Shown: positions 1 to 44,899 of the stretch, piece after piece
Layout of the letters: every line of letters starts with the position of its first letter
How positions within the stretch are numbered: position 1 is the stretch's first letter
Sequence record: NC_012223.2
Origin: Escherichia phage SSL-2009a
Direction: 5' to 3' (one strand)
Length of the DNA stretch: 44,899 bases
Position numbers and translations under genes: made by a program
Notes under the pieces: model-generated
Seen by the model: the letters and a program-made list of their open reading frames with translations, nothing else
What the model was told of the DNA's origin: nothing
Databases searched by the model: none

Positions 1-55
1 TATAATCCCCGTTAGATGGCAGGGCCGTCTCCTATGTTGCCGATGGTCGGCGCAT

Positions 56-628
56 ATGAACAAAAGGGCATATATCATGGCAGAAATCAAAGTTAAGGGC
101 CGACGCGCCAAACTGGACGGACGAGTAGCAGTTACCCCGCGCCGTAAACCAGGAGAGCAAACCGAGCATACCAATCTCGGACCTGAAATCGAGTACGGAA
201 AGCGCCGTAAAGGCGGCAAATGTGGACGCCCTACTGACTACCGATCCGTTTACTGCGACCAGCTTCGCCGCTATTTTGCCGACGCCGACGCCTGGCAGAT
301 CAACTACTCCGATAAAGGCGCTGCGCAAGTAATCCCCCGCAACAAAATGCCAACCTTCGGTCGATTTGCCGCGGAAATCGGTGTGGGCGTAGCTTGCCTG
401 TATCGCTGGGCGCGCGCACATGAGGAGTTCGCCGAGGCGATGGCGGATGCTATGGAGTTGCAGAAAACTTTCCTGATGGAAGCTGGGGGCGTGACCATCG
501 CGGCGGGCTTCGCTACATTCCTGCTTAAAGCAAACCACGGCGTCCGCGACGATGTGCCGCTGGATGACGACGAAGATGATAACGGCGACGTCGTTGTGGA
601 ACCTACCGGCAAAGGTCAGGGTGATTAA
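56..628 (+). CDS. terminase small subunit (putative)
   Basis: 190 aa ORF immediately upstream of and overlapping (TAATG) the large terminase; acidic C-terminal tail; alternative start ATG 77 has a better SD (AAGGG). Assignment by position and composition only. Confidence 0.5.
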   Translation: MNKRAYIMAEIKVKGRRAKLDGRVAVTPRRKPGEQTEHTNLGPEIEYGKRRKGGKCGRPTDYRSVYCDQLRRYFADADAWQINYSDKGAAQVIPRNKMPTFGRFAAEIGVGVACLYRWARAHEEFAEAMADAMELQKTFLMEAGGVTIAAGFATFLLKANHGVRDDVPLDDDEDDNGDVVVEPTGKGQGD

Positions 629-2013
629 TGCGTAACTATGCGGCAGAACACCGCGCACTGGAACGCGCGATCGCAAAGCGAAACAGACCGCCGCGCCCGA
701 CACGCGTTGCGCAGGCCGTCCGCCTTTACCAGCCTGATTGCTTGCCGCACCAGGTTGAACTACTGCGGGACACGAAGACTAAAATCCTCGGCCTGTGTTC
801 CGGCTTCGGTGGCGGCAAGTCATGGGTTGCCGCACGTAAGGTCATCCAGCTTCTGACACTTAACCCTGGTTATGACGGCATCGTGACCGAACCGACTATT
901 CCACTCCTGGTTAAAATCATGTATCCGGAACTGGAGAAGGCATTCGACGAGGCTGGCTTCCGGTGGAAGTTCAATAAGCAGGACAAGATCTACAACGTGC
1001 TGGTGAAAGGCAAATGGACTCGCGTTATCTGTGAATCAATGGAGAACTATACCCGCCTGATCGGGGTCAACGCCGCATGGATTGTTGCCGACGAGTTCGA
1101 CACCACGAAACAAGACGTCGCAATGGCGGCATACCACAAATTGCTCGGTCGTCTGCGTGCGGGCTTCGTCCGCCAGTTTGTCATCGTGTCCACGCCGGAA
1201 GGCTACCGGGCGATGTATCAAATTTTCGAGGTGGAGAAGGGTAGCCAGAAGCGCCTGATCCGGGCGAAGACCACGGACAACCACCATTTACCGGCAGACT
1301 TTATCGACACGCTGCGCAGTCAGTACCCGGCTAACCTGATTGATGCGTACCTGAACGGCCTGTTTGTTAACCTTACGTCGGGCGCGGTGTACAAGATGTT
1401 CAACCGCGAGGGGAACGCCAGCACCGAAGAAGTGCATCCGGACGACACGCTGATTATCGGTATGGACTTTAACGTAACGAAAATGGCGGCGGTTGTGTAT
1501 GTCAGACGGCAGCGCATCACCGAGAACAAGGAGTTCCGCGACGAGATCCACGCAGTGGATGAATTTGTGGACCTGTTTGACACCCCGGCTATGATTGAGG
1601 CGATCGAGGAGCGCTACCCGGAACATTGTGCCGCCGGTAGGGTCGTCGTTTACCCGGATAGCAGCGGCAAATCCCGCAAGACGGTCAACGCGTCGTCGTC
1701 CGATATCGCACAACTGGAAGACGCTGGCTTCGAGGTGGAGTATGACAGCGTTAACCCACCTGTGAAAGACAGACTTATCGCGATGAATACGATGATGTGC
1801 AACTCGAAGGGCGTGCGCCAGTATTTTGTCAACCTGGATAAATGCCCTACACTAGCGAAATGTCTGGAACAGCAGGTGTACGACCTGAAGAAAGGCGAAC
1901 CGGATAAAACTGCCGGTGTGGACCACATGAATGACGCGGCAGGCTACCCTATTGCGCACTTGTTCCCTGTGATTCGTCCGATCGCCGTTGTTCCAACCGT
2001 AGACTTCTACTAA
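628..2013 (+). CDS. terminase large subunit
   Basis: 461 aa; P-loop-like GLCSGFGGGKSW, Walker B-like WIVADEFD, C-terminal nuclease-like acidic residues; followed directly by portal. Confidence 0.8.
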   Translation: MRNYAAEHRALERAIAKRNRPPRPTRVAQAVRLYQPDCLPHQVELLRDTKTKILGLCSGFGGGKSWVAARKVIQLLTLNPGYDGIVTEPTIPLLVKIMYPELEKAFDEAGFRWKFNKQDKIYNVLVKGKWTRVICESMENYTRLIGVNAAWIVADEFDTTKQDVAMAAYHKLLGRLRAGFVRQFVIVSTPEGYRAMYQIFEVEKGSQKRLIRAKTTDNHHLPADFIDTLRSQYPANLIDAYLNGLFVNLTSGAVYKMFNREGNASTEEVHPDDTLIIGMDFNVTKMAAVVYVRRQRITENKEFRDEIHAVDEFVDLFDTPAMIEAIEERYPEHCAAGRVVVYPDSSGKSRKTVNASSSDIAQLEDAGFEVEYDSVNPPVKDRLIAMNTMMCNSKGVRQYFVNLDKCPTLAKCLEQQVYDLKKGEPDKTAGVDHMNDAAGYPIAHLFPVIRPIAVVPTVDFY

Positions 2014-2024
2014 GGAAACCGACC

Positions 2025-3545
2025 ATGACCGTTAACGTTGACAACCAGCACCCGCTCTATGCGCGCATCGCGCCAGAGTGGAAAATGATCCGTGACTGCG
2101 TAGCAGGGGAGCGCGCCGTGAAGGCGTGCGGACCATTGTACCTGCCACACCCAGCCAGCGGCGACACCACCGACCCGAAATCGCGTGCGCGCTATAAGGC
2201 ATATAAGCAACGTGCTGTCTTCCTGAACGCCACCGCCCGCACACTGAATGCCCTGTTAGGCGTGGCCTTCGCCAAACCGGTGAGTATGGACCTTTCCGGG
2301 GCAATGGCGGACCTGATTGATGACGTAGACGGCAGCGGGATGCCGCTGGCGCAACTCCTGCGCGGCGCTATGTCGGAAGTGCTGCAATCGGGGCGCGCTG
2401 GCTTTATGGTGGACTACGACCGCCAGGCGCATTTTGATGAACTGGGTAACGTAGTGCCGCAGACAGCCGCTGAGATGGCGTCACACCGCCCGCTCATCCG
2501 CCTGTATACGGCTGAACAGATCATCAACTGGCGGCAGACACACGGCGTCGACACGCTAATCGTGCTGAAGGAGACGGACGAAATCAGCACCGAAGACCCG
2601 GACGACTTCGCAAACCACGAAGTTACAATCTGGACCGAGCTTCGCATGATTAACGGTGCGGCACACGCCCGCCGCTGGTTTTACAACGCGGACACGTCCG
2701 AGGTGCAAATGGACTTGCCGCGGGGATTCACCCGCACCGACCTTGTACCACTGGTGGATGCCGCCGGTAACGCGCTTACGCAACTGCCTTTCTGTTGGTG
2801 TGGCGCGGTGGATAACAATGCGACACCAGATGCCGCACCGCTGGCGGATATCGCGTCCATCAACATTAAGCACTACAACGCCGAAGCTGACGTCGCAGAG
2901 ATTGCGCACATCGTAGGTCAACCTACCCTAGTTGCGACCGGCTTGACCCAATCATGGGCTGATAAAAACCTGAAGGGCGGCATCGCGCTCGGGGCAACTA
3001 AAGGCGTCATCCTGGGTCAGAACATGGACGCTAAACTGCTTCAGGCGGAGGAGCGAAACCTGTCAGTTGCGCTGTGTGAGCGACGCGAATTGCAAATGGC
3101 TAAACTGGGCGCGGCCCTGGTCGAGAAGGGGACCGCACCTAAGACGGCAACTGAAGCGGCCTACGATGCGCAGACTGATAACAGTATCCTGTCACTTATT
3201 GCCGGTAACGTTGAGAAGGCTTTCAACCGTGCGCTGCAAATCGTCAAGCTGTTCACGGGGGACACCGCAGATCAACGTGTAACGCTGAATAAGTTCTACA
3301 CCGAGATCACGGTGGATGCACAGCTTATGACCGCGATGATGGCGGGTGTGCAGACCGGTACGGTCCGTCTGGCGGACTTTATCAAGTGGATGATGGCCCA
3401 GGGCGTTATCGATGACTCGCAAACCGTCGAGCAGGTGGAAGACGAACTGCGAAATCAGAATCCATTGCCTCAAATGTCCCCGGATGCGGTAGAATCTACC
3501 GAAGAAGACCCGGACAAGGTAGCGGACAATGGCGAAGACAATTAA
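2025..3545 (+). CDS. portal protein
   Basis: 506 aa ORF after terL, SD AGGAAA 6 nt before ATG, acidic C-terminus; canonical gene order. Confidence 0.75.
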   Translation: MTVNVDNQHPLYARIAPEWKMIRDCVAGERAVKACGPLYLPHPASGDTTDPKSRARYKAYKQRAVFLNATARTLNALLGVAFAKPVSMDLSGAMADLIDDVDGSGMPLAQLLRGAMSEVLQSGRAGFMVDYDRQAHFDELGNVVPQTAAEMASHRPLIRLYTAEQIINWRQTHGVDTLIVLKETDEISTEDPDDFANHEVTIWTELRMINGAAHARRWFYNADTSEVQMDLPRGFTRTDLVPLVDAAGNALTQLPFCWCGAVDNNATPDAAPLADIASINIKHYNAEADVAEIAHIVGQPTLVATGLTQSWADKNLKGGIALGATKGVILGQNMDAKLLQAEERNLSVALCERRELQMAKLGAALVEKGTAPKTATEAAYDAQTDNSILSLIAGNVEKAFNRALQIVKLFTGDTADQRVTLNKFYTEITVDAQLMTAMMAGVQTGTVRLADFIKWMMAQGVIDDSQTVEQVEDELRNQNPLPQMSPDAVESTEEDPDKVADNGEDN

Positions 3546-4632
3546 TCAATATATGGCGGATCGAATGATTCGCCGTCACATCTTCACCCAGCGCCTGAGC
3601 AATGACCAGGCGCGAAGGGTGCTGTCCATGTGGGAGAAGTTCCGGCCCACATTACTGGGAAAGCTGACCGAGTTGCTTGATGGCAAATCGTCAATGAATA
3701 ACAGGGCACTTTCCACCCTGCTAACGCAAATCGACAAGACCGTTAAATCAGAATTGCGCACCGAGTTTAAGGCGTTGGCTGAAAGCCTTCAGGAGTTCGC
3801 CGACACGGAGGCTGATTATCTCACCGACACATTAACGGCAGCGATCCGGCCGGTGGTCGCCGTACCTGCGATCGAGGTGGTGGGCGTGGTGACAGGTGCG
3901 CAGATCGCAGCGACGGCAATGAAAAACCCGTTTCAGGGCAATACCCTGATGCAATGGCCCGATTCACTTTCAGAATGGACCAGGACGCAGATCGGCAATC
4001 AGGTGCGCGCGGGATTCATCCAGGGTAAGCCGACTATGGAAATTTTAGCGGACGTGAGGCGCGCGCTCGGCGGTCGTAGTGCGCAAGCTATCTCAAGCGT
4101 TGTTAAGTCCGCAGTCAACCACTATGCGGCGACCGCCCGCGAACTAATGGTAAAAGCAAATGACGATATTCTCGAAGGGCGCCAGTGGTTATCTACATTG
4201 GACACGCATACTTCTCCCATGTGCCAGCTACGCGATCGCCTGTTTTATCCAGTTGATGTTACTCCCGACACCAAAGGAAAGCGCGGCGGGAAAGTGGTGG
4301 CTGGATCACAATATGGCGCTGGTCCGGGCAAGCTGCATTATTGCTGCCGGTCTACGGAGACGTGGAAGGTTAAAGGCATGGAAGATTGGCCCAGTGGTAA
4401 GCGTCCGGCACTGAAGGCTGACGCTGGTCGATTGCTGAGTGAGCAGGTCGACGCGCAGACTGATTTCTTCTCATGGGTGCAGCGCCAGCCGCGCCATATC
4501 CTGGAAGAATTATACGGAGTGCAACGCGCCGACCAGATTATGCGCGGCGTGAAAGTGCCGAAGATGTTCACCGATTCAGGCGAACTAATGACTATTGCGC
4601 AGCTTAAAAACCGGGGGTTATGGCGTGATTAA
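3529..4632 (+). CDS. head morphogenesis protein (Mu F-like / SPP1 gp7-like minor head protein)
   Basis: 367 aa ORF overlapping the portal stop; position after portal; size and composition typical of F-like proteins. Confidence 0.6.
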   Translation: MAKTINQYMADRMIRRHIFTQRLSNDQARRVLSMWEKFRPTLLGKLTELLDGKSSMNNRALSTLLTQIDKTVKSELRTEFKALAESLQEFADTEADYLTDTLTAAIRPVVAVPAIEVVGVVTGAQIAATAMKNPFQGNTLMQWPDSLSEWTRTQIGNQVRAGFIQGKPTMEILADVRRALGGRSAQAISSVVKSAVNHYAATARELMVKANDDILEGRQWLSTLDTHTSPMCQLRDRLFYPVDVTPDTKGKRGGKVVAGSQYGAGPGKLHYCCRSTETWKVKGMEDWPSGKRPALKADAGRLLSEQVDAQTDFFSWVQRQPRHILEELYGVQRADQIMRGVKVPKMFTDSGELMTIAQLKNRGLWRD

Positions 4633-4954
4633 GTATGCGGCTATTGGACTGGTTATAGGTCTGGCGGTAGGATTCTGGCTTGGAGACTCCTATCGCGCTG
4701 GCGTAGTGGCTGAGGCGGCGCAAGAAGCGCAAGCCGAAGCCCAACGGCAGCAAACTAAAGTAATTGAGCGCTCCGTGCAGGCAGAACAAGCCCGCGACGT
4801 GGAATACCGGACTATCACAAAAGAGGTTGTAAAATATGTTACGCGCCCTAACCGCCCTGATTGTAGTTTTGACGCTGAGCGCGTGCGGATCAAGCAGCGT
4901 GCCGTTGATGCCGCTAACGGAGTCGGCACTGCGACCGCCGTGCAAGTTCGATAA
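4595..4954 (+). CDS. i-spanin (Rz-like), start uncertain (TTG 4595 or more likely GTG 4625)
   Basis: N-terminal TM segment YAAIGLVIGLAVGFWLG followed by charged coiled-coil-like periplasmic region; GTG 4625 preceded by GGGGG SD; contains the o-spanin ORF in the +1 frame. Confidence 0.6.
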   Translation: MRSLKTGGYGVIKYAAIGLVIGLAVGFWLGDSYRAGVVAEAAQEAQAEAQRQQTKVIERSVQAEQARDVEYRTITKEVVKYVTRPNRPDCSFDAERVRIKQRAVDAANGVGTATAVQVR

Positions 4955-5066
4955 CCCGTCTGCAGACCCCGACGAAGATTTGATGATTGACGTTAAAAAT
5001 ATGGAATGCGGGGCGAAGCTGAGGGCGCAGGTGTTGGAGTTGCAGCAAATAATTAAGGGGCCGTAA
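4836..5066 (+). CDS. o-spanin (Rz1-like outer membrane lipoprotein)
   Basis: 76 aa; signal peptide with lipobox LSAC-G, proline-rich mature part; SD AGAGG 9 nt before ATG 4836; overlaps the 3' part of the i-spanin gene in another frame (overlapped Rz/Rz1 architecture). Confidence 0.6.
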   Translation: MLRALTALIVVLTLSACGSSSVPLMPLTESALRPPCKFDNPSADPDEDLMIDVKNMECGAKLRAQVLELQQIIKGP

Positions 5067-5081
5067 TGGCCCCTTTTCGTT
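5057..5081 (+). terminator. rho-independent terminator (GGGGCC-gtaat-GGCCCC + TTTT)
   Basis: Perfect 6-bp GC stem, 5-nt loop, T-run; sits at the end of the o-spanin gene and at the convergent end of minus-strand gene 5080-5844. Confidence 0.6.
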
Positions 5082-5844
5082 AGCGCGGAATACCGCAAAT
5101 CTCGTTGAGAGTTTTCACATCCAGCGCCACCGCCGTGGATTTTTGCTTGTCCGGGTATGGTATGAATTGCTCAACTTCAGGCCATGCCTTAATCAGCTTC
5201 TTGTCAGTATTGTGTAGGTCCAGCACACCGGTAACGGTGAGTTTGAACGCGTCATACTTCGCACGCAACTCGCGACGTGCCTTGTCGTTGCGGTCCAGGC
5301 GCTTACAGAAGTCATGGTCCGCCGGGTAGTCTACGCGACCGCGTGGGAGATATATCGGCAGCGCTTTCCCTTCCTCGTCCACTTCGCACACTGACGCGAG
5401 CATAACTGTCTCGAACCCCGGAACGATATCGCCGAGATCAGGCGAGAGCTTATTCATATATTTCTCTTCCCAGTATCCGCGATGTACGCGGTATTGGCGA
5501 CCGTCACCGCTCAAGGACAAGGTGCGAACATTGCCGCCTGCGTTGATTTCAAAGGTGGCGTCATAGACGCTGCCGATACCCTTCGGGCGGTCGGAGTTAT
5601 AACTATACGTCGCCTTATTGGTGTATACGCTGACGCCGTACATCTGCGACTGGTCATCGCGGATTAACAGGATATGCTCGCGTAGCGCGGCGAATGTGCG
5701 AATGCCGTCCGGCATACAGTCCAGCGTGATTGCGTACGCCAGATCGCGTGAGTCCATCATGATTTGTTTGGCTTCGGTTGCGATTTCGTGGTCGCGCAGG
5801 ATGTTAGCCAGGATCTGATTTTTAATATCTTTCGTCAGTCTCAT
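5080..5844 (-). CDS. hypothetical protein (antisense accessory gene inside head module)
   Basis: 254 aa ORF, strong SD GAGGA 7 nt before ATG (5844); opposite strand to flanking structural genes; no motif recognised. Confidence 0.6.
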   Translation of the reverse strand: MRLTKDIKNQILANILRDHEIATEAKQIMMDSRDLAYAITLDCMPDGIRTFAALREHILLIRDDQSQMYGVSVYTNKATYSYNSDRPKGIGSVYDATFEINAGGNVRTLSLSGDGRQYRVHRGYWEEKYMNKLSPDLGDIVPGFETVMLASVCEVDEEGKALPIYLPRGRVDYPADHDFCKRLDRNDKARRELRAKYDAFKLTVTGVLDLHNTDKKLIKAWPEVEQFIPYPDKQKSTAVALDVKTLNEICGIPR

Positions 5845-5883
5845 TTTTGTGTCCTCATTATTGGGGCTTTCGCCCCGATTGGT

Positions 5884-6198
5884 TTAGTTAAATTTGATGT
5901 TGCCGCTGGTTGAGGTTAAGCGAGCACATACAGCTTCAACGGCATCGACGCACATGAAATCGTTAAAGGCTTCGACCAGGGCGTTTATGAAAGATGCCGG
6001 AACCAGGCCGCAAGCCGGATTATCGAATGTCGCGGAGTTGATCGCCGCTTTTGCCGCTTCAGAAGCATTCATGCTCTGGCACAGATTCAGCGCTTCCGCG
6101 TTACGCATTGCGTGAAAGGTAAAGGTATTCGCTACAGTAGCTTTATTGAAACGGGCCATTGCGGCGTCTACTGGAGTTGCTACGGTCATGTTAGTCAT
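5884..6198 (-). CDS. hypothetical protein (antisense accessory gene, first gene of two-gene unit)
   Basis: 104 aa from ATG at 6198 with SD AAGGA 7 nt upstream (six-frame ORF extends to 6249); cysteine-containing, alanine-rich; no motif recognised. Confidence 0.5.
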   Translation of the reverse strand: MTNMTVATPVDAAMARFNKATVANTFTFHAMRNAEALNLCQSMNASEAAKAAINSATFDNPACGLVPASFINALVEAFNDFMCVDAVEAVCARLTSTSGNIKFN

Positions 6199-6226
6199 TT
6201 TGTTTTCCTTCATATCTATGTTGGTG

Positions 6227-6250
6227 TGCAACCAATATAGCGCAACCAAT
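6227..6250 (-). promoter_or_regulatory. paired ATTGGTTGC half-sites (minus-strand orientation) upstream of gene 5884-6198
   Basis: tgcaaccaat (6227-6236) and gcaaccaat (6242-6250) on + strand; TATATT between them on the minus strand; member of the recurrent dyad motif family. Confidence 0.45.
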
Positions 6251-6282
6251 TCCAGCAGCGCAAGCGAATTTTGCGATTATTT

Positions 6283-6295
6283 TTATCACTGATAA
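6283..6295. promoter_or_regulatory. 13-bp palindrome TTATCA-C-TGATAA in divergent control region
   Basis: Perfect inverted 6-bp arms seen directly; lies between divergent genes 5884-6198 (-) and scaffold (+). Confidence 0.3.
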
Positions 6296-6352
6296 TATTA
6301 AGGCGTGAAGTCAAGCGGGTGGCCCGCTTTGCCACAATCCCAGGGGGATAGC

Positions 6353-7054
6353 ATGAAACTTACTAAAGCAGAATATGACGCGTTGCCAGAAGGCATGAAG
6401 GCTTTATTTGTTGCCGATGGTGATGGGTATAAATCCACGTTCATGACCGCCGAAGAAGTACAGGCGGAGATCAAGGGTCTGAAAGACAACAACGCGAAGC
6501 TGGTGAGCGAGAAGAAAGCAGAAGCCGAACGTCGCGCCGAAGCCGAGCGCCTTGCGAAAGAGAAAGAGGAAGCCGCCGCGCGCAAAAATGGCGACCTCGA
6601 AGCGATTGATAAATCCTGGAAGGATAAGTTCGCAAAACATGAAGCGGACACATCGGGGAAAATCGAAGCCTACCGCAAGCAGATCCACGACTTAACCATC
6701 GGCAGCGCTGCCAAAGATTTGGCCTCGAAGCTGTTCGGTAAGAATGCCGGCATCATGCAACGCCACGTTATGGACCGCCTCACGCTGGAAGACGGCGAGG
6801 ACGGCAGCTTGAAGGTGCGGGTACTGAAGGACGGCAAACCCTCCGCGCTGACTATGGAAGAACTAGAAAAAGAGTTCCGTAGTAACGCCGATTTTGCATC
6901 CGTCCTGGCTGGCACGCCAGCCGGTGGTGCTCCGAGCAAACCGACGCAGGTCGTCGAAGATGTGAAGTCGAAAATCACTATGGGACACAGCTTCGGTATC
7001 ACTGACTTGACGAAACAGGCCGGGGATATCATTGCTAAAATGGGCGACGAGTAA
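6353..7054 (+). CDS. scaffolding protein (putative)
   Basis: 233 aa from ATG 6353 (SD AGGGGGA); highly charged, predicted coiled coil (AEAERRAEAERLAKEKEEAAARK); immediately upstream of major capsid gene. Confidence 0.55.
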   Translation: MKLTKAEYDALPEGMKALFVADGDGYKSTFMTAEEVQAEIKGLKDNNAKLVSEKKAEAERRAEAERLAKEKEEAAARKNGDLEAIDKSWKDKFAKHEADTSGKIEAYRKQIHDLTIGSAAKDLASKLFGKNAGIMQRHVMDRLTLEDGEDGSLKVRVLKDGKPSALTMEELEKEFRSNADFASVLAGTPAGGAPSKPTQVVEDVKSKITMGHSFGITDLTKQAGDIIAKMGDE

Positions 7055-7060
7055 GCAGGC

Positions 7061-7086
7061 CGCCCGCGAAAGCGGGCGATTTTGCG
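7061..7086 (+). terminator. rho-independent terminator after scaffold gene
   Basis: CGCCCGC-gaaa-GCGGGCG followed by ATTTTG. Confidence 0.55.
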
Positions 7087-7151
7087 AGCGCGTAAATCTA
7101 AGGTAACATTAACGGCACTGGGCGAATGCTCACAACTCAAAGGATTCTAAT

Positions 7152-8252
7152 ATGTCTTTAACAGTGTTCCAGCGTAAACTCGTCACCGCGGTTACGCAAA
7201 TGATTCCCGATAACCTGAACGTGTTCAACGCTGCCGCTAACGGCGCTGTTGTTCTCGGTACGGGTGAAGTGCTTAAGGACGTTGTAGAAAAAATGTCCGT
7301 AGGCTTGATCGCCAACCTCGTTACCGACCGTAACGCCTATGCCCCTGTCGGTACACCGGCAACCGCAAAAGTGCTGGCGCGTATGCTGACCAACTCGGTT
7401 AACCTTTCCGCGAAAGTGGGTCCTGTTGCGATCACGAAGGCCATGATGGCTAAAATCGAAACCAACGTTAACAGCGTTGCGGCTGAGATTGCGGCACAGG
7501 CAACTCAAGCGATTATGCTGCACTATCTGAAAGCTGGTATCGGCGCGGGTAAAGCGGCTATCGAAAGCAACACAGCGGCAAACTACACCCAACCGGCTCG
7601 CGTTGACGGCGTTGGCGGTCGTACATTCCCGACCCTGGCAGACTTCCCGCTGGCGGCTTCTAAGTTCGGCGATCAGGCGTCTTTGATTAAGTCATGGTTT
7701 ATGGACGGCGTTACCTGGGCAAACTTCATCGCTTACCAGGCGCTTCCATCTGCCGAGCAGGTATTCGCGATCGGCGATCTGCAGGTAATGGGCGATGGCC
7801 TGGGCCGCCGTTTCATTATCTCCGATGCCGCTGCCGATGCAATGGGCGCGGGTAAAATGCTGGGTCTGGTCCCTGGCGCGGTTGCAGTTACCACCAACGG
7901 CCTTGATATGCTGGCGCAGGAAAAAGGCGGTAACGAGAACATTGAGCGCTGGTGGCAGGGCGAGTTCGACTTCAACGTGGCTGTTAAAGGCTATCGTCTG
8001 AAGGCGTCCGCTCGTACTCCGATCGAAGGTGTACGCTCGTTCAAACTGGACGATATCACCACTAAGGATAACTGGGAACTGGATCAGGGCCAGGTAGACA
8101 ACGCCCCGGCAACCGTTCAGGATGTTGGCGCTGTTGGTGACGGCGATACTAAAGGCCGTCGTAAGACCCAGGCCGCACAGGCAGTGCCTACCCGTCACAT
8201 CAAGGAAACCGCTGGCGTACTGGTTACGCTGACTGCGACCACAGCGTCCTAA
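7152..8252 (+). CDS. major capsid protein
   Basis: 366 aa ORF after scaffold, strong SD, Ala/Gly/Val-rich composition, followed by strong terminator; position typical for the major capsid gene. Confidence 0.75.
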   Translation: MSLTVFQRKLVTAVTQMIPDNLNVFNAAANGAVVLGTGEVLKDVVEKMSVGLIANLVTDRNAYAPVGTPATAKVLARMLTNSVNLSAKVGPVAITKAMMAKIETNVNSVAAEIAAQATQAIMLHYLKAGIGAGKAAIESNTAANYTQPARVDGVGGRTFPTLADFPLAASKFGDQASLIKSWFMDGVTWANFIAYQALPSAEQVFAIGDLQVMGDGLGRRFIISDAAADAMGAGKMLGLVPGAVAVTTNGLDMLAQEKGGNENIERWWQGEFDFNVAVKGYRLKASARTPIEGVRSFKLDDITTKDNWELDQGQVDNAPATVQDVGAVGDGDTKGRRKTQAAQAVPTRHIKETAGVLVTLTATTAS

Positions 8253-8269
8253 CAGGCGCACATCCCAAA

Positions 8270-8297
8270 GGGGCGGGCTTATGCCCGCCTTTTTTAT
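8270..8297 (+). terminator. rho-independent terminator after capsid gene
   Basis: GGCGGGC-ttat-GCCCGCC followed by TTTTTTAT. Confidence 0.65.
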
Positions 8298-8310
8298 AGG
8301 AGTGAATGAA

Positions 8311-8811
8311 ATGTATGGCGACCCGCAAACATTTGTCGATTATGCCGCGGCGCGAGGCGTTGAAGTCACGCTGGGCGATGCAACGCGACACCTCACCGTC
8401 GTTAATGACTTCCTTAACGGAATAAACTGGATCGGCGAACCAGCAGACCAGACTGGCATCGACGCATGGCCTCGCATCAATTACCCTTCGGATGGTAAGC
8501 CGGTGCGCGACACGCTCACTGAAGTTGTGGCAGTAGTGCCCGCAGGGCAAATCGTAGATTTTGCATCAACCCCCATTGCCGTCGAGCAAGCCGTTTACAG
8601 GTTGGCGATGTTGGTGGCGGACGAGGTCGATATTTCTCCTGTTGGCAGTGGTAAGGAGACTATCCGCGAAACTGTTGGCCCGATCACGATGGAATATGAC
8701 CCTGCGACGATTGGTAGCGGTGTCTCGTTCCCGTGGTGGGATGGCTTGCTGGGCCACTGGATTGACTCAGACGGCAACGCAGCGGGTAATTTTGACGTAT
8801 TCCGGGGGTGA
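8311..8811 (+). CDS. head-tail adaptor / head completion protein (putative)
   Basis: 166 aa from ATG 8311 (SD AGGAG, 8-nt spacer); position directly after capsid gene. Confidence 0.45.
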   Translation: MYGDPQTFVDYAAARGVEVTLGDATRHLTVVNDFLNGINWIGEPADQTGIDAWPRINYPSDGKPVRDTLTEVVAVVPAGQIVDFASTPIAVEQAVYRLAMLVADEVDISPVGSGKETIRETVGPITMEYDPATIGSGVSFPWWDGLLGHWIDSDGNAAGNFDVFRG

Positions 8812-8812
8812 T

Positions 8813-8929
8813 ATGAATCCTGCATTACTGGCGGCTATTTTAGCCGCAAATACTAAACGTCAACCAGAACCTGAACCAGAGCCAGAACCGGAACCACCGG
8901 TACAGGAGGATGATAATGGCGGGCTTTAA
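8813..8929 (+). CDS. small PE-repeat protein (38 aa, speculative)
   Basis: ATG 8813 overlaps previous stop (TGATATG); encodes MNPALLAAILAANTKRQPEPEPEPEPEPPVQEDDNGGL; overlaps start of next gene. Confidence 0.25.
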   Translation: MNPALLAAILAANTKRQPEPEPEPEPEPPVQEDDNGGL

Positions 8930-9269
8930 TTACACGGGCTTAAAGCGGAAAGTCAATCCGCTGATTAAAAAGTTCGGCATGACGGCTACGGTGACGCGAC
9001 CAGGCACCGTAGACCGCGTAGACGGCGACGAAGTGGTCATCCCTCCGACCTCGTTTGACGTCATCGGGCTTCGCGAGGAGTACAAGCCTAGCGAGATCGA
9101 CGGTACGCGTATCGTTGCCGGGGATGTGAAATTTTTGTGCCAGGCCATCAAGCAGGTAAAGGTCGGTGATTTGGTTAGCCTGAACAATACAGACTACCGG
9201 GTTATCAATCCCAACCCCCTGCAACCAGCGGGACAGACCATGCTGTTTCAACTACAGCTAAGGGGCTAA
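8916..9269 (+). CDS. head-tail joining protein (putative)
   Basis: 117 aa; AGGAGG SD at 8904-8909, ATG 8916 (ORF also has ATG at 8910); position in head-tail connector block. Confidence 0.5.
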   Translation: MAGFNYTGLKRKVNPLIKKFGMTATVTRPGTVDRVDGDEVVIPPTSFDVIGLREEYKPSEIDGTRIVAGDVKFLCQAIKQVKVGDLVSLNNTDYRVINPNPLQPAGQTMLFQLQLRG

Positions 9270-9270
9270 C

Positions 9271-9864
9271 GTGGCTGAGGTATACTCATTCGCCGCCACG
9301 ATCGCAACGTGGGTGGATAAGACGAAGGAGAACAACGACAAGGCGGTGCGGGCGTACGGTATGCAAATACTCGGACGCCTGATCGAGATCTCCCCGGTTG
9401 GGGATCCCCGCCGGTGGAAAATTAACAGGGCTTACGCGCTGGCCCGCCAGCACGCAAACAAGGTGAACGCCGCGCAGCGGCGCAAGAATGGCGGCAAACT
9501 GAAGCGCGGGCAGAAGAAACACGCCAGTGTGCTGGTATCATTCAAAACTAAAAACGGCAATGTAACATTCCGCCAGCGTGGTTGGGCCGCGAAGAATTAC
9601 ACCGGCGGGCGCTTCCGGGGTAACTGGCAGGTGACGTTCGACCGCCCGGCTGTTGGCGCTATTGACCGCGTGGACAAGGCCGGAACGGCAACACTAGCCG
9701 CTGGGCGTGAAGTGCTGGCACATTACGATTCGAGTGAATACGGGTCGATCTGGTTTACTAACAACGTGCCATACGCGCAGCGCCTGGAGTATGGCTGGAG
9801 TAAACAAGCGCCCGCGGGGATTGTTCGCGTAGTAGCGGCAGAAATCAATTCGAAGGTGAAATAA
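9271..9864 (+). CDS. neck / tail component protein (putative)
   Basis: 197 aa, GTG start with SD AAGGGG; position between head-tail genes and tail terminator. Confidence 0.5.
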   Translation: MAEVYSFAATIATWVDKTKENNDKAVRAYGMQILGRLIEISPVGDPRRWKINRAYALARQHANKVNAAQRRKNGGKLKRGQKKHASVLVSFKTKNGNVTFRQRGWAAKNYTGGRFRGNWQVTFDRPAVGAIDRVDKAGTATLAAGREVLAHYDSSEYGSIWFTNNVPYAQRLEYGWSKQAPAGIVRVVAAEINSKVK

Positions 9865-10286
9865 TGAGCAATACTCTAATCCGCAAGGCGCTTAACCGCG
9901 TGGTAGAAGATTTATCGGTAAGCCTGAGCACCAGCCATCGACCGATCCTTGTTAACTGGGAGAACGTGCAGGGGGACCACGCAAACGGTAGTGGTGTCTA
10001 CCTGGAGCCGTACTTACTACCGGCACCGACCCAGTTTGTGGGCTTCCAGCAAAAGGGGAGAATCTATGCAGGCGTTTATCAGGTTGCCGTTGTGTTTCCC
10101 GCGGGTACTGGCACACAGTACGCGAGCGAACTGGCGGACGCCATCGCTACGTCGGATAAGTGGCTGGCGGTAAAGATTTCCGGCGCTGCATTCCAGCTTC
10201 AGGACGCGCCATACACCAGTTCGGTGATTGAAGACGTTGACCGCGCCCGCATCGTAGTTACAGTCCCCTACACCTGTTGCGCCTGA
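9864..10286 (+). CDS. tail terminator / tail completion protein (putative)
   Basis: 140 aa, start overlaps previous stop (TAATG); immediately upstream of major tail protein gene. Confidence 0.5.
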   Translation: MSNTLIRKALNRVVEDLSVSLSTSHRPILVNWENVQGDHANGSGVYLEPYLLPAPTQFVGFQQKGRIYAGVYQVAVVFPAGTGTQYASELADAIATSDKWLAVKISGAAFQLQDAPYTSSVIEDVDRARIVVTVPYTCCA

Positions 10287-10347
10287 TTTGGCGCTATTCT
10301 GCGCGTGCTGTATCATTGAACCGTATATCTAAACAGGAGTGTTCATT

Positions 10348-11073
10348 ATGGGTTATCAACTTCCTAACGGGTCCAGCGTCCAGATTGGGTCCGTACTGGG
10401 CAACGGCATCGCTGTTACGGCAGCTACCAACGCCGCCGCGTCGATCTCTGATCTTACGAAAGGTTGCGTTATCACCTGCGCGGCTTCTCATGGCCTGCAA
10501 GTTGGTGACGTGGTTATGTTCACTAAAACCCCGTGGGTCCGTGCGCTGAACCGCGCGTTCATCGTGGGTAAAGTGGCGACTAACGACGTTACACTGGCGC
10601 GCTTCGACACCTCGGACGTCACCAAATATCCTGCCGGTGCTTTTGGGGCGGGAACCCCAGGCGAAGTGGTGAAAGTGTCGAATTTTATCGACTTCCCGTA
10701 TATCACTAACGTTGCCGTGTCGGGTGGCGACCAGCAGACCACCACCTTCCAGCCGTTGCAGGTGAATACTGCGATCAGTCTGAATACCACGAAAAACCCG
10801 TTGGTCCAGACTTACACGTTCACCCACGACGAAGAAGACCCGATCCGCCCGATTCTGGAAGACCTGGACGACACACAGAAAACCACTGTGATTAAGTTCA
10901 CTAACCCGGCAGCGGCAAGCGGCAAAGGTGAGATCCGCATTTACCCGGCTAAGGTGTCTTTCCAGAAGATTCCATCGGCTGAAGTAAACAACGTGGAGAC
11001 GGTGGAGTCCACCCTCACTATGCAGTCCGATATGGTTATTTACCGTAAGGACCTGGTTGAAGCGCTGTCGTAA
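10348..11073 (+). CDS. major tail protein
   Basis: 241 aa from ATG 10348 (SD AGGAG 9 nt upstream); directly precedes the G/G-T chaperone and tape measure genes; followed by terminator. Confidence 0.65.
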   Translation: MGYQLPNGSSVQIGSVLGNGIAVTAATNAAASISDLTKGCVITCAASHGLQVGDVVMFTKTPWVRALNRAFIVGKVATNDVTLARFDTSDVTKYPAGAFGAGTPGEVVKVSNFIDFPYITNVAVSGGDQQTTTFQPLQVNTAISLNTTKNPLVQTYTFTHDEEDPIRPILEDLDDTQKTTVIKFTNPAAASGKGEIRIYPAKVSFQKIPSAEVNNVETVESTLTMQSDMVIYRKDLVEALS

Positions 11074-11103
11074 TTTGGTCGCTTAAATAGCGGGTGTTAA
11101 TAT

Positions 11104-11128
11104 GGGGCCAGTACGGCCCCTTTTTTTA
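11104..11128 (+). terminator. rho-independent terminator after major tail gene
   Basis: GGGGCC-agtac-GGCCCC followed by TTTTTTT. Confidence 0.65.
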
Positions 11129-11143
11129 TTGGAGAATACCACA

Positions 11144-11506
11144 ATGGCTAAAGCACCACTCTTTACACTCGACCCTAAACCGACTTTTAAGCTACCGATT
11201 GAGATCCCGCGCCCCGGAGAAAACGAACCTGGCAAAATGACGTTTACCGTGCGCCACCGTCCGATCGACGAGTTTTCGCAGACCATGCAGGATACTGAGC
11301 GCAAGTTGTCAGAATATGACGACAATGACCCGGACGGCTTTAATGTTATGGTCGAGGCCATCATGCACGTCGCAGAAGGCTGGAATCTGCCGGACGAATT
11401 TAACGCGGAGAACGTCCGCCGCTTGGTGGTCAACTACCCGCGCGCGTTCGGCGTGTTCCATACGTCGTACTATCTCGAACTGATGGGATTGCGTGAAAAA
11501 AACTAA
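11144..11506 (+). CDS. tail assembly chaperone (gpG-like)
   Basis: 120 aa from ATG 11144 (SD GGAGA); acidic; ends just after the slippery heptamer A_AAA_AAC (11497-11503). Confidence 0.7.
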   Translation: MAKAPLFTLDPKPTFKLPIEIPRPGENEPGKMTFTVRHRPIDEFSQTMQDTERKLSEYDDNDPDGFNVMVEAIMHVAEGWNLPDEFNAENVRRLVVNYPRAFGVFHTSYYLELMGLREKN

Positions 11507-11820
11507 TTGAGGCGGCGCGACGCTTTTATGGCCCGCCGCCACCCTCCGAAGATTTAGCCGCGAGTTTATGGGGCGCGGCCCCTGAAGATGTTTGCCCACC
11601 AGTTGCGCTATGGCCCGACAACGCTAAGGTAGTCGCCGTCTTCACGGATTGCTCCACGCAATGGCGCACCGGATTCGGCGGCGCATACGGCATCGACTAC
11701 GGCGTACTGGAATGGCTTTTTAAGATGCACGGCATCGAAAACGCGCAACGTGCGTTTAAAGATATCAAGCTAATGGAACGAGTTGCGCTGGATGAAATGG
11801 CGCGGCAGAACCACGCATAA
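11144..11820 (+). CDS. tail assembly chaperone frameshift product (gpG-T-like, via -1 frameshift at 11497-11503)
   Basis: The -1 frame is open from the slippery site A_AAA_AAC to TAA 11818-11820 (about 105 extra codons, translated by hand with no stops); canonical position between major tail and tape measure genes. Confidence 0.6.
11497..11503 (+). other. programmed -1 ribosomal frameshift slippery heptamer A_AAA_AAC
   Basis: X_XXY_YYZ heptamer in the zero frame of the gpG-like gene, two codons before its stop. Confidence 0.6.
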
Positions 11821-12145
11821 CGGAGCGGGACAGGCGGGACGTCCCGTTTTGTCCCGCCACCACTAAACCGCATATATACTCACTTTCATTGCATAAATTA
11901 AAAGCGGGACAGGTGCGCTGTCCCGATCTGTCCCACCCCCAAAATGTGAATATCTATTCGATTTTCGTGCATAAAACAAACGGGACAAAAAGCGGGACAG
12001 AATTGGGCGGGACAAAGCGGGACAGCACCCCTGTCCCCGCCAGTGCTGCCGCGGGTTTTAGCCGATCGGGACAGGCGGGACAAAGCCAAGTCTTTCAGAC
12101 TAGACGGGGGTCAATGGCCCCCCTCGTCTGAGACTGAATAAGGTT
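11821..12145. repeat. iteron/palindrome-rich element A (GCGGGACA units, GGGACAG-N5-CTGTCCC palindromes, terminal GC hairpin)
   Basis: At least 9 direct and 5 inverted copies of GCGGGACA-like units; about 150 bp (11978-12137) nearly identical to 39700-39860; hairpin 12101-12130. Confidence 0.7.
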
Positions 12146-12204
12146 TGTTTTAAATTCGCTGATACAATGACCGACGGCAACTGCATAAAAAGGGGGACTG
12201 CATA

Positions 12205-14844
12205 ATGGCAGATCAGGCAGCGGGCATCACGCTCAAGGCGGACGTCGCGCAAATTAAAACGGCGAATACTGTGCTGGACACATTTGCGCAGAAATCCGAG
12301 AACACAGAACAGAAAGTAAAAAAATTAAACGACACCCTCGGCAAGTCGAAAAAGGTTACTGGCGACGCCGCGGGCGGAATGGAAAAGTTAGCGACTGAAT
12401 CGCAGCGCGCCGCCGACGGCATGACGAAACAGGAGCGACTAGCCAGCCGATTAGGCATGTCGACCAAAAACCTGGGATTCGCATCGCGGAACGCCGCATT
12501 CCAGTTACAGGATATCGCGGTTACGCTTGAGATGGGTATGCCGGTGCACCGCGTTATGCTTCAGCAGCTACCGCAGCTTACTGGGGCGTTTGGCGGACTG
12601 GGAAACACGCTGCGTTATGTCGTCGGCACACTCGGCCCGTTAGGGATCGGCATCGCTGCATTAACGGCAACGCTCGGCGTAGGGGTGGCAATTACGACCC
12701 GCGCAGAGAACCAGGTGGCGGCGCTTAATAAGACGCTGGCGCTGTCCGGTAATATTTCAGGCCTGACAGCTAACCAGATCCTTGTGCTGTCCGAGAACGC
12801 CGAGCGCATGGGCGGGTCATTTCGCAAGACGCGTGACACAATCCAGGCGCTGGCGGCGGCGGGTGTGAAAGCGGGTGGTGACTTTGGCGCATTGGCTAAG
12901 GTAGTGAATGACTTTGCGAAGGTGTCCAGCCAGCCGATCGAGGATGTGGTAGCGGCGGTGGCGAAGCTGTCAACCGACCCGGTAGGCGGCTTGCGCGCAC
13001 TGGCGGATAAGTATCACGTCGTAAACGAAGCGCAGATCCAGCAGGTACAGTCGCTGGTTGATGCGGGTCGTGAGACAGACGCAGTTGCGTTGGCTAACAA
13101 AACAGCCGCTGCGTCGTTCACCAGCATGACCAATGAGATCAAGGCGAACATGGGTACGCTTGAGCGGTCTATGAACGTCGTCACTTCGGCAGCTAAATCA
13201 ATGTGGGACGCTATCCTGGATGTGGGTCGCGCGCAGTCCTCCAATGAGTCTGAGATGAAAGCGCGCGAATCACTCCAGCGCATGACCACGGCGTACTATG
13301 CCGAGATGAAAGCGGTAAACGCAGCCGGTGGGGTAATGACTGAAGCGCAGAAAGCGCGTATTAACATGCTTTATAGCGAACTGGTCGCCCAGGAGAAAGT
13401 AGTAGCGTCGCTCACCCTGCGTAACCGTGCGGAGCGAGACAACGCCCGATCCGCAGACGAATCCGCAAAGGCGAACGAGGAGGCTAACCGCACCGCCCGC
13501 GACCGCGCTGCGTTCGAGAAGGAGTACGCAACCAACGCGAAGAAGCGCGCAGACGAGATCGCCCGCCTCAATTTGCTGAATAAGCGCGGCGTTATTGACG
13601 AGAAAGAGCTTGCTGAGGCGGTTAAGCAGGTAAACGAGCGTTACAAAGACCCGGCCCCGAAGAAGGCCGCGGCTGTTCGCGTGGATGCCGGTATGAAAAT
13701 GCTGGAAGTCGCACGGAGCGAACTGGCCCAGCTTCGAGAATCCGGCAAGCAGATCGAAGCCAACGCGTCTACGCAGACCCGCACGCAACGCGCGCAAGCG
13801 GCCTTAAACAAGCTGATCGCCGACAATGAGCAGTTAATTGCTGCGAGCAAAGAAAGAGCGCTAACGGCAGCAGAAAAGCAGCAGATGGTCGAATTCGGAC
13901 GCGTGAAGGAAGTGCGCGAGCAGATCGTCGAAGAAGCCAAATTGCTGGACGCGAAAGAGAAGCAGGTTAAGGCGCACGCGCAGATCGATGCCTTCGTTAA
14001 GAACCAGAACGCCGAACTAAAAGCCACCGCCGCGGGCTATGCGCTTTCCACTCGCGAAGCGGCAAACCTGCGCGAAGAATTGCAGTTAATCGACCGCCTG
14101 AAGCGTGTAGGCGCTAACGATACCGATATTGACAAGGCGGTGTCTAAGCTGCGGGAAGTGCAGGAGGCGCAGACCGGCGCTAACGCCTCGCTATGGGATG
14201 GATTCAGTCGCGGGCTTAAGGATAGCGTGGATGAAATGGGTAACGGATATACGCAGATGGCGTCGCTTACGAAATTCACATTCAGCGCTATGCAAGACAC
14301 GATGAACGAGTTTTTCGAGACTGGCAAGATTAACGCGAAGGATATGGTCAAATCCATCCTGAGCGAGTTAATCAAGCTGGCTACCTCGCAGGCGTTCAAG
14401 TCCATCGTTGGCGCTTTCGGTGGCGGCGGCAAAAACGGATTGTTCGGCGCTATCTTCTCGGGCCTCACTAAGAATGCGGACGGCGGAGCGTACGCAGGAG
14501 GCAATCTCGCGGCCTATTCGGGTAAGGTGGTAAGCCAGCCTACCTTTTTCAGTTATGGCGTCCAGGCGTTCGCTAAGGGCGCAGGATTGATGGGTGAGGC
14601 TGGACCCGAGGCCATCATGCCACTGAAGCGCGGGCCGGACGGGAAACTTGGCGTTGCCGCGTCGGGTGCGGGCGGTGGTATGGTCGTGACGACTAACGTT
14701 TACACTGGGGCCGGTAAAACAGACACCAGTGTGAGCGGCCCAGACCCCCGTACAGCGCAGGCGTTCGGCAAGCAAATCACCGAGGCGGTGAAGGCCGAGA
14801 TCGTGAAAGCGACGAAACCGGGTGGTGTACTTTACAAACGATGA
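12205..14844 (+). CDS. tail tape measure protein
   Basis: 879 aa, Ala/Gln/Lys-rich coiled-coil composition, glycine-rich C-terminal part; SD AGGGGGA; located after the G/G-T chaperone. Confidence 0.85.
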   Translation: MADQAAGITLKADVAQIKTANTVLDTFAQKSENTEQKVKKLNDTLGKSKKVTGDAAGGMEKLATESQRAADGMTKQERLASRLGMSTKNLGFASRNAAFQLQDIAVTLEMGMPVHRVMLQQLPQLTGAFGGLGNTLRYVVGTLGPLGIGIAALTATLGVGVAITTRAENQVAALNKTLALSGNISGLTANQILVLSENAERMGGSFRKTRDTIQALAAAGVKAGGDFGALAKVVNDFAKVSSQPIEDVVAAVAKLSTDPVGGLRALADKYHVVNEAQIQQVQSLVDAGRETDAVALANKTAAASFTSMTNEIKANMGTLERSMNVVTSAAKSMWDAILDVGRAQSSNESEMKARESLQRMTTAYYAEMKAVNAAGGVMTEAQKARINMLYSELVAQEKVVASLTLRNRAERDNARSADESAKANEEANRTARDRAAFEKEYATNAKKRADEIARLNLLNKRGVIDEKELAEAVKQVNERYKDPAPKKAAAVRVDAGMKMLEVARSELAQLRESGKQIEANASTQTRTQRAQAALNKLIADNEQLIAASKERALTAAEKQQMVEFGRVKEVREQIVEEAKLLDAKEKQVKAHAQIDAFVKNQNAELKATAAGYALSTREAANLREELQLIDRLKRVGANDTDIDKAVSKLREVQEAQTGANASLWDGFSRGLKDSVDEMGNGYTQMASLTKFTFSAMQDTMNEFFETGKINAKDMVKSILSELIKLATSQAFKSIVGAFGGGGKNGLFGAIFSGLTKNADGGAYAGGNLAAYSGKVVSQPTFFSYGVQAFAKGAGLMGEAGPEAIMPLKRGPDGKLGVAASGAGGGMVVTTNVYTGAGKTDTSVSGPDPRTAQAFGKQITEAVKAEIVKATKPGGVLYKR

Positions 14845-14851
14845 TAAAATG

Positions 14852-14880
14852 GCCTCCACATCCATCGTGGGGGCTTTTCT
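14852..14880 (+). terminator. intrinsic terminator-like hairpin after tape measure gene
   Basis: 8-bp stem (one G-U) 14852-14874 followed by CTTTTCT; abuts ATG 14881. Confidence 0.4.
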
Positions 14881-15480
14881 ATGGCACAAGGTACAATCAC
14901 ACTAACGAACGGAAGTAAGACCGTCACGGGTGCGGGGACGGCGTTCTTGAGCGAGGTCGGGAAGGTCCGCGTATTCGCCCGCATCGACGGCAACGACTAC
15001 ACCGGAAAAATTGCGGCATTCAACTCTAACACCGTCATCACCCTGGCGGATAACTGGGCAGGCCCGACAAAAGCCGGTGCGGCTTATGAGTTAATCGAAG
15101 CGCACGACCCGCGGTCAAACGAATGGCCCTATTACTGGCACATGCAATTGCAAGGCGGCGGCGACGTGCAGTTGGCTTTCCGGTCCGAGGAATTGCAATT
15201 CGGTAACGGCTACGGTCAGAACATCGCGGACGGCCCGAACGCCGAAACGAAACAGTTCCCCGTGCAATTCATAGGACTGACTACCGACAAGTGGTGCAAT
15301 CCCAAACTGGTTTACAACTTCCTTCGCGGGCACTTCGTCACGCCGTTTGTCGTCACCGCGCCGGATGGCGAAACCGGTTTATTCGTGGTCGAGCGTTCGA
15401 GCTTGTCGTACACTGACAACGGGCACTACACGGCAACGGTATCCGCCACCCTTAAGACTGCTATTGGATTCGTAAGATGA
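14881..15480 (+). CDS. minor tail protein (lambda gpM-like)
   Basis: 199 aa, first gene after tape measure; M/L/K/I/J-like gene order and sizes. Confidence 0.7.
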   Translation: MAQGTITLTNGSKTVTGAGTAFLSEVGKVRVFARIDGNDYTGKIAAFNSNTVITLADNWAGPTKAGAAYELIEAHDPRSNEWPYYWHMQLQGGGDVQLAFRSEELQFGNGYGQNIADGPNAETKQFPVQFIGLTTDKWCNPKLVYNFLRGHFVTPFVVTAPDGETGLFVVERSSLSYTDNGHYTATVSATLKTAIGFVR

Positions 15481-16265
15481 ATAAATTATATCGTGAGGCG
15501 ACGCGCTTTGACCCATCGGGACGCGTTCGCCTGATTCACATTGACGCGCAGGACGTGGAACCAGGCGACGGCGCAATCGGAGCGGGCCATCACTATTTTC
15601 ATTACTGCTTTATCCCGCACACCGCCGAGGATATTGCTGCCGCCGGTGGTGACGAGGATAAGCTAAAACCTAAATCAATCTTCTTCGGCGGGCAGGAGTT
15701 CGAATTTTGGCCCTTCGATTTGTCCGGCCTCAACTTCTCCACGTCAACGGCAGCGGAACCGCAACTAACCATCGTCGATATTGGCGGGATTATCACCCGG
15801 CTGTCGCTGAACCACGACCAGCTACTGGGAGCGAAGGTTGAGATCATTGATACGTTCGCGAAGTTCCTGGACAACGGGGCAGACCCAGACCCGACGCAGA
15901 AACGAGTTCAGGAGTATTACATCGACTCGCAGGTCGGGCGCAATCCTGGCAAGCAAATCACCTTCGCACTATCCTCACCTGCTGATATGGAAGGGCAGGT
16001 CGTTCCCCGTCGCCAAATCATGAATATGTGCGAATGGGCGCTCAACGGGAAGTACGCCAGCGGTGACGGGTGCACATGGAACCTTGCGAAGCCGGGGATC
16101 AAGTATTACGACGAGCGTGGTAATGAAGTCATTGCGATGAATATGGACCGATGCGGCGGCTGTCTGTCCGACTGCTATCTTCGTTTTGGGCAAGGGCTTG
16201 CGGATCCTAAAGCTGCGGTGTTGGACTTCGGTGGTTTTCCTGGGTCCAAGTTGATTAAGGGGTAG
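15477..16265 (+). CDS. minor tail protein (lambda gpL-like)
   Basis: 262 aa, ATGA overlap with previous gene; cysteine cluster near C-terminus (CGGCLSDC); position. Confidence 0.7.
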   Translation: MNKLYREATRFDPSGRVRLIHIDAQDVEPGDGAIGAGHHYFHYCFIPHTAEDIAAAGGDEDKLKPKSIFFGGQEFEFWPFDLSGLNFSTSTAAEPQLTIVDIGGIITRLSLNHDQLLGAKVEIIDTFAKFLDNGADPDPTQKRVQEYYIDSQVGRNPGKQITFALSSPADMEGQVVPRRQIMNMCEWALNGKYASGDGCTWNLAKPGIKYYDERGNEVIAMNMDRCGGCLSDCYLRFGQGLADPKAAVLDFGGFPGSKLIKG

Positions 16266-16267
16266 CC

Positions 16268-17008
16268 ATGTTAACGAAAAAGGTTAAAAGCGATATCGCC
16301 GCACACGTTGCGGCGTGTCTGCCGGAAGAAGCCTGCGGCCTGGTTGTCATGGTTGGTCGTAAGCAAGTATTCGTCCCATGTCTGAACGTATTCGAAGACC
16401 CGACCGGCGTGCGCTCACGCAAGGACGCGTTTACTATTAGTGATATGGCCTGGATGGATGCCGAGGATATGGGCGACGTCGTGCGCGTAGTCCATTCGCA
16501 TCCGGGACAGCGAGAGCTTACCCCCTCACTGGGCGACGTTAATGGATGCAACGGCAGCGGCGTAGTCTGGACCATCACTAACGAATATGGCGACTTTATC
16601 GAGATCGACCCTGAAGACCCGCCGCTGGTGGGGCGTCGATTTGTTCTCGGAATTACGGATTGTTACGGCCTCGTCATGGACTGGCACAAAAAGCAGGGAG
16701 TAAACCTGCCCGACTTCCGCGTGCCGTATAACTGGTGGGAGACAGGCGAAAACCTGTATATGGACAATTGGTACGGTGCGGGCTTCAGGGAATGCGAGGA
16801 GAATACGCCGGGGGCGATGGTCATAATGCAGATCAGCGCGCCAGTGCCAAACCACGCTGGGATATTCCTTCCGGGCAACCAACTACTACACCATATCTAC
16901 GGTAGTCTGTCGAGCGTGATACCCTTCCGGTCAGGATTTTTCCGCGACAATGTGGTTAAATGGGTACGTCATAAAGACCTACCGGGGGATATCACAGAAT
17001 GGCAATGA
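16268..17008 (+). CDS. tail tip protein (lambda gpK-like; JAB/MPN plus NlpC/P60-like domains)
   Basis: 246 aa; HSHPG (JAMM-like HxH) motif and later Cys/His pair (DCYGLVMDWH) consistent with NlpC/P60; position. Confidence 0.7.
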   Translation: MLTKKVKSDIAAHVAACLPEEACGLVVMVGRKQVFVPCLNVFEDPTGVRSRKDAFTISDMAWMDAEDMGDVVRVVHSHPGQRELTPSLGDVNGCNGSGVVWTITNEYGDFIEIDPEDPPLVGRRFVLGITDCYGLVMDWHKKQGVNLPDFRVPYNWWETGENLYMDNWYGAGFRECEENTPGAMVIMQISAPVPNHAGIFLPGNQLLHHIYGSLSSVIPFRSGFFRDNVVKWVRHKDLPGDITEWQ

Positions 17009-17616
17009 CCACGTTTAAATTGTACGGCGTCTTAGGGCGTCGATTCGGCAAAGTGCATAAGCTGGACTGCTTCACACCGGGCGAAGGAATCACCGGCTTG
17101 TGTGTGAAGTTGCCAGGGTTACAAGACTTTTTAATGTCGGCCCACCTGGACAACATGATGTTCAAGGTGCGCAAAGGCGACCACACAATGACCGGCTATG
17201 ACGAGCTAGGCGAGTTCCACGGCAACCGCGTCGTCACCATCGCTCCGGTTATGACTGGCGCAAAAAGAGGATTGGGCCAATTGCTGGCGGGTGTCGCGAT
17301 CGTAGTGGCGTCGTTCTATACGGGCGGACTTGCTACTGCCGCTTTCGGGGCTTCGGCTGCAACCGCTGCCGCGATCGGTACGGCGACATTTTCGTTCGGG
17401 ATGTCGATGGCGCTGGGTGGCGTTATGCAATTGCTGTCGCCTCAACCGAAAGGATTGCAAACAAGGCAGGACGTGGATAACAAGGCTTCGTATGCGTTCG
17501 GGGGGCCGGTAAACACGACCGCGCAAGGCACGGCACTTGGTGTATTATGGGGCGAGCGTGAGATCGGCGGCGCTATTATTTCAGCCGGAATCGTAACCGA
17601 GGATTTGAACGAATGA
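16999..17616 (+). CDS. tail assembly protein (lambda gpI-like)
   Basis: 205 aa with glycine/alanine-rich hydrophobic central region; overlaps neighbours; position between K-like and J-like genes. Confidence 0.65.
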   Translation: MAMTTFKLYGVLGRRFGKVHKLDCFTPGEGITGLCVKLPGLQDFLMSAHLDNMMFKVRKGDHTMTGYDELGEFHGNRVVTIAPVMTGAKRGLGQLLAGVAIVVASFYTGGLATAAFGASAATAAAIGTATFSFGMSMALGGVMQLLSPQPKGLQTRQDVDNKASYAFGGPVNTTAQGTALGVLWGEREIGGAIISAGIVTEDLNE

Positions 17617-20600
17617 CGATTATCTACGACGTCACGGGCCATAAAGGCGGCGGCGGCAAACAGCACACCCCACAGGAGACGCCCGATAGCCTGCATTCGC
17701 TGGCTAAAATCCGCATCTTGCTCGCGTTGGGCGAGGGTGAATTCGAAGGCATTACGAGCGCCAGCGAATTGCGGCAGCGTGTATACCTGGACGGAACACC
17801 GATCCAGAACGCAGACCTGTCTGAAAACTTCCCCGGAGCGCGTGTGGAGTTCCGCCCCGGAACACAGCACCAGGATGTGATCCACGGATTTTCAGCGGTG
17901 GAAAGTGAGCAATCCGTTGGGGTAAAACTGGAGAACGGCACGCCGTGGGTGCGCCAGATTAACGACACCAGTTTGGACGCCGTGCGCATTCGCATCGGCA
18001 TTCCGGCCTTGTACACAAACGAAGATAATGGCGACCTGGTGGGTGGGCGCATCGACTATAAGATCGTTGTGTATACGGATAACGCCGACCCGCGTGAGTT
18101 TACCTTCGCTGCCGTTGGTAAAACAATGTCGCTATACGAGCGCGATCACCGCATCGAATTACCGCCGAACGTGAATACCGGCTGGCGCGTGGAGGTGCAC
18201 CGCATAACGGCAGACTCCACATCGGCGAAAGTGGTTAATGATATCCGGGTGCAGTCCATCACTGAGATTATCGACGCCCGCCTGCGTTACCCGCTAACCG
18301 CGCTGTTGTTTGTGGAGTTCGACGCCAAAGCGTTCCAGAACATCCCGCGCGTGTCCATCAAGTGCAAAGGCCGCAAAGTTCTAATACCGAACAACTACGA
18401 CCCGATTAATCATACTTATTCCGGGGACTGGGACGGCACGTTTAAACGCGCATGGACGGATAACCCTGCGTGGCACTGGTACGATATTTGTATTACTGAG
18501 CGCTTCGGCCTCGGTCGGCGTATCAAACCGCAAATGTTAAACCGGTACGCGCTCTACCAGATCGCGCAGCGCTGCGATCAGTTGGTCAGCGACGGCAACG
18601 GTGGTCGAGAAATCCGCTTTAAGAATGATATGTACATTCAGTCACAGACGGATGCCTGGACCGTGCTTAAGGATTTGGCTGCCATCTTCGCCGGAATGAC
18701 CTGGTGGGGCAACCAGATGTTGAATATCGTCAGTGACCAACCGGTCGCAGCAGTGTCGCACACTATCACCAACGCATCTGTTATTGATGGGCGATTCGAC
18801 TACGCATCTGGCAGCCAGAAAACTCGCTATTCCACATTCGCGGTAGCATACGGCAATCCGAAAAACCACTACGATGACGCCATCGCAACGGGCCAACGTG
18901 TTGAACTGGTACGCCGCCATAAGATTAACCGTCTTGATATTACGGCGATCGGCTGTACGCGCGAATCCGAAGCGCAACGCCGCGGGCATTGGGCGCTAAT
19001 ATCCAACCAGCTTGACCAGCAAGTTAGTTTTAAGGTGGGCATGGAAGGGTTATTCTTTATTCCTGGTAGCGTAGTCGCGATCGCGGATACAAACATTTCT
19101 GGCGGATTCGAGACTCGCGGCGGTCGCCTGTTGTCGGACCCAGGAACGCGTACCGTGCTGAACACGGACAGCGAAATCACATTCCGCCCTGGTGATAAGT
19201 TCTTGGTGCGCACCGATAGCGGAAATGTGGAGACTCGCGAGATCGCCAGCGTCAACGGCAACAAGGTCACGCTAAAAACCGCACTGGATGCCGACCCGAT
19301 TCCAGACCAACCGTTTTGCGTTGACGGCGATGATATCCAGTTGCAGAAATTCCGCATCACCGATCTGGAATATGACGACTCTACCAGCACTTTCTCGGTG
19401 CGCGGGATTGAATACAACGATAGCAAGTATGATGCCGTTGATAATGGCGCACGACTAGACCCAGGCATCTTTACGCAAGTGCCAGACGGTGTAATGAAGG
19501 GGCCGGAATCCGTTACCATCACCCCGTCGCAGATCTCATCGCAAGGCCAGCTAATCACCAACGTGGATATTGTTTTCCCGCCGGTGAAAGATGCCGTGGT
19601 GTATGAAATCCAGTGGAGGCGTACTAGCCTGCAGAATATGGAGATCCAGTGGGGTAACGACTGGGTGAATATCCCTCGCACGGCGTCGAATGGGGCGCAC
19701 ATCCCTAACGTGTTCTCCGGTAACTATCAGGCACGCGTCCGCGCAATTGGTATGGGCGAAATCTCGTCCCCGTGGGTGTCTTCCGCGATCACGCCGGTGG
19801 AAGGTCGCCTCGGTGGGCTTAACGCCCCAATCATCACCAACGCGATTTCGGGTCTGCACCAGATTCTATGGAAGTGGAACCACAACAACGCTGCGACTGA
19901 TATATCATACACCGAGCTTGAAGTGCGCAAGACGGGTGAAACGGAATGGAAATTCTTAACAAACGTCCCCTATCCTGGCGCGGAGTACGCGCAAACGTCG
20001 CTGGAGTTCGGCATATACCAGCAGTTGCGCGCCCGTGTAGCGGATAAAATCGGCAACCTGTCGGACTGGTCCGCCCCGTTCGAAGGCCAGGTGAGTGACA
20101 AAGTTGACGAGTACATGAAGGGGCTTGATGACGAGTTCTTGACTTCTGAGGATGGTAAACACTTCCAGGAAGCTATTAACACGATCCCGCAAGGCATTTA
20201 CGAATCAATGCTCACGGACGCCCAGCAGATGTTCAACGCCCGCGCCGAGTACAAAGGGATTTACGCAGAAATCAAGGTCGCATATAACGTGGCGGCAGAC
20301 GCCCACAAGGCAGTCGCGCAACTGGAAACGTTGATCGGCACTCGCCTTGACGATGCGGAAGCGGCAATCCACACGTTGCAGACAGCGCAAAGCACGCACG
20401 AGCAAGCATTCGCCCAGTATCAGCAAACTGTTGCCGCTAAGTTCGGGGAACAGGAAGCCGCCATCCAGCAGGTACAAACGGCAACGGCGGACGTGGCTGG
20501 CGCACTGGCGGAGTACAAGACCCAAGTGGCGGCACAGTTCGGGCAGCAGTCCGCCGCTATCGAGCAGAAGATGACGTCCACGTTTAACCATGCCGGTGGT

Positions 20601-21032
20601 AACGCCACATACAGCCTTAAGGCGGGCGTGACGTATAACGGGACTTACTATGATGCCGGTATGCAGCTTTCCGTCGTGGCGGAAGGCGGCGCGGTTAAAT
20701 CCCGTATAGCGTTCAAAGCGGACCAGTTCTATATCATGCACCCGTCTAACGGCACGCTGTCGTCTGCGTTTATCGTCGACGGTGGGGCGGTGTATATCGA
20801 CACAGCGCGCATCAAGGACGCGACTATTAACTTCGCGCAGATCACGGACACGCTGCAATCGAATAACTATGACGGCAACACGCGTGGTTGGCGCTTAGGG
20901 AAAGAGGGGACGTTTATCAACCTGGGAACCGGTAACGGCGGCGGGATGAAACAGACGAACACGCAAATCAGCGTTAGGGACGGAAACGGCGTGCTCCGCG
21001 TGCAGCTTGGAGAACTCACAGGTAGTTGGTAG
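17613..21032 (+). CDS. central tail fiber / host specificity protein (lambda gpJ-like)
   Basis: 1139 aa, ATGA overlap with upstream gene; size and position typical for J. Confidence 0.8.
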   Translation: MTIIYDVTGHKGGGGKQHTPQETPDSLHSLAKIRILLALGEGEFEGITSASELRQRVYLDGTPIQNADLSENFPGARVEFRPGTQHQDVIHGFSAVESEQSVGVKLENGTPWVRQINDTSLDAVRIRIGIPALYTNEDNGDLVGGRIDYKIVVYTDNADPREFTFAAVGKTMSLYERDHRIELPPNVNTGWRVEVHRITADSTSAKVVNDIRVQSITEIIDARLRYPLTALLFVEFDAKAFQNIPRVSIKCKGRKVLIPNNYDPINHTYSGDWDGTFKRAWTDNPAWHWYDICITERFGLGRRIKPQMLNRYALYQIAQRCDQLVSDGNGGREIRFKNDMYIQSQTDAWTVLKDLAAIFAGMTWWGNQMLNIVSDQPVAAVSHTITNASVIDGRFDYASGSQKTRYSTFAVAYGNPKNHYDDAIATGQRVELVRRHKINRLDITAIGCTRESEAQRRGHWALISNQLDQQVSFKVGMEGLFFIPGSVVAIADTNISGGFETRGGRLLSDPGTRTVLNTDSEITFRPGDKFLVRTDSGNVETREIASVNGNKVTLKTALDADPIPDQPFCVDGDDIQLQKFRITDLEYDDSTSTFSVRGIEYNDSKYDAVDNGARLDPGIFTQVPDGVMKGPESVTITPSQISSQGQLITNVDIVFPPVKDAVVYEIQWRRTSLQNMEIQWGNDWVNIPRTASNGAHIPNVFSGNYQARVRAIGMGEISSPWVSSAITPVEGRLGGLNAPIITNAISGLHQILWKWNHNNAATDISYTELEVRKTGETEWKFLTNVPYPGAEYAQTSLEFGIYQQLRARVADKIGNLSDWSAPFEGQVSDKVDEYMKGLDDEFLTSEDGKHFQEAINTIPQGIYESMLTDAQQMFNARAEYKGIYAEIKVAYNVAADAHKAVAQLETLIGTRLDDAEAAIHTLQTAQSTHEQAFAQYQQTVAAKFGEQEAAIQQVQTATADVAGALAEYKTQVAAQFGQQSAAIEQKMTSTFNHAGGNATYSLKAGVTYNGTYYDAGMQLSVVAEGGAVKSRIAFKADQFYIMHPSNGTLSSAFIVDGGAVYIDTARIKDATINFAQITDTLQSNNYDGNTRGWRLGKEGTFINLGTGNGGGMKQTNTQISVRDGNGVLRVQLGELTGSW

Positions 21033-21036
21033 CATA

Positions 21037-21058
21037 GGGGCTTCGGCCCCATTCTTTT
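21037..21058 (+). terminator. rho-independent terminator after J-like gene
   Basis: GGGGC-ttcg-GCCCC followed by ATTCTTTT. Confidence 0.6.
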
Positions 21059-21069
21059 GGAGGTATAGC

Positions 21070-21372
21070 ATGGCTTTCGGTGTCGCAACATGGGACGCGC
21101 AAGGGCGACCAAACAACTACGGGATCAAGCCCGTTTCGGTTGTAGGAATTATTAAACTGGCACAAGGTCAAACATCGGGGGCGTGGGCGTTCGATATTCC
21201 TTCAGGTATGAAAGTAGGTTTTGCGGTTACGCTGGACGTAGGCGGCACTACGGTCGGTCGGGCGATCCGTGCCAGCGGGAACACGATAACAGTATCTGCG
21301 GCAAACAGCGTCGGTATTGGAAACTACCCGGCGTCAGAATGTGAAGTAGTAGTTTTTGTGGAGAAAGCGTAA
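21070..21372 (+). CDS. hypothetical tail-associated protein
   Basis: 100 aa from ATG 21070 (SD GGAGG 6 nt upstream); located between J and tail fiber genes. Confidence 0.45.
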   Translation: MAFGVATWDAQGRPNNYGIKPVSVVGIIKLAQGQTSGAWAFDIPSGMKVGFAVTLDVGGTTVGRAIRASGNTITVSAANSVGIGNYPASECEVVVFVEKA

Positions 21373-21374
21373 AA

Positions 21375-22046
21375 ATGGCAAACTTCGGCGCGTTAATCGA
21401 TAACAACAACGGCAACCCATTCGTAACGCCAAACTCAACGCCGTTCGTCCTCTACGCTAAGGTGTCGGCAAATTCAGTGGACGCCGGTGCTGATTATAAA
21501 ACAGCAAGCGGGGGCGTGGATATTCCAGCGAACTATCCGGCGATGGTGTTTATGCGGTCAAATAACCGTTGCGTCCTGGCGGCGTCACGATCAGGTAACC
21601 GGATTATATTTAGCGGAAGCATTCAGGGGCAGAATAACCCACATTTTACCGTCACGGCGTACATATTCGCGCGATTCCCGCAACCGCTGCCGAGATGGGG
21701 GTTTGCTATTTGGGACGCCAGCGGGACTTGCATACTAACCAACGAGAGCAAGGTACTCACCGATTTAGTCACGGTTGGCAGCTTTGGCAATAACGGCGGC
21801 ATCAACATAGACCAGACGCTGCCGGGTAAGTACGCGGTATCACCTATGTTAATGGGCGCTACTCTGATCCAGATCTTTGTACAGGGGCAGCCGCTGATTA
21901 TCCAGATCACGGCGGGGGCAGGGGCTTACGACAACGGAAGCGGAACACGGATTAACGCCGTGGCAACACAAGCGGGGTCTGGTAGCGTCGCGGGGTATCA
22001 AAACACTGGGGTTGCTTTGACAGCGATTAACGTGGATGGAATATGA
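21375..22046 (+). CDS. hypothetical tail-associated protein
   Basis: 223 aa ORF, start 3 nt after previous stop; Gly/Asn-rich; between J and tail fiber. Confidence 0.5.
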   Translation: MANFGALIDNNNGNPFVTPNSTPFVLYAKVSANSVDAGADYKTASGGVDIPANYPAMVFMRSNNRCVLAASRSGNRIIFSGSIQGQNNPHFTVTAYIFARFPQPLPRWGFAIWDASGTCILTNESKVLTDLVTVGSFGNNGGINIDQTLPGKYAVSPMLMGATLIQIFVQGQPLIIQITAGAGAYDNGSGTRINAVATQAGSGSVAGYQNTGVALTAINVDGI

Positions 22047-22047
22047 A

Positions 22048-22063
22048 AGCCCCTTCCGGGGCT
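22048..22063. terminator. hairpin between convergent genes (AGCCCC-ttcc-GGGGCT)
   Basis: Perfect 6-bp stem between the end of 21375-22046 (+) and the stop of the lipoprotein gene (-); T-runs are weak on both sides. Confidence 0.4.
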
Positions 22064-22281
22064 TATTCGCAGGTGGTGCTTTTGAAGTGGTCGACCGACA
22101 CATACTGGAAGTTGAACGGGTAGCCCGCCCGCAACATTTTATGCCCGCTAAAATCGGCAACACCGAACACCGGGACCGAGTATTCCATGCCGCTATTAAC
22201 ATATGTCGCGTCGCAGACTTTAGTCGGCATGTTGGCACAACCCGACAAAAGAACCGCACAAATCATAATTAAAGTTTTCAT
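22063..22281 (-). CDS. lipoprotein, candidate receptor-blocking superinfection-exclusion protein (Cor/Llp-like by context)
   Basis: 72 aa from ATG 22281 (SD AGGGGA); signal peptide with lipobox LLSGC; antisense gene directly upstream of the tail fiber gene. Confidence 0.55.
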   Translation of the reverse strand: MKTLIMICAVLLSGCANMPTKVCDATYVNSGMEYSVPVFGVADFSGHKMLRAGYPFNFQYVSVDHFKSTTCE

Positions 22282-22312
22282 GGTATCATCCCCTATATTT
22301 GGTTGAGTTTTA

Positions 22313-22345
22313 GTATTACACCGCTCGACCAGGATTGCAACCAAT
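22313..22345 (-). promoter_or_regulatory. candidate sigma70-type promoter for the lipoprotein gene (extended -35 ATTGGTTGCAAT, -10 TAATAC)
   Basis: On the minus strand: ATTGG-TTGCAA, 16 nt spacer, TAATAC; TTGCAA at 22335-22340, -10 at 22313-22318. Confidence 0.45.
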
Positions 22346-22361
22346 TTATGAGGATTCAGCT

Positions 22362-23978
22362 ATGGCAGCGGGTACACTATCCGTAACGAATAACAGCAAG
22401 GCGGTTGTCGGGGTAGGCACGACGTTTACCGCGTTTAAAGCTGGCGACTTCTTAACGCTGGTGGTAGGACAAGTCCCCTACACCGTGGCAATCGCGTCCA
22501 TTGAAAGCGCAACCGCGCTCACGCTGGTGTTACCGTTCGACGGACCCACGGCCACCGGCCTTGCCTGGGATGGCGTTGCGCGCGATACCATGTCACTGGC
22601 GACGATGGGCGTAACAGTCCAGGCACAGAAAGCATTGCGCTTGATGATTGCGGATGAAAACAACTGGCGTGCAATCTTCGGCGACGCTGAAGAGATCACC
22701 GTTACGCTGCCCAACGGGCAAGTTATGCAGGGTATGTCATGGGGCTACCTGTCGCAATTGATGAAGCAGATCGACCCCGTTGAAATGCGCAACCTACAAC
22801 AACAAGCCGCCGCGTCTGAAGCAGCAGCGCAAGGATTTCGCAATGAGGCCGAAGGCTTCAAGAACGATGCCAATACCATCAAGACGCAGACCAACCAAAT
22901 CAAGGCCGATACGCAGGCGGTCCACGACGCCACCAACACCATCAAGACGCAGACGAATCAGATTAAGGCCGATACGCAAGCCATCAAGGACCAGACGAAC
23001 CAGATCAAGACGGATACCGGCATTATTCGGGACCAAGCCAATACGGCGAAGACTGACGCGCAAGCCGCCAGAGATGCCGCGAAAGGGTATCGGGATGAAG
23101 CCGAAGACTTCAAAAACGCGGTCAACCCTACGCAATTCATGAAGACGTCTCAGAACCTGGCAGACGTAGCAAATCAATCAGCGGCACGCTCTAATCTTGG
23201 TCTTGGGTCGGTAGCTACGGAGAACACCGTTCCGATCGAGAAAGGAGGAACCGCCGCGACAACGGCAGCGGCGGCACGCTCTAATTTCGGGTTGGGCGAA
23301 AACAATAACGTAAAACTTGGTACGTTGCGCCTAAACGGTGGTGAATCGCTAGTCTTCAATGATGTCGAAAGAAACGGCTTAGCACTATCAAACGTCTCAT
23401 ATGGGATAGATAGTTGGGTAGGCTTCACCATGCACAAATGGTACGCCGACTGGACCCGCGCAGGAATTGTGCGTGCGGGGGACACCCACCTGTCAGACTA
23501 CCGCGTCCACGTGTGGAAAGATGGTATGACTGAATCGCTATTCCGCTTCCTACCGGACGGCAGGCTTATTAGTGGTAACAGCGGCAACCCGTCGGTTAAC
23601 GAGTTCCAGAAAGCGGCGCTATCGGACCGCGACCTTAAAAAAGAAATCAAATACACGGACGGCGAGGAAAGCTACAACCGCGTTCGCCAGTGGCTTCCGG
23701 CGATGTTCAAGTATAAGGAGTCGGACGTACAGCGATACGGCCTTATCGCGCAGGATCTGGCAAGGATTGACCCGGAATACGTGCATTTGCTGCCGGGTTA
23801 CGCCATTTATGAGGACGTCAAGGGGGTCGACGAGGAAGGGAATGAGGTTGTAGTCGACCGCAAGGAGATCGGGTATACCGACGATGTGCTGTCTTTGGAT
23901 AGTAACGTGCTGTTGATGGACCTGTGTGCCGCCTTCGTCCACCTGTTGCATAAAGTGGAGAAGCTGGAAGGTAAATAA
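22362..23978 (+). CDS. tail fiber protein with internal 21-residue repeats and C-terminal chaperone-like domain
   Basis: 538 aa from ATG 22362 (SD GAGGA); tandem TIKTQTNQIKADTQA repeats; C-terminal region (DRDLKKEIKYTDGEESY...GLIAQDLARIDPEYV) resembles the intramolecular chaperone of S74-type fibers (by recollection). Confidence 0.7.
   Translation: MAAGTLSVTNNSKAVVGVGTTFTAFKAGDFLTLVVGQVPYTVAIASIESATALTLVLPFDGPTATGLAWDGVARDTMSLATMGVTVQAQKALRLMIADENNWRAIFGDAEEITVTLPNGQVMQGMSWGYLSQLMKQIDPVEMRNLQQQAAASEAAAQGFRNEAEGFKNDANTIKTQTNQIKADTQAVHDATNTIKTQTNQIKADTQAIKDQTNQIKTDTGIIRDQANTAKTDAQAARDAAKGYRDEAEDFKNAVNPTQFMKTSQNLADVANQSAARSNLGLGSVATENTVPIEKGGTAATTAAAARSNFGLGENNNVKLGTLRLNGGESLVFNDVERNGLALSNVSYGIDSWVGFTMHKWYADWTRAGIVRAGDTHLSDYRVHVWKDGMTESLFRFLPDGRLISGNSGNPSVNEFQKAALSDRDLKKEIKYTDGEESYNRVRQWLPAMFKYKESDVQRYGLIAQDLARIDPEYVHLLPGYAIYEDVKGVDEEGNEVVVDRKEIGYTDDVLSLDSNVLLMDLCAAFVHLLHKVEKLEGK
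22836..23120 (+). repeat. tandem 63-bp coding repeats within the tail fiber gene
   Basis: accatcaagacgcagac...aaggccgatacgca repeated at 22875 and 22938 with a third degenerate copy; flanked by repeated FKN(D/A) segments. Confidence 0.6.
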
Positions 23979-23984
23979 GGAGAA

Positions 23985-24008
23985 GGGGCCGTGCGGCCCC
24001 TTTTTTAG
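23985..24008 (+). terminator. rho-independent terminator after tail fiber gene
   Basis: GGGGCC-gtgc-GGCCCC followed by TTTTTT; marks the convergent junction with the minus-strand operon. Confidence 0.7.
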
Positions 24009-24580
24009 TTTGAGTTTTCCCAGTCCATTTTGCGCCGCACCAGCGGGCTTTCGTAGTATTCTTTACCGTCCACTTCCACTAAAGGCCAATCGTTAACAAT
24101 CACGTATGGCTCCGCGACATCTTCAATCACGCCGCGCGCGCTATGTTGTCCGAACGATACGCCCACCAGGATAACACCGGCAACGCGACGGGTAAGGTAT
24201 TCGCGAGCGCAACGTGCCTCAACCAGTCCGCGACGGATGCCGCTGGTAGCTTTGACTTCGTAGGTCCAGACGGCATCAATCATATGTTCGCGGAAGTCGG
24301 GACCGGATTTTACCTTGCGCTTGCCAACCATGATAATATCGCCGCGGTCGATAGTGTTAGCGCTAAACAGGCCGGTACGCATTAGCAAACCTTGCGGGAT
24401 ACAGCTACGCCCGCCCGCCTGCCCTTCGAGGTACATGCCTGCAAACATTTCGCCCAGCACACCGACGAGTCTGCTTTGCTTGCACGCGTCAGACTTGTAT
24501 CGCCACTGTTCAAACTCGATGCTTGCAATCATCGCCGCCAGGTGGAATTGTTTACCGGTTATTTCATATTCGCCGTACAT
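24005..24580 (-). CDS. hypothetical protein, possible PD-(D/E)xK-type nuclease
   Basis: 191 aa, SD GAGGGA; D...EVK arrangement (GDIIMVG ... TYEVKA) weakly suggestive of a restriction-endonuclease-like fold; last gene of the leftward operon. Confidence 0.45.
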   Translation of the reverse strand: MYGEYEITGKQFHLAAMIASIEFEQWRYKSDACKQSRLVGVLGEMFAGMYLEGQAGGRSCIPQGLLMRTGLFSANTIDRGDIIMVGKRKVKSGPDFREHMIDAVWTYEVKATSGIRRGLVEARCAREYLTRRVAGVILVGVSFGQHSARGVIEDVAEPYVIVNDWPLVEVDGKEYYESPLVRRKMDWENSN

Positions 24581-24621
24581 TGTGAATCCCTCATTGATGC
24601 GGGCCGAAGCCCGCGATTAAA

Positions 24622-25173
24622 TTATTTAAGTGCGCCAGTCACCAGTGTTTTTTCCATGTTACGGAAATCTTCCTGCGTCATGCAGATTTTCGATCCGTCT
24701 TCGCCGGTGAGCACGACCATAGGCTGGACGTCCTGGGCTACAACTCCAAAATTGGCGGCTGTAACCGTTTTACCGGGGGTAAATGCGCCGCCTGTTTTGA
24801 CGGGCCAACCTTTGAGGCTGTCGAATTGTGCTGCCGTTGTATCGATCTGAATCTCGTCATGTACGGTCATGTAAGACTCGCCCAGCAGGGCGGCATACGC
24901 CACCAGATCCACGATGTTATCTTCCTGGTGCTTACGGTGCTGGCGCACCAGCTTCAGGCAGATCAGGAAGGTCCAGGCTTCTTGCTCTGTAAGGTCGCGA
25001 CCGGTAAGCGCGTTAAACACGGCTGCGATTTGTTTAGCGCTGCGTTCTTCTTTCGCGTTGTCATAGCCGTTTTCTTTCCCGCGCTGTTCCATAGTGGTGG
25101 CGGCGTTTTTGCAGTATTCGTATGCTTTCACAGTATTACCCTTTTTATTGAGGGGCTGTATTGCCCCCGACAC
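24622..25173 (-). CDS. hypothetical protein (start uncertain: GTG 25173 or ATG 25092)
   Basis: 183 aa ORF; upstream palindrome and TATAGT lie immediately 5' of the GTG; no motif recognised. Confidence 0.45.
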   Translation of the reverse strand: MSGAIQPLNKKGNTVKAYEYCKNAATTMEQRGKENGYDNAKEERSAKQIAAVFNALTGRDLTEQEAWTFLICLKLVRQHRKHQEDNIVDLVAYAALLGESYMTVHDEIQIDTTAAQFDSLKGWPVKTGGAFTPGKTVTAANFGVVAQDVQPMVVLTGEDGSKICMTQEDFRNMEKTLVTGALK

Positions 25174-25184
25174 GTTTACTATAG

Positions 25185-25206
25185 TGCAACCAACCTATTG
25201 GTTGCA
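25185..25206. promoter_or_regulatory. 22-bp perfect palindrome TGCAACCAA-ccta-TTGGTTGCA (operator-like)
   Basis: Seen directly; overlaps the stop codon of the HAD gene and lies just 5' of gene 24622-25173; TATAGT follows on the minus strand. Confidence 0.55.
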
Positions 25207-25665
25207 AGTGAATTTCGCAACATTTATCGCGTAAATTTTAGGGACCAAATCACCACACGCCCGACGAATTGCCGCGATGTTTTTCTCGCAATCTTCAATG
25301 ATTACCAGTTCCGACACGTCCGCATAGCAGACCATTTTGAACACGGCGCACGCCTTAAACTCTGGCGGCGGGGTGTCGTCCAGCATGTGGCGCATGAATA
25401 ACCGGCCTACCGGGAAGACCTCCAGTTGTTTGGCGGTGGTGTCCCAACATTCTCGCTGCCGGTTGGTCAGATACGCGATCTCGAAACCTTGCTCTTTATA
25501 CATGCGCAGTAGCGGCAGCATATCCATGTTCAGGTCTTCGCGGACGTGCGCCTTGTGCCACTTTGCCCAAAAGGTGGATTTCGTTTTTATCCCCGGCACC
25601 AGGTCGGCGCGCGCATCACTTGAACCGTTAATAACGCCATCCAAATCACAAATCAGTAATTTCAT
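25195..25665 (-). CDS. HAD-superfamily phosphatase (putative nucleotidase)
   Basis: 156 aa; N-terminal LICDLDGV (HAD motif I DxDG); later Lys and acidic motifs compatible with the HAD fold. Confidence 0.6.
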   Translation of the reverse strand: MKLLICDLDGVINGSSDARADLVPGIKTKSTFWAKWHKAHVREDLNMDMLPLLRMYKEQGFEIAYLTNRQRECWDTTAKQLEVFPVGRLFMRHMLDDTPPPEFKACAVFKMVCYADVSELVIIEDCEKNIAAIRRACGDLVPKIYAINVAKFTCNQ

Positions 25666-25886
25666 TTTAAGCTCTCAATAAGGGTGTATCGGGCGCTGCG
25701 CGCGGTGTAAGAGTTGCACACGAAATGACAACGTCGGGTAATGACAAGCCACCCGGTAAGGTCCATACCCAGGAGGTGTTCAGGCCGTGACACGCGACGC
25801 ACACGATCGCGGCGCGGGTCAATGTTATAGTCTTTTTGCATTTGGTCTACGACCGCGTGGTCGCGGTCAACGATTAAGATATTCAT
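25662..25886 (-). CDS. hypothetical small protein
   Basis: 74 aa from ATG 25886 (ORF extends to GTG 25895); overlaps the 3' end of the Dam-like gene by about 20 nt and the HAD start (ATGA). Confidence 0.35.
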   Translation of the reverse strand: MNILIVDRDHAVVDQMQKDYNIDPRRDRVRRVSRPEHLLGMDLTGWLVITRRCHFVCNSYTARSARYTLIESLK

Positions 25887-26352
25887 GTAGCTCACTCTCG
25901 CTCATTATTTCAATCTGTGCGCTGCCGGTGGGCGGCGCTTCGTCAAAGATTATCAATTGCTGGCACTTGTTATTGCTCGGACCGACTTCACCGGTGACTG
26001 CATGTATGAATCGGATCCGCCAGTCCAGAAGAATTATCAGGTTTGCAGTCTTCCGGGCCAGCTTTGCCCACTTCGTCGACGTGTCCTGATTCAGCAGCAT
26101 GACGGTCCGGCGTCCGTGCGCTGCGCACTTAACCCACGGCAGCGGATCGGAATACGGCGGGTTGCACCACTTCCACCCTTTCAACTCTGACCAGTCCGCA
26201 TCGAGCGCGCTGTGCTCTGCCGTGAAGTAACGCGGTAGCAGGTGGTTGGCATCGCTCGCCGCCATGTCATAACGGAATCGGTACTTCCGACGAAGCGGTT
26301 TAAATAAAGCTGGCGGAGTGCGCCAGCCATCTTTTTGCTCACTCTTCTGCAT
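25867..26352 (-). CDS. DNA N6-adenine methyltransferase (phage Dam-like)
   Basis: 161 aa; N-terminal DGWRTPP and catalytic NPPY motif (WCNPPYSD). Confidence 0.75.
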   Translation of the reverse strand: MQKSEQKDGWRTPPALFKPLRRKYRFRYDMAASDANHLLPRYFTAEHSALDADWSELKGWKWCNPPYSDPLPWVKCAAHGRRTVMLLNQDTSTKWAKLARKTANLIILLDWRIRFIHAVTGEVGPSNNKCQQLIIFDEAPPTGSAQIEIMSESELHEYLNR

Positions 26353-26797
26353 GGTCTGGATCTATCGCGTACAGGGCAATTTTCTTATTACTGTTTAGAA
26401 CGCGTTGCACGCGCTTTGATTCCTCGGCGCCGAGCGGTCGGCAGTCGGAGTAGTAAGACCCGTTCCCCCGCCACGCAACCAGCACCAGGTCTTTCCGGTC
26501 AATCTTAGACTGGCGGCCCTTCGGACGCACGTACTCCTCGGCCCGTTTGCAATGCTCACGCAGCCCGTCGGCAGTGATGCGGTTTAGTGCAACGCTGGTG
26601 GTGTATCCGGTGCGCTGCATAATCCCCATCAATTCGAATAGCAGTTCGAAACGCTCCTCTAGCTCCTGGCGCACTTTCTTCTCCCCTTCATATAGCGCCT
26701 GGTTGGTGTCCGCCAACGCGTTCGCACGTTCGGCCTGTTCTCGAGCTTCGAGGCATTGCGCTGCCCAGTAATTTTTCTCTTCTTGTAAAATTTTCAT
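26339..26797 (-). CDS. hypothetical protein with N-terminal coiled coil
   Basis: 152 aa, SD GGAG 9 nt upstream; overlaps Dam start; no catalytic motif recognised. Confidence 0.5.
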   Translation of the reverse strand: MKILQEEKNYWAAQCLEAREQAERANALADTNQALYEGEKKVRQELEERFELLFELMGIMQRTGYTTSVALNRITADGLREHCKRAEEYVRPKGRQSKIDRKDLVLVAWRGNGSYYSDCRPLGAEESKRVQRVLNSNKKIALYAIDPDHAEE

Positions 26798-27040
26798 TTA
26801 TTTAATCTCCGTTGTGCGGATTTCATTGCGTGGAATAAGTTTGCCGCCAATCTCCACCCAGCAGACACCGTAGCGCCATTGGGTATTACGTCCCGTTTGC
26901 TCGGCGTACACGGTCTTGCATTCGTAGCGTTCCGTGTAGTAAATAGCCGTCGAAGGTATGCCAATACAACCGGCAATCATGAGGGTGAGTAGCACCCAAA
27001 ATCGAAGGTCGCCGTCGTAGTCGAAAAATAATGATTTCAT
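26798..27040 (-). CDS. small membrane protein
   Basis: 80 aa, SD GGAGA; one predicted TM helix (FWVLLTLMIAGCIGIPSTAIYY). Confidence 0.45.
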   Translation of the reverse strand: MKSLFFDYDGDLRFWVLLTLMIAGCIGIPSTAIYYTERYECKTVYAEQTGRNTQWRYGVCWVEIGGKLIPRNEIRTTEIK

Positions 27041-27059
27041 CTCACTGTCTCCGGGTATT

Positions 27060-27085
27060 AAAAAGGGCGTCCAAACCGGACACCC
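27060..27085 (-). terminator. intrinsic terminator hairpin on minus strand (between HNH-like gene and membrane protein gene)
   Basis: Minus-strand RNA GGGUGUCC-gguuu-GGACGCCC followed by UUUUU; located immediately downstream of a candidate promoter -10. Confidence 0.45.
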
Positions 27086-27087
27086 TC

Positions 27088-27121
27088 AATATAATGCAAC
27101 CAATATGATTATGCAACCAAT
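27088..27121 (-). promoter_or_regulatory. candidate promoter with two direct ATTGGTTGCAT sites (-35 TTGCAT, 17 nt, -10 TATATT)
   Basis: atgcaaccaat at 27094-27104 and 27111-27121 (+ strand); on the minus strand the first copy supplies TTGCAT, the second fills the spacer, TATATT at 27093-27088. Confidence 0.5.
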
Positions 27122-27444
27122 TTACGCATAAAAGTTAGGGTCGCGCGCAACGTCCACCAAATAGAGATTGCTGATCCGGTTGCCGTAATGGCCTGGCGTG
27201 CGCTGACGGCACACAACGGCAAAGCTGGGGGGATTGTATTGCCAGTCTCAATAATCCACGCCACGCGTGCGCCAGACAGCGTCTTGCCGTTGCATTCGAT
27301 ACGAGTACCGCCATCGGCAGTATTGAGGTTGCCAATCTTGCAGCCGGTGGACTTTAGGCGGATAACGCCTGTTTTGCTGTCGTAGGAAAAAAGCTGATTG
27401 GTCATTGCCACTGAAAAGTCGATGGCGTCGAATGCAGTATTCAT
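27109..27444 (-). CDS. HNH/AP2-like homing-endonuclease-related protein (putative)
   Basis: 111 aa, SD GAGGA; FSYDSKTGVIRLK...IECNGKTLSGARVAW resembles the N-terminal module of free-standing phage HNH endonucleases, but no clear HNH His was identified. Confidence 0.4.
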   Translation of the reverse strand: MNTAFDAIDFSVAMTNQLFSYDSKTGVIRLKSTGCKIGNLNTADGGTRIECNGKTLSGARVAWIIETGNTIPPALPLCAVSARQAITATGSAISIWWTLRATLTFMRKLVA

Positions 27445-28136
27445 TTTAAATTTTCCTCGTTAACCGCTATCGCGAAGCCGCGCGGGGTGAGCGACCTGAT
27501 TAATTTGGTGCGGGCAGATTTGCCTCCGAGGCGACTATACTGCTTCGAGTACCCTTTTTCAACGAATACCGGCTTTTTCTCTGGTATACGGAAGCCGTTG
27601 CCGGTCCATAAGCAGGTCAGCTTCGGATATGAATCGCGGGCGTTGATGTATTCCGGGAAGAGCGGGTGCACGTCATCCTCCGGCAAATAGCCGCCATACT
27701 CCCACGGGTCAAACGAGTGGTCCGGCTTACGCCATTGAGTGGAGAGCACGCTGCGCGGATTCTCAATCATATATGGCACTTCAAAGAAATCACCCAGGTA
27801 AGCGGCGATCTTCGCGGTGCGCACCGCCTTAAGCTGGAAGGCAGGGTCGCGGGCGCGTTTGCGCGGGAAAGCTGGCGCACCGCTCACCGCCAGATCCGTA
27901 CACGGCGGGAATGCGTATATGATATCCGGCGCGCCGAAATCACCATTCATCGCGCGGTCAACGAAGTCCAGGTCGATAAACTCATTACGATATCGAATGC
28001 CGCAACCATAGATCCGGTAATCAAGGTACAACCCGTGATCGGCTTCGGAGTAGTTGAAGCAATAACACTTATGCCCCATCTCGGCAGCACGCTCAATCAT
28101 CAAGCCGCTGCCGTCAAATAATGACCATATAATCAT
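27441..28136 (-). CDS. C5-cytosine DNA methyltransferase-like protein (short, no obvious target-recognition domain)
   Basis: 231 aa; motif I-like LFDGSG, PC motif AFPPCTDLAVSG, ENV-like MIENP; shorter than typical Dcm-class enzymes. Confidence 0.55.
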   Translation of the reverse strand: MIIWSLFDGSGLMIERAAEMGHKCYCFNYSEADHGLYLDYRIYGCGIRYRNEFIDLDFVDRAMNGDFGAPDIIYAFPPCTDLAVSGAPAFPRKRARDPAFQLKAVRTAKIAAYLGDFFEVPYMIENPRSVLSTQWRKPDHSFDPWEYGGYLPEDDVHPLFPEYINARDSYPKLTCLWTGNGFRIPEKKPVFVEKGYSKQYSRLGGKSARTKLIRSLTPRGFAIAVNEENLK

Positions 28137-29593
28137 TTGCGCGCCTTTTTAGCTTTCATGTATTCCATTAGATCGTCCTGGATATCGCGCTTACTGTCGC
28201 GACGCTCGGCGACCAGTTCGTCCAGTGTGCCGCGCGCCTGGATAATGTAGACGAATACTGGACGAGGGTGTCCGGCTTGCATCTGGCGAACTGGCCCGAT
28301 ACGCTCCACGATCTGCGCAAAGTGCTCATAGTTCCAGGTGTCTGAGAAGATAGCAAGGTGGTGTCCGCCATCCTGCAAGTTAAGGCCGTGACCCGCCGAA
28401 GCCGGGTGTGCGAACATGATGGGGATCTCACCCCTGTTCCACGCTTCCATATCCTTATTCCCTTGCTTTCCCTTACCCATCGCGACGCCGTGCGGGAATT
28501 TCTTCTTAAGACGTGCCAAGTCATGCTTGTACTGGTATGCGACGAGCAACGGCGCGCCGTTCAACTCCTCCACGATACTTTCCAGCGCGTCCAGTTTAGC
28601 GTCGTGAATTTTCACCCATTCGTCGGTGCGCTCGCCGTCTTCGTCGACTTTATACACGGCCCCGGAAGCAAGCTGAAGGCACTTAATAGTCTTCGACGCG
28701 GCGTTAGCCGCCTCCACTGTCCCGCTTTCCAGTTCGGCAAATAGCTCCGCTTCGAACTGGTCATAAATCTTGCGGGCTTTCTTCGGCAGGTCCACAACAA
28801 CCGGCGTATAGATCGGCTTGTCACACCCGAAGTATTCAGCCGCGTCAACTGTTAGCGACACGTCGGACAGGCGTTGTTGGATTTCTTTCTCGGAGTTCTT
28901 AAGCGGGGCGTGCTGCATAGTGAAGCTGCCAGGCTTAACAGGCTTGCTAATAAACCAGCGATCCGTGAATGCCTTATAACTACTGCCGAGGCGTTCGCCC
29001 CCGTCGACAAACCACGTCTGGCCCCATAGGTCTTTTAGTCCGTTTGGTGCGGGTGTGCCGGTCAGGTTAATCCAGCGCTTGACGTGCTTATGTGCGATCG
29101 CCGCCAGGGCGCGGGCGCGCTTACTTCCCTGCTTGCTTCTATATCCTTTCAGCTTAGTGGATTCATCGGCAACAACGACCGTAAAGGGCCACTCGTCGCC
29201 GCAATACTCAACAAGCCACTCAACCACATCATAGTTAACACAAACCACGTTAGCGTCGCTCTCAAGCGCAGCGATGCGGTCCTTCTCTGACCCGGTGCCG
29301 TCTACTACCAGCAGGGCGGGGAAGCGCCATTTTTCTTGTTCCGGGGGCCATGTGCCAGATGCAACGCGCAGCGGGGCCAGCACCAGTACGCGGTCCTCCT
29401 GGTTGGACAGGATGCCGGTCTGGAACATTTTATTCAGCGCCCACATGGTCGCGCCTGTTTTACCCGACCCCATTGTCGCCCAAATATTGCAGCGCTTATG
29501 CTTGAGGATGAACGCGGTTATCAACTTCTGATATTCGCGACGTCGGAAACGTGCCATATCTTTATTCCGCCTTTTTCCAGACTTCGGTTTCAC
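28133..29593 (-). CDS. SNF2-family DNA helicase
   Basis: 486 aa; Walker A TMGSGKTG, motif II VVADESTKLK, SNF2 motif III LTGTPAPN, C-terminal helicase motifs; GTG start with SD AAGGA. Confidence 0.8.
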   Translation of the reverse strand: MKPKSGKRRNKDMARFRRREYQKLITAFILKHKRCNIWATMGSGKTGATMWALNKMFQTGILSNQEDRVLVLAPLRVASGTWPPEQEKWRFPALLVVDGTGSEKDRIAALESDANVVCVNYDVVEWLVEYCGDEWPFTVVVADESTKLKGYRSKQGSKRARALAAIAHKHVKRWINLTGTPAPNGLKDLWGQTWFVDGGERLGSSYKAFTDRWFISKPVKPGSFTMQHAPLKNSEKEIQQRLSDVSLTVDAAEYFGCDKPIYTPVVVDLPKKARKIYDQFEAELFAELESGTVEAANAASKTIKCLQLASGAVYKVDEDGERTDEWVKIHDAKLDALESIVEELNGAPLLVAYQYKHDLARLKKKFPHGVAMGKGKQGNKDMEAWNRGEIPIMFAHPASAGHGLNLQDGGHHLAIFSDTWNYEHFAQIVERIGPVRQMQAGHPRPVFVYIIQARGTLDELVAERRDSKRDIQDDLMEYMKAKKARK

Positions 29594-29780
29594 TGTTCCA
29601 GTTCCTTTTTGTGGCGTCGTAGTTGGTGGCGTGTCCGATGTGCACGCCGGTCGCCCGGAAGCTCTTAAATTTTTGCCAGCACACCGTTAACGGCAGCGGG
29701 TAATTCATGCCTGCGATAAACCATACTCGATCGCCTGGTTTGCATTCGCCCAGTGTGGTTAGTCGGTAGTGTTCTTTCAT
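29562..29780 (-). CDS. hypothetical small protein
   Basis: 72 aa from ATG 29780 (SD GGGAG 8 nt upstream); overlaps helicase start. Confidence 0.35.
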   Translation of the reverse strand: MKEHYRLTTLGECKPGDRVWFIAGMNYPLPLTVCWQKFKSFRATGVHIGHATNYDATKRNWNSETEVWKKAE

Positions 29781-29790
29781 CGTCATGTCT

Positions 29791-29816
29791 CCCAAAAATG
29801 GCGGGACAAGCCCGCC
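29791..29816 (-). terminator. intrinsic terminator on minus strand (GGCGGG-cuugu-CCCGCC + UUUUU), contains a GCGGGACA unit
   Basis: Hairpin directly after the stop of gene 29824-29997; T-run on the minus strand. Confidence 0.45.
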
Positions 29817-29823
29817 GTATTAA

Positions 29824-29997
29824 TTATGCTTGCGCGGCACGGTAGCGGCGCTGCCGTTCACGCTCTTTTTTATTTCGGCACGATTTGCACTCGGCCCGAT
29901 ACCCGTCTGGGCTGCGCGCCGTCTTTCCGGTGTATTTGTGGAACTGGGATAGCGGTTTAACACAACCGCAATTACTACAACGTTTTTCTTCAACCAT
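29824..29997 (-). CDS. small zinc-ribbon protein with basic tail
   Basis: 57 aa from ATG 29997 (SD GAGGA 8 nt upstream); CxxC...C..C (CSNCGC ... ECKSC) followed by KKERERQRRYR. Confidence 0.4.
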   Translation of the reverse strand: MVEEKRCSNCGCVKPLSQFHKYTGKTARSPDGYRAECKSCRNKKERERQRRYRAAQA

Positions 29998-30028
29998 TTC
30001 TAAAATCCTCGATAGGGCTAACCGGCCC

Positions 30029-30062
30029 ACTATACTGCTACGCGACCAATTCAGCAACCAAT
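30029..30062 (-). promoter_or_regulatory. candidate promoter (-35 TTGCTG within ATTGGTTGCTG, 17 nt, -10 TATAGT)
   Basis: On the minus strand; -35 overlaps the last codons of the VRR-NUC gene, -10 at 30034-30029, upstream of the zinc-ribbon gene. Confidence 0.4.
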
Positions 30063-30316
30063 AAATCACAGTCGTCTATGTTGTCGATGACGCGAACGTC
30101 CGCACCACGGCGGGCCATTCGCTCATGTTCACGTATCTGGTGCGGCTTCGGTTTTCCGCCCGGGCGCTTCACTTCGACGAACACTATTTTGCCGTTGATG
30201 ATGATAATCAGATCGGGCGCACCTGCGCGCCCCTCCCATGCCACTTTACGGCAGAATCCGCCGACGGCTTTCACCTGTTTCATCAGGTATATTTGAATCC
30301 TGCCCTCGGGTGTCAT
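30038..30316 (-). CDS. VRR-NUC domain nuclease
   Basis: 92 aa; GAPDLIII...VFVEVKRPGGKPKPHQ matches the PD-(D/E)xK pattern of VRR-NUC proteins (D, E-x-K, Q). Confidence 0.65.
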   Translation of the reverse strand: MTPEGRIQIYLMKQVKAVGGFCRKVAWEGRAGAPDLIIIINGKIVFVEVKRPGGKPKPHQIREHERMARRGADVRVIDNIDDCDLLVAELVA

Positions 30317-30504
30317 TTTGTTTGCAACTCCACGTTACGCAGACGAAGGTCTACCGGTATCTCCGATCGACCAGTTAGCGCCAGCGCCAGGTTTTCCGGT
30401 GTGACAAGTGCCGTAATGGTCTTGCCACGTTCCAGTCTAATGACGATGCTAATCTCATCATTGTCCGCCGCGCCAGCGCGCATAATGCTCATATCTGCTT
30501 TCAT
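30313..30504 (-). CDS. hypothetical small protein
   Basis: 63 aa from ATG 30504 (SD AGGAA 8 nt upstream; ORF extends to TTG 30549); immediately downstream of the DNA polymerase stop. Confidence 0.4.
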   Translation of the reverse strand: MKADMSIMRAGAADNDEISIVIRLERGKTITALVTPENLALALTGRSEIPVDLRLRNVELQTK

Positions 30505-30508
30505 AATA

Positions 30509-32800
30509 TTATTTCCTGTACCTATACATAATGTCGCCTTCCGCGGCAAGCGGGAATCCTTTCGCCCAAACCGGCAGGTCGCACATCAGCGCGCACAACT
30601 CCTCGGTTGTGTAGTCGTCGGTATCCGGCACTTCGGTTATCAGTTCATCGTGTACGGACAGTACGATCTCATACCCCGCAGCTTCAACGCCAGGCATGGA
30701 CCATGCGAGGATATCGCGGCACAGCGCCTGCACGATGTTTTCCGTCAGTTTGCCGCCGTAGGTGTACTGGAATCCCCACTGGCGCGTCGTCTGATTCTCA
30801 CCCTGATATTTAATGCGGGTGCTGGTGCGTTTCTTGCCGGTGTCTTCGTCGATCTCGGTCGTGACAGACAGCGCGATGCCGGGGTAGCTCATGATGCGCC
30901 CCGACGGTAACTCAATTTTCAACCACCACCCCGCGGCGTTCGGGTCGTCGCGTTCCTCGTCGAAGGTTGGGTCATGCTTCGCCTTCGTGCGGACTATCTT
31001 GAGCGCTTTCTTTCCATCCGGGCGAACGTTCGCGCCCGCCCAGTACGCTTTGCCCGGATTGCGGATCGCACAGAGCACCGCGTCTTCCAGTTCGGCCCAA
31101 AATGCTACCGTCTTCGGGTGCGACTCACGCCACATACGTTTGATTGCATCACACGTCAGCCATACGTTTTTCGGCAGTATGTAAGTCGGGCGCTCGTCCT
31201 TCTTGCCCGGCTTCGGCGGGCGCTTCGCTTCGTTAATGCGGGCGTATTCATAACCCCGTTTCGCCGCCGCCCATATGTGATCGGGGAATGTGCCCTTCAT
31301 CACTTCAGCCATCGCGTAAAGGTCGAGGCCCAGGTTTTTAGCGAACTGCAAGAACGCCGCCACGCCGCCACCATAGCCCAGGCCCAATTCGCACGCCTTA
31401 CCGATCTGGCGTAAGTCTTTGCGGTTGGCTTTAATGTATTCTGGGTCAAGGCCGAACATCTTACCGGCAGTTTCACAATAAATGTCGCGACCGGCCTTAA
31501 ACACCATTAGCGCTGTTTTCTCGCCAGCGATCCAGGCAAGTCCACGCCCTTCCACGTTGGAGTAGTCCGCTACGACAAACTTCTTACCCTTCGCCGGAAT
31601 AATGCACCCACGAACAGTCGAGGCCGTTAGCTTCGATATGTCATACGCCCAGTGCGCTGTCCCACGTAACAGGGAGTTGATGCCGTTGGTGAGCATGTGC
31701 GACCGCACCCAAAACGCGACGTCGCTCTCGCCCTCACGGCGCTTAATCTTCCCTTCGTGGTCGTCGCTATACTCGCCTCGCGCCAGGTTTTGCGGCTGGA
31801 AGCCTTTACCGGCCCAGCGTAGCGTGCGCTTTGCCCCACCATACTGAAGACAACCACGGCGGCGACCATCGGCGGACAGACCATTTACAAGCGGATTGTA
31901 CTTAGTCGATGCCGTTGATGACGCACCGAGGCGCATTTCGATAAGCACTTTGCCTTCGTCGGGGAAGTCTGGGTCTTCCAGCAGGTCGTTAAGCGTGGAT
32001 TTCTGCGCGTTGTGAATTGTGAACGCAGGCGCGAGGTCGCGCAGCGCTGGCAAGAAGTCATTGCCAGTCAGCTTACCGCCGAAGCGCTCCCAGGCTTCTT
32101 CCTTCAATTCTTCCTTATGCGCCTGTACCGCTTTGATCGCAGCGCGCGCCAGGTCAACGTCCACATAGAAGCCGCGGTCATTGATCAACTGGTCAATAAG
32201 CAGGATTTCGTCTTCCTTCGGCGTGTTACCCCAGTCCGGTATGCGCCAATAGACTTCCCTCATCGCTATAATATCCAGCGCGGCATAGCGCAGGAATTTA
32301 GCCCATTCTTCAGGGTGAGTCTCGCGAGTGTAGCGGCGGATTTTGTAAGTCTTAGGGGTGGGCTTACAGAATCGTTTAATCAGCGCCTTGCCTGCCTTAT
32401 CCTTCGCGTGCTCTGCGTCAACGCCCAGCACCTGGCATTGCATATCGAGGCTACCGGGCAGCGCGTGGCGAAAGGCCATAATCATGGTATCTTCGATCTG
32501 ACACACTGGCAGGTCAATGCCCCACTTCTCGCGAATAACCAGGCGGTCAAACAGGAGGCCGTTAGCCATCACTATTTTTGCTTTCTTGCGGGATACCCGG
32601 CGGAGCGCCTTGCGCAGTTCACGCGGCATTGTGGGGGACTCGGTGCAATCCCACGTTTGCACGCGGCCTTCGTCGATGGCGTATGTGCAAATCATAATCT
32701 CAGTAGTTGGGTGTTCCGCGTAGGCGTATGCGCCCACTTTCTTCAGATCCACCCCGCTAAATGTCTCGGTATCGAGAAACAGGCGTTCAAAGTCTTTCAT
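30509..32800 (-). CDS. DNA polymerase I-type (family A) with 3'-5' exonuclease domain
   Basis: 763 aa; N-terminal exo motif LFLDTETFSG; polymerase motif A VADYSNVEGRGLAW, motif B RQIGKACELGLGYGGG, motif C VHDELI. Confidence 0.9.
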   Translation of the reverse strand: MKDFERLFLDTETFSGVDLKKVGAYAYAEHPTTEIMICTYAIDEGRVQTWDCTESPTMPRELRKALRRVSRKKAKIVMANGLLFDRLVIREKWGIDLPVCQIEDTMIMAFRHALPGSLDMQCQVLGVDAEHAKDKAGKALIKRFCKPTPKTYKIRRYTRETHPEEWAKFLRYAALDIIAMREVYWRIPDWGNTPKEDEILLIDQLINDRGFYVDVDLARAAIKAVQAHKEELKEEAWERFGGKLTGNDFLPALRDLAPAFTIHNAQKSTLNDLLEDPDFPDEGKVLIEMRLGASSTASTKYNPLVNGLSADGRRRGCLQYGGAKRTLRWAGKGFQPQNLARGEYSDDHEGKIKRREGESDVAFWVRSHMLTNGINSLLRGTAHWAYDISKLTASTVRGCIIPAKGKKFVVADYSNVEGRGLAWIAGEKTALMVFKAGRDIYCETAGKMFGLDPEYIKANRKDLRQIGKACELGLGYGGGVAAFLQFAKNLGLDLYAMAEVMKGTFPDHIWAAAKRGYEYARINEAKRPPKPGKKDERPTYILPKNVWLTCDAIKRMWRESHPKTVAFWAELEDAVLCAIRNPGKAYWAGANVRPDGKKALKIVRTKAKHDPTFDEERDDPNAAGWWLKIELPSGRIMSYPGIALSVTTEIDEDTGKKRTSTRIKYQGENQTTRQWGFQYTYGGKLTENIVQALCRDILAWSMPGVEAAGYEIVLSVHDELITEVPDTDDYTTEELCALMCDLPVWAKGFPLAAEGDIMYRYRK

Positions 32801-32967
32801 TGCTTAATCCTCACCACGGCGTCAGCACTGCCGATCATGGAGAAGATACCGTCGGAAAGGGTAATCTCCTCGCCGTTGTTGCGAATCTCGGCAACTGTGA
32901 AATATTCGCCCAGCATTTTGGACCATACTTGCATTCCGACTTTTACTTCGCTGGCTTTAATACGCAT
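32797..32967 (-). CDS. hypothetical small protein (56 aa), translationally coupled to DNA polymerase
   Basis: ATG at 32967, stop overlaps the polymerase start codon (ATGA); below the 60-aa cut-off of the ORF track, found by manual translation. Confidence 0.35.
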   Translation of the reverse strand: MRIKASEVKVGMQVWSKMLGEYFTVAEIRNNGEEITLSDGIFSMIGSADAVVRIKQ

Positions 32968-32982
32968 TTTTCATTGTCCTAT

Positions 32983-33006
32983 TAAAAAGCCCGCATTAAG
33001 CGGGCT
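32983..33006 (-). terminator. intrinsic terminator on minus strand after SSB gene
   Basis: GCCCGC-loop-GCGGGC with UUUUU on the minus-strand transcript. Confidence 0.5.
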
Positions 33007-33025
33007 TGAATAGTGGGCTTTGCCC

Positions 33026-33805
33026 TTAACGGCGGCGACGTTTACGTGGCGCTTCGTCTTCGTCGTCGTCCTCATCTTCGTCATCGCGTGGCTTACGACG
33101 TTTACGAGGTTTTTCATCTTCGTCGTCTTCGTCATCGCGGCGCTTGGACTTTTTGGACTTGCGCGGCTTGTCGTCTTCGTCATCGTCATCACGACGTTTT
33201 GACTTTTTGGACTTGCGCGGGCTTTCATCTTCGTCATCGTTGTCCAGGTCTTCGTCTGAGCACGAAGATCCGCCACCGCCGAAGGCTTCGCCGTCATCAC
33301 GGAAGCGCAGACCCAAAAGACCAGCACCGAGTCCCTTGCCGTTGGTATTGTTCCACGCCCAGATATCGAGGGACACGTTGCAATAACAACCGGAGTAGAT
33401 CTCCTGGCCTTCGATCTCGTCGCCTTCTACGGTCAGACCTTGTTCAGTCTGCTTCTCGCCGAGTGACGTTTGAATGATCGGCTGCTTGAACGATTTGGCG
33501 TTGATGTACAACATGCCTTCGAATTCTTCGGTTACTTCGTCGCGCTCGTCACCGTCGCGAACTGCGCATTCCTTAGAATCCTGGGCGTAGTGGCGGTCCA
33601 TCCACTTATCGGCATTCTTCTCGGATTTCAGCTTGTCGGTGAGCACTGCGCGCGCTGCCGCTTCCACTTTGTCCACCTGCGGATCTTCTTTATCCAGAAG
33701 AATCACGGCACGGTATGCCGGTTTTTGTCCATCCTGTTTAGGGGTATCACGTTCCCAAATTTTCAGGAAACATACGCGCACTTTTTTCAGGTTGACTTTA
33801 GCCAT
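33026..33805 (-). CDS. single-stranded DNA-binding protein candidate (T7 gp2.5-like) with repetitive mixed-charge C-terminal tail
   Basis: 259 aa from ATG 33805 (SD AGGAA); N-terminus MAKVNLKKVRVCF resembles gp2.5-like SSBs (by recollection); C-terminal 70 residues are tandem D/E-rich and KPRKSKKSKRR-type repeats. Confidence 0.5.
   Translation of the reverse strand: MAKVNLKKVRVCFLKIWERDTPKQDGQKPAYRAVILLDKEDPQVDKVEAAARAVLTDKLKSEKNADKWMDRHYAQDSKECAVRDGDERDEVTEEFEGMLYINAKSFKQPIIQTSLGEKQTEQGLTVEGDEIEGQEIYSGCYCNVSLDIWAWNNTNGKGLGAGLLGLRFRDDGEAFGGGGSSCSDEDLDNDDEDESPRKSKKSKRRDDDDEDDKPRKSKKSKRRDDEDDEDEKPRKRRKPRDDEDEDDDEDEAPRKRRRR
33030..33245 (-). repeat. tandem coding repeats (about 55-bp period) in the SSB C-terminal tail
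   Basis: ttggactttttggacttgcgcgg repeated at 33144-33166 and 33198-33220 with flanking gtc/ttc triplet runs. Confidence 0.55.
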
Positions 33806-33861
33806 TTTCCAATTCCTCATTTTCACATGTATCGGGGTTATTGTGAGCCACCCCGTTCGGC

Positions 33862-33886
33862 TTGGTTGCCAATCTACTTGGTTGCG
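33862..33886 (+). promoter_or_regulatory. two direct TTGGTTGC half-sites (plus-strand orientation) between minus-strand genes
   Basis: cttggttgcc (33861-33870) and cttggttgcg (33877-33886), spaced 16 bp; orientation opposite to the flanking genes. Confidence 0.35.
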
Positions 33887-33895
33887 CCTAAGCGG

Positions 33896-34138
33896 TCAAG
33901 CACTTTCATTAAAAAGATTTCTGGTCACGTAGTTGGTGGCGTTCTCAATCCAGCTTAACGGCGGTCGGTCGATGTTCTTCTCCACCCAGTGGACGGCAGC
34001 GTCACTATATCCGTCATCAAGCCAGCGGGTCGGATGGCGAATCATCCACGCCACCATTAACACGCCTTGCACGCAATGCAGGATAAAGCCCAGCGCGCCG
34101 AGTAAAAACATCAATAAGATTGCAAATACTTTATTCAT
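33896..34138 (-). CDS. small membrane protein (two predicted TM helices)
   Basis: 80 aa, SD GAGGA; hydrophobic segments FAILLMFLLGALGFIL and VLMVAWMI. Confidence 0.45.
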   Translation of the reverse strand: MNKVFAILLMFLLGALGFILHCVQGVLMVAWMIRHPTRWLDDGYSDAAVHWVEKNIDRPPLSWIENATNYVTRNLFNESA

Positions 34139-35561
34139 TGCCTAAGTCCTCGTCAGTGGCCTCCGACCACGCAGGGCGCGGGTCGTCGATTGGTGCTAAC
34201 ACCGGTTTAGCGGGTGCGCGTGTGATTTTAGCACACAGCTTCGCCCACACTTTCGGTTTTTCGTCCTTCAGTACCTTCTCGGCATCTGTCGGGCTGAGCA
34301 ATGTTTCTTTGTACATCACATCGCGCTTGATCCGGGCCTTCGTGAAGATTTCAATCACTTCGCTCTCGTCCGCCCACTTACGGATCCCTTCCTTACCGGC
34401 AACCATCTTGAGGCCCAGCGATTCGCCATCGCCCGCCATGACCGCCTTGAATACCGCGGACTCGATAGCCTTGATGTGCTGGCGCATTGCGTCCAGGCCT
34501 TCATAAGCCTTGCGCAGTTCCGCAGCGCTCATAGCGCCTGGTGTGGATTCCTTCTTGCCTCGTTTAGCACGTCGTGCCGCCTTCCGGGCTTCGCGGGCCA
34601 TATTGCGATCGTGGTTGGCGCATTCTTCCTCGGTCGCCTCGCTCACGTCGTCGCCCAGGTCTTCGTCGGTTGCCGTTGGTGGTGTCATAGTGTCGATTGC
34701 GGCCTTCGCCCGGACGCTGCACTGGTCCGCAAATCTGCACCACTGGCACGCATCGACGCTGGGCCGGAAGTCCGCGCGGGTTAGTCCCTTCTTGCCGCGG
34801 GCGTATGCATCGAGCGCGGCGATAGCACGCTTGGACGCAAACTTCGCGAATATCTCCAGGGCTTCTACCGAAATATCCCATTCCGACGCCCCACCGCAAT
34901 ACGGCTGGAAGATAACCAGGCGCACGGACGTAATGTCGTACATGGTTTGCAGCTTGCGCAGCAGGCCGAGCGCGTACAACATAAGCTGTTTGTTTTCTTT
35001 CGCCTCGACCTTATGCCGCCCGGTCTTCAGGTCGCCAACAATCAGCATGTACGTTCCGTCGGTCTTTTTCATGACCATGACCATATCGGCAGTACCGAAC
35101 GTTTTAATCCTGTCGCCGTCGATCTCGAAGCCTGAGTGAAGGACGCGGGTAAGATCGGCGCGCATCTCAAGCTGGACAAACTCCGCCACTTCAAGGAGCG
35201 GACGCCAGTGGTCGATGTATGCATCGCACTGCTTCACCATGTCGTCGTTGACCAGTACGCCGCCTTTCGGTGCTTTCGGGTGGGCCTTTACTGGCCCCTT
35301 GCCTTCGTTCTCGACGTAGCACCCTTTATACGTCTTAGCGGTTATTTTCTTCTCACCGGCGATAATGCGGTTTAGTACCACCTCAGATACGGTGTGCATA
35401 CTCGTACCGTTAATCGCGGCTTGCCCGGATTCGTTCGGGATATCTTTTTCTACCACCAGGGCGGCGGGACACCCCATCCATTTTTTAGCACCGGATGGGC
35501 CAAGTAATGAGTGTTCCGTATTACTACCTGATTGCGTTTTACGTTTTGGTTTAATCGCCAT
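34131..35561 (-). CDS. Cas4-like / RecB-family PD-(D/E)xK exonuclease
   Basis: 476 aa; N-terminal Cys (WMGCPAA), nuclease core GDLKTGRHKVEAK with QLMLYAL (QxxxY), C-terminal Cys triad CQWCRFADQC consistent with a Cas4-type Fe-S cluster. Confidence 0.65.
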   Translation of the reverse strand: MAIKPKRKTQSGSNTEHSLLGPSGAKKWMGCPAALVVEKDIPNESGQAAINGTSMHTVSEVVLNRIIAGEKKITAKTYKGCYVENEGKGPVKAHPKAPKGGVLVNDDMVKQCDAYIDHWRPLLEVAEFVQLEMRADLTRVLHSGFEIDGDRIKTFGTADMVMVMKKTDGTYMLIVGDLKTGRHKVEAKENKQLMLYALGLLRKLQTMYDITSVRLVIFQPYCGGASEWDISVEALEIFAKFASKRAIAALDAYARGKKGLTRADFRPSVDACQWCRFADQCSVRAKAAIDTMTPPTATDEDLGDDVSEATEEECANHDRNMAREARKAARRAKRGKKESTPGAMSAAELRKAYEGLDAMRQHIKAIESAVFKAVMAGDGESLGLKMVAGKEGIRKWADESEVIEIFTKARIKRDVMYKETLLSPTDAEKVLKDEKPKVWAKLCAKITRAPAKPVLAPIDDPRPAWSEATDEDLGNE

Positions 35562-35749
35562 TATTCCACCCTTGAAAACTGAGCAATGTAATATTCATGT
35601 TTAACACCGGCCCGCTTCGCGGCTTCGTTCATGGTAGCCGCCAAACCTCGGGCTTGAGTCCAGCAGCAATTCCAGTTCTGATTCATAACAATTTCTGGTT
35701 GCTCATCGCCGGTAATACGGCAACGAAATAAAACAAAGAATATAGCCAT
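35561..35749 (-). CDS. hypothetical small protein
   Basis: 62 aa, SD GGGAGA; stop overlaps the start of the Cas4-like gene (TAATG). Confidence 0.35.
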   Translation of the reverse strand: MAIFFVLFRCRITGDEQPEIVMNQNWNCCWTQARGLAATMNEAAKRAGVKHEYYIAQFSRVE

Positions 35750-36001
35750 TTATTTTGTCTCCCAGCGGTCAATTGTTTTTGCTTCGGATGCAACTGCGAA
35801 GCGAACATATTCCAGATTAGAATCCGCCCAAATATAAAAGTCGGGGTTAGTAAATGTGGTGCGCTTAATTTGCGCGGGGGTGTTGCGGCGTTTATCAATT
35901 ACAGCAACGCGCGATTGAAAGCTGCCGATGCGTTCGAATAACCAATAGTACGGGCGCTGGTCGCGGGAATCCACCGCCTCGATTAGCGTGAAGCGTGCCA
36001 T
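35750..36001 (-). CDS. hypothetical protein
   Basis: 83 aa, SD GAGGA 7 nt before ATG 36001. Confidence 0.45.
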   Translation of the reverse strand: MARFTLIEAVDSRDQRPYYWLFERIGSFQSRVAVIDKRRNTPAQIKRTTFTNPDFYIWADSNLEYVRFAVASEAKTIDRWETK

Positions 36002-36012
36002 TGTCTCGTCCT

Positions 36013-36041
36013 CTAAAAAGAGGCCCGCAGATTAGCGGGCC
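36013..36041 (-). terminator. intrinsic terminator on minus strand after the first gene of the leftward operon
   Basis: GGCCCGC-loop-GCGGGCC followed by UCUUUUU on the minus strand; overlaps the leader of the next gene. Confidence 0.45.
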
Positions 36042-36049
36042 GGATAATA

Positions 36050-36592
36050 TTAGTCTTCCAGTTCGAAATAAGTTTCGACGATTTCTTTTAGCTCGGTGTG
36101 GAAGTCTTCGACGTCGTCGTCTTCCAGTTTAGCGATTGATTTGATCTCGAACGATTCCAGCAGGTCGTCGAATTCGTCGTTCGCATCATCATCATCGCCG
36201 CCTGCAATAATAGCGGCATACTGTTTGATTTCGTCGCGCATCTCTGCCAGCGGGTCGGCTTCTTTCTTACCTTTGCCTTTCGCTGGTGCTTTTTTACCCT
36301 TCGCCGGTTTTTCGTCTTCGGCTTCATCATCATCGTCGTCATCCTCTACGACTTCTTTTTTGGCCTTTCCTTTAGACTTGGTTTCTTTTGCCGCGCCTTT
36401 TTTCGCCTTGGGCGTATCTTCGACTTCGTCCTGATCGTCGTCTTCGACTTCAGTCTCCGGCTTTGCCTTGCCTTTCTTAGCGGTGCCGTTTGCTTTTGGG
36501 CCTACGGCAGCGCCCACAGTTTCATAATGTTTAGCGATGGTTTCCAGTGCTACTACGCCGCGAGTGATCAGGTTTACGATTTGCTCAAACAT
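36050..36592 (-). CDS. highly charged acidic/lysine-rich protein (first gene of leftward early operon)
   Basis: 180 aa from ATG 36592 (SD GGAG 7 nt upstream; the six-frame ORF extends to 36820 but the upstream part lacks a start context); alternating poly-D/E and K-rich blocks. Confidence 0.5.
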   Translation of the reverse strand: MFEQIVNLITRGVVALETIAKHYETVGAAVGPKANGTAKKGKAKPETEVEDDDQDEVEDTPKAKKGAAKETKSKGKAKKEVVEDDDDDDEAEDEKPAKGKKAPAKGKGKKEADPLAEMRDEIKQYAAIIAGGDDDDANDEFDDLLESFEIKSIAKLEDDDVEDFHTELKEIVETYFELED

Positions 36593-36795
36593 GGTATATC
36601 TCCGATTGGTTAAGTTTAGGTGTCGGCAGTAAACTTCGTCGGTGGCCTTAACATAGTGCCAGGTTACGCGTTCTCCCTTTCGGGTAGTGGACCTGGTTAT
36701 ATAATCACGGTTGGGAATCCTGACACTTCGATCCGGCCCCTGCGTTGCCCCTCTCCAGTTTGCGTCCTGCATCCTGTCGACGAGGTGAATATTAG

Positions 36796-36805
36796 ATTGG
36801 TTGCA
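36796..36805 (+). promoter_or_regulatory. ATTGGTTGCA motif copy in the divergent control region
   Basis: Exact 10-mer; TTGCAG could serve as a -35 with TAATTT about 16 nt downstream. Confidence 0.35.
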
Positions 36806-36825
36806 GAAGGGAGTCAACAACTAAT

Positions 36826-36862
36826 TTAAAAAAAAAGCGCCGAAGCAAAATGCGACGGCGCT
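36826..36862 (-). terminator. terminator-like hairpin with A9/T9 tract in the divergent control region
   Basis: AGCGCCG-13 nt loop-CGGCGCT preceded on the + strand by AAAAAAAAA (U-run on the minus-strand transcript); no annotated gene upstream on the minus strand. Confidence 0.35.
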
Positions 36863-36932
36863 AACCAATAAGAGACAATGAGACGGGAGTATTATTACAC
36901 GCGTGCGCGCCCGTTTCAATATTCCAAAGGAG

Positions 36933-36961
36933 TTGACACCCTGCGGTTTTAGGTGTAGTTT
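36933..36961 (+). promoter_or_regulatory. candidate sigma70 promoter for the rightward early operon (TTGACA, 17 nt, TAGTTT)
   Basis: Consensus -35 TTGACA at 36933-36938, 17-nt spacer, weak -10 TAGTTT; about 30 nt upstream of ATG 36993. Confidence 0.4.
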
Positions 36962-36962
36962 C

Positions 36963-36979
36963 GTTGGTCATTAACCAAC
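36963..36979. promoter_or_regulatory. inverted repeat GTTGGT-catta-ACCAAC overlapping the leader of the HTH gene
   Basis: Perfect 6-bp arms; the arm sequence matches the core of the ATTGGTTGCA family. Confidence 0.35.
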
Positions 36980-36992
36980 CGGAGACAGAATA

Positions 36993-37322
36993 ATGAATAT
37001 CAACGACGCAATCGAAATGTTAACTAAGACTGTTTGCAGTGAGACTAGCCGGTCGTGGGCTTATACCGATGCCGTTGGGGCGGTGCTATTTGAGGTCGAG
37101 CGCCTGCGCAGTGTAGAAAAAGAATTACGCGCCAGGCTGGAATTGCTCAACGGTACAGCGGCGAGCAAGCTGCAGAAGCACAATGAAGAAATGGAAGAAT
37201 ATAAAAAACAGGTTATCAGTTTGCGCGCCGAGGGCAAATCCTGGGCGATGATTGCCGAGTTGACCGGAATTAATCAGAGCACAGTGCGCTCCTGGGTACG
37301 CAATAATAAAACTTCTAAGTAA
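36993..37322 (+). CDS. helix-turn-helix DNA-binding protein (putative transcriptional regulator)
   Basis: 109 aa, SD GGAGA; C-terminal HTH-like segment SWAMIAELTGINQSTVRSWV. Confidence 0.55.
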   Translation: MNINDAIEMLTKTVCSETSRSWAYTDAVGAVLFEVERLRSVEKELRARLELLNGTAASKLQKHNEEMEEYKKQVISLRAEGKSWAMIAELTGINQSTVRSWVRNNKTSK

Positions 37323-37332
37323 GGTCACGGCA

Positions 37333-39597
37333 ATGAGCTTAATTAAATTCGCTGTAACAAGACCCGCTAAAAAAGGCGAAAAAGCCAGGGCGGAAAACTT
37401 CCAGATGACTACCGAAGAGTTTTTCGAATTTATCAATGATGCGAAAGAAATCTCCTCGGTGCATATCAACAAAACGGAAGATAAAGCCGAGTATGCACGC
37501 CGCAAGCGTAAGGCCGACGGCATCGTGGCGTATACCAGTGACGGATTGCGTCGCAAGACCAGTGCGGTGGACCGCTCGATCCTGTTCTTCGATATTGACC
37601 GTACTGACACCCGCACCCTACGCCGCTGCCGTAAGGCGTTCACCGACGCGGGACTGGAGCACGTCTTCCACACCACAACCGGCGACCGTCACCCACTGAA
37701 AGGTGGAACGCGTTGCGCTCGCTTCCTTGTGTTGACCGACAAGCCTGTACCGGCTGAAGACCTGGGCCGTGTCCAGTATGCGCTATTACACCAACTGGGC
37801 CTGTCAGACGTGGACTTCGACGACTGCACGAAAGACACAAACCGCCTTATGTACCTGCCACACCAGCAGTCTGTTATTAAGTGCCACTATGGCAAGCGCG
37901 CCCGCGTCCGTCGTCTGCTCCGCCAGGCTGACAAGCTGGGAGTTGAGAAAGAGGAAGTCCGCCGCGAACTGACCCAGGGCGACGACGCAGTGGCAGACGG
38001 CATTCTGGACTGGTGCTTCCAGGCAGGATTCGAGGAGTTATCTTCCGGTCGCGGTTATGAAGTGCCGTGCCCGAACGAACATCTGCACAGCGGCGAAGGG
38101 TCAACGGCTATCATGGTCAAGGATGGCGAGATCCGTTTCAAGTGTATGCACACCGGCAACGAGTGTTGCTCGGAACTGAATAGACACCAGCACCTGGCGC
38201 TACGTCTTATAGGTATCCCGGACCACCTGAACGTCGAGCCACACAATATGTCCCGTAAGCAAATCGCCGCCATCCTGCCGGGGTTGGACGACGAGGAGGT
38301 CGAATCCTTATACGAACATATTGTTGATGCGGTTGGTGACGGCGAAGAATACGGCGTGTGCACCGATGCGGATCTGGATAACGAGCCGGTCGCACTATTC
38401 AGTAAGCACGACCCGATTATCGAGGGGTTGATTAACTTTAAATCGACCTGGTATCTCGCCGGTGAGTCGAACATTGGTAAGTCTTTCTATGTGCTGGGGC
38501 AAATGGCGTCAGTATCTGCCGGTATTCCGTTTGGGGGGGCGAAGGTCGTCCAGTGCCACAACTTCTATTTCGATGCGGAAGGTGGCGAAGCCTCAAATCA
38601 GCGTAAAGAAGCATTGCAGATTAAATACGAGCACGACCTGGACAAGCTGCACATTATCGATCTGCAATCACGCGGCTGGGATATCACCAGCAAATCCGGC
38701 TTGCGCGAAGTTATCAGCTTCATCAACCGCACCGCTAACGGCGAACCAGTTGGCCTGGTGGCGTTCGACTCACTCAACCAGACTGTTGCGCTGCGGTCCG
38801 CCGATGCTAAACCGTTTGACGAGAACAACGCCAGCGATATGGGTGAAGTGGTCAAAGCGCTGAAAGCCATTGCGGAAAATACAGGTGGCAGTGCTGGCGT
38901 CATCCACCACCCGGCGAAAGGTGCAAACGGCAGCAGAACCCCACGCGGATCCGGTGCGCTGCATGGTGCTGTCGATTCAGCTTTCTTCCTGGAACAGCCA
39001 GACGACAACCAGCCAGGCCAATTGAACCTGTATCACGAAAAGTCACGTAACGGCATCAAGCAAGCGCCGCGTGGCTTCGTCCTGCTCAAGTGCAAGGTGA
39101 AGGTAGATCTCCGCAAGTCGGAAGCGTTCGCGTCGCACCAGTCCACCAGCACCGGGCCGGACTTCGGCGACGTCGTTGCCGGTTGGGACGTCAAACCAAT
39201 TGCGTCCACGCCACGCGACGAGACTCTATACCTCGTACCGGTCGCCCTGGCACCGTTCGCTATAGAACAGGCGAAGGCCGCAGGGAAAGCCGCAGTTAAG
39301 GAAGAGAACACCGCAGGACCGCGCAACGAAAAAGAGAAAGTGCTTTATGCGGCCCTGGAAAAACTGATGGAAGATAACCCGGACCATACTGGATTCAGTA
39401 AATCGGCAATCGTCCGCCAGGCGGGACTCGCGAAGGGGGGCACTTCGACGAAGGCAATCGACGATATGGTCGAGCGCGGCGTGATTGGTTTCTATACAGA
39501 TCCGCACACCGGGGCCATCTATGGGTCGTCGAATTTAGTTATCAAATCGGATATCCCCATTACGCTTTCGGCGACCGATGACGACCTGAAAGATTAA
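37333..39597 (+). CDS. DNA primase/helicase-type replication protein (P-loop ATPase with zinc-binding region)
   Basis: 754 aa; Cys/His cluster CPNEHLHSGEG...FKCMHTGNECC; Walker A GESNIGKS and Walker B-like LVAFDSLNQ; immediately followed by iteron locus B. Confidence 0.7.
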   Translation: MSLIKFAVTRPAKKGEKARAENFQMTTEEFFEFINDAKEISSVHINKTEDKAEYARRKRKADGIVAYTSDGLRRKTSAVDRSILFFDIDRTDTRTLRRCRKAFTDAGLEHVFHTTTGDRHPLKGGTRCARFLVLTDKPVPAEDLGRVQYALLHQLGLSDVDFDDCTKDTNRLMYLPHQQSVIKCHYGKRARVRRLLRQADKLGVEKEEVRRELTQGDDAVADGILDWCFQAGFEELSSGRGYEVPCPNEHLHSGEGSTAIMVKDGEIRFKCMHTGNECCSELNRHQHLALRLIGIPDHLNVEPHNMSRKQIAAILPGLDDEEVESLYEHIVDAVGDGEEYGVCTDADLDNEPVALFSKHDPIIEGLINFKSTWYLAGESNIGKSFYVLGQMASVSAGIPFGGAKVVQCHNFYFDAEGGEASNQRKEALQIKYEHDLDKLHIIDLQSRGWDITSKSGLREVISFINRTANGEPVGLVAFDSLNQTVALRSADAKPFDENNASDMGEVVKALKAIAENTGGSAGVIHHPAKGANGSRTPRGSGALHGAVDSAFFLEQPDDNQPGQLNLYHEKSRNGIKQAPRGFVLLKCKVKVDLRKSEAFASHQSTSTGPDFGDVVAGWDVKPIASTPRDETLYLVPVALAPFAIEQAKAAGKAAVKEENTAGPRNEKEKVLYAALEKLMEDNPDHTGFSKSAIVRQAGLAKGGTSTKAIDDMVERGVIGFYTDPHTGAIYGSSNLVIKSDIPITLSATDDDLKD

Positions 39598-39607
39598 ATT
39601 TTGCGCG

Positions 39608-39653
39608 CATTGGTTGCCATTTTGTGTGCTTTTAGCTGGTCGCATTGGTTGCC
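39608..39653 (+). promoter_or_regulatory. two direct CATTGGTTGCC motifs downstream of the primase gene
   Basis: Copies at 39608-39618 and 39643-39653 (35-bp spacing), directly upstream of iteron locus B. Confidence 0.4.
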
Positions 39654-39699
39654 GTGTAGTGTAAATATAGTGCATAGTTATGCAATAAAACTGCATAAA

Positions 39700-39860
39700 G
39701 TAAGCGGGACAAAAAGCGGGACAAACCAGGGGCGGGACAAAGCGGGACAGCACCCCTGTCCCACCCCGGATGACGCGGCCTGGCGGGGAGCGGGACAGGC
39801 GGGACAACTCCCAGTCTTTCAGACTAGACGGGGGTCAGCGGCCCCCCTCGTCTGAGACTG
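39700..39860. repeat. iteron/palindrome-rich element B (second copy of the 150-bp GCGGGACA element; putative origin-associated)
   Basis: Six direct GCGGGACA units, one GGGACAG-cacccc-CTGTCCC palindrome, and the same terminal hairpin as locus A; near-identical to 11978-12137. Confidence 0.7.
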
Positions 39861-40014
39861 CATAAAATCCGGGATTGCAAAATACACGGCAGCATGTTGC
39901 GGATTGCGGTCGTCGCTGAACTAGGCAACCAATGCGAGTTGCAGAACGGTGGGTGGGAAATGCAGTTTGCAGTCACAGCAGATAGCGATCAACTTTTTCA
40001 TGCGCATGATTAAT

Positions 40015-40055
40015 ATTGGTTGCATTCGTGCCAGCACCCTGCTAGATTGGTTGCA
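40015..40055 (+). promoter_or_regulatory. candidate promoter/operator (ATTGGTTGCAT as -35, TAGATT -10, second ATTGGTTGCA over -10/+1)
   Basis: TTGCAT 40020-40025, 17 nt, TAGATT 40043-40048; second motif copy 40046-40055; SD GAGGA 40065-40069; ATG 40077. Confidence 0.5.
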
Positions 40056-40076
40056 CACCAACATGAGGACTGAACA

Positions 40077-40367
40077 ATGAAAAAATTAATCTGGAATTAC
40101 GCAATGGCCCTGGCGAAGCTGGTTGAAGTTAAACACACACACGGCAGCGCACCCGAGGCGCGCCAGGTAGCTCCGACCTGGTATGCGATCATGAACGCGA
40201 CCGCGGACCTGAAAGACCCAGAACCGCTGCGCATGGCTATCCGGGTCTACGCGATGGCATTTGCCCGTGAGCGCATGGCGTATCGCTTCGGGGTCGGTGA
40301 GACGGCAGCGGCAAACGTCGCCCGGATTGCAGCCCAACGTGAGCTATTCGCCCAGCTTGCAAAATAA
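40077..40367 (+). CDS. hypothetical early protein
   Basis: 96 aa, SD GAGGA 7 nt upstream; first gene after the origin-like region. Confidence 0.5.
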   Translation: MKKLIWNYAMALAKLVEVKHTHGSAPEARQVAPTWYAIMNATADLKDPEPLRMAIRVYAMAFARERMAYRFGVGETAAANVARIAAQRELFAQLAK

Positions 40368-40376
40368 GGGGCCAAA

Positions 40377-40646
40377 ATGGACCGCAGACGCGCGAAACAG
40401 CTTTCGTGGCATATTCCACTGCATTGCGTACGAATGTGGGCTAAGAATGCGTCTGAGGGCGATTCTGTGTTCTGGAGCTATCGCGACGACGTTAAGCCGT
40501 TGACGCAGACTCGCTACTTGCACCAGTTCGCCGCGCAACATGATTTCTATGTGCGGACCTCCTTGCAACCAATGGGGATCCGTATTACATTACGCCGGAA
40601 GCCCGCAGTCGAGCGGGTAGGCAAACACTGGAGACTGAGCAAATGA
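40377..40646 (+). CDS. hypothetical early protein
   Basis: 89 aa, SD AAGGGG; basic (Arg/His-rich). Confidence 0.45.
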   Translation: MDRRRAKQLSWHIPLHCVRMWAKNASEGDSVFWSYRDDVKPLTQTRYLHQFAAQHDFYVRTSLQPMGIRITLRRKPAVERVGKHWRLSK

Positions 40647-40786
40647 CACCAGCACTAATGGCGGGATTCTCGCAGAAGTTTATTTCTGTTGATGCCTGCA
40701 TAGCAGATTATGAGATGGACGGCATCGCTACTGTGTGCGATGGCGACACGAAAACTGCCGACGAGATTGAGGAGACAGAACAATGA
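40643..40786 (+). CDS. hypothetical small acidic protein (47 aa)
   Basis: ATGA overlaps with both neighbours, SD GGAGA 8 nt upstream; found by manual translation (below ORF-track cut-off). Confidence 0.4.
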   Translation: MTPALMAGFSQKFISVDACIADYEMDGIATVCDGDTKTADEIEETEQ

Positions 40787-41400
40787 AATTACTATTCCGC
40801 CGCAAGCATGATGGTCGCATCCTGAAGCCGATCCAGACCCTGGATTCCTACGTCCGCTTACAAAACGCGGCAGGCAATCGGGTGTGGCGGGCGCCGAAAC
40901 ACACGCTGCCGCAGTTCTTCGACGTACTCACTCACGATATCGAGCGCGGCGATGTGCTGCGTGATATTCGCGACGGCAGTATGTGGGTCGTCGAGTATGT
41001 CGGGCTTCATGGCCTGCGTATGCAAAACCGCAAGGATGGCGTCGCCGGTATGACTTACTTCGGCCTCGTAAATTACGAGCGAGTGGGTCGCAAATACAGC
41101 CTTCGTGACCGCCAGCCGCACGAGCGCGCGAACGTCATAGCGGATGCCGTTAACCGCGTAACGCATGATGTGGCGCAAAAGACGCGTGTGGAGTTCCGCA
41201 AGTCACAGCCAGCCTATGCAACCTATGACGCGAGCAAAGTGATGGATCCGATACGCCAGGCGACGCATGCGATTATTAATCGCTTTGATGCCGTGACGAA
41301 TGCACAGCGCCATGCGCAGGAATACGGTTTTGGATTCATCCGGGTGGAACGAGACGGCAGCATGAAAGCCATCGACCCGCGCTCGGTGATTCTGAAATGA
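40783..41400 (+). CDS. hypothetical protein
   Basis: 205 aa, SD GAGGAGA; no motif recognised. Confidence 0.5.
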   Translation: MKLLFRRKHDGRILKPIQTLDSYVRLQNAAGNRVWRAPKHTLPQFFDVLTHDIERGDVLRDIRDGSMWVVEYVGLHGLRMQNRKDGVAGMTYFGLVNYERVGRKYSLRDRQPHERANVIADAVNRVTHDVAQKTRVEFRKSQPAYATYDASKVMDPIRQATHAIINRFDAVTNAQRHAQEYGFGFIRVERDGSMKAIDPRSVILK

Positions 41401-41537
41401 GTGCGACGACCCGTGATATGCTTCAGCACAACCGCTTTGAGATAGGCGGTCGGGTGTTTCGCAATTACTTCGTGGCGCGTGCATGGGCGCGCCATATTGG
41501 CAAACCGGAAGGGGCAATTCGATGTTACACGATGTGA
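41397..41537 (+). CDS. hypothetical small protein (46 aa, speculative)
   Basis: ATGA overlap with upstream gene; overlaps the start of the next gene. Confidence 0.3.
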   Translation: MSATTRDMLQHNRFEIGGRVFRNYFVARAWARHIGKPEGAIRCYTM

Positions 41538-41809
41538 TTTATTGGTTTGGTTTGATCGGGGGGCTGTGCCTGCTTACTGCGGTGCTGTTGGGCGTCCTGT
41601 TATTCGTAGCATGGCCCGCCGTGGAAGCCGCCAGCATTACCCGCATGACGTTCGAAATATACAAGCGCCGTGGAATCACGGAGCACCCAACCAGGTTGCG
41701 CATGTGGTGGCTGTGGTATCGGGATATGATAGGCGGGCGAACATTCGAAGCCGTCCGATCATCCGGGTGGGAGTGGAAAGGCGTCGGCAAGTGGTCCGTT
41801 TTCGATTAA
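41522..41809 (+). CDS. membrane protein (lysis-cassette-associated, function unknown)
   Basis: 95 aa from ATG 41522 (SD AAGGGG); one N-terminal TM helix and Trp-rich C-terminal part. Confidence 0.45.
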   Translation: MLHDVIYWFGLIGGLCLLTAVLLGVLLFVAWPAVEAASITRMTFEIYKRRGITEHPTRLRMWWLWYRDMIGGRTFEAVRSSGWEWKGVGKWSVFD

Positions 41810-41826
41810 TTATGCAAGCGTGATAT

Positions 41827-41862
41827 AGTCCCAGTGAGCTAAAACTTACTGGGACTTTTTTA
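41827..41862 (+). terminator. strong intrinsic terminator abutting the holin start codon
   Basis: Perfect 9-bp stem AGTCCCAGT/ACTGGGACT with 11-nt loop, then TTTTTTA running directly into ATG 41862. Confidence 0.55.
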
Positions 41863-42152
41863 TGGATAAGCTAAACGAGTGGCTATTCGCCCTGGCATGT
41901 CTGGCGGGTGGCTTCGTAGGCGCACGCATTCATGGTGAGGCTACGAAGGGGCCGCTAAACTTCGTTTTGTATGTGGTAGTCGGCTTCCTGTGTGCCATAT
42001 TTGGCGCACCGGCTATTGCCGAGTGGGCTGGTTTGTCGGGTGAGCGCACTGTCGCCGGTTTGGGCTTCGTAACCGCAATCTTCTGGATGCCAATCGCCGA
42101 CCGGATCAGGGAGACTATTGCGTCGTTCCGACTTCCGGGGGGTGCAAAATGA
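41862..42152 (+). CDS. holin-like membrane protein
   Basis: 96 aa with about three hydrophobic helices; immediately upstream of a second membrane protein and the endolysin. Confidence 0.5.
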   Translation: MDKLNEWLFALACLAGGFVGARIHGEATKGPLNFVLYVVVGFLCAIFGAPAIAEWAGLSGERTVAGLGFVTAIFWMPIADRIRETIASFRLPGGAK

Positions 42153-42394
42153 TTATCTCCGTCCTGTTGTTTGTTATCATCGGGGCTTCGTCCCTGTTTA
42201 ACGTGTATGCGCCGTCCGTCCAGGATGGCATTTTCGGTCGGGTGCTGTATCTGCTAACGGCAATGATCTGTATTATCGGACTGTTGCAAACAGGAGACGT
42301 ATCTGATACCACCTGGACCGCGTTAATCTGGCTGTTTGCATTGCGCACCCTGCGTAATGCTGTTTTGAATGGGGTAAAACATGCGATTCAGTGA
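42149..42394 (+). CDS. holin/antiholin-like membrane protein
   Basis: 81 aa, two to three TM helices; ATGA overlap upstream, overlaps endolysin start. Confidence 0.45.
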   Translation: MIISVLLFVIIGASSLFNVYAPSVQDGIFGRVLYLLTAMICIIGLLQTGDVSDTTWTALIWLFALRTLRNAVLNGVKHAIQ

Positions 42395-42872
42395 CAACGG
42401 TCTAAGATTCACGGCAGCATGGGAGGCTTTCAGCCCGGTGCCGTATTTCGCGACCAAGAAAGAGCAGGCCCGCGGCCTGTACACCTGGGGTTATGGTCAT
42501 ACCGGCACTAACCCGCCGCGAAGCATTACCCGAGAGGAAGCGCTGGCGCTACTTAAGCGCGATGTGGCGTATGCCGAGGACTGGGTTAACAAATACGCAC
42601 ATCCGAGCATTAACCAGGCGCAATTCGACGCGCTGGTGGATCTGGTAATCAATGCCGGTCCTGGTCCGATCGTACCGGATGACGTCGCGAATGATTTCGA
42701 TGATGCGGTGCGACTGGGCAACTGGGCGAAGGTCCGTGCTACGCTGCCGCTGTTCCGCAAGCAAGGCGGGGAAGTGCTTAAGGGTCTGGTACGCCGTGCA
42801 ATCGGCAGACAGGCGTTGTTTGATGGTAAGCAGTGGGACGTTGCCGAGCGAATCGGTCGTAACGCTGCATAA
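42381..42872 (+). CDS. endolysin (phage lysozyme, T4-lysozyme-like fold)
   Basis: 163 aa; conserved Glu (WEAF) followed by GLYTWGYGHTG, resembling the E...GYYTIGIGH signature of T4-type lysozymes. Confidence 0.65.
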   Translation: MRFSDNGLRFTAAWEAFSPVPYFATKKEQARGLYTWGYGHTGTNPPRSITREEALALLKRDVAYAEDWVNKYAHPSINQAQFDALVDLVINAGPGPIVPDDVANDFDDAVRLGNWAKVRATLPLFRKQGGEVLKGLVRRAIGRQALFDGKQWDVAERIGRNAA

Positions 42873-42888
42873 TACGAGGTGACACAAT

Positions 42889-43290
42889 ATGTTAGATTCG
42901 ATCTTGCGACGTAAAGAACGCATTATCAAGACACTGCCCGCAGTGCAGAACCCAGAAGCGCGCCGCATCCTGGCGGGGGATATGAATGTATCAGGCGTCT
43001 TTGACAAGGCCGTGCCTGAAGGGACGCCGGTGGCTAGCGCTACCGTCACCATCACGCCAGCTACCGCCGCAGTTGGTGAGACAGCCGCCGCGACTGTTGC
43101 CATCCTGCCATCCGGAGCGACCAACAAGACCGGGTCGTGGGTGTCGGCTAACCCTAACCGCGCCTCAATCAATCCGACTACCGGAGAAATCACAGCGAAA
43201 GCAGCGGGTAACGTCCGCATCGTTTGGGTGGCGTCCGACGGTAGCGGGGTGCAGGCTGACGCAGGCTTCACAGTAACGGCAGCCGCATAA
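42889..43290 (+). CDS. Ig-like (Big_2-type) domain protein
   Basis: 133 aa; C-terminal region rich in T/A/V/G (ATVTITPATAAVGETAAATVAILPSGATNKTG...GNVRIVWVASDG); SD GAGGTGA. Confidence 0.45.
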   Translation: MLDSILRRKERIIKTLPAVQNPEARRILAGDMNVSGVFDKAVPEGTPVASATVTITPATAAVGETAAATVAILPSGATNKTGSWVSANPNRASINPTTGEITAKAAGNVRIVWVASDGSGVQADAGFTVTAAA

Positions 43291-43297
43291 ACCAACA

Positions 43298-43324
43298 AGC
43301 CCGGATAATACCGGGCTTTTTATT
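43298..43324 (+). terminator. rho-independent terminator after Ig-like gene
   Basis: GCCCGG-ataata-CCGGGC followed by TTTTTATT. Confidence 0.6.
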
Positions 43325-43331
43325 GCTTGAC

Positions 43332-43369
43332 TTGCAACCAACATAGGGGCCATACTGCAACCAACCAAT
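43332..43369. promoter_or_regulatory. two TGCAACCAA motif copies (reverse orientation)
   Basis: ttgcaaccaa 43332-43341 and tgcaaccaaccaat 43356-43369, just upstream of the micro-ORF SD. Confidence 0.4.
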
Positions 43370-43385
43370 AAGAGGAGTAATCAAG

Positions 43386-43475
43386 ATGACACGTAACGAT
43401 ATTTGGGTATTAGCAATCTGGACCACCGCGGCTTTTATTGGCATGGTTATTTGCGAGGTGATGTATGGCTTTTAA
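43386..43475 (+). CDS. hydrophobic micro-protein (29 aa, single predicted TM helix)
   Basis: MTRNDIWVLAIWTTAAFIGMVICEVMYGF; strong SD AGAGGAG 8 nt upstream of ATG 43386; found by manual translation. Confidence 0.4.
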   Translation: MTRNDIWVLAIWTTAAFIGMVICEVMYGF

Positions 43476-43654
43476 ACCGCGGCGCGATTCCCGACCTTTG
43501 GCAGACAGACCACGGGGTGCACAAATGGAGGCGTCATTCTTCCAGGGGTTATCATTCCTCACCAAAAAAGAGCAGGGGAAAGTAATGGGTGAATTCCGAC
43601 GCGTATTGGCGGAATTCAAGCAGCAAGACGCAGAATAGTGCCTCGCCGCCATAC

Positions 43655-43680
43655 GGACCGTGGTATATTGTCCACGGTCC
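43655..43680. promoter_or_regulatory. perfect 9-bp inverted repeat GGACCGTGG-tatattgt-CCACGGTCC upstream of the phosphoesterase gene
   Basis: Seen directly; loop contains TATATT; 22 nt upstream of ATG 43703. Confidence 0.45.
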
Positions 43681-43702
43681 ACTAATCAGGAATTAATTAA
43701 AT

Positions 43703-44845
43703 ATGCACCCGCAAACTAAAATTACCGATGAGCAATTGATCGCCGAAATTCAGGCAGGGACTACGGTTAAAGAGATTGCGAAGAAATACGGCATTGCACT
43801 TCGTAACGTCTACATGCGCAAAGCCCGCCTGTCGAAAAAGGGGATTGGTCATGGCAATGACGCCGTGATCCGTAAGCGCGTTGCCGATGGCTTTGGGGTT
43901 AAGCGCGTATCGGCCCTGGTGCGCGGCAATGGCGAAGAGGTCATGTCGTGGGTCATCACTGAGCAGGACAAGGAGCGCCAACTCGAAGCCATGCGCGCTG
44001 TTGTCGAGGGTATGAACAGCGAAATCACACCGGCAGCGCCCGTAAACGCCACGCCAGTCCCGATTCAGGCGCTCGACTTGCTCAACCTGTACACAGTGTC
44101 CGACTTCCACCTGGGTATGCTGGCGTGGGGCGAGGAGACTGGCGAAGACTGGGATATGGCGATTGCTGAAGACCTGTTCTACCGCTGGTTTGTCGAAGCC
44201 TTCGCCCGCGCACCGGACGCAGGCACTGCCGTTATCAATATCCTCGGTGATATGGCCCACTTTGATAGCCTCGACGCCGTCACACCAGCAAGCGGTCACG
44301 TACTGGACGCCGACACACGATACCAGAAGTTGGTCCGCTATATGATTCGCATGGTGCGCAACGTCGTAGACCTGGCGCTGCAAAAACACCACAAAGTCAA
44401 ACTGCTAATCGTCCAGGGTAATCATGACGAATCGGGTATGATTTGGCTTGCTGAGATGTTCAATACCCTGTATGAGAACGAGCCACGCGTCGATGTGGAC
44501 ACGTCCCCGGACGTCTACAAAATGGTGCAGCACGGTAAGACCACGCTGTTTTTCCATCACGGGCACAAAGCGCGATTCGATGCTATCGAGCAGGTTATGA
44601 TCGCTAAATTCAGACAGGCGTTCGGGTCGAGCGAATACAGCTACGCGCACGTAGGTCATTTGCACCACCAGAAGATTGTCGAGTCTCGCAACATGATTGT
44701 TGAACAGCACCGGACGCTCGCAGCGAAAGACGCCTACGCCAGTCGTGGCGGTTGGATGTCCGGTCGCAGCGCAAACGTCATCACCTACAGCGCCAACTAC
44801 GGCGAAGTAGCGCGCTTAACCATTAGCCCAGAAATGTTGAAGTAA
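43703..44845 (+). CDS. metallophosphoesterase (calcineurin-like) with N-terminal HTH domain
   Basis: 380 aa; N-terminal HTH-like TVKEIAKKYGIALRNVY; C-terminal phosphoesterase motifs GDMAHFD, GNHDE, GHKARFD, GHLHH. Confidence 0.65.
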   Translation: MHPQTKITDEQLIAEIQAGTTVKEIAKKYGIALRNVYMRKARLSKKGIGHGNDAVIRKRVADGFGVKRVSALVRGNGEEVMSWVITEQDKERQLEAMRAVVEGMNSEITPAAPVNATPVPIQALDLLNLYTVSDFHLGMLAWGEETGEDWDMAIAEDLFYRWFVEAFARAPDAGTAVINILGDMAHFDSLDAVTPASGHVLDADTRYQKLVRYMIRMVRNVVDLALQKHHKVKLLIVQGNHDESGMIWLAEMFNTLYENEPRVDVDTSPDVYKMVQHGKTTLFFHHGHKARFDAIEQVMIAKFRQAFGSSEYSYAHVGHLHHQKIVESRNMIVEQHRTLAAKDAYASRGGWMSGRSANVITYSANYGEVARLTISPEMLK

Positions 44846-44861
44846 CGGCGACCCGTAACCC

Positions 44862-44891
44862 GCCCAGCCTGCCGATTTGGTGGGCTTTTTT
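44862..44891 (+). terminator. weak terminator-like hairpin with T-run at window end
   Basis: Short stem GCCCA/TGGGC followed by TTTTTT after the phosphoesterase stop. Confidence 0.3.
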
Positions 44892-44899
44892 GTGCCTGT

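Follow-up and report, generated by a model that had tools for sequence, protein, structure and literature searches.

The gene encoded on the minus strand between the tail genes and the tail fibre gene of Escherichia phage SSL-2009a is very probably cor, and its product would be a superinfection-exclusion lipoprotein that is directed against the outer-membrane transporter FhuA in a virulent siphophage of the genus Dhillonvirus. The existence of this antisense lipoprotein gene is confirmed, far beyond chance, by full-length matches to curated Cor models and by matches in 243 phage records. All positions refer to the window analysed, which is the whole of record NC_012223.2 (44,899 nucleotides).

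The antisense gene and the Cor family

A preliminary description of this DNA had claimed a 72-residue lipoprotein on the minus strand at 22063-22345, lying between the tail genes and the tail fibre gene. The open reading frame is present and runs from an ATG at 22281 to a TAA stop at 22065..22063, so that the cor coding sequence occupies 22063..22281 (-) and encodes the 72-residue product MKTLIMICAVLLSGCANMPTKVCDATYVNSGMEYSVPVFGVADFSGHKMLRAGYPFNFQYVSVDHFKSTTCE. The lower end of the earlier span was correct; its upper end takes in the promoter and a 93-residue frame starting with TTG (22063..22344) that appears in a mechanical list of ORFs. This longer frame was rejected as the true gene and the ATG at 22281 is considered the real start, because a ribosome-binding site (AGGGGA, 22294..22289 on the minus strand) is located 7 nt upstream of it, every homologue starts at that methionine, and relatives annotate a gene of 219 nt. 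The AGG-GA of the ribosome-binding site is conserved in the 14 Dhillonvirus genomes that were aligned. The location was also described correctly, as the gp23-like gene ends at 22046 and the fibre gene starts at 22362; cor is convergent with the former and divergent from the latter.

The N-terminal part of the product is MKTLIMICAVLLSGC, which is followed by ANMPTK...TTCE. The sequence shows Lys2, then a hydrophobic core and a lipobox (L-S-G-C) ending in Cys15, in agreement with the signal peptide and lipobox claimed earlier, and lipidation is predicted. The signal peptide comprises residues 1-14 (MKTLIMICAVLLSG) and, together with the codon of the putatively lipidated Cys15 (22239..22237), spans 22237..22281 on the minus strand; cleavage is predicted between MKTLIMICAVLLSG and the cysteine. 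The phi80 homologue is annotated in its record as processed by signal peptidase II. Under the sorting rules for lipoproteins an alanine at position +2 is not the aspartate retention signal, and since the +2 residue of the cor product is alanine, sorting to the outer membrane would be expected.

The family assignment rests on two curated models. NCBIfam NF047972, an equivalog model named "phage exclusion lipoprotein Cor" with a cut-off of 31 bits, matches residues 2-72 with 60.2 bits, and PHROG 1119 ("Cor superinfection exclusion protein") matches the full length, residues 1-72, with E=6e-28. These matches, together with the gp22/gp23 cassette described below, establish the protein as a Cor homologue and bear out the earlier suggestion that it is a lipoprotein of the Cor/Llp type. 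The comparison with known Cor sequences that had been proposed as a check gives 51% identity to Cor of T1 (50.7%), 43% to gene 24 (Cor) of N15 and 40% to Cor of phi80. The family to which the protein thus belongs over its full length includes Cor of T1, phi80, N15, HK022 and mEp167, and the likeness extends to the lipobox, two conserved cysteines, a RAGYPF motif and the position downstream of gpJ, gp22 and gp23. The SSL-2009a protein is 3-6 residues shorter than the known Cor proteins and is without the 3-residue insert that precedes Cys23 in Cor of phi80 and N15. In T1, as in SSL-2009a, cor and the tail genes are on opposite strands. The temperate phages phi80 and N15 have it on the strand of the tail genes, and there it serves lysogenic conversion from the prophage.

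An alignment of 22 Cor homologues contains four invariant residues (C23, G53, F66 and C71) and eight nearly invariant ones (G14, C15, G31, V36, A52, Y54, P55 and F56). The lipobox residues G14 and C15 are among the latter, and the RAGYPF motif is conserved across the homologues with R51 variable. C23 and C71 probably form a disulphide pair in the mature domain. A Pfam scan of the 72-residue protein gave nothing meaningful, its only match being a sub-threshold one to a herpesvirus family; Pfam holds no Cor model. A word-indexed protein search returned 6 close relatives only and an exhaustive search of representative sequences returned only 12 clusters at E<=1e-3. The Cor family is small and largely restricted to phages.

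The 243 phage records that were matched by tblastn include annotated Cor genes at identities from 40% to 97%. KS_S9 is at 97%, most of the other Dhillonvirus matches are at roughly 88-94%, and many of these already carry an annotation as Cor or superinfection exclusion protein. The annotated Dhillonvirus genes (EpYD_16 of YD-2008.s, gp55 of UAE_MI-01, gp19 of JLBYU37 and that of KS_S9) are this gene at the corresponding locus, their proteins being 89-97% identical to the SSL-2009a product with only a few substitutions. Judged by these comparisons, the antisense gene is an ordinary member of the Cor family, in a genus that has been sampled well, and is already annotated in dozens of related E. 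coli phages, and by analogy with the known family members the SSL-2009a allele would be expected to confer exclusion. Our literature search found no experiment on any Dhillonvirus Cor.

Public annotation of the gene is uneven. Record SM_S22 (PP627283.1, 292..528 of the compared piece) is without a cor coding sequence and has two small plus-strand ORFs drawn across it instead, the gene is labelled 'hypothetical protein' in several records, and the annotation is likewise uneven in B2, KS_S9, GeorgBuechner and PaulFeyerabend. Eight records labelled 'Campylobacter phage' (for example MG065640.1, Campylobacter phage A14b) carry a T1-like cor of ~53% identity in genomes of ~47 kb. These genomes resemble Drexlerviridae coliphages, which may point to a mistaken host label or to contamination.

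Genome context and the putative receptor

Sequence comparison places SSL-2009a in Dhillonvirus, the HK578/SO-1-like siphophages of E. coli. The 3-kb cor locus is 92.5% identical at the DNA level to phage UAE_MI-01, and the locus is matched by 156 phage records, nearly all of them Escherichia phages. The gene order around cor begins with a gpJ-like tail tip protein of 1139 residues (17613..21032 (+); Pfam FNIII-A_GpJ, Phage-tail_3 and Phage_Tail_Tip), whose gene is followed by a hairpin that was found by the hairpin scan (21037..21050). Next are a gp22-like gene of 100 codons (21070..21372 (+); PHROG 557, E=4e-32) and a gp23-like gene of 223 codons (21375..22046 (+); PHROG 425, E=3e-66), the first and second genes of the FhuA-type cassette, of which the latter encodes a candidate receptor-binding component. 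On the far side of cor is the lateral tail fibre gene (22362..23978 (+); 538 residues; PHROG 1980, E=2e-130), the product of which ends in a C-terminal Peptidase_S74 domain, an intramolecular chaperone (Pfam PF13884).

Three further features were observed to the right of cor. The shaft of the tail fibre (22870..23012 (+)) contains 2.3 copies of a 63-bp (21-residue) tandem repeat encoding the motif ...NTIKTQTNQIKADTQA..., and between the fibre gene and a convergent gene of 191 codons (24005..24580 (-)) there is a strong hairpin (23979..24006) that is rich in GC, has T runs on either strand and is likely to be a bidirectional terminator that separates the structural block from the early/replication block. 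The 183-residue protein encoded at 24622..25173 (-) matches PHROG 9871, which has no assigned function; weaker matches are to PHROGs labelled 'phosphofructokinase' (E=1.5e-19), a surprising name for an early phage protein of this size.

The gene order gpJ, gp22-like, gp23-like, cor is that of T1, phi80 and N15 and constitutes the full published FhuA-type cassette. The gp22-like protein is 75% identical to gp22 of phi80, 73% to gp22 of N15 and 48% to the T1 homologue; the corresponding values for the gp23-like protein are 48%, 55% and 47%. Previous work on the BASEL collection determined that a receptor-specific locus for the receptor-binding protein, with its cognate exclusion protein, lies downstream of gpJ (PMC8594841), and a 2026 analysis reported the combination of g22, g23 and cor in that collection to be confined to Drexlerviridae and Dhillonvirus phages that use FhuA (PMC13164509). 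The FhuA dependence of one Dhillonvirus, JLBYU37, is experimental (PMC10373560). Receptor assignments for Bas15-17 were not found in the main text of the BASEL paper. From the type of the cassette and the relationship to JLBYU37, we infer that SSL-2009a uses FhuA as its terminal receptor.

Membership in the Cor family alone does not fix the target, because Cor-like proteins also accompany some phages that use BtuB (PMC13164509). The SSL-2009a protein could in principle be an exclusion lipoprotein of this family that acts on BtuB or on another TonB-dependent transporter; the Cor-like proteins on record include those of the BtuB-using Markadamsvirinae and of one group of Tempevirinae (PMC13164509). 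The receptor-binding allele of SSL-2009a has also diverged from that of its FhuA-dependent relative: g22 and g23 are 98% identical to those of YD-2008.s and only 72% and 53% identical, respectively, to those of JLBYU37. However, Cor itself is 89% identical to that of JLBYU37, the complete cassette has been found only with FhuA users (PMC13164509), and the gp22-like and gp23-like proteins have their counterparts in phi80 and N15, both classical FhuA phages, at the identities given above. A target other than FhuA is consequently very unlikely, and FhuA is the predicted target in what follows.

Transcription signals and exchange at the lipobox

The preliminary description had given cor its own near-consensus promoter, read as TTGCAA, 16 nt and TAATAC. 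Near-consensus strength is not borne out, since this reading matches 4+3 of the 12 consensus positions and was not among the sites given by a sigma-70 scan. The -10 element was probably also placed one base out of register. Shifting it gives a candidate sigma-70 promoter at 22312..22340 (-) that consists of a -35 element TTGCAA (22340..22335), a 17-nt spacer, and an extended -10 element made up of TG (22320..22319), one free base and AATACT (22317..22312). This reading matches only 8/12 positions and is for that reason likewise absent from the consensus scan. Transcription from it would be predicted to start ~7 nt past AATACT, near 22305. As the scans reported neither this promoter nor the hairpin at the other end of the gene, comparative conservation and folding were used instead.

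For the promoter, the 80 nt that separate cor from the fibre gene were aligned from 14 Dhillonvirus genomes. TTGCA, TG and AATACT are invariant in 13/14 genomes and 6/17 spacer positions are variable. The base that had been taken earlier as the first of the -10 element is changed from T to C in YD-2008.s, bov16 and BS4, and it is the free 'n' of TG-n. In LM40P1, the most divergent genome, TG-n-AATACT is lost, but TTGCAA is intact and TATATT stands in the place of AATACT, with the spacing unchanged. This conservation is good comparative support for a real cor promoter, albeit one that is weak by consensus. The notion of a promoter belonging to cor, along with its TTGCAA element, is retained from the preliminary description. 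On the plus strand a promoter-like site (CCGACA-16-CATAAT, 9/12; 22242..22269) lies inside the codons for the cor signal peptide, ~90 nt before the fibre ATG; it is not kept in the TheodorHerzl allele. It could be a promoter of the fibre gene and impose a second constraint on the conserved stretch.

At the 3' end of cor, a hairpin (AAGCCCC-GGAA-GGGGCTT, 22047..22064 (-)) occupies exactly the interval from the stop codon of cor to that of the convergent g23. The predicted RNA fold has an energy of -15.7 kcal/mol (z=-2.3). The terminator scan did not flag this hairpin, as some of the T run is taken up by the extended stem. The T-rich tail is found on the cor strand only, which makes the hairpin a likely cor terminator; it should stop cor transcripts without halting late rightward transcription on its way to the fibre gene. 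In the phi80 record, cor is annotated with a promoter, a start of transcription and a terminator. The SSL-2009a gene may be a moron, a self-contained transcription unit within a late operon, having a conserved candidate extended -10 promoter and a 3' hairpin, neither of which was reported by the consensus scans. In other Dhillonvirus alleles, operons of a lipoprotein and a receptor-binding protein are headed by the same promoter region, and for this reason early expression of cor is not to be assumed.

These other alleles delimit the region that is shared within the genus. About half of the Dhillonvirus genomes match SSL-2009a only from the lipobox codon rightwards (~22234..22420). The stretch 22234..22361, which extends from the promoter across the 5'UTR to codon 16 and so takes in Cys15-Ala16, has 93-97% DNA identity to genomes whose mature lipoprotein and receptor-binding protein are unrelated to those of SSL-2009a. 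The signal peptide MKTLIMICAVLLSGCA is identical at 16/16 positions in the lipoproteins of WFI and StarDew, the mature parts of which are without similarity to Cor. In WFI, StarDew and SO-1 a gene for a receptor-binding protein of ~320 residues comes next after the non-Cor lipoprotein gene, in the same orientation, and TheodorHerzl and PNS1 have yet other alleles in this slot. On the left side (20940..21070), similarity is lost within the C-terminal codons of gpJ, and the last ~30 codons of gpJ as well as the hairpin at 21037..21050 differ between the cor-type and non-cor-type genomes. The sharing from the promoter to the lipobox and the loss of similarity inside gpJ suggest that the receptor module is swapped as a block with its right junction at the lipobox.

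The slot is the one in which small siphophages encode other receptor-specific exclusion lipoproteins such as Rtp45 (the LptD type, PDB 9RPS), which are also paired with a receptor-binding protein downstream of gpJ. The Dhillonvirus genes of this type have the promoter, the 5'UTR and often the signal peptide in common with SSL-2009a cor. Their mature domains are unrelated to Cor, with no BLASTP similarity beyond residue 16, their receptor-binding protein is encoded on the strand of the lipoprotein, and their target is LptDE rather than FhuA (PMC12685063). It is possible, though we hold it slightly below an even chance, that the promoter, 5'UTR and 16 codons form a fixed 'socket' into which unrelated mature exclusion lipoproteins are swapped along with the genes for receptor-binding proteins, the junction being exactly at the lipobox. 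If so, a single event would switch both the receptor and the matching exclusion protein and leave the signals for expression and export undisturbed. A dip in similarity at the receptor locus was already reported in the BASEL paper (PMC8594841), and a junction at the lipobox would be a refinement of that observation rather than a discovery.

Predicted fold and mode of action

T5 Llp (PDB 8A60) is, as is predicted for the cor product, a small outer-membrane lipoprotein of a virulent siphophage; both are encoded beside receptor-recognition genes. The neighbours of cor in SSL-2009a are gp22/gp23-like genes and not an annotated receptor-binding protein of the pb5 type, identity between the two lipoproteins is only ~24% in the structural alignment, and FhuA binding by the SSL-2009a protein is predicted. 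The comparison with Llp that had been proposed earlier gave a divided result. By structure, Llp is the best match in the PDB; by single-sequence search, Cor had no significant match in the PDB and Llp was found at E=0.85.

The small size of the Cor family limits the depth of the alignment available to AlphaFold2. The model built from the 22-sequence alignment is confident nevertheless, with a mean pLDDT of 85 that rises to ~95 in the mature domain, which has four beta strands. Among 350,542 PDB chains, the top Foldseek match to the model is 8a60_B, the Llp chain of a crystal structure with FhuA (rmsd 2.8 A over 51 columns, TM 0.50/0.57, 24% identity). The E value of this match (0.05) is not significant alone, and small barrels of the Tudor/chromo-like kind come next. 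A profile of the Cor family against the PDB also placed 8a60_B first (E=0.0022), the aligned part being residues 1-43, much of which is signal peptide, with only ~25 mature residues. The predicted structure points to a small beta fold that is common to Cor and Llp.

This agrees with published comparisons, in which T1-like Cor and Llp superimpose with a TM of 0.69 (PMC13164509) and are placed in one family with a common disulphide (PMC9586334; bioRxiv 10.64898/2026.03.26.714494). According to published work the two proteins, which have the same fold, probably also act in the same way, by binding FhuA on the periplasmic side and closing the extracellular surface to phages allosterically (PMC9586334; PMC13164509; bioRxiv 10.64898/2026.03.26.714494). 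For homologues, expression of Cor is reported to exclude phages that depend on FhuA and to inactivate the functions of that transporter (Uc-Mass 2004, as summarized in bioRxiv 10.64898/2026.03.26.714494), and the same preprint notes that the mechanism of Cor has yet to be demonstrated directly.

For SSL-2009a we propose the following sequence of events. After genome entry, host RNA polymerase would start cor transcripts at the gene's own promoter, within the 80 nt that separate it from the divergent fibre gene, and these would end at the hairpin that cor and the convergent g23 have in common. The precursor would be exported, lipidated at Cys15 and cleaved by signal peptidase II. The mature protein, with 57 residues, a beta-rich fold and probably a Cys23-Cys71 disulphide, may then bind FhuA, a TonB-dependent transporter, on its periplasmic face and make its extracellular face unusable as a phage receptor, as in the structure of T5 Llp. 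As an outcome, FhuA-dependent phages (SSL-2009a itself, T1, T5 and phi80) could not superinfect the infected cell, and released progeny would not be wasted on FhuA in cell debris. Cor exclusion reportedly needs other outer-membrane proteins as well, a finding attributed to Arguijo-Hernandez et al. in 2018.

The closest complete genome has annotated genes for DNA polymerase, helicase-primase and lysis, and no integrase or repressor is annotated in it. SSL-2009a accordingly appears virulent by the annotation of this relative, in contrast to phi80 and N15, and the role of cor would be akin to lytic conversion, as for Llp. The protection of progeny, whereby FhuA on debris and vesicles is occupied and DNA is not injected into dead material, would suit a phage that has no lysogen to protect, and this role has been proposed for T5 Llp and for Sie of T1-like phages (PMC13164509). 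Exclusion and progeny protection both follow from one receptor blockade and cannot be separated by sequence. Progeny protection is a second benefit of that blockade and not a rival mechanism, and it is highly improbable as the main selected function.

It is scarcely credible that the protein is instead an accessory of lysis or virion assembly, such as an outer-membrane spanin subunit or a chaperone of the receptor-binding protein: the lipoprotein gene is co-transcribed with that of the receptor-binding protein in other Dhillonvirus alleles and there is a weak PHROG match to an Rz-like spanin (E=0.037), but the spanin match covers the signal peptide only (residues 3-23) and was rejected on this account, the full-length Cor match is ~25 orders of magnitude stronger, the closest relative has its lysis genes in another part of the genome, and a lipoprotein, once in the periplasm, is unable to take part in tail assembly in the cytoplasm.

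The preferred reading remains a Cor lipoprotein that acts on FhuA. The Cor family, its link to gpJ, gp22 and gp23, its presence in FhuA-using Dhillonvirus and the Llp-like fold are all published, and nothing here is new to phage biology. The value of the assignment is mainly one of annotation, as cor marks SSL-2009a as a probable FhuA user. It also leads to the prediction that cells infected with SSL-2009a would be refractory to T1, T5, phi80 and their relatives, which would be relevant to the choice of phages for cocktails.

Follow-up and report, generated by a model that had tools for sequence, protein, structure and literature searches.

A probable lateral tail fiber of Escherichia phage SSL-2009a with a heptad-repeat shaft, a T5-like tip and a C-terminal S74-type domain

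What kind of fiber is encoded at positions 22362-23978 (+) of Escherichia phage SSL-2009a, how is it assembled from modules, and would it mature by cleaving itself? The window analysed was the whole 44,899-bp SSL-2009a genome, in which this interval is a complete open reading frame, stop codon counted, with a product of 538 residues and a precursor mass of 58.6 kDa. We are confident that the protein is a modular lateral (side) tail fiber of SSL-2009a, most likely homotrimeric, with an S74 chaperone at its C-terminus. Besides the reading frame itself, the gene assignment is based on phrog_1980 'tail fiber protein' (E 1.9e-130 across aa 1-536) and on database identity, since the "tail fiber protein" on deposit for Escherichia phage SSL-2009a (genus Dhillonvirus) matches the product at 100%. 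The SSL-2009a genome shares 94% identity over 25 kb with the Dhillonvirus YD-2008.s, and megablast matched 155 phage records. These are almost exclusively from E. coli phages, and several of the listed matches are classified as Dhillonvirus. Several database records name the fiber 'tail tip protein'.

Translation was assigned to the ATG at 22362, which follows a Shine-Dalgarno-like GAGGA (22350-22354, +; by direct reading) with a 7-nt spacer. An in-frame TTG upstream, at 22335, was rejected as the start on account of this GAGGA and because the orthologs annotated in relatives all begin at the equivalent ATG (MAAGTLSV). Immediately 3' of the stop codon lies a GC-rich hairpin with a T-run (23979-24006, both strands), found by a consensus scan; it is terminator-like and common to the convergent gene at 24005-24580 (-), with the regional count of such elements not above shuffle expectation.

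The first-pass annotation had set this fiber apart from a J-like central fiber, and the gene neighbourhood agrees: the J-like gene is located at 17613-21032 and carries Pfam domains of its own (FNIII-A_GpJ, Phage-tail_3 and Phage_Tail_Tip). Between it and the fiber gene are two small ORFs and a Cor-like gene, in an order that is kept in relatives. The fiber gene takes the same position, after the J-like gene and a variable module and before a convergent 576-nt gene, in JL1, SM_S22, mckay, CHD5UKE2 and YD-2008.s.

The N-terminal domain (aa 1-148; 22362-22805, +) is the putative anchor for virion attachment and belongs to the part of the protein that is conserved across the genus, the N-terminal half having 80-97% identity among relatives whereas the C-termini diverge. 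A family profile matched the solved 'Depolymerase' chains 7vyv, 7vz3 and 7lzj over the N-terminal ~180 residues (E about 1e-19), and 23gd_B, 'Distal tail protein gp20', at aa 1-72. The AF2 model of the anchor is poor (pLDDT 32-72).

The anchor is followed by a shaft of 15 uninterrupted heptads (aa 149-253; 22806-23120, +), with A or T at heptad position 1 and I, F, V, Y, A or S at position 4. AF2 modelled a single helix over aa 139-253, with a pLDDT of 88-94 in its centre; fully helical, the shaft would be about 15.6 nm long, and it would probably form a trimeric coiled coil. Trimers have been published for T5 pb1 (PMC4690869), and a trimer has been modelled for RuthEpting Gp29 (PMC11990801). 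Several weak Pfam coiled-coil matches (CC149, COG6_N and others), all under their cut-offs, were discarded as reflecting heptad composition and not homology. Within the array, Tandem Repeats Finder reported a repeat at 22870-23012 (period 63, 2.3 copies, score 160), and the repeat searches delimited copy 1 at 22870-22932 (+), encoding NTIKTQTNQIKADTQAVHDAT in frame from 22872, and copy 2 at 22933-22995 (+), encoding NTIKTQTNQIKADTQAIKDQT, with a partial third copy ending at 23012. The 21-residue unit thus equals three heptads of the 15-heptad array, and the view that such a repeat is typical of a coiled-coil shaft is well founded, with the unit lying inside clean heptads that AF2 builds as one helix at a pLDDT of about 90. 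The coding repeats had further been called near-identical; the tandem repeat is real and its peptide agrees in 18/21 residues, but at the DNA level the two copies share only 50/63 nt (79%), with a longest common run of 17 nt.

The shaft was compared among 55 relatives, in which it measures 31, 73, 94, 101, 108 or 115 residues, lengths that are all equal modulo 7. CHD5UKE2 has one additional 63-bp unit that is an exact 63/63 duplicate, the shaft of mckay is 12 heptads shorter, and SM_S22 has an equal heptad total in a different heptad order. The proposal that the shaft varies in length by recombination is therefore upheld as far as whole-heptad changes and the 63-bp duplication of CHD5UKE2 go, but the array cannot be called hypervariable, because 47/55 relatives keep the SSL-2009a length and the two SSL-2009a copies are old and diverged. 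Concerted evolution, or frequent recombination, between these two copies was ruled out by eight synonymous codon differences and by the grouping of the units by position across phages, copy 1 being identical in 61/63 nt to the unit at the corresponding position of YD-2008.s.

A second repeat, absent from the first-pass annotation, is contained in the linker between shaft and tip (aa 254-316). It is a 30-residue unit of the "AARSNLGLG" type, of which one full 'AARSNLGLGSVATENTVPIEKGGTAATTAA' unit (aa 274-303; 23181-23270, +) was recognised as a direct repeat with 90-nt spacing, and the start of a second (AARSNFGLGE, aa 304-313; 23271-23300, +) by direct repeat and alignment. Relatives with the same tip carry 1 to 4 units of this type, and the NLGLG motif is also repeated in the solved fibers 9zd7 and 7z47 (phage SU10).

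The distal tip (aa 317-420; 23310-23621, +), a putative receptor-binding domain, is beta-rich and T5-like. AF2 placed its strands at 338-415 (pLDDT 70-81) in a monomer model with a mean pLDDT of 67.9 and a pTM of 0.28, in which aa 315-347 are poorly modelled. With this model, the top Foldseek match was 4uw8, the tip and chaperone of T5 pb1 (218 columns, E 2.8e-5). A single-sequence search of solved structures, with the full protein and with its C-terminal 133 aa, reached only the DT57C fiber (E 1.7e-5), and neither T5 pb1 nor the K1F endosialidase; the link to T5 pb1 therefore comes from the fold search, while the family profile strengthened the DT57C match (L-shaped fiber LtfA, 8hqz_d, E 3.1e-32) and added MyRF. 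Tip and chaperone together are 43% identical to the T5_ev212 lateral fiber over 212 aa; taken by itself, the tip has 31-46% identity to fibers of Markadamsvirinae.

The tip module is common to T1-like (SH6, herni), lambdoid (mEp021, mEp515) and, more distantly, T5-like phages, and YD-2008.s, the closest whole genome, has an unrelated, longer tip after aa ~240. The hosts on which carriers of the tip allele were isolated are mixed. O157:H7 or STEC yielded JL1, UAE_MI-01, UDS3lw, ST-T-K and the 'bov' phages, whereas phages from K-12 and Shigella have this tip at 73-92% identity. By extension from T5 and from Dhillonvirus phenotypes in the BASEL papers, the ligand of the tip is probably a surface glycan, with O-antigen the most likely one. 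O157 specificity, suggested by the number of carriers from O157:H7, was retained as a lead only, given the same tip in K-12 and Shigella phages and rough hosts that do without the fiber. As a tentative and rather doubtful extension, two independent repeat modules, namely the 7-residue heptads, often as 21-residue units, and the 30-residue NLGLG units, might tune the reach of the fiber stepwise, with stabilising selection holding 15 heptads and the tip allele travelling between phage groups, perhaps with specificity for an O-antigen such as that of O157.

The last 118 residues (aa 421-538; 23622-23975, +; 13.7 kDa) form the S74 domain. The earlier suggestion that the C-terminal region is S74-like was borne out by Pfam, where PF13884 scored 35.4 bits (cut-off 22; E 1.3e-8) over aa 421-474 and profile positions 1-57 of 58; the same match is precomputed for the identical database protein, and S74 scored 36-38 bits in three other fiber alleles. 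Profile position 1 falls on aa 421, the predicted scissile serine (Ser421, 23622-23624), which is followed by Lys426 (23637-23639) in a dyad, S421-D-R-D-L-K426, whose Ser-x4-Lys spacing equals that of Ser1264 and Lys1269 in T5 pb1. In 7 fibers, among them that of YD-2008.s with its unrelated tip, S421, D422 and K426 do not vary, and S421 and K426 are conserved to at least 90% among 55 fibers. Charged residues are conserved upstream of the dyad as well (LFRFLPDGR segment, with D399 invariant). The autoprocessing domain (ICA) of MyRF (7dc3) was matched at aa ~424-538 both by fold (E 1.9e-4, TM-score 0.61 relative to the target) and by profile (E 8.3e-7), and the AF2 monomer model ends in a helix at 514-537 (pLDDT 82-92).

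In T5 pb1, the scissile Ser1264 is activated by Lys1269, and the S1264A exchange abolishes cleavage; catalysis has also been proposed to use Asp1239 together with an Arg1250 contributed by an adjacent chain, auxiliary residues through which cleavage would be tied to correct folding of the trimer (PMC4690869). By analogy, we infer cleavage of the SSL-2009a fiber at Ser421. In a mechanism modelled on T5 pb1 and the K1F endosialidase, the anchor (aa 1-148) would attach the fiber to the tail tip and carry the shaft (aa 149-253) with its 21-residue duplication, while the C-terminal domains of three chains would trimerise and template the folding of an interdigitated tip. Once the tip has folded, Ser421, activated by Lys426, would cleave the Leu420-Ser421 bond, so that the 13.7-kDa chaperone would be released and a mature chain of 44.9 kDa would remain, its distal binding surface now accessible. 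The mature fiber would then assist the passage of the phage through the O-antigen layer, and the terminal outer-membrane receptor would be engaged by the J-like central fiber together with small proteins encoded downstream.

Three other explanations were weighed against this reading. For the shaft, the 63-bp repeat might be no true duplication at all, its similarity having arisen by convergence among low-complexity heptads under coiled-coil constraints; similar xxxIKxD-type heptads do make up the entire shaft, and a DNA identity of just 79% would fit such an origin. When the codons of the gene were shuffled 300 times, however, the best adjacent 63-nt identity averaged 27.1 (sd 1.9, max 37), which places the observed 50/63 about 12 sd above the controls, and the 16-residue peptide NTIKTQTNQIKADTQA occurs twice, exactly, at aa 171 and aa 192. 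Together with the positional grouping of the units and the identical extra unit of CHD5UKE2, by which 63-bp duplication does happen in the array, this renders convergence scarcely credible. At the opposite end of the protein, the S74-like domain could stay attached in the virion as a folding and trimerisation module, leaving the fiber unprocessed and the C-terminal domain as its distal end. Counterparts of the auxiliary T5 residues Asp1239 and Arg1250 could indeed not be assigned, because the fiber tip is just distantly related to pb1. The invariance of the Ser-x4-Lys dyad across divergent alleles nevertheless speaks for processing, since such strict retention would be unexpected had cleavage been lost, and uncleaved T5 fiber fails to compete for adsorption, as would be expected if the chaperone masked the binding site (PMC4690869). 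We regard permanent attachment of the domain as improbable.

The accessory role of the fiber is also at issue, as the protein might instead be the principal and essential receptor-binding protein, or else a tailspike with enzymatic (depolymerase) activity. The label 'tail tip protein' can be read in this sense, and so can the homology of the N-terminal domain to the solved 'Depolymerase' chains 7vyv and 7lzj; this match is confined to the anchor, though, and Pfam and PHROGs returned no enzymatic domain in the fiber, whose tip comprises only about 104 residues. Moreover, a separate J-like central fiber, variable downstream ORFs and a Cor-like gene are all present, and in the published Dhillonvirus work the terminal recognition of porins falls to the central module, with O-antigen binding by the lateral fibers being facultative. 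A main receptor-binding or depolymerase function is accordingly very unlikely, and the protein is best taken as a side fiber with a probable accessory, glycan-binding role.

Among known systems, the lateral fibers of other Dhillonvirus members (RuthEpting Gp29, JLBYU60) are alike in gene position, anchor, coiled coil and published architecture, and differ in tip allele, heptad number and NLGLG unit number. Gp29 of RuthEpting (Bas85) is 82.6% identical to the SSL-2009a fiber over aa 1-288; it has been described as a coiled coil with a T5-like tip and a C-terminal IMC, and Dhillonvirus lateral fibers are reported to serve in crossing the O-antigen (PMC11990801). In the L-shaped fibers of T5 (pb1) and DT57C, too, an S74 chaperone with the Ser-x4-Lys dyad comes after a beta-rich tip. 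T5 pb1 differs in its 1396 residues, its long, elaborate shaft and its binding of oligo-mannose (PMC4690869), whereas the shaft of the 538-residue SSL-2009a fiber is a plain coiled coil and its tip is much smaller.

The chaperone of the K1F endosialidase is the founding member of MEROPS S74 and Pfam PF13884. The SSL-2009a fiber is likened to it by membership in this Pfam family and by the summary in the T5 paper, according to which Ser/Lys autoproteolysis has likewise been proposed for the K1F chaperone (PMC4690869); the K1F protein itself is a tailspike enzyme whose sialidase domain is a beta-propeller, whereas the SSL-2009a fiber has no enzyme domain by Pfam and PHROGs. MyRF, a membrane-bound transcription factor, is a eukaryotic homologue that has the autoprocessing module alone in common with the fiber. 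In T7 gp17, too, the N-terminal anchor leads into a trimeric coiled-coil shaft, and the family profile matched this fiber at positions 144-402 (E 8.5e-8), but its tip is a different domain without an S74 chaperone.

The architecture of the SSL-2009a fiber is already known, with two recent papers describing it for Dhillonvirus fibers. As the protein is deposited and annotated, S74 is already assigned and the Dhillonvirus side-fiber layout is published, the discovery value is small. Of modest practical value are the module boundaries and, near aa 240-290, the break points found in nature, as these indicate where a tip might be exchanged to retarget such phages. For the biology of these fibers, the heptad-only insertions and deletions among relatives provide an example of a coiled-coil shaft that changes its length with the register kept.

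The reading frame at 22362-23978 (+) is exactly one ORF, stop codon included. It is preceded by GAGGA and a 7-nt spacer ahead of the ATG at 22362, and its 538-residue product opens with MAAGTLSV, the start shared by all annotated orthologs of the fiber. The protein is 100% identical to the database entry "tail fiber protein [Escherichia phage SSL-2009a]", for which PF13884 (Peptidase_S74) is already listed; the gene is therefore already deposited and annotated, and the phage that carries it is known. The window spans the complete genome of a small siphophage, with its first 25 kb 91-94% identical to Dhillonvirus genomes, YD-2008.s being the closest (94.4% over the same 25 kb). The fiber is thus already known; what the first-pass annotation observed is confirmed, and its interpretation supported.

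The genus-conserved anchor (aa 1-148; 22362-22805, +) is 80-97% identical in relatives whose C-termini diverge. The fiber family profile matched the solved "Depolymerase" chains 7vyv, 7vz3 and 7lzj over the first ~180 residues (E about 1e-19) and also residues 1-72 of 23gd_B ('Distal tail protein gp20'), so that the anchor fits a virion-attachment module common to the fibers and tailspikes of different phages. The shaft (aa 149-253, +) consists of 15 unbroken heptads, with A or T always at position 1 and I, F, V, Y or A (S once) at position 4. AlphaFold2 models aa 139-253 as a single helix (pLDDT 88-94 in the centre), and the predicted shaft length is about 15.6 nm, if helical throughout. Heptads and helix together bear out the coiled-coil shaft proposed earlier, and the 21-residue unit on which that proposal was built equals three heptads.

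According to Tandem Repeats Finder, 22870-23012 (+) repeats with a period of 63 bp (2.3 copies, score 160), and direct repeat search placed two copies at 22870-22932 and 22933-22995 (+; 79% identity). The best adjacent 63-nt identity was 50/63, compared with 27.1 ± 1.9 and a maximum of 37 in 300 codon shuffles of the gene, so the repeat is real. Its description as near-identical holds for the peptide, in which the units match at 18/21 positions and a 16-residue stretch recurs exactly, but not for the DNA, with 8 synonymous codon differences and a longest common run of 17 nt. In unit 1, 61/63 positions agree with the first unit of YD-2008.s and only 49/63 with the neighboring unit 2, so both units are, by this comparison, old. 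CHD5UKE2, another Dhillonvirus phage, carries three units, and two of these agree at 63/63 nt, a sign of recent duplication. That the repeat arose by convergence instead of duplication is hardly credible, being contradicted both by the excess over codon shuffles and by these unit comparisons across phages.

Shaft and linker lengths were measured by splitting the proteins at conserved anchor motifs. In 55 relatives the shaft segment spans 31, 73, 94, 101, 108 or 115 residues, all equal modulo 7. The phage mckay is without 12 heptads, by a deletion between the similar heptads AEGFKND and AEDFKNA, while SM_S22 retains 15 heptads in a different order. The modulo-7 lengths, the mckay deletion and the CHD5UKE2 duplication show that repeat recombination does change fiber length in this family, always in heptad register. 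The suggested variation by recombination thus finds support in relatives, but the usual shaft length is strongly conserved, with 115 residues in 47 of the 55, as in the window.

The linker (aa 254-316, +) holds a separate 30-residue unit (AARSNLGLGSVATENTVPIEKGGTAATTAA) in one complete copy and one partial one; at the DNA level it shows up as a direct repeat spaced 90 nt apart, and it is absent from the first-pass annotation. Relatives with the same tip have linkers of 14, 44, 74 or 104 residues, corresponding to 1 to 4 NLGLG units (four in JL1), and fiber totals of 424, 466, 487, 494, 508, 524, 531, 538, 568 and 598 aa. Two solved fibers, 9zd7 and that of phage SU10 (7z47), also repeat the NLGLG motif.

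The tip (aa 317-420, +) is a small beta-rich domain, with AlphaFold2 strands at 338-415 (pLDDT 70-81). The fiber gene of YD-2008.s has only the first 720 nt in common with that of the window (94%), and alignments of other relatives reach nt 746-806, which places the exchange points in clusters at the shaft end and within the NLGLG linker. For the tip (aa 313-419), identity is 73-92% with other Dhillonvirus phages, with the T1-like SH6 and herni and with the lambdoid mEp021 and mEp515, and 31-46% with T5-like fibers; the fiber of the T5-like phage T5_ev212 is 43% identical over 212 residues of tip and chaperone. Within that lateral fiber (922 aa, 2407-5175), residues 596-677 (32% identity) and 699 onward (43%) can each be aligned with aa ~321-401 of the SSL-2009a fiber, suggesting an internal duplication of the tip domain. 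Phages with the tip allele were often isolated on E. coli O157:H7 or STEC (JL1, UAE_MI-01, UDS3lw, 'bov' phages, ST-T-K), others from K-12 or Shigella; the O157 O-antigen is a possible candidate for tip specificity.

The C-terminal aa 421-538 (+) match Pfam Peptidase_S74 with 35.4 bits (curated cut-off 22), profile position 1 falling on residue 421; three other fiber alleles score 36-38 bits. The domain starts S421-D-R-D-L-K426. An alignment of 7 fibers, among them that of YD-2008.s with its otherwise unrelated tip, shows no change at S421, D422 or K426, and across the 55 relatives S421 and K426 reach at least 90% conservation. The spacing equals that in pb1, the L-shaped fiber of T5, where scissile Ser1264 is activated by Lys1269; there, the S1264A change prevents cleavage, and the fiber left uncleaved has lost its ability to compete for adsorption (PMC4690869). 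A Foldseek search of the PDB with the fiber model returned 4uw8 (T5 fiber tip and chaperone) as best match (218 columns, E 2.8e-5), followed by the MyRF ICA domain 7dc3; the family profile matched the DT57C L-shaped fiber (E 3.1e-32) and MyRF (8.3e-7). The proposed S74-type C-terminus is therefore detected by Pfam, dyad, fold and profile.

A separate J-like gene at 17613-21032 (Pfam FNIII-A_GpJ, Phage-tail_3, Phage_Tail_Tip) agrees with the earlier distinction between this fiber and a central one. Directly after it, 21007-22046 (+) holds two small ORFs, phrog_557 'outer membrane protein' and phrog_425 'membrane associated protein', a variable locus that published work on Dhillonvirus regards as the terminal receptor-recognition module. 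The phrog_557 match sets in only at residue 22 of the ORF as listed, and the gene therefore probably starts at ATG 21070, which gives it the 303 nt seen in relatives. Between this module and the fiber lies a Cor-like superinfection exclusion gene at 22063-22344 (-; phrog_1119, E 1.2e-27); the match and a lipoprotein-like start (MKTLIMICAVLLSGC) both begin at residue 22, so the gene likely covers 219 nt (22063-22281), in agreement with the annotation of mckay and YD-2008.s. JL1, CHD5UKE2 and mEp021 have a different pair of minus-strand genes there. The fiber stop is followed by a GC-rich hairpin with a T-run (23979-24006), common to the fiber gene and the convergent 191-aa gene directly after it (24005-24580, -; function-unknown family phrog_10558, E 3.6e-119), which is kept at this position in 5/5 Dhillonvirus relatives inspected. 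Elsewhere, a 54-bp tandem repeat (33123-33240; 2.2 copies, 87% matches) in the ORF 33026-33826 (-) gives a 266-aa protein a C-terminal tail in which acidic and basic residues alternate (…DDEDESPRKSKKSKRRDDDDEDDKPRKSKKSKRR…).

As a whole, the mechanism is very probably that of a three-chain, self-cleaving, glycan-binding side fiber. The order of domains, the dyad, the heptads and the variation in repeats are read directly from the proteins and genes; trimer state, cleavage, ligand and accessory role would follow by analogy with T5 pb1 and from published Dhillonvirus phenotypes. Three chains would assemble, their trimerising S74 domains templating the folding of the tip, and Ser421, activated by Lys426, would cut the Leu420-Ser421 bond, with a 58.6-kDa precursor predicted to yield, if cleaved, a 44.9-kDa mature chain and a 13.7-kDa fragment. 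Departure of the chaperone would expose the distal binding surface; the anchor would hold the mature fiber to the tail, coiled coil and NLGLG linker extending its reach, and binding of a surface glycan may then allow the central fiber to reach the outer-membrane receptor. Strict conservation of the Ser/Lys dyad makes it quite unlikely that the fiber stays uncleaved. An essential receptor-binding protein or depolymerase is very improbable, given a tiny tip, no enzyme domain in the fiber and a separate central module. Published work (including PMC11990801) assigns terminal porin recognition in Dhillonvirus to a module immediately following the J homolog and regards O-antigen binding by the lateral fiber as facultative. 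In the Dhillonvirus RuthEpting, whose fiber is 82.6% identical to the window protein over aa 1-288, Gp29 was described as having an elongated N-terminal coiled coil that leads into a T5-like receptor-binding tip, with an IMC (chaperone) domain at the C-terminus (2025 BASEL paper, PMC11990801), and another 2025 paper gives the JLBYU60 fiber the same architecture. To this known fiber our analysis makes descriptive additions only: heptad-quantised shaft lengths, a second repeat of 30 residues, and the spread of the tip allele across phage families.

Follow-up and report, generated by a model that had tools for sequence, protein, structure and literature searches.

The canonical PD-(D/E)xK nuclease carries an acidic residue on its core helix, an aspartate at the N-terminus of its second strand and a (D/E)xK motif on its third strand (PMC11347163). 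Solved minimal endonucleases of this superfamily include I-Ssp6803I (2ost), NhoI and Eco15I (8q5n and 8q5m) the catalytic domain of DpnI (4esj), archaeal Hjc (1gef and 2wcw) and SSV1 D212 (2w8m). NhoI and Eco15I, both of the BisI family, carry QxK and not ExK (PMC11347163). Dhillonviruses have themselves supplied proteins that meet host immune systems: Ksap1 is a direct activator of the Klebsiella Avs2 immune sensor (PMC11564622), and the anti-Tmn protein has a structure described as a helical rod (PMC11846954).

We describe here a 191-aa protein, a member of PHROG 10558, that closes the leftward operon of a Dhillonvirus genome. Judged from its predicted fold and its invariant residues, it is probably a small, single-domain, metal-dependent nuclease of the PD-(D/E)xK fold. 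Within that very common and well-known superfamily it is a new, previously unnamed family.

A conserved gene at a convergent junction

The window, by which we mean the whole 44,899-nt stretch of DNA analyzed (Escherichia phage SSL-2009a, NC_012223.2), holds the complete genome of an E. coli siphophage of the Dhillonvirus type. An IMG/VR contig of 44,899 bp has the identical sequence. The initial annotation had placed a 191-aa reading frame at 24005..24580 on the minus strand and had described it as closing the leftward operon, convergent with a tail fiber gene. The reading frame is present as described, with an ATG start, and its position is right; the tail fiber gene could be identified at 22335-23978 on the plus strand, where the product has a Peptidase_S74 chaperone domain and is labeled tail fiber or tail tip in relatives. 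As read from the sequence, a Shine-Dalgarno-like GAGGGA (24587..24592, minus strand) lies 6 nt 5' of the start codon.

Two hairpins flank the gene. One, common to the tail fiber gene and the PHROG 10558 gene, is a GC-rich, terminator-like structure of the bidirectional intrinsic type at 23979..24006 (both strands), for which a terminator scan gave a 12-bp stem and a T-run on the plus strand and an 8-bp stem on the minus strand; the stop codon of the PHROG 10558 gene abuts it. The other, GCGGGC-UUCG-GCCCGC at 24599..24614 (minus strand), falls between the stop codon of the upstream DUF6378 gene and the start of the PHROG 10558 gene, with a folding energy of -13.6 kcal/mol. No U-tract follows its stem, and it is therefore no canonical terminator. 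The hairpin persists in 13 close Dhillonvirus loci, one of which has a mismatch in the stem, and also in two relatives with 55-57% protein identity, while the flanking sequence varies; it is missing in all four non-Dhillonvirus lineages with homologs of the protein. It may be an mRNA processing, stability or attenuation element that limits or stabilizes expression of the last cistron.

The protein is encoded by a real gene under strong purifying selection. The nearest relatives of the genome, JL1, UAE_MI-01, HK578 and B2, show about 90% nucleotide identity over the region. For the gene, dN/dS is 0.03-0.07 against 13 Dhillonvirus orthologs of 88-94% nucleotide identity, rising to 0.11 at 75% identity. 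The protein occurs in 156 annotated phage records at 60% identity or more, and the genus-type DNA polymerase likewise in 156 at 90% or more, from which we take the gene to be effectively universal in Dhillonvirus. In metagenomic relatives with 55-57% protein identity the gene order is kept, running through SNF2 helicase, Dam, small ORF, HAD phosphatase, DUF6378, the PHROG 10558 gene and the convergent tail fiber gene. Searches with tblastn recovered distant homologs of 25-37% identity in four further siphophage lineages, namely Klebsiella phages of ~48 kb, Escherichia phage KW1E_UTAR, Enterobacter phage ATCEA85 and Pectobacterium/Dickeya phages.

Residues 1-191 match positions 1-191 of the PHROG 10558 profile (E 3.6e-119), a family listed as "unknown function," to which the Klebsiella-phage and KW1E_UTAR homologs that were tested also belong. 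About a dozen clusters of the family occur in a large protein database, none of them with a Pfam domain. The ortholog in vB_EcoS-UDS3lw (GenBank PQ658967) is labeled "restriction endonuclease," and the other orthologs among the matches listed are "hypothetical." A few records are irregular. The gp005 protein of Klebsiella phage vB_KleS-HSE3 has an apparent frameshift after about residue 115 and an unrelated C-terminus; phage mEp021 (MH706966.1, 54408-54518) has only an 81%-identical fragment corresponding to residues 155-191, at the extreme end of the record; and a sequence from a 47-kb contig, recorded under "Brucella melitensis," probably represents phage contamination or has been mislabeled.

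Predicted fold and active-site residues

The initial annotation proposed a PD-(D/E)xK nuclease from a D...E-x-K arrangement and described the assignment as weak, resting on the motif only. The arrangement is there, as D81 ... E108-V-K110, and the caution was correct: a bare D-x(5,35)-[DE]-x-K pattern turns up in 60% of composition-preserving shuffles, no better than chance, and in 2.7% of shuffles when a hydrophobic strand context is required as well. What supports the proposal is the predicted fold together with the invariance of the active-site residues.

We aligned 12 sequences, with members 27-96% identical to the window protein, and found 19 of the 191 positions to be invariant. Addition of a Pectobacterium phage member at 25% identity left 16 invariant columns over five phage lineages (A15, E22, R37, G40, E44, L51, R58, G64, R68, G80, D81, E108, K110, Y128, A148 and W165). 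The protein has 34 D/E/K residues, of which only five are unchanged throughout the 12-sequence alignment. E44, D81, E108 and K110 make up four of the five, and they stay invariant with the Pectobacterium phage member included; the chance that four prespecified D/E/K positions would all be invariant is ~1e-4. E44 (codon 24449..24451, minus strand) belongs to an invariant G-x-x-x-E in GVLGEMF, on the core alpha-helix 31/34-52/54, and is unchanged in 11 sequences down to 25% identity. The "PD" aspartate, D81 (24338..24340, minus strand), forms an invariant pair with G80 where beta-strand 2 has its N-terminal edge, and the (D/E)xK motif E108-V109-K110 (24251..24259, minus strand) is on beta-strand 3, in YEVKAT, with E108 and K110 invariant. 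D102, six residues before the ExK, was considered as the catalytic aspartate and rejected, as it varies in distant homologs.

Two AlphaFold2 predictions gave the same order of elements. With a 7-sequence alignment the pLDDT was 82.6 and the pTM 0.80; with the more diverse 12-sequence alignment these were 85.1 and 0.82, and all five models fell within 83.6-85.1. Residues 3-25 form an N-terminal strand and helix, and the long helix 31/34-52/54 comes next. A short strand (59-61) then precedes a beta-hairpin, 81/82-93 and 96-112 in the second model, with ranges over both models of 81/82-86/93 for strand 2 and 96/103-112 for strand 3. Helix 122-130 and strand 135-143/144 follow, and two hairpins with two helices make up a C-terminal extension. 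The alpha-beta-beta-beta-alpha-beta core of the restriction-endonuclease-like fold occupies the middle of the models. In these models, E44, D81 and E108-V-K110 are predicted to stand where the canonical definition places the catalytic residues (PMC11347163), and the register of the hairpin in the second model would put D81 roughly opposite E108.

Structure prediction, one of the checks that the initial annotation had named, returned a nuclease-type core in both models; a predicted structure without a nuclease fold would have counted against the proposal. Foldseek against BFVD retrieved uncharacterized phage proteins that resemble this one in size and overall architecture, the top ones with TM 0.75-0.81 at 30% identity and the other full-length matches with E <=1e-3 at TMq 0.62-0.41; one weaker match carries the name "Restriction endonuclease." Foldseek against the PDB gave nothing significant, with a best E of 0.07 and HincII, AspBHI and DpnI ranked at the top.

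At the sequence level, Pfam returned no named family for the protein or for any member of its family, NCBIfam returned no match to the protein, and PADLOC gave a noise match only (TmtA, E 0.037). PDB sequences searched by phmmer, and by hmmsearch with three profiles, contained no match. When the family alignment was compared by hhalign with four PDB Hjc/Hje sequences, the probability of homology was 0.2% and no motif was aligned. Because these profile searches were null, the tie to known enzymes is one of fold and motif, not of homology demonstrable by sequence.

Operon context and possible defense-related neighbors

The operon that the PHROG 10558 gene closes is a replication and modification operon in every lineage examined, and the homolog is its last gene in all five lineages, before either the tail fiber junction or the lysis cassette. 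In the window, a Dam-family N6-adenine DNA methyltransferase (PF05869, Pfam E 5e-36) is encoded at 25867..26352 (minus strand). A PF05869 Dam gene lies 0.65-1.4 kb 5' of the homolog in the same operon in five of five lineages, with two or three small, unrelated ORFs in between; some of the lineages that bear the nuclease have a second, C5-type methyltransferase. At least 1,014 phage records contain a Dam of the PF05869 type, compared with ~200 for the nuclease. The dependence is one-way: every lineage with the nuclease has Dam, and most phages with Dam are without the nuclease.

Several other genes of DNA metabolism share the leftward operon. Two of them encode members of the PD-(D/E)xK superfamily, a 92-aa VRR-NUC protein (PF08774; 30038-30316, minus strand) and a 476-aa Cas4/RecB-like exonuclease of the DUF2800/PDDEXK_1 type (PF12705, PF10926; 34131-35561, minus strand), the latter with an Enc34-type SSB (33026-33826) and a family A DNA polymerase (30509-32800) as neighbors. 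An HNH gene at 27109-27444 is sporadic among relatives, some of which carry an additional endonuclease VII.

Some labels in this region deserve caution. The product of 27441-28136 (minus strand, 231 aa) is annotated in relatives as a second methyltransferase (C5-cytosine or DNA; PHROG 757), and this label looks unreliable, with no Pfam or NCBIfam match to the protein. The DUF6378 protein (24622-25173, minus strand) has PHROG matches named "phosphofructokinase," which looks equally unreliable. The HAD phosphatase and DUF6378 neighbors are both missing from the four other lineages that bear the nuclease, and their PHROG labels are uninformative.

In the sister Jerseyvirus lineage, with a PolA 63-65% identical, the operon stops directly after the helicase and is therefore without the methyltransferases and without the nuclease. 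The distal block at 24005-28136 is missing in the Jerseyvirus Salmonella phage vB_SenS_S532 (NC_073188.1:30425-33620). This block holds the methyltransferase, the HNH gene, an 80-aa ORF, an anti-Tmn-like gene, Dam, a Ksap1-like ORF, the HAD phosphatase, DUF6378 and the nuclease. At its convergent junction, the block behaves as a lineage-specific host-interaction add-on.

Two of its small ORFs resemble described Dhillonvirus proteins. The ORF at 25662-25895 (minus strand; PHROG 10685), between Dam and the HAD phosphatase, encodes 77 aa from a GTG or 74 aa from an internal ATG and matches Ksap1 by position and size alone. The nuclease itself is not Ksap1, which has 74 aa and is encoded between the methyltransferase and the phosphatase. 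Directly 5' of Dam is the ORF at 26339-26797 (minus strand), whose 152-aa product is helical over a long N-terminal part and orthologous to SM_S22 CDS0035; the "DNA ligase" label given to the latter via PHROG 10530 is implausible for a helical protein of 152 aa. This ORF is probably the "anti-Tmn" ORF35 of a previous report, the ORF numbering of which may be off by one (PMC11846954). The nuclease is not the anti-Tmn protein of Dhillonvirus SMS22 either, its ortholog there being CDS0030 and the anti-Tmn structure being a helical rod by description.

Over the whole window, several 6-bp palindromes are strongly avoided: AAGCTT, CAGCTG, GGGCCC and CCATGG do not occur, GCCGGC and CGGCCG occur once each, and GGCGCC occurs 3 times against ~21 expected. 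The observed/expected ratio is low for CTAG (0.33) and GGCC (0.67) as well. Such avoidance usually reflects selection by host type II restriction systems, and nothing in these statistics is specific to the nuclease.

Proposed role and comparison with known systems

By analogy with the superfamily, Mg2+ would be bound by three acidic residues, E44 of the core helix, D81 where strand 2 begins and E108 of strand 3. The attacking water would be positioned and activated by K110, and cleavage would leave 5'-phosphate and 3'-OH ends. The protein would be made last in an early/middle DNA-metabolism operon, 3' of the Dam-type and second DNA methyltransferases, and such late synthesis might mean that the phage DNA is already protected when the nuclease appears. 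An order with methyltransferases first and the nuclease last suggests a restriction-like logic. We tentatively propose, as the most likely role, that the protein may serve as a restriction-like endonuclease in DNA conflict, cutting host or competitor DNA that is without the phage methylation pattern. We hold this specific role as possible and well short of probable for three reasons: the phage groups are related, and their shared synteny is possibly inherited; the nuclease and Dam genes are not adjacent; and E. coli DNA itself carries Dam methylation. GATC is not avoided in the genome, with 171 sites and an observed/expected ratio of 0.85, which speaks neither for nor against such a role.

A stronger form of this proposal, which we regard as unlikely, is that lytic siphophages carry a Dam-coupled restriction-like module that would "methylate self, cut non-self." Such a module would be aimed at coinfecting phages or at replicating or under-methylated host DNA, and might be a source of DNA damage or fragments sensed by abortive-infection systems. 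The Retron-Eco7 trigger from Dhillonvirus phage98 could be an example; the main-text passages on this trigger do not name its gene (PMC12640716). We found no experimental information on the protein in papers on Dhillonvirus genes, and the SECphi4 escaper screen does not mention the gene. A passage on HpaII and Dazbog in the latter paper is about Bacillus phage SPR and is irrelevant to it.

Alternatively, the protein might be a structure-specific or repair nuclease, a junction or flap resolvase of the Hjc or D212 kind, acting on branched phage DNA before packaging. We consider this rather unlikely. The same operon encodes the VRR-NUC protein and the Cas4/RecB-like exonuclease, and some relatives have endonuclease VII; these other genes plausibly fill the roles of both junction resolvase and recombination exonuclease, so the protein is probably neither. 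Profile-profile comparison found no relationship to Hjc, and Jerseyvirus replicates with the same PolA, SSB and helicase set without the protein.

The fold could also have been retained in a protein that does not cut in vivo, for example a DNA- or protein-binding factor acting as an anti-defense decoy or inhibitor, or an immune trigger. Of the 34 D/E/K residues 29 vary, yet the four canonical catalytic ones hold without exception in homologs as distant as 25% identity, and such invariance is hard to explain without catalysis or metal binding, which makes the non-catalytic reading quite improbable. A nuclease of this fold that acts on RNA, in the manner of the tRNA-splicing endonuclease, Rai1/DXO or influenza PA, appears less probable still: the HAD neighbor is missing in the four non-Dhillonvirus lineages, whereas the DNA methyltransferases are always there. 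The protein also conserves the metal-binding D/ExK set, without which, to our knowledge, EndA-type enzymes work. We give almost no weight to a free-standing homing endonuclease akin to I-Ssp6803I. The gene keeps a fixed, syntenic place in 156 of 156 Dhillonvirus records and four other lineages, has the low dN/dS (0.03-0.07) of strong purifying selection and lies in neither an intron nor an intein, whereas the genuinely sporadic HNH gene (27109-27444) sits elsewhere in the operon.

The assignment of a nuclease fold and active site adds information to PHROG 10558, a family without functional annotation, and gives a testable function to a protein that is "hypothetical" in almost all of the ~200 sequenced phages that encode it. 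Among them are widely used model Dhillonviruses: SECphi4, HK578 and phages of the BASEL collection, Bas16 GeorgBuechner for one. The gene sits in a methyltransferase-containing host-interaction block, alongside a Ksap1-like ORF and probably an anti-defense gene. If the activity of the protein is coupled to phage methylation, a virulent phage would here be turning restriction-modification logic to offense; if it is uncoupled, the protein would be one more divergent PD-(D/E)xK nuclease, a routine addition. With its conserved linkage to Dam, the idea of a phage-borne restriction-like module can be put to the test.

Set beside known systems, the predicted nuclease has no detectable sequence or profile similarity to the solved minimal PD-(D/E)xK endonucleases and differs from them in its N-terminal strand and helix (3-25) and its C-terminal extension (135-190). 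It shows neither the BisI-family signature (WD/AD ... QxK) nor sequence homology to that family. I-Ssp6803I is intron-encoded, and DpnI has an extra winged-helix domain. The VRR-NUC and DUF2800/PDDEXK_1 proteins of the same genome belong to its superfamily and share its leftward operon, but they are recognizable by Pfam, differ from it in size and position and have no sequence similarity to it. Like type II restriction-modification systems, it is co-transcribed 3' of DNA methyltransferases, with the link to Dam found in five of five lineages; unlike them, it has a methyltransferase that is non-adjacent, and its carriers are lytic phages and not a host.

What the first reader, a model, noticed from the sequence alone, without database searches (positions are those of the whole stretch)
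25195..28136. DNA-modification cluster: short Dcm-like methyltransferase, Dam-like methyltransferase, HAD phosphatase and HNH-like gene
Within 3 kb the leftward operon encodes a C5-methyltransferase-like protein of only 231 aa with FxGxG, PC and ENP motifs but no obvious target-recognition domain, a phage-type N6-adenine methyltransferase (NPPY), a HAD-family phosphatase, an HNH/AP2-like protein lacking a clear catalytic His, and three proteins of unknown function. The short Dcm-like protein is the unusual member. It could be an orphan anti-restriction methylase, or a methylase-fold enzyme with a different substrate. The HAD enzyme could dephosphorylate nucleotides for a modification pathway.
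Basis: partly seen in the sequence, partly recalled or inferred. Interest (0 to 1): 0.5.

Follow-up and report, generated by a model that had tools for sequence, protein, structure and literature searches.

The report
Known phage mini cytosine methyltransferase operon
This is the conserved DNA-metabolism operon of a common E. coli phage (Dhillonvirus); its oddly short "Dcm-like" gene belongs to a very large phage family of minimal cytosine methyltransferases, one member of which has already been shown to make 5-methylcytosine, so the finding is real but ordinary.

Summary
The window is a Dhillonvirus (HK578-like coliphage), 90-94% identical to about 150 deposited genomes that already annotate this gene order.

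The 231-aa "short Dcm" matches no Pfam, NCBIfam, PADLOC or PDB-sequence model. It does match PHROG 757 (E 5e-81). Its family has about 2,000 cluster representatives and occurs in 1,510 phage records, nearly all 210-260 aa, so shortness is the family norm.

The Dam-like gene is a normal Pfam Dam member. The HAD protein resembles the T4 Pnkp 3'-phosphatase domain and is not co-distributed with the methylase. The HNH-like gene is a degenerate remnant and is frameshifted in this window.

There is no evidence for a joint modification pathway. One question stays open: how a near TRD-less enzyme picks its target. A hypervariable loop (residues 186-203) differs from that of the studied homologue.

The parts
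28133..29593 (-). SNF2/DEAD-type DNA helicase, immediately upstream in the same operon (context)
   Evidence: Pfam SNF2-rel_dom E 2.8e-11; PHROG 62 DNA helicase E 4.6e-157. Its stop overlaps the methylase start as ATGA.
27441..28136 (-). Minimal phage DNA C5-cytosine methyltransferase (231 aa; PHROG 757; DNMT3-like core with a vestigial TRD)
27532..27585 (-). Codons for residues 186-203: hypervariable, length-variable loop between the motif VIII-like strand and the LGGKS segment; candidate minimal target-recognition element
   Evidence: Highest entropy in the C-terminal half. The aligned segment W177-A208 that contains this loop runs from about 25 to 44 residues across 76 homologues. The window has EKGYSKQYSR where KarlJaspers has DKDNPGWAKT. 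The role is inferred.
27109..27444 (-). Degenerate HNH-like homing-endonuclease remnant (111 aa) with a 1-nt deletion near 27225/27226 that puts the last ~27 residues out of frame
   Evidence: PHROG 99 HNH E 1e-9 over residues 9-72 only; no Pfam hit. Every tblastn match in relatives that covers the full length comes as two pieces, and the others stop at residue 84. The DNA alignment shows the missing G after a C6 run. The relatives' tail '...VCRQRTPGHYGNRISNLYLV' keeps NRISNL but has no D-H.
26798..27040 (-). 80-aa protein of unknown function with a hydrophobic segment (FWVLLTLMIAGCIGIPSTAIYY)
   Evidence: PHROG 18961, unknown function, E 5e-53; no Pfam or NCBIfam hit; sequence.
26339..26797 (-). 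152-aa Dhillonvirus-restricted protein of unknown function (the PHROG label 'DNA ligase' is unsupported)
   Evidence: PHROG 10530 E 7e-98. No Pfam, NCBIfam or PDB hit. Found in 154 phage records, all Dhillonvirus-like.
25867..26352 (-). Phage-type N6-adenine DNA methyltransferase (161 aa, NPPY)
   Evidence: Pfam Dam PF05869 E 5.1e-36, 124 bits against a cut-off of 28. TIGR01712 scores 87 bits, below its 97-bit equivalog cut-off. PADLOC orphan MTase E 2e-11.
25662..25895 (-). 77-aa protein of unknown function
   Evidence: PHROG 10685, unknown function, E 6e-47; no other hit.
25195..25665 (-). Stand-alone HAD phosphatase (156 aa) resembling the T4 Pnkp 3'-phosphatase domain and class B/C acid phosphatases
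24622..25173 (-). DUF6378-domain protein (183 aa), downstream member of the operon
   Evidence: Pfam DUF6378 E 1e-9; PHROG 9871 E 3e-107.
24005..24580 (-). 191-aa protein of unknown function, last gene of the leftward operon
   Evidence: PHROG 10558 E 4e-119, unknown function.
23979..24006 (.). Bidirectional terminator-like hairpin between the convergent tail-fibre gene and the leftward operon
   Evidence: 12-pair stem (6 G-C pairs) followed by a T-run on the + strand; an 8-pair version on the - strand.

Best explanation
The region is the distal part of the conserved leftward replication and DNA-metabolism operon of a Dhillonvirus. It carries two unlinked orphan DNA methyltransferases.

The 231-aa protein is a member of the widespread phage 'mini-Dcm' family. 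Shown: it has a seven-stranded SAM-methyltransferase core closest to the DNMT3A/B catalytic domain. It keeps motif I (FDGSG), the motif IV nucleophile (PPC, C79) and the motif VI glutamate (ENP, E125).

Inferred: K172-x-T174 plus W177-x-G-N stands in for motif VIII (RxR...WGN in DNMT3A). R214-S-L-T-P stands in for motif X (GRSWSVP in DNMT3A). Motif IX and the TRD are reduced to about 33 residues.

Inferred from the homologue studied in the KarlJaspers-like phage K42: after replication it flips out a target cytosine, attacks C6 with C79 and transfers the methyl group of SAM to C5. The resulting 5mC on phage DNA blunts restriction by the host. The same activity on retron msDNA is what retron Ec86/Eco1 senses.

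Target choice is probably made by the family-specific conserved insert (residues 131-185) together with the hypervariable loop 186-203, possibly as a DNMT3-like dimer. This step is speculative.

The 161-aa protein is an ordinary phage Dam-family m6A methyltransferase. The HAD protein is most likely a stand-alone Pnkp-type 3'-phosphatase or nucleotidase acting in nucleic-acid end healing or nucleotide turnover, not in base modification. The HNH-like ORF is a decayed homing-endonuclease remnant.
For: - Identity of the phage and conservation of gene order.
- Family size and uniform length: 2,682 hits; 1,975 cluster representatives, almost all 210-260 aa; 1,510 phage records across Dhillonvirus, Drexlerviridae, Vequintavirinae, Krischvirus, Jersey-like and other phages.
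- Invariant residues C79, E125 and P127.
- Motifs I, IV and VI align in register with M.HaeIII, DNMT3A and E. coli Dcm.
- 54% full-length identity to KarlJaspers Dcm, with C82=C79, E128=E125 and K175=K172.
- Experimental 5mC formation and retron Ec86 triggering by the K42 Dcm (K42 genome 95% identical to KarlJaspers): bioRxiv 10.1101/2023.08.16.553469. Later papers restate it.
- CCWGG (147 observed, 159 expected) and GATC (171 observed, 202 expected) are not avoided, while many 6-bp palindromes are absent.
- HAD evidence.
Against: - No activity or methylome data exist for this phage or any Dhillonvirus in what I could search.
- The protein fails Pfam PF00145. Only 8 of 76 relatives reach even E<1.
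- The canonical motif VIII arginines and motif IX are absent. K176 of the K42 enzyme is Leu173 here.
- The putative specificity loop differs from the tested homologue.
- The CCWGG specificity in the K42 work was assumed from host Dcm and supported only by msDNA mutants.
- The motif X assignment rests on short-motif resemblance. hhalign aligned only the N-terminal third with DNMT3A, and a global pairwise alignment was unreliable.
Confidence: 0.8

Rival explanations
1. The cluster is a coordinated DNA hypermodification pathway. The methylase-fold enzyme, the HAD phosphatase and the unknown ORFs would together build a non-canonical base.
For: - The genes are co-transcribed and translationally coupled.
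- Three ORFs have no known function.
- Phage C5-MTase relatives can start hypermodification, as CmoX does (PMC12783734).
Against: - The components are not co-distributed. The methylase family is in 1,510 phage records. The HAD protein is in about 190 and the 152-aa protein in 154, essentially Dhillonvirus only.
- No TET/5mYOX, CmoA, amide ligase, glycosyltransferase or dNMP kinase signature appears among the 10 operon proteins scanned.
- The HAD fold is closest to Pnkp end-healing phosphatases.
- BASEL phenotyping describes Dhillonvirus as restriction-sensitive compared with the hypermodified Queuovirinae (PMC8594841).
Confidence: 0.04
2. The short enzyme uses a cofactor other than SAM, for example host-made carboxy-SAM to give 5-carboxymethylcytosine. 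Alternatively it acts mainly on a non-genomic substrate such as RNA or ssDNA.
For: - CmoX selectivity depends on an Arg replacing the motif X Asn, and this family has a near-invariant R214 in the motif X-like segment.
- From general knowledge, E. coli makes Cx-SAM through CmoA, so no phage cmoA would be needed.
Against: - The K42 homologue raised 5mC, measured by LC-MS against a standard.
- DNMT3A also carries Arg at this position (GRSWSVP, R891) and uses SAM (sequence verified, numbering; cofactor use from established knowledge).
- The family has FPPC, not the SPPC used to define CmoX.
- No CmoA or CmoY neighbours are present.
Confidence: 0.05
3. The 231-aa protein is catalytically dead or only a DNA-binding or decoy protein. 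It would be a methylase fossil kept for another role.
For: - It lacks a TRD, motif IX and the canonical RxR.
- It is not recognised by Pfam or NCBIfam.
Against: - The catalytic Cys and Glu are invariant across about 2,000 clusters.
- Purifying conservation is strong: mean column identity is 59% in close relatives and 35% in distant ones.
- The homologue is active, and that activity needs C82/E128/K175/K176.
Confidence: 0.05

Closest known systems
Phage K42 / KarlJaspers (Bas06, Drexlerviridae) Dcm, 236 aa, the trigger of retron Ec86/Eco1
   Same: The two align end to end at 54% identity and share a PHROG family and length class. The catalytic Cys, the Glu and the first Lys of the mutated set are conserved. 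Both genes lie in the replication module near a helicase gene. Both have a DNMT3A-like predicted fold.
   Different: The loop at residues 186-203 differs: GYSKQ type here, DNPGW type in KarlJaspers. K176 is Leu here. The host phage genus differs. No experiments have been done on the Dhillonvirus protein.
DNMT3A/DNMT3B catalytic domain (mammalian de novo C5-MTases)
   Different: Sequence identity is only about 14%. The phage protein is about 55 residues shorter and lacks motif IX and the DNMT3 TRD loop. It has K-x-T instead of R-x-R and carries a family-specific conserved insert at residues 131-185. Its oligomeric state is unknown.
E. coli Dcm / EcoRII-type CCWGG methyltransferase (472 aa)
   Same: The chemistry is the same in name, and motifs I, IV and VI line up. 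CCWGG has been proposed as the target of the phage homologue.
   Different: There is essentially no sequence similarity (hhalign probability 1.3%, E 0.039). The phage protein is half the length, has no TRD and has no vsr partner. 'Dcm-like' describes function, not homology.
CmoX, the phage DNA cytosine C5-carboxymethyltransferase (PDB 8yf3)
   Different: CmoX has an SPPC motif and R350, and usually has CmoA/CmoY neighbours. None of these accompany the gene here. The homologue of the window protein makes 5mC.
T4 Pnkp 3'-phosphatase domain / class B-C acid phosphatases (for the 156-aa HAD protein)
   Different: There is no kinase domain. Identity is only about 20%, and the substrate is untested. 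The plant VSP acid phosphatase scores equally well.

Membership tests
DNA (cytosine-5) methyltransferases (Pfam PF00145 superfamily) | Motif I FxGxG (SAM binding) | tested here: met
   F7-D-G9-S-G11 is invariant in 27 close homologues. It is relaxed to SLFDxTG in 76 distant ones. It aligns with motif I of M.HaeIII, DNMT3A and Dcm.
DNA (cytosine-5) methyltransferases (Pfam PF00145 superfamily) | Motif IV Pro-Cys catalytic nucleophile | tested here: met
   P77-P78-C79. C79 is invariant in 76 sequences and aligns to the PC of HaeIII, DNMT3A and Dcm.
DNA (cytosine-5) methyltransferases (Pfam PF00145 superfamily) | Motif VI ENV glutamate | tested here: met
   E125-N126-P127. E125 and P127 are invariant. 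It aligns with the ENV of Dcm.
DNA (cytosine-5) methyltransferases (Pfam PF00145 superfamily) | Motif VIII QxRxR arginines | tested here: not met
   K172-L-T174 sits on the equivalent strand, where DNMT3A has R790-A-R792. The K42 authors treat K175/K176 as the substrate-binding equivalents.
DNA (cytosine-5) methyltransferases (Pfam PF00145 superfamily) | Target-recognition domain plus motif IX between motifs VIII and X | tested here: not met
   Only about 33 residues lie between K172-N180 and R214, against 92 in DNMT3A. That stretch is the most variable part of the C-terminal half.
DNA (cytosine-5) methyltransferases (Pfam PF00145 superfamily) | Motif X (GN...) closing the SAM pocket | tested here: inconclusive
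   R214-S-L-T-P-R-G followed by a C-terminal helix resembles DNMT3A G890-R-S-W-S-V-P. No profile alignment reached this region.
DNA (cytosine-5) methyltransferases (Pfam PF00145 superfamily) | Score above the Pfam gathering threshold | tested here: not met
   No hit even at E<=1. 8 of 76 relatives match weakly, best E 0.0039.
DNA (cytosine-5) methyltransferases (Pfam PF00145 superfamily) | C5-MTase three-dimensional fold | tested here: met
DNA (cytosine-5) methyltransferases (Pfam PF00145 superfamily) | Formation of 5-methylcytosine in DNA | not testable with these tools
   Shown only for the homologue studied in phage K42, a KarlJaspers-like phage; the window protein is 54% identical to the KarlJaspers (Bas06) Dcm.
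Phage minimal Dcm family (PHROG 757; K42/KarlJaspers Dcm) | End-to-end homology and a length of about 210-260 aa | tested here: met
   PHROG 757 E 4.9e-81 over residues 1-229. BLASTP residues 2-231 against 5-236, 54% identity, E 4e-86. Family lengths.
Phage minimal Dcm family (PHROG 757; K42/KarlJaspers Dcm) | Residues needed for K42 Dcm activity (C82, E128, K175, K176) | tested here: inconclusive
   C79, E125 and K172 are conserved. K176 corresponds to L173 here. The four were mutated together, so the need for K176 alone is unknown.
E. coli Dcm / EcoRII-type methyltransferase | Detectable sequence homology including the CCWGG-reading TRD; vsr partner | tested here: not met
   hhalign probability 1.3%, E 0.039, N-terminal motifs only. 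No Vsr-like protein was found among the operon proteins scanned.
CmoX carboxymethyltransferases | SPPC motif, Arg in place of the motif X Asn, and cmoA/cmoY neighbours | tested here: not met
   The motif is FPPC, not SPPC. The Arg equivalence is uncertain. No CmoA or ligase was found among the neighbours.
Phage Dam family (Pfam PF05869), for the 161-aa protein | Pfam gathering score and the (D/N)PPY motif | tested here: met
   124.3 bits against a cut-off of 28.1. CNPPYS is in the sequence. It scores below the TIGR01712 equivalog cut-off.
HAD phosphatases, for the 156-aa protein | Four HAD motifs and a Rossmannoid HAD fold | tested here: met
HNH endonucleases, for the 111-aa protein | Catalytic His of the H-N-H motif | tested here: not met
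   No Pfam HNH hit. The PHROG 99 match covers only the N-terminal DNA-binding-like part. The relatives' tail has CRQ where D-H is expected. The tail in this window is frameshifted.

The most novel reading that the evidence does not exclude
The near TRD-less, DNMT3-like phage methyltransferase may read DNA through its conserved 131-185 insert and the hypervariable 186-203 loop, perhaps as a dimer. The Dhillonvirus loop type (GYSKQ) would then give a target motif different from the CCWGG assumed for the K42 enzyme, possibly a very short or relaxed motif. That would make this the smallest natural sequence-reading C5-MTase scaffold, with specificity set by a swappable loop of roughly 10-30 residues.
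Probability: 0.25. Interest if true: 0.45.

Novelty: already known. Interest (0 to 1): 0.2.

Why it matters
For genome annotation it matters little. The operon is a standard feature of about 150 sequenced Dhillonviruses, and the short gene is already labelled a cytosine methyltransferase.

Two points are of moderate value:
- 'Dcm-like' is a functional nickname. The family is not homologous in any useful sense to E. coli Dcm, is invisible to Pfam, NCBIfam and PADLOC, and is structurally closest to DNMT3.
- The family is one of the most widespread phage methylases (1,510 of 50,697 phage records) and is a known retron Ec86/Eco1 trigger. Its sequence specificity has never been measured directly, and its target-recognition element is reduced to a short hypervariable loop.

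Determining the motifs of a few loop variants would be cheap. It could yield compact programmable 5mC writers and would show which phages can trip retron Eco1.

Tried and rejected
- Pfam, NCBIfam and PADLOC scans, and PDB sequence searches with the single sequence and two profiles, gave nothing significant for the 231-aa protein. The best results were sub-threshold M.HaeIII matches and generic Rossmann hits.
- Longer family members that might carry informative fusions (P0242, P0256, P0263 and others) had no Pfam domains.
- Genomic context of two divergent homologues was uninformative.
- The afdb50 fold library was unavailable.
- hhalign of the family profile against single DNMT3A and Dcm sequences aligned only the N-terminal motifs. 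A global BLOSUM62 alignment to DNMT3A mis-placed ENV and could not settle motif X.
- The promoter scan showed no enrichment over shuffles (7 found, 6.8 expected), so I assign no promoters.
- Literature searches on Dhillonvirus methylation, truncated phage C5-MTases and Webervirus methylases found no methylome data for this genus.
- I considered and rejected a carboxymethyltransferase reading and a hypermodification pathway (see rivals).
- I considered that the PHROG labels 'DNA ligase', 'polynucleotide kinase' and 'phosphofructokinase' might be informative. Only the Pnkp-phosphatase resemblance survived structural testing.


Full report
**What the window is.** The window is a Dhillonvirus, an HK578-like E. 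coli siphophage. The 5.6 kb around the finding matches 160 phage records. In 150 of them the match covers at least 80% of the query, at 80-95% nucleotide identity. The best matches are NJ01, YD-2008.s, HH3 and Oekolampad/Bas18. The annotated Oekolampad genome shows the same gene order: DNA polymerase I, small ORFs, DNA helicase, 'Dcm-like C5 cytosine methyltransferase', 'putative homing endonuclease', two hypotheticals, 'Dam-like N6-adenine methyltransferase', a hypothetical, 'putative phosphatase', then two more hypotheticals.

**Observation.** Most junctions overlap or abut. For example, the methylase ATG at 28136 overlaps the helicase TGA. The operon ends at a strong bidirectional hairpin terminator at 23979-24006, facing the convergent tail-fibre gene. 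The unit is larger than stated and is the phage's general replication and DNA-metabolism operon.

**The short 'Dcm-like' protein (27441-28136): sequence searches.**
- Standard libraries do not recognise it. There is no Pfam, NCBIfam or PADLOC hit and no PDB sequence hit.
- PHROG 757 ('DNA methyltransferase') matches at E 4.9e-81.
- The family is very large and uniform in length. I found 2,682 hits in the 5.8-billion-protein set and 1,975 50%-cluster representatives at E<1e-3, almost all 210-260 aa.
- tblastn finds it in 1,510 phage records. These span Dhillonvirus, Kagunavirus, Jersey-like phages, Krischvirus (JSE), Vequintavirinae, Klebsiella Webervirus, phi92-like phages, phage 7-11, Skarpretter and others. 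Shortness is therefore the norm for the family and not an anomaly of this gene.

**The short protein: conservation and motifs.**
- In 76 diverse homologues the invariant residues are C79 (in FPPC), E125 and P127 (in ENP), P144, Y170, W177 and P185. Near-invariant residues include K93, N126, D168, K172, T174, R214, S215, P218 and G220.
- Profile searches of the PDB give only sub-threshold matches to M.HaeIII, but motifs I and IV align in register.
- hhalign to the DNMT3A catalytic domain aligns motifs I-IV (E 2e-4). I verified my DNMT3A sequence as identical to PDB 5yx2_A.
- hhalign to E. coli Dcm aligns motifs I, IV and VI at negligible significance (probability 1.3%). 'Dcm-like' is thus a functional label and not a statement of homology.

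**The short protein: structure.**
- The AlphaFold2 model built on the 76-sequence alignment is confident (pLDDT 94.9, pTM 0.91). It has the seven-strand order expected of a class I methyltransferase.
- Foldseek likewise ranks the DNMT3A/B/C catalytic domains first.
- The sequence shares DNMT3-type motif variants: SLFDG, PC-x-DL, and W-(x)-G-N after the motif VIII strand. The C-terminal R-S-L-T-P resembles DNMT3A G-R-S-W-S-V-P (by inspection). I treat the motif X equivalence as an inference.
- Between the motif VIII-like and motif X-like segments there are about 33 residues, against 92 in DNMT3A. Motif IX and a conventional TRD are therefore absent.
- Within that stretch, residues 186-203 are the most variable part of the C-terminal half. 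The aligned segment W177-A208 that contains them runs from about 25 to 44 residues. Residues 131-185 form a strongly conserved insert specific to the family.

**Prior knowledge that settles the main question.**
- A bioRxiv paper on retron Ec86 (10.1101/2023.08.16.553469) isolated escape mutants of phage K42. K42 is 95% identical in genome to KarlJaspers/Bas06.
- All four escapers disrupted a 711-bp 'dcm' gene.
- Expressing this Dcm was toxic only when Ec86 was present. LC-MS showed a rise in 5mC on msDNA, which a C82A/E128A/K175A/K176A mutant abolished.
- The authors superposed their AlphaFold model on DNMT3A.
- Later papers restate this as established, and the published title is cited in 27 library papers.
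- The KarlJaspers gene (bas06_0055, 711 bp) is 54% identical to the window protein over residues 2-231 (E 4e-86). C82 maps to C79, E128 to E125, K175 to K172 and K176 to L173.
- The window protein is therefore a full-length member of an experimentally supported 5mC methyltransferase family.

**What remains open.**
- The CCWGG specificity of the K42 enzyme was assumed from host Dcm. It was supported only by mutating the msDNA CCTGG site.
- The window protein's variable loop (EKGYSKQYSR) differs from that of KarlJaspers (DKDNPGWAKT). Its target motif therefore cannot be transferred from the homologue.
- In the window, CCWGG (147 observed, 159 Markov-expected) and GATC (171 observed, 202 expected) are not avoided. 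Many 6-bp palindromes are absent or nearly so: AAGCTT 0 against 15.8 expected, CAGCTG 0 against 12.4, GGGCCC 0 against 12.0, and GCCGGC 1 against 18.7. This fits protection of CCWGG and GATC by methylation, from host or phage, but does not prove it.

**The carboxymethyl rival.** CmoX uses Cx-SAM through an Arg that replaces the motif X Asn (PMC12783734). This family has a near-invariant R214. However, DNMT3A also has Arg at this position and uses SAM. The K42 homologue yields 5mC. The SPPC motif and the CmoA/CmoY neighbours are absent. I rate this rival at about 5%.

**Other genes.**
- The 161-aa protein is a clear Pfam Dam member (E 5e-36) with NPPY. According to the literature read here, phage Dam enzymes are also known retron triggers.
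- The 156-aa HAD protein has all four HAD motifs. It has only 16 homologues in the large database and occurs in about 190 phage records, Dhillonvirus plus some N4-like phages.
- The 111-aa HNH-like ORF matches only the N-terminal part of PHROG 99. Relatives encode a 107-aa protein ending '...VCRQRTPGHYGNRISNLYLVDVARDPNFYA', with NRISNL but no D-H.
- The window has lost one G after a C6 run at about 27225/27226, which puts the last ~27 codons out of frame. This may be a sequencing error or a real lesion.
- The 77-, 80- and 152-aa proteins remain of unknown function. The PHROG 'DNA ligase' label on the 152-aa protein has no support.

**Verdict.** The interpretation as a special modification cluster with an anomalous methylase is only partly right. 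The short gene is a typical, already annotated and partly characterised phage minimal C5-MTase. The cluster is the ordinary Dhillonvirus DNA-metabolism operon. Novelty: already known. Interest is about 0.2. The residual value lies in the unmeasured specificity and the minimal DNMT3-like architecture of a very abundant phage methylase family.

Noticed in passing
window 27200-27250 (about 27225/27226): There is a 1-nt deletion (a missing G after a C6 run) in the HNH-like gene relative to Oekolampad and the other Dhillonviruses. It shifts the last ~27 codons out of frame. It could be a homopolymer sequencing error or a real pseudogenising lesion.
   Followed up: yes
window, whole 44.9 kb: Many 6-bp palindromes are strongly avoided. 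AAGCTT, CAGCTG, GGGCCC, CCATGG and TGGCCA are absent, and GCCGGC, CGGCCG and CACGTG occur once each, against 6-19 expected. CCWGG and GATC are near expectation. This suggests that site avoidance is the phage's main anti-restriction strategy.
   Followed up: partly
window 23979-24006: A strong bidirectional terminator-like hairpin (12-bp stem) lies between the convergent lateral tail-fibre gene and the leftward operon.
   Followed up: partly
window 24622-25173 and 26339-26797: The PHROG functional labels 'phosphofructokinase' (phrog_474/1167; Pfam says DUF6378) and 'DNA ligase' (phrog_10530) are carried into some GenBank records. No Pfam, NCBIfam or PDB evidence supports them, so they are probably propagated mis-annotations.
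   Followed up: partly
window 22335-23978 (+): The lateral tail-fibre protein contains internal peptide repeats of the type TNQIKADTQA / NTIKTQTNQIK.
   Followed up: no
phage database hits: Records named 'Acinetobacter phage NJ01', 'Campylobacter phage C2/D#/A119' and 'Sodalis phage SO-1' carry coliphage-type genes. NJ01 is 93.7% identical to this window across 5.6 kb. The host labels look doubtful.
   Followed up: no
window 27532-27585 (residues 186-203 of the methylase): The family splits into loop types, for example GYSxQ against DNPGW, at its only hypervariable C-terminal segment. This segment is a candidate specificity determinant.
   Followed up: partly
literature (PMC12640716): A Dhillonvirus ('phage98') protein of unknown function is reported as a trigger of Retron-Eco7. 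I could not determine which gene it is, and it might lie in this operon.
   Followed up: no

Follow-up and report, generated by a model that had tools for sequence, protein, structure and literature searches.

How can one short stretch of phage DNA end the transcripts that arrive from upstream and start new ones for the genes that follow? This question is raised by a junction of about 80 bases between two genes of an E. coli phage of the genus Dhillonvirus, where a promoter-like sequence runs directly into a terminator-like hairpin. The junction is conserved genus-wide and was analysed within the whole stretch of 44,899 nucleotides of Escherichia phage SSL-2009a (NC_012223.2; hereafter the window). 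It is read here as a compact, genus-conserved transcription junction in the leftward early/replication operon, which would combine a terminator, an overlapping promoter, the escape of promoter-derived transcripts and control by a factor. This reading, drawn from sequence comparison, is considered about evenly balanced between right and wrong.

All elements described earlier for positions 27060 to 27121 on the minus strand (two motif copies, TTGCAT-17-TATATT, a hairpin and T5) were recovered. On this strand the order is TAA, motif copy 1, a spacer with copy 2, the -10, the hairpin, T5, GGAG and ATG:

27124-27122, minus: TAA stop of the HNH-like gene
27121-27112, minus: ATTGGTTGCA, copy 1, overlapping the -35-like TTGCAT
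27116-27111, minus: -35-like TTGCAT
27110-27094, minus: 17-nt promoter spacer, holding motif copy 2
27110-27105, minus: hypervariable segment between the motif copies, varying in sequence and constant in length
27104-27095, minus: ATTGGTTGCA, copy 2, within the promoter spacer and ending 1 nt before the -10
27093-27088, minus: -10-like TATATT
27085-27065, minus: terminator hairpin with arms GGGTGTCC (27085-27078) and GGACGCCC (27072-27065) and loop GGTTT
27082-27080, minus: start predicted by the sigma-70 start-site rules, best guess G27081
27064-27060, minus: U-tract T5, then AAT
27052-27049, minus: Shine-Dalgarno GGAG of the 80-aa ORF
27040-27038, minus: ATG of the 80-aa ORF

The two ATTGGTTGCA copies lie 17 bp apart. 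Between the U-run and the ATG there are only 19 nt, ribosome-binding site included, so a promoter dedicated to the downstream genes must sit upstream of the terminator.

The gene neighbourhood agrees with the original description, with an HNH-like gene upstream and, downstream, an ORF with a hydrophobic segment followed by a Dam gene:

27122..27444, minus: HNH-like gene, 107 aa in relatives, degenerate HNH_3
26798..27040, minus: 80-aa ORF with one hydrophobic segment, phrog_18961
26339-26797, minus: 152-aa ORF, downstream of the junction
25867-26352, minus: Dam gene (PF05869, E = 5e-36)

The HNH-like gene matches HNH_3 below the cut-off (E = 0.077) and the HNH endonuclease family phrog_99 at 2.5e-16. 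In the window its reading frame is broken by a 1-nt deletion near 27224-27226, as seen in the alignment with JL1, WFI and HK578. A mobile cassette carrying its own signals was considered for this gene and rejected, since gene and module occur in all 156 records and hence belong to the core. The 80-aa ORF (Kyte-Doolittle mean of 1.9 over the 19 aa of its hydrophobic segment) is accessory: it is missing in about half of the relatives, and some 80 records show a 243-nt gap. The module is kept ahead of the 80-aa ORF, of the 152-aa ORF or of Dam directly. In the two complete relatives that were examined, the annotation includes neither an RNA polymerase gene nor an integrase; from the former, the phage presumably uses the host enzyme.

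The conservation of the junction can be separated from that of its surroundings. A 67-nt module occurs in every one of 156 Dhillonvirus records and is better preserved than the coding DNA on either side. In 93 records it matches the window at 95% identity or more, a value that the 801-nt region with the flanking genes reaches in only 3, although the low divergence of the family (identity of at least about 74%) limits the depth of such arguments. Column-by-column conservation and hairpin variants were followed in 22 aligned genomes. Copy 1 is invariant from 27121 to 27113, with A27112 retained in 91%. Copy 2 equals copy 1 in its conservation (95-100%). Between them, at 27105-27110, the majority base reaches 55-91%, with up to three bases per column and no indels, and the distance from TTGCAT to the -10 is exactly 17 in every genome. 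In the -10, T1, A2, T3, T5 and T6 are invariant and only position 4 varies (TATCTT in 5 of the 22). Little or no variation is seen in GGGTGT and the T-run. In these alignments the column pattern is such as a promoter plus terminator would predict. However, the conservation of copy 2 inside the spacer makes a plain sigma-70 promoter an insufficient explanation.

The terminator is canonical in its sequence. The criteria used were a G+C-rich stem of about 5-14 bp, a loop of 3-8 nt and a U-rich tract immediately 3'. Here, the stem of 8 bp (six G-C, one A-U and one G-U pair) with a loop of 5 nt folds at -14.4 kcal/mol and represents the centroid structure of the region. The T5 adjoins the stem 58 nt past the stop codon, on the coding (minus) strand only. 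Stem and loop size, the abutting U-tract downstream of a gene and the evolutionary maintenance of the structure are thus all those of an intrinsic terminator. The nine hairpin variants of the aligned genomes fold at -11.6 to -16.3 kcal/mol and all start 2 nt after the -10. A paired T:A insertion in the stem is found in three of the 22 genomes (Sloth, Opt212 and LM40P1), wobble substitutions in three others, and one bulged recombinant also folds; the hairpins differ too little for formal covariation statistics. The U-run varies from T5 to T9, always abutting the stem, and counts only five in most genomes. The originally proposed hairpin plus U5 terminator is therefore upheld as canonical and conserved with pairing-preserving changes, and the GenBank records of phages WFI and CS16 annotate a terminator at the same hairpin. 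The hairpin and U-run would end, and probably stabilise, transcripts from the helicase, Dcm-like and HNH-like genes.

A consensus scanner called neither a promoter nor a terminator at the junction. The terminator was probably missed because the stem can be extended by A27086-U27064 and G27087-U27063, and this maximal extension consumes two T's of the tail. No Rfam family matched anywhere in the window at gathering thresholds, and none matched 26950-27250 even with E values of up to 1 admitted. The GGAG (27052-27049) lies outside the hairpin, 8 nt past the end of the U-run. Any effect of the structure would be on termination. The sequence GGAGAC is kept in the main clade whatever gene follows, and the divergent clade has GAGGAT. 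A pairing of UCCGG (27080-27076) with CCGGA (27054-27050), a possible mask of the ribosome-binding site, was rejected because the divergent clade lacks it. Two other places in the window where a promoter adjoins a hairpin (30034 and 25183) were likewise discarded: their hairpins lack U-runs or are not conserved, which makes the overlap with a true terminator unique to this locus.

The promoter had originally been called near-consensus, and this wording is too strong. TTGCAT agrees with TTGACA at three of six positions (only TTG) and falls below the threshold of the scanner, which did not list the promoter; TATATT agrees with TATAAT at five of six, for a total of 8/12. The -10 does carry the A at position 2 and the T at position 6 asked of a sigma-70-type element, for which a -35 is expected 17 +/- 1 bp upstream. 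The combination TTGnnn-17-(-10 with at least 5/6) occurs five times in the window versus 3.0 +/- 1.8 times in simulated sequence, so that the hexamers alone do not exceed chance. What does exceed it, and by far, is the conservation of the junction and the genome-wide recurrence of the repeated motif. Of the original interpretation, the geometry, the canonical conserved terminator and the conservation of the -10 and the first motif copy beside a freely varying segment of fixed length hold, but the near-consensus promoter does not.

Three other assignments were tried. An alternative -10, CATAAT (27113-27108, in copy 1), is not conserved, the relatives having CATAAG, CGTAAT, CATAAC, CATAGT or CAGTAC. 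Copy 2 does not serve as the -35 of a second promoter, as the stretch 16-18 bp downstream holds GTTTGG and no -10-like hexamer. A sigma-54 reading of TTGG...TTGCA is discarded by the wrong GG-to-GC spacing.

With sigma-70, transcription starts 6-9 nt and canonically 7 nt after the -10, and a pyrimidine-purine context is favoured. At the junction, the canonical start 7 nt after the -10 has the favoured T27082-G27081 context and falls on base five of the 8-nt 5' arm. In 22/22 aligned genomes, 2 nt separate the end of the -10 from the stem. As a matter of geometry, the proposed start inside the 5' arm holds, and a start upstream of the complete hairpin is impossible from the conserved -10. The inferred promoter would be of the sigma-70 type, TTGCAT-17-TATATT, its discriminator and start site being at the same time the 5' arm of the terminator hairpin. 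RNA starting at 27082-27080 keeps a stem of at most 4 bp (-5.4 kcal/mol or weaker), with 4 nt between stem and U-run. Since a start at G27081 leaves the short stem apart from the U-run, promoter-derived transcripts should escape termination: a start near G27081 would omit the GGGU of the stem, and the RNA would continue into the 80-aa ORF, the 152-aa ORF, Dam and beyond.

Read-through polymerases would still pass over a promoter placed ahead of a terminator, so that its insulation is incomplete. The originally proposed uncoupling of the downstream genes is, like promoter activity and terminator efficiency, a prediction from sequence.

The original prediction had the promoter built from two direct motif copies. 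The copies are there, but they belong to a genome-wide family of about 21 sites. The motif TTGGTTGC has 21 copies in the window, 20 in WFI and 21 in SO-1, at syntenic positions. At up to one mismatch, 17 matches are found in the window versus 3.06 expected. In WFI, 16 of the 20 copies fall in noncoding DNA, which makes up 7.7% of that genome (P ~6e-15). The ATTGGTTGCA family (~21 copies) is nearly all noncoding, is usually paired and overlaps promoter-like hexamers in either orientation. It includes four sister sites:

25178..25207, minus: TTGCAA-18-TATAGT with an everted pair (25193 minus, 25198 plus), syntenic in WFI and SO-1
6228..6263, minus: TTGCGC-18-TATATT with copies 6249 and 6235, heading a leftward operon that needs its own promoter
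40016..40062, plus: TTGCAT-17-TAGATT with copies over the -35 and at the start site (TTGGTTGCACACCAAC)
33862..33899, minus: TTGACC-17-TAGATT with two reverse copies, in the spacer and just after the -10

The distance from the motif to -10-like hexamers takes recurring, fixed values (+27, +10 and -4), and the geometry in which the motif starts 10 nt before the -10 is shared by copy 2, 25193 and 6249. Some motif-bearing sites lie where a promoter is required, namely at an isolated leftward gene (22344) and at a leftward operon (6249). The reverse-oriented pairs, 33862/33878 and 43341/43364, overlap the better promoter-like sites TTGACC-17-TAGATT and TTGACT-18-CATACT. The sites look like putative operators, and the occurrence of the motif over core promoters in both orientations suits an operator better than a promoter element. 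A family of this size over promoter-like sites implies that the junction is factor-regulated, a point overlooked in the original prediction. The two ATTGGTTGCA copies would bind a factor, most likely a phage-encoded repressor, that controls the junction and at least eight other promoter-like sites. Upstream transcription would then always terminate at the junction, and its restart would depend on the factor. Literature searches yielded no account of Dhillonvirus promoters or of the ATTGGTTGCA motif.

The varied motif positions could instead mean activation, or a function outside transcription.

The leading candidate for motif binding, and speculatively the factor of the mechanism above, is encoded elsewhere in the window:

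36993..37322, plus: 109-aa protein with a long helix and then a C-terminal helix-turn-helix

Its profile matches are Sigma70_r4_2 (2.6e-6), HTH_23 and HTH_28, and its structure model has a pLDDT of 88.5. Residues 47-106 are nearly invariant and the N-terminus is variable. Fold matches of the model in the PDB are generic, local helix-turn-helix matches only (all E > 0.6), and a sequence search of the PDB was uninformative. Within the phage collection, the protein is restricted to Dhillonviruses. A metagenomic relative keeps the same motif and has a homologue that is 61% identical overall, but whose helix-turn-helix barely differs, so that co-variation speaks neither for nor against a link of protein and motif.

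Several rival explanations have to be weighed against this junction. One of them dispenses with the promoter: a terminator and protein-binding sites would make up the module, and the downstream genes would be expressed by read-through of a leaky intra-operon terminator. The motif copies would then bind a factor for a roadblock, the loading of antitermination or the organisation of nucleoid or replication, and TATATT would be kept as part of the binding site or as upstream context of the terminator. The weak -35 (3/6), hexamers that do not rise above chance and the silence of the scanner all agree with this, as do the conservation of copy 2, which a plain promoter does not need, and the many intra-operon terminators that WFI annotates without adjacent promoters. 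However, the -10 varies only at position 4, a variation that a -10 tolerates, the same motif-to-(-10) offsets occur at sites that must be promoters, and the fixed distance of the copies puts TTGCAT 17 bp from the -10 in 22/22 genomes. A missing promoter is accordingly regarded as unlikely. Somewhat more doubtful is that the promoter is real and ATTGGTTGCA is a positive box for a phage activator or a sigma-appropriating factor, replacing the weak -35. The genes behind it would form a middle class that is switched on, in principle as with the T4 MotA box, and the junction would be a timed and not a repressible restart. At four sites the motif indeed provides the -35, a poor one (TTGCAx) with exactly 17 bp between it and a -10, and the phage encodes a small protein that matches Sigma70_r4_2 and other helix-turn-helix families. 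Yet such a box should keep a single position and orientation, and copies also occur in the spacer, over the start site and reversed at sites with a good -35 (TTGACC, TTGACT).

Two further rivals concern the hairpin. It could mainly serve RNA stability or processing, as a 3'-end protector or RNase target, its adjacency to the promoter being a by-product of compaction. Phage operons hold many such hairpins, and the U-run of only five in most genomes is short; but in every genome the run directly follows the stem and has at least five U's, the strand asymmetry suits termination of leftward transcription only, and stem, loop and tail are all canonical, so that this role is held to be quite improbable. 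Least credible is a leader or attenuator, in which a start upstream of the complete hairpin would lead to termination of the promoter's own RNA, giving a short RNA or regulated read-through. Leaders with a promoter and then a terminator do exist in phages (PMC10914365), and another part of this genome carries such a leader (P1 at 36919, with a complete terminator behind it). Here, in contrast, the complete hairpin is not transcribed from the predicted start: the -10 ends 2 nt before the stem, which makes an upstream start impossible, and the only upstream alternative, CATAAT (27113-27108), is not conserved. The chance of an attenuator is therefore very slight.

If the start does lie in the terminator stem, one 80-bp segment ends an upstream transcript and launches an independent one with the same bases, and its compactness would make it useful in designing phages and synthetic circuits. 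The module lies just upstream of a spot of variable gene content, which suggests that new genes land behind a ready-made promoter. A tentative extension, considered improbable as it stands, is that ATTGGTTGCA defines an undescribed Dhillonvirus-wide regulon, in which a phage protein (perhaps the 36993-37322 product) binds paired sites over core promoters and the junction is a switchable valve, its terminator a permanent block to upstream transcription and its overlapping promoter opened or closed by the protein. If so, Dam and the accessory genes behind the junction would be timed independently of the upstream replication genes. Still more speculatively, polymerase set free at the terminator, some 20 bp beyond the start site, might be reused by the promoter. 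Dhillonviruses are widely used in anti-phage defence research (BASEL and SECphi collections), and the ATTGGTTGCA sites offer a concrete, testable entry into their unstudied transcription programme. Current understanding is not overturned by these findings.

Among known systems, the conventional terminator-then-promoter junction also ends the upstream transcript and begins a new one in a single intergenic region. The same genome holds such a case, with a plus-strand terminator at 43298-43325 followed by TTGACT-18-CATACT. At the present junction, in contrast, the promoter comes first and shares about 5 bp with the terminator, which saves some 30-40 bp and exposes the promoter to read-through polymerases.

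In leaders of the lambda pR'-tR' type, read-through requires antitermination or is stochastic. These leaders and the phage 5'UTR terminators resemble the junction in that a promoter is followed by a terminator within tens of bases. There, however, the complete hairpin is transcribed, whereas the predicted start truncates it here. In phages, 42 terminators in 5'UTRs were reported by ONT-cappable-seq (PMC10914365).

The motif family itself can be compared to the stoperators. The Dhillonvirus motif is likewise short, asymmetric and almost always intergenic, with about 20 copies (21, 20 and 21 in three genomes). The stoperators of mycobacteriophages L5 and Bxb1 comprise a short asymmetric motif with about 20-30 copies per genome, mostly intergenic and some over promoters. 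They occur in temperate phages, keep one orientation relative to transcription and have a known repressor. The Dhillonvirus motif, by contrast, is of mixed orientation (33862/33878, 43341/43364, 25193/25198), mostly forms pairs over core promoters and has only a candidate helix-turn-helix protein.

Close counterparts are the T4 late promoters located inside inhibitory hairpins, at I-TevI, I-TevII, I-TevIII, segB and the genes e and soc (PMC2988022). Both there and, by prediction, here, promoter transcripts miss part of a hairpin that is formed by the longer transcripts from upstream, and the two classes of transcript behave differently. In T4, the promoters are gp55-dependent late promoters with mapped start sites, while the junction's putative promoter is of the sigma-70 type and its start is predicted from sequence geometry. 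The hairpin also differs, being here an intrinsic terminator that would control transcription. The predicted junction works like the I-TevI and gene e class, yet is not a member, as its GGAG lies outside the hairpin. Literature searches turned up nothing specific on published promoters that lie within a terminator stem. The junction can be rated as fairly ordinary, compact phage gene control, a variant of the known T4 promoter-inside-hairpin logic; if true, it would extend the T4 principle of a start inside a hairpin from translation to termination.

We infer, with good support from the sequence, that the junction between the HNH-like gene and the 80-aa ORF is a conserved, compact overlap of a promoter and a terminator. 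It lies inside the leftward early/replication block (genes from about 36820 down to 24005) of a complete or near-complete genome of a Dhillonvirus, an E. coli siphophage. The region 26300-28200 has matches in 156 phage records, with phage BF9 as the top match (92.6%), and the IMG/VR contig UViG_643677414 is the same sequence as the window. No RNA polymerase gene is annotated in two complete relatives, WFI and SO-1, so transcription is presumably carried out by the host RNA polymerase. The elements of the junction are the following.

27124-27122, minus strand: stop codon TAA of the HNH-like gene
27121-27112, minus strand: motif ATTGGTTGCA, copy 1
27116-27111, minus strand: -35-like TTGCAT, exactly 17 bp from TATATT
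Between copies 1 and 2, minus strand: six variable bases
27104-27095, minus strand: motif ATTGGTTGCA, copy 2
27093-27088, minus strand: -10-like TATATT
27085-27065, minus strand: hairpin GGGTGTCC-GGTTT-GGACGCCC, beginning after 2 nt beyond TATATT
27064-27060, minus strand: T5 run
27052-27049, minus strand: GGAG
27040, minus strand: ATG of the 80-aa ORF

All elements listed in the original prediction were recovered when the minus strand was read and folded. Calling the promoter near-consensus is too strong, as the -35 matches at 3/6 and the -10 at 5/6 positions. The consensus scanner listed neither the junction promoter nor the junction terminator; the latter was probably missed because maximal stem extension consumes two of the tail T's. 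Folding of the region gives this hairpin as the centroid structure (-14.4 kcal/mol), and a terminator is annotated at this position in the GenBank records of WFI and CS16. Taken separately, the terminator can be predicted with considerable confidence. Matches to TTGnnn-17-(-10 of at least 5/6) show no excess in the window (5 versus 3.0 +/- 1.8 in simulated sequence), and the hexamer pair alone is proof of nothing.

On the plus strand, a perfect TATAAT (27090-27095), the complement of ATTATA (27095-27090), overlaps the junction -10. Neither a usable -35 (GCGTCC) nor a TG extension accompanies it, and in the TATCTT variants the sequence reads GATAAT. We regard it as a probable by-product; less probably, it is a weak start for antisense transcription into the HNH-like gene.

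The 67-nt module is present in 156/156 Dhillonvirus records, with an identity to the window of at least 99% in 22, 95-99% in 71, 90-95% in 48 and 80-90% in 15. For the 801-nt region with the flanking genes, the identity is 95-99% in 3 records, 90-95% in 49, 80-90% in 91 and 60-80% in 13. The noncoding module is thus conserved above the surrounding coding DNA. Conservation was also followed column by column in an alignment of 22 distinct genomes. The stop codon and copy 1 are invariant (27124-27113), with A27112 kept in 91%, and copy 2 is conserved at 95-100%. The -10 is invariant at positions 1, 2, 3, 5 and 6, and varies (A or C) at position 4 alone, where -10 elements tolerate variation. GGGTGT and the T-run are invariant as well. 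The six bases between the copies show at most three different bases per column and zero insertions or deletions. Copy 2 excepted, this pattern is what would be predicted for a fixed-spacing promoter; as copy 2 is located in the "spacer", its conservation must be explained in another way. Nine sequence variants of the hairpin were seen, among them a T:A insertion that is paired (GGGTGTTCC-GAAG-GGAACGCCC), wobble substitutions (three) and a recombinant with a bulge. All nine fold at -11.6 to -16.3 kcal/mol, and every one starts 2 nt past the -10 and adjoins a run of 5-9 T's.

According to sigma-70 rules, initiation is expected 7 nt past the -10, at a purine after a pyrimidine. The expected start is G27081 (after T27082), which is base 5 of the hairpin's 8-nt 5' arm. 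The RNA that exists once the polymerase reaches the U-run was folded start by start. The full stem (about -14 kcal/mol) forms in RNAs that begin at 27085 or further upstream. A start at 27082 or 27081 reduces the stem to 4 bp (-5.2 and -5.4 kcal/mol, respectively), 4 nt before the U-run, and after still later starts essentially no stem is left. These folds of truncated RNAs bear out the central geometric claim of the original prediction, a start within the 5' arm, provided that the -10 is used. Given a functional promoter, the start very probably lies there. The sole upstream -10 candidate, CATAAT inside copy 1, was rejected as it is unconserved. Only 19 nt separate the U-run from the ATG, ribosome-binding site included, so a dedicated promoter for the downstream genes is possible only in front of the terminator.

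The gene directly behind the module is the 80-aa ORF in the window, a 152-aa ORF in JL1 and Dam in HK578. The 80-aa ORF (exactly 243 nt) is absent from about half of the 156 records; HK578, compared with window 26339-27040, lacks both ORFs and has Dam right after the junction. The ribosome-binding site and the ATG mark the break points. Since the module is kept whichever gene follows, it sits at a gene gain-and-loss hot spot whose junctions fall at the start codon. The HNH-like gene (minus strand) carries a 1-nt deletion at 27224-27226 compared to JL1, WFI and HK578 (CCCCCCAGGC to CCCCCCAGC). It is thereby frameshifted, and its ORF extends to 27109, into motif copy 1; this may reflect true pseudogenization or an error of sequencing beside a C6 run. 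The top consensus promoter match of the 15-kb scan (TTGAAA-17-TATAGT, 10/12, 27534-27562, minus strand) is internal to the Dcm-like gene, with ~90 nt between it and the HNH-like start codon downstream. It is without the motif, and any conservation would be confounded by coding constraint.

The main point missed by the original prediction is the genome-wide nature of the motif. TTGGTTGCAT has 17 occurrences in the window at no more than one mismatch versus 3.06 expected, the 8-nt core TTGGTTGC has 21 exact occurrences, and ATTGGTTGC is the second most frequent 9-mer. WFI contains 20 copies and SO-1 contains 21, at syntenic positions. Based on WFI's independent GenBank annotation, 16/20 copies fall in the noncoding 7.7% of that genome (binomial P about 6e-15). 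The information is limited to the 10-mer aTTGGTTGCa, and the copies are mostly paired (6249/6235, 25193/25198, 27120/27103, 33862/33878, 39610/39645, 40016/40047, 43364/43341). Counted from the start of the core, -10-like hexamers are found at three fixed offsets. The +27 offset gives a TTGCAx -35, contributed by the motif, and a 17-bp spacer (27120, 40016, 30061, 22344), the +10 offset puts the motif in the spacer (27103, 25193, 6249), and at -4 its start is overlapped by the -10 (6235, 40047, 36797, among others). The motif also marks sites at which a promoter is needed, namely before the isolated leftward gene at 22344 and, within the rightward structural block, before the leftward operon at 6249. 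Two reverse-oriented pairs overlap better promoter-like sites: TTGACC-17-TAGATT (33899-33871) and TTGACT-18-CATACT (43327-43356), the latter after a plus-strand terminator. Because the motif lies over core promoters at variable position and in either orientation, it resembles an operator for a DNA-binding regulator, unlike a promoter element. The junction copies are read as a regulator-site pair over a genuine but modest promoter, and we take the family as a whole to speak indirectly for a real promoter here; taken separately, the promoter seems likely. No description of Dhillonvirus promoters or of the motif was found in the literature, and membership in an undescribed genome-wide family adds interest to the junction.

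Other repeats are also present. Clusters of AGCGGGACA / GCGGGACA (10 and 18 window copies, mostly plus strand) at 11824-12075 and 39703-39799 are the counterparts of the repeat regions that the annotation of Sodalis phage SO-1 names "region A" and "region B", and may be origin or packaging repeats. The second cluster adjoins three motif variants CGCATTGGTTGCC (39610, 39645, 39932). The most frequent 9-mer, ACGGCAGCG (16 copies, 12 plus-strand), is scattered in coding regions (e.g. 1506, 2329, 3835, 15747, 16551, 23262); candidate causes are codon usage and an oriented signal, Chi-like or other.

A candidate regulator at the motif is the 109-aa helix-turn-helix protein (36993-37322, plus strand), encoded by the first gene of a rightward operon. 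It matches Sigma70_r4_2 (2.6e-6), HTH_23 and HTH_28. Its AlphaFold model (pLDDT 88.5) has a helix-turn-helix after a long helix, with fold matches to generic helix-turn-helix domains only (E > 0.6). GenBank labels conflict (transposase, resolvase, Gam-like nuclease inhibitor, helix-turn-helix protein). The protein is modular: among the homologues compared (P0001-P0024), residues 47-106 are almost invariant and the N-terminal ~45 residues come in at least four unrelated versions. In a metagenomic relative, the homologue is 61% identical overall with an almost unchanged helix-turn-helix, and ATTGGTTGC ranks first among the 9-mers (7 copies within 6.1 kb, paired). This fits an invariant recognition helix and an invariant site, and is no test of the protein-motif link because nothing co-varies.

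Just upstream of this gene lies a rightward promoter-like site (36934-36979, plus strand) carrying a perfect TTGACA-17-TAGTTT, followed by the palindrome TTGGTCATTAACCAAC (36964-36979). Its TTGGT-N5-ACCAAC shape recurs at the start regions 6235 and 40047 (TTGGTTGCACACCAAC), so the regulator might bind symmetric sites too and control its own gene. A second promoter-then-terminator arrangement is found in the divergent early control region (36822-36919, minus strand, 95% conserved in WFI and SO-1). Its promoter-like TTGAAA-17-AATAAT (36919-36914 / 36896-36891, minus strand) precedes a complete, strong terminator (GCGCCG...CGGCGC + T9, -16.2 kcal/mol, z = -3.6), and an RNA or leader of ~55 nt is predicted, which could be a small RNA or an antitermination target. 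Downstream lies a second leftward promoter-like site, TTGACT-17-TAATAT, whose spacer holds a motif copy in reverse orientation.

In the proposed mechanism, transcripts of the upstream helicase, Dcm-like and HNH-like genes would terminate at the hairpin with its U-run. New transcripts would arise from a regulated promoter of the sigma-70 type, for which the 5' arm of this hairpin doubles as discriminator and start site. Unable to form the terminator, these would read on through the 80-aa ORF, the 152-aa ORF and Dam, as far as the next promoter-like site that bears the motif (25207-25178). For the whole chain, the chances are about even. The original observation holds, and its interpretation, a restart promoter whose transcripts escape termination, is supported in part: sequence, conservation and geometry stand, and promoter activity, terminator efficiency, start site and factor are what we infer.

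A terminator with binding sites and no promoter is an unlikely reading; it would suit the modest hexamers and leave the -10, which varies at position 4 alone, and the fixed spacing to be accounted for. Somewhat less likely again, the motif may be an activator or sigma-appropriation box instead of an operator, as its -35 role at offset +27 might suggest and its variable position and orientation speak against; the sign of regulation would be reversed and the architecture the same. The hairpin as a stability or processing element is improbable beside its invariant T-run. A leader or attenuator with the complete hairpin transcribed is the most improbable reading, being ruled out by geometry for the conserved -10, from which no transcript could start ahead of the whole hairpin.

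The preferred overlap of promoter and terminator differs from the canonical insulated junction, a terminator followed by a promoter, which is present elsewhere in this genome. The lambda pR'-tR' is a promoter-then-terminator leader. In Pseudomonas phages, 42 terminators were located in 5'UTRs (PMC10914365). In both cases the complete hairpin is transcribed, unlike what is predicted for the junction promoter. The motif family is similar to the mycobacteriophage stoperators in copy number and intergenic location, but differs in occurring in both orientations. The closest precedent is phage T4, where late promoters inside hairpins (I-TevI, I-TevII, I-TevIII, segB, genes e and soc) yield transcripts without the inhibitory structure formed by upstream-initiated ones (PMC2988022). 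In T4 the hairpin hides the ribosome-binding site, whereas here this site lies outside the hairpin and the structure would be a terminator; the junction is therefore T4-like in its proposed working, but not a member of the T4 class.

Follow-up and report, generated by a model that had tools for sequence, protein, structure and literature searches.

Within the window, the 44,899-nucleotide stretch of Escherichia phage SSL-2009a DNA (NC_012223.2), positions 28133-35561 form a minus-strand block that extends from the stop end of an SNF2 gene (28133) to the start of a DUF2800 gene (35561). It encodes an SNF2 ATPase, a nuclease of the VRR-NUC type, a DNA polymerase of family A, a T7 gp2.5-type protein that binds single-stranded DNA (SSB) and a DUF2800 nuclease, with six small ORFs interleaved, one of which is a zinc ribbon. 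Every gene named in an earlier, sequence-only reading was found on the minus strand, and the limits given there for the block hold. The starts of the SNF2 gene, the 74-aa ORF and the SSB gene were refined by comparison with the annotation of Bas14 and JL1, and the 63-aa ORF was recognised in addition. The features are the following.

28133-29557, minus strand: SNF2-family ATPase/translocase, 474 aa, start as in Bas14 and JL1
29562-29786, minus strand: small ORF, 74 aa (phrog_9291, 'unknown function', E=1e-46; 92% identity to bas14_0038)
29800-29816, both strands: terminator-like G+C-rich hairpin with T run, between the 74-aa ORF and the zinc-ribbon gene (consensus scan only)
29824-29997, minus strand: zinc-ribbon protein, 57 aa, CxxC...CxxC followed by a basic C-terminal tail (KKERERQRRYR), annotated so in Bas14
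30038-30316, minus strand: standalone VRR-NUC nuclease, 92 aa (Pfam VRR_NUC, E=2.5e-6; phrog_93)
30313-30504, minus strand: accessory ORF between the polymerase and VRR-NUC genes, 63 aa (phrog_1222, E=2e-33)
30509-32800, minus strand: family A DNA polymerase with N-terminal 3'-5' exonuclease domain, 763 aa (Pfam, PHROG, PDB)
32797-32967, minus strand: small ORF, 56 aa (phrog_10102, E=1e-42; 96% identity to bas14_0042)
33026-33820, minus strand: T7 gp2.5-type ssDNA-binding and putative annealing protein (PF10991, formerly DUF2815; Pfam, PHROG, PDB)
33896-34138, minus strand: small hydrophobic ORF, 80 aa (phrog_11211, 'unknown function', E=1e-52; 91% identity to bas14_0044)
34131-35561, minus strand: DUF2800 nuclease, RecB/Cas4-like PD-(D/E)XK, 476 aa (Pfam, PHROG, AF2 + Foldseek)
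37333-39597, plus strand: primase-helicase, 754 aa, divergent and 1.8 kb outside the block (Pfam, PHROG, AF2 + Foldseek)

More than 135 GenBank genomes of Dhillonvirus, a common E. coli phage group (HK578/JL1-like siphophages), match the block at 92-96% nucleotide identity. At this level of identity, gene content and gene order are unchanged in HK578, JL1, SECphi4/6/18 and BASEL Bas14-Bas18, and the module proteins share 90-98% of their amino acids with the Bas14 counterparts. Variation is minor. SSL-2009a adds the 63-aa ORF, which is missing from JL1 and Bas14 and occurs in 54 phage records, as compared with 162 that contain the module; its SSB tail exceeds that of Bas14 by 19 aa, and a charged 180-aa protein (36050-36592) is longer than the Bas14 counterpart by 37 aa. 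The block is the standard, already annotated and partly tested replication-recombination module of Dhillonvirus, and is not novel.

The predicted zinc ribbon with a basic tail is real, but the raw ORF overstates its length. The 57-aa protein is 95% identical to bas14_0039 and matches phrog_5558 ('Lar-like restriction alleviation protein', E=1e-18) as well as N-terminal modules of endonuclease VII/HNH phrogs; the Pfam profile search gave no match for it. The nuclease stop and the start of the 80-aa ORF overlap, and the translation of this ORF is hydrophobic in the N-terminal half. A promoter scan returned 13 candidates with 11.4 expected, a number that does not exceed chance.

Profile searches against Pfam and PHROG bore out the Pol A, SNF2, VRR-NUC and DUF2815-type SSB assignments; the ORFs fall in named families, including those of the DUF2800/DUF2815 type, and not in unrelated ones. 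The polymerase (Pfam DNA_pol_A, E=1.7e-16; phrog_17, E=3e-130; Taq and Klenow matches in the PDB) possesses the full set of exonuclease and polymerase motifs: ExoI D10-x-E12, ExoII N80..D85, ExoIII Y172..D176, motif A D412, motif B RQIGKACELGLGYGG (from the PDB alignment) and motif C H717-D718-E719. No 5' nuclease domain was detected in its 763 residues. It is 98% identical to bas14_0041. Dhillonviruses are known to escape Borvo via mutations in the polymerase proofreading cleft, and T13, E91, R171 and D176 occupy identical positions in the SSL-2009a polymerase and the studied Dhillonvirus polymerases.

The SSB (Pfam Enc34_ssDNA-bd, E=3e-31; phrog_112, E=2e-57) matches PDB entry 4KLK (E=4e-12), and also 4JG2 and 5ODJ/5ODK. 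Its OB fold comprises residues ~10-190, and its gene contains a tandem 54-nt repeat (33123-33240). For Enc34 ORF6, a member of the same family, ssDNA binding has been shown by others, and the SSL-2009a protein is predicted from its family to act as a strand annealer. Dhillonvirus SSB triggers Retron-Eco8, and the SSB and polymerase of SECphi4/18 act as immune triggers.

The DUF2800 nuclease matches its family model across the full profile (1-368/368, E=2.2e-65), in addition to PDDEXK_1 (E=5e-8) and phrog_69 (E=3e-105). The PD-(D/E)XK domain (~18-295; D159, D177, K179, Q192, Y196) is followed by a charged linker and a conserved C-terminal domain (344-476). These matches confirm the proposal of a Cas4-like nuclease with a four-cysteine signature, C-X240-C-X2-C-X5-C, made up of C31 (35469-35471) and C272, C275 and C281 (34719-34748). 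The tetrad is invariant in 26 homologues (52-97% identity), while the five other cysteines vary, and a putative Fe-S cluster is suggested by this signature. The homologue of Streptococcus phage P9 lacks three of the four cysteines, and so not every member of the DUF2800 family would have the cluster. In the AF2 model, the cysteine-bearing segments have pLDDT values <50. The best structural matches in Foldseek are Cas4-family ACE1 (9IAC, E=4e-6), MGME1, Cas4 SSO0001, AdnAB, AddAB and EXO5. As in the AddB/AdnAB/Cas4/EXO5 Fe-S nucleases of the RecB family, a PD-(D/E)XK core is combined with QxxxY and C...CX2CX5C. However, the SSL-2009a protein belongs to the separate Pfam family DUF2800, stands alone without helicase partner domain or CRISPR context, and carries acidic tails as well as a conserved C-terminal domain of its own.

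It is 97.1% identical to Bas14_0045 (B14T), with identical D177/K179 numbering. B14T has biochemically demonstrated nuclease activity that needs D177/K179, triggers retron IX, and cuts msDNA at the base of a DNA stem-loop (10.64898/2026.07.14.737667). Because of this cleavage position, the enzyme may be no processive exonuclease but a structure-specific endonuclease.

The raw SNF2 ORF extends to 29593 with a GTG codon; in the annotation of Bas14 and JL1 the protein starts at Met13. The protein (Pfam SNF2-rel_dom, E=2.8e-11, with a weak Helicase_C match; phrog_62, E=5e-157) is 97% identical to bas14_0037 and contains the motifs GSGKT, DEST and TGTP. In the PDB it matches yeast Snf2 (E=3e-9), and Sulfolobus SNF2/Rad54 (1Z63) aligns across residues 41-475. 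VRR-NUC matches 4QBN (E=2.3e-23) as well as 4QBO (E=2.4e-14), and the PD...E-V-K motif lines up in these alignments. VRR-Nuc proteins of the standalone kind are dimeric Holliday-junction resolvases that cut four-way junctions (PMC4103454), and the 92-aa protein is probably such a resolvase.

The primase-helicase matches Pfam AAA_25 (E=7e-20) and phrog_3228 ('replicative helicase-primase', 1144 bits), and weakly the DnaB-like phrog_19 (E=2e-4). An AEP primase-polymerase domain (FFDID, 85-89) is followed by a Cys/His zinc site, a RecA-fold AAA_25 ATPase with Walker A motif GESNIGKS, a winged-helix-like C-terminal region and an acidic tail. In AF2 and Foldseek comparisons, the N-terminus resembles the cyanophage S-2L AEP PrimPol (6ZP9, E=1e-4) and the centre RecA/RAD51/DnaB folds. 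D87, D89, C246, C271, H273, C279 and G382-K383-S384 are invariant in the alignment, and the gene adjoins the module in every relative examined. None of the ORFs examined between 25867 and 39597 has support as a ligase, a clamp or a 5' nuclease for primer removal; a PHROG 'DNA ligase' label at 26339-26797 lacks Pfam support. Directly downstream of the module are two genes for DNA methyltransferases.

The order nuclease-SSB-PolA-VRR-NUC-SNF2 is shared by Dhillonvirus and more distant phages, as the proposed synteny comparison revealed. Together with a divergent primase it is found in metagenomic relatives, in Enc34, Streptococcus P9 and Jerseyvirus, and in Acinetobacter 4316, Burkholderia E332 and Pectobacterium MA11. 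In the Hafnia/Enterobacter phage Enc34, 'Nazgul-like' phages, Jerseyvirus and P9, the primase gene is adjacent to the same core, and in P9 it lies inside the block; the nucleases of Enc34/Jerseyvirus/P9-type modules are only 21-49% identical to that of SSL-2009a. A duf2800-gp2.5-polA module has been described (PMC8093625) and the Enc34 replication module listed (PMC5686142). The Cas4-like nuclease and the SNF2 protein had been called less common components, but among 50,697 phage records 1337 contain a DUF2800 homologue, and the gene order recurs in unrelated phage families.

Replication and recombination remains the best reading of the locus. The families to which the proteins belong, their intact catalytic motifs, the conserved order of the genes and the primase-helicase found in SSL-2009a itself make it very probable that the locus is a canonical Dhillonvirus module for early replication and recombination, working as a T7-type system. 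We infer the division of labour among the proteins, that of SNF2 solely from the properties of its family. The divergently transcribed primase-helicase would unwind and prime, the polymerase would synthesise DNA with its own proofreading exonuclease, and the gp2.5-type SSB would coat ssDNA. DNA ends and flaps would be resected or trimmed by the DUF2800 nuclease, which could pair with the SSB as exonuclease and annealase, much like gp6 and gp2.5 of T7, and so serve recombination-dependent replication, repair and concatemer formation. SNF2 would be a dsDNA translocase for fork remodelling or branch migration, and dimeric VRR-NUC would cut four-way junctions before packaging, like T7 endonuclease I. 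The functional parallel with T7 gp4, gp5, gp2.5, gp6 and gp3 extends from primase-helicase, proofreading family A polymerase and SSB to exonuclease and resolvase. In contrast to T7, the primase is of the AEP and not the TOPRIM type, the nuclease is PD-(D/E)XK with a cysteine tetrad and not FEN-type like gp6, the resolvase is VRR-NUC instead of endonuclease I, and an SNF2 motor is added.

It is possible, if rather unlikely, that the nuclease, SNF2, VRR-NUC and zinc ribbon serve mainly in counter-defence, that is, in repair of restriction or CRISPR breaks and in restriction alleviation, replication proper needing only polymerase, SSB and primase-helicase and the other genes being dispensable. 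The downstream methyltransferase genes and the 'Lar-like' label on the zinc ribbon favour such a role, the label being without Pfam support. Viable Bas14 escapers are known in which the nuclease gene has missense or truncating mutations, and the authors of that preprint suggest that recombination modules help to repair breaks from genome-targeting defences; however, escapers of Queuovirinae were not isolated, and the trigger was read as possibly essential there (10.64898/2026.07.14.737667). Strict co-occurrence and order with the polymerase in distant phages point to an integrated role in DNA metabolism, and counter-defence overlaps the replication-recombination reading rather than excluding it.

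That the DUF2800 protein acts as a true Cas4 on host CRISPR spacer acquisition, and not in replication or recombination, is very improbable. Its top structural matches include ACE1 9IAC, SSO0001 4IC1 and type I-C Cas4 8D3L, it has the Cas4/AddB-type cysteine signature, and some databases call its homologues 'Cas4 family exonuclease'. However, only DUF2800 and PDDEXK_1 and no Cas4 family model matched, the gene is fixed beside those of the SSB and the polymerase in phages whose hosts span many phyla, and an Rfam search of the window gave no match to a CRISPR element. The end-resection nucleases AdnA and AddAB match equally well, both in Foldseek and in the comparison of other authors (10.64898/2026.07.14.737667).

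The sequence-only reading had proposed an SNF2 rather than a DnaB-type helicase in a self-sufficient kit. The block is not self-sufficient, as it contains neither primase nor replicative helicase. SNF2 is the sole protein in 28133-35561 with helicase motifs, but it can hardly be the replicative helicase, given that the protein with AEP primase and RecA fold is conserved beside the block, and that SNF2 enzymes are known as dsDNA translocases and not strand-separating fork helicases. With a separate primase-helicase present, the SNF2 protein would serve as an accessory motor.

An acidic motif, [AS][ST]D[DE]DL, is common to primase-helicase, nuclease and SSB, and co-varies between lineages.

33245-33256, minus strand: SSB, directly after the OB fold (CSDEDLD)
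34143-34154, minus strand: nuclease C-terminus (EATDEDLGNE*), 26/26 homologues
34656-34667, minus strand: second nuclease copy, inter-domain linker (TATDEDLGDD)
38359-38388, plus strand: further primase-helicase copy (CTDADLDNEP), inter-domain linker, aa 343-352, D347 and L348 invariant
39577-39588, plus strand: primase-helicase C-terminus (SATDDDLKD*), 23/26 homologues

Enc34-type SSB tails are purely acidic with the motif at the end, whereas in SSL-2009a the motif comes first and is followed by alternating acidic and basic blocks up to a terminal RKRRRR. The tails of the SSL-2009a SSB and primase-helicase recall those of T7 gp2.5 and gp4. The acidic tail of T7 gp4 binds gp5. So does that of T7 gp2.5, to which the SSB family is structurally homologous (PMC5686142). 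This motif is possibly the new point in the block. Because it co-varies between lineages, it suggests a common docking site, through which primase-helicase, nuclease and SSB may meet on one receptor.

The interval 28133-35561 is filled by tightly packed minus-strand genes: five large ones and interleaved small ORFs of 74, 57, 63, 56 and 80 aa. The sequence-only reading had assigned the large ORFs to the SNF2, VRR-NUC, Pol A, SSB and Cas4-like families, and profile searches agree, including those for the DUF2800/DUF2815-type families that it had proposed as a check. The observation is confirmed and its interpretation is mostly right, with three corrections, which concern the replicative helicase, the self-sufficiency of the interval and the rarity of its components. 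Several raw ORF starts are too long, and coordinates were set by comparison with the annotated Dhillonviruses Bas14 (TheodorHerzl) and JL1.

Genes of the block (all minus strand)
34131-35561, DUF2800 nuclease (PF10926, E=2.2e-65, whole profile; PDDEXK_1, E=5e-8)
33896-34138, hydrophobic ORF of 80 aa, between nuclease and SSB
33026-33820, T7 gp2.5-type ssDNA-binding protein, SSB (PF10991, the former DUF2815, E=3e-31; PDB 4KLK, 4JG2, 5ODJ)
30509-32800, family A polymerase (PF00476; phrog_17, E=3e-130)
30313-30504, accessory ORF of 63 aa (phrog_1222), squeezed in between the end of the polymerase gene and the beginning of VRR-NUC
30038-30316, predicted standalone VRR-NUC (PF08774; PDB 4QBN, E=2.3e-23)
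29824-29997, zinc ribbon with basic tail, 57 aa
28133-29557, SNF2-family ATPase (PF00176, E=2.8e-11; phrog_62, E=5e-157)
within 28133-35561, small ORF of 74 aa, no function assigned
within 28133-35561, small ORF of 56 aa, no function assigned

The zinc ribbon with a basic tail, already noticed from the sequence, is indeed among the small ORFs. It matches phrog_5558 (Lar-like, E=1e-18), and the same stretch is similar to zinc modules found in endonuclease VII and HNH phrogs; it has no Pfam match at E<=0.01 and only a weak zinc-finger match in NCBIfam, a search in which no module protein reached the threshold of a family. The label "Lar-like" has no independent support and was not adopted. The 63-aa ORF is an accessory presence/absence gene, found in 54 phage records versus 162 with the module, and missing from JL1 and Bas14. 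The 80-aa ORF, 91% identical in Bas14, is probably a membrane protein; its N-terminal half is strongly hydrophobic, its start and the stop of the nuclease gene overlap, and two relatives' loci (L006 and L007) have small ORFs in a similar position. Rfam and tRNA scans of the entire window were empty, a promoter scan stayed at chance level and terminator-like sites are enriched only slightly; claims on operon structure are limited to gene orientation and two strong hairpins.

The nuclease matches DUF2800 over profile positions 1-368 of 368 (221.7 bits versus a cut-off of 21; phrog_69, E=3e-105). It has the catalytic D...D-x-K and QxxxY elements of RecB/AddB/Cas4-type PD-(D/E)XK nucleases, and the residues D159, D177, K179, Q192 and Y196 do not vary among 26 homologues (52-97% identity) or in five distant ones. 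A C-Xn-C-X2-C-X5-C signature flanks the core; its cysteines (C31, C272, C275, C281) are invariant in the alignment with the 26 homologues, among which the other five cysteines are variable. CX2CX5C is also kept in Enc34, Burkholderia phage E332, Acinetobacter phage 4316 and Pectobacterium phage MA11. The DUF2800 protein of Streptococcus phage P9 (L009:5681-6838) has retained the catalytic residues as well as the first cysteine and has lost the CX2CX5C cysteines (three of four); the putative Fe-S site is therefore not shared by the whole family, the conservation of the tetrad being judged from 26 close-to-medium homologues and seven distant phages.

As neither the nuclease nor the primase-helicase treated below found a match when its sequence was searched directly against the PDB, folds were drawn from AF2 predicted structures, the confidence of which is only moderate (pLDDT 66.5 and 68.1, respectively). 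Only in its core (residues 46-256) is the nuclease model confident, and its pLDDT lies below 50 at residues 1-45 and 257-310, the cysteine-bearing parts. Foldseek aligns this model with the Cas4-family protein ACE1 (9IAC, E=4e-6), MGME1 (5ZYV) and Cas4 SSO0001 (4IC1), and further with AdnAB (9NP6/6PPU), AddAB (3U44) and EXO5 (7LWA). It is thus fair to call the protein "Cas4-like with a putative Fe-S tetrad". A true Cas4 is rejected: no Cas4 model is found among the Pfam or NCBIfam matches of the module proteins, nor a CRISPR-related RNA family in the window by Rfam. "Cas4-like" thus denotes a resemblance of a DUF2800 member.

The biochemical assay proposed for this nuclease has in effect been done, since its 97.1% identical orthologue B14T (Bas14_0045, same numbering) was purified, as residues 18-295, and is a nuclease, inactive as the D177A/K179A mutant (bioRxiv 10.64898/2026.07.14.737667). 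B14T cuts the base of the retron msDNA stem-loop, thereby triggering retron type IX, and Bas14 escapers with missense or truncating mutations in the nuclease gene are viable (bioRxiv 10.64898/2026.07.14.737667). Two records from unrelated hosts, MG065648.1 ("Campylobacter phage A144") and OQ221563.1 ("Acinetobacter phage NJ01"), contain a nuclease gene with about 94% identity to its counterpart in the E. coli Dhillonviruses, which suggests mislabelled or contaminant records.

The polymerase has motifs A (D412 in DYSNVE), B (RQIGKACELGLGYGG) and C (H717-D718-E719, within VHDE at 716-719) as well as the exonuclease motifs ExoI (D10/E12), ExoII (N80/D85) and ExoIII (Y172/D176). Its Pfam match spans only residues 393-482, phrog_17 spans 5-763, and no 5' nuclease domain was detected. 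An assignment to DpoZ is rejected (NCBIfam, 21.6 bits versus a cut-off of 500). In the Dhillonviruses SECphi4, SECphi6 and SECphi18, mutations within the polymerase's proofreading cleft (T13, E91, R171, D176) escape Borvo, and the T7-like SSB triggers Retron-Eco8 (bioRxiv 10.1101/2022.08.27.505566). All four residues occupy the same positions in the window's polymerase.

The SSB has an OB fold covering positions 2-173 of 176 of the PF10991 profile, with PDB matches to 4KLK (E=4e-12), 4JG2, 5ODJ and 5ODK; the Enc34 counterpart, ORF6, binds ssDNA and has a gp2.5 fold (PMC5686142). The OB fold is followed by an acidic segment, SDEDLDNDDEDE, and by a tail (33026-33260) in which acidic blocks alternate with PRKSKKSKRR-type basic blocks and which ends in RKRRRR, whereas the usual tail, as in Enc34, is purely acidic. 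The Jerseyvirus and metagenomic relatives have a tail in the window's style, in contrast to Enc34, MA11, E332 and 4316. The tail is encoded by a 54-nt tandem repeat (33123-33240) that varies in copy number between phages, and the protein counts 266 aa (raw ORF) versus 245 aa in Bas14.

In the SNF2 protein, the N-terminal domain is well above threshold (PF00176, 43.5 bits versus 24.9) and Helicase_C is under its cut-off (18.7 versus 23.5 bits). The motifs GSGKT, DEST and TGTP are present, and the Sulfolobus SNF2/Rad54 structure 1Z63 aligns over both lobes (41-475), placing the protein in the family. The VRR-NUC protein (28 bits versus 23.8) aligns over nearly its full length with 4QBN (93 aa) and 4QBO (92 aa), and APDL...VEVK is conserved. 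It is predicted to be a standalone VRR-NUC with an intact PD...(D/E)xK site and without the FAN1-type helical insertion. Standalone proteins of this kind form dimers and cleave four-way junctions (PMC4103454).

The SNF2 protein had been taken to stand in place of a DnaB-type helicase, and the interval to be self-sufficient. Both claims overlooked a divergent gene.

37333-39597, plus strand, primase-helicase of 754 aa, 1.8 kb beyond 28133-35561

By sequence and model, this gene encodes a primase domain fused to a P-loop RecA-type ATPase. The ATPase matches AAA_25 (E=7e-20, residues 357-531) with the Walker A motif GESNIGKS, and the protein matches phrog_3228, "replicative helicase-primase", with 1144 bits. 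The N-terminus contains the AEP DxD motif FFDID and, in the AF2 model, the fold of the cyanophage S-2L PrimPol AEP (6ZP9, E=1e-4); the centre of the model resembles RecA, RAD51 and DnaB folds (DnaB 4ESV, E=2.6e-3). The match to a DnaB-like phrog is weak. The DnaB_C Pfam model gives no match, leaving strict DnaB-family membership unsupported. In every relative examined, the module comes with this gene; therefore, the SNF2 protein does not stand in for a replicative helicase, and the interval alone is not self-sufficient. Given the presence of this primase-helicase, a role of the SNF2 protein as replicative helicase is rejected.

The third correction concerns the components described as less common. 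The module is ordinary and already known: annotations of it exist in well over a hundred GenBank genomes, and work on near-identical phages has covered three of its proteins. At the nucleotide level, 162 phage records match the interval with 92-96% identity, and for 135 the match spans 80% or more of its length. Nearly all of the records are Dhillonviruses, including HK578, JL1, SECphi4 and the BASEL phages; protein identities to Bas14 are 90-98%. Of 50,697 phage records, 1337 (about 2.6%) contain a DUF2800 homologue. The synteny comparison that had been suggested reveals the order nuclease-SSB-PolA-VRR-NUC-SNF2 with an adjacent primase in three metagenomic relatives and likewise in Enc34, P9, a Jerseyvirus, 4316, E332 and MA11. 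Both a duf2800-gp2.5-polA module (PMC8093625) and the Enc34 replication module (PMC5686142) have been described. Unlike the window, 4316 (L011:15418-15996) and E332 (L012:12970-13572) have an extra gene beside the polymerase, annotated "DNA polymerase III subunit beta" or "DNA polymerase III protein", which may encode a clamp-like processivity factor.

A T7-like system is the best-supported reading of the module. The primase-helicase, the proofreading polymerase and the gp2.5-type SSB would constitute the replisome, the DUF2800 nuclease and the SSB would act as an exonuclease/annealase pair in recombination-dependent replication and repair, and branched DNA would be processed by the SNF2 translocase and the VRR-NUC resolvase. 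The proteins belong to these families and their motifs are intact, and other groups have demonstrated several activities for orthologues; what we infer is the division of labour, above all the role of SNF2.

Several defence systems sense the replication and recombination proteins of Dhillonviruses, so that the practical relevance of the module lies in bacterial immunity. For Retron IX the sensed protein is the DUF2800 nuclease, for Retron-Eco8 and Hachiman it is the SSB, and for Borvo the polymerase. Phages carrying this exact module are therefore expected to be sensitive to these systems. Ksap1 is a further Dhillonvirus protein that is sensed, by KpAvs2 (PMC11564622). A 74-aa ORF (25662-25886, minus strand) between a Dam-like methyltransferase gene and a phosphatase-like gene (25195-25665) is a candidate Ksap1 by synteny only, that is, by position and length.

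Other neighbours deserve mention. Directly downstream of SNF2 lie two DNA methyltransferase genes on the minus strand, 25867-26352 (Dam family, PF05869) and 27441-28136 (phrog_757, Dcm-like C5 by the Bas14 annotation), with an HNH-like ORF (27109-27444) between them. The PHROG/RefSeq label "DNA ligase" (26339-26797, minus strand, 152 aa) has no Pfam match and no independent support, and the "transposase" (36993-37322, plus strand, 109 aa) has only helix-turn-helix Pfam matches (Sigma70_r4_2, HTH_23); neither label is retained. The first gene of the leftward unit (36050-36592, minus strand, phrog_3127) encodes a 180-aa protein consisting mostly of alternating lysine-rich and Asp/Glu-rich blocks, with a 37-aa insertion compared to Bas14; a strong terminator-like hairpin (36022-36041) comes after this gene. 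The divergent intergenic region (36593-36992, 400 bp) contains about four TTAACCAAYCGGAGA-like elements (36599-36613, 36790-36802, 36862-36875, 36971-36985). Two of these are directly upstream of the start codons of both divergent first genes and include GGAG ribosome-binding sites. The elements may be operators for the helix-turn-helix protein 36993-37322 or shared translation-initiation regions.

The sole lead worth following, and one that may be new, is a short acidic motif, [AS][ST]D[DE]DL, of which the six-frame translation of the window holds four copies, all within the replication system; in Dhillonviruses the shared peptide reads ATD[DE]DL.

Acidic motifs in the window
33245-33256, minus strand, SSB, right after the OB fold
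34143-34154, minus strand, nuclease C-terminus
34656-34667, minus strand, nuclease linker
39577-39588, plus strand, primase-helicase C-terminus
38359-38388, plus strand, related copy CTDADLDNEP in the primase-helicase linker

Acidic tails in distant lineages
Enc34: primase, nuclease and SSB end in DEDEV (D[ED]DEV*)
Pectobacterium MA11: primase, nuclease, SSB and SNF2 end in DDDL/DDEL after AF (AFDxxDDDL*)
Burkholderia E332: primase-helicase, nuclease, SSB and VRR-NUC carry EDDFE/D

Local shuffling of the three proteins gave a mean of 0.02 motif copies, and none of 20,000 shuffles reached three. The motif is found in all 26 nuclease homologues and in 23 of the 26 primase-helicase homologues. 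Tails vary across distant lineages yet match within each phage; a crude permutation test with six lineages gave p=0.0014, 0.0028 and 0.018 for three protein pairs. "QDDL" in the C-terminal helix of SNF2 and "DCDL" in VRR-NUC were not counted, because both lie in conserved structured segments. No description of a shared acidic docking peptide was found in the literature searched.

It could be imagined that all accessory factors dock on one and the same receptor through a co-evolving "SSB-tail code", the nuclease being a replisome subunit; we consider the chances for and against this to be even. Since the polymerase has no 5' nuclease domain, the nuclease could be recruited for primer or flap removal, for example. 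As to the receptor, in T7 both gp2.5 and gp4 bind the polymerase through their acidic tails. The polymerase is the sole large protein that never carries the motif, and is therefore, by analogy to T7, one candidate for the common receptor; the binding of the gp2.5 tail to the T7 polymerase is documented (PMC5686142). The other candidate is the OB groove of the SSB itself, which in crystals takes the tail of a neighbouring SSB. If real, the co-varying tail motif would provide a directly testable model for the recruitment of the nuclease, the primase-helicase and the SSB to a widespread phage replisome.
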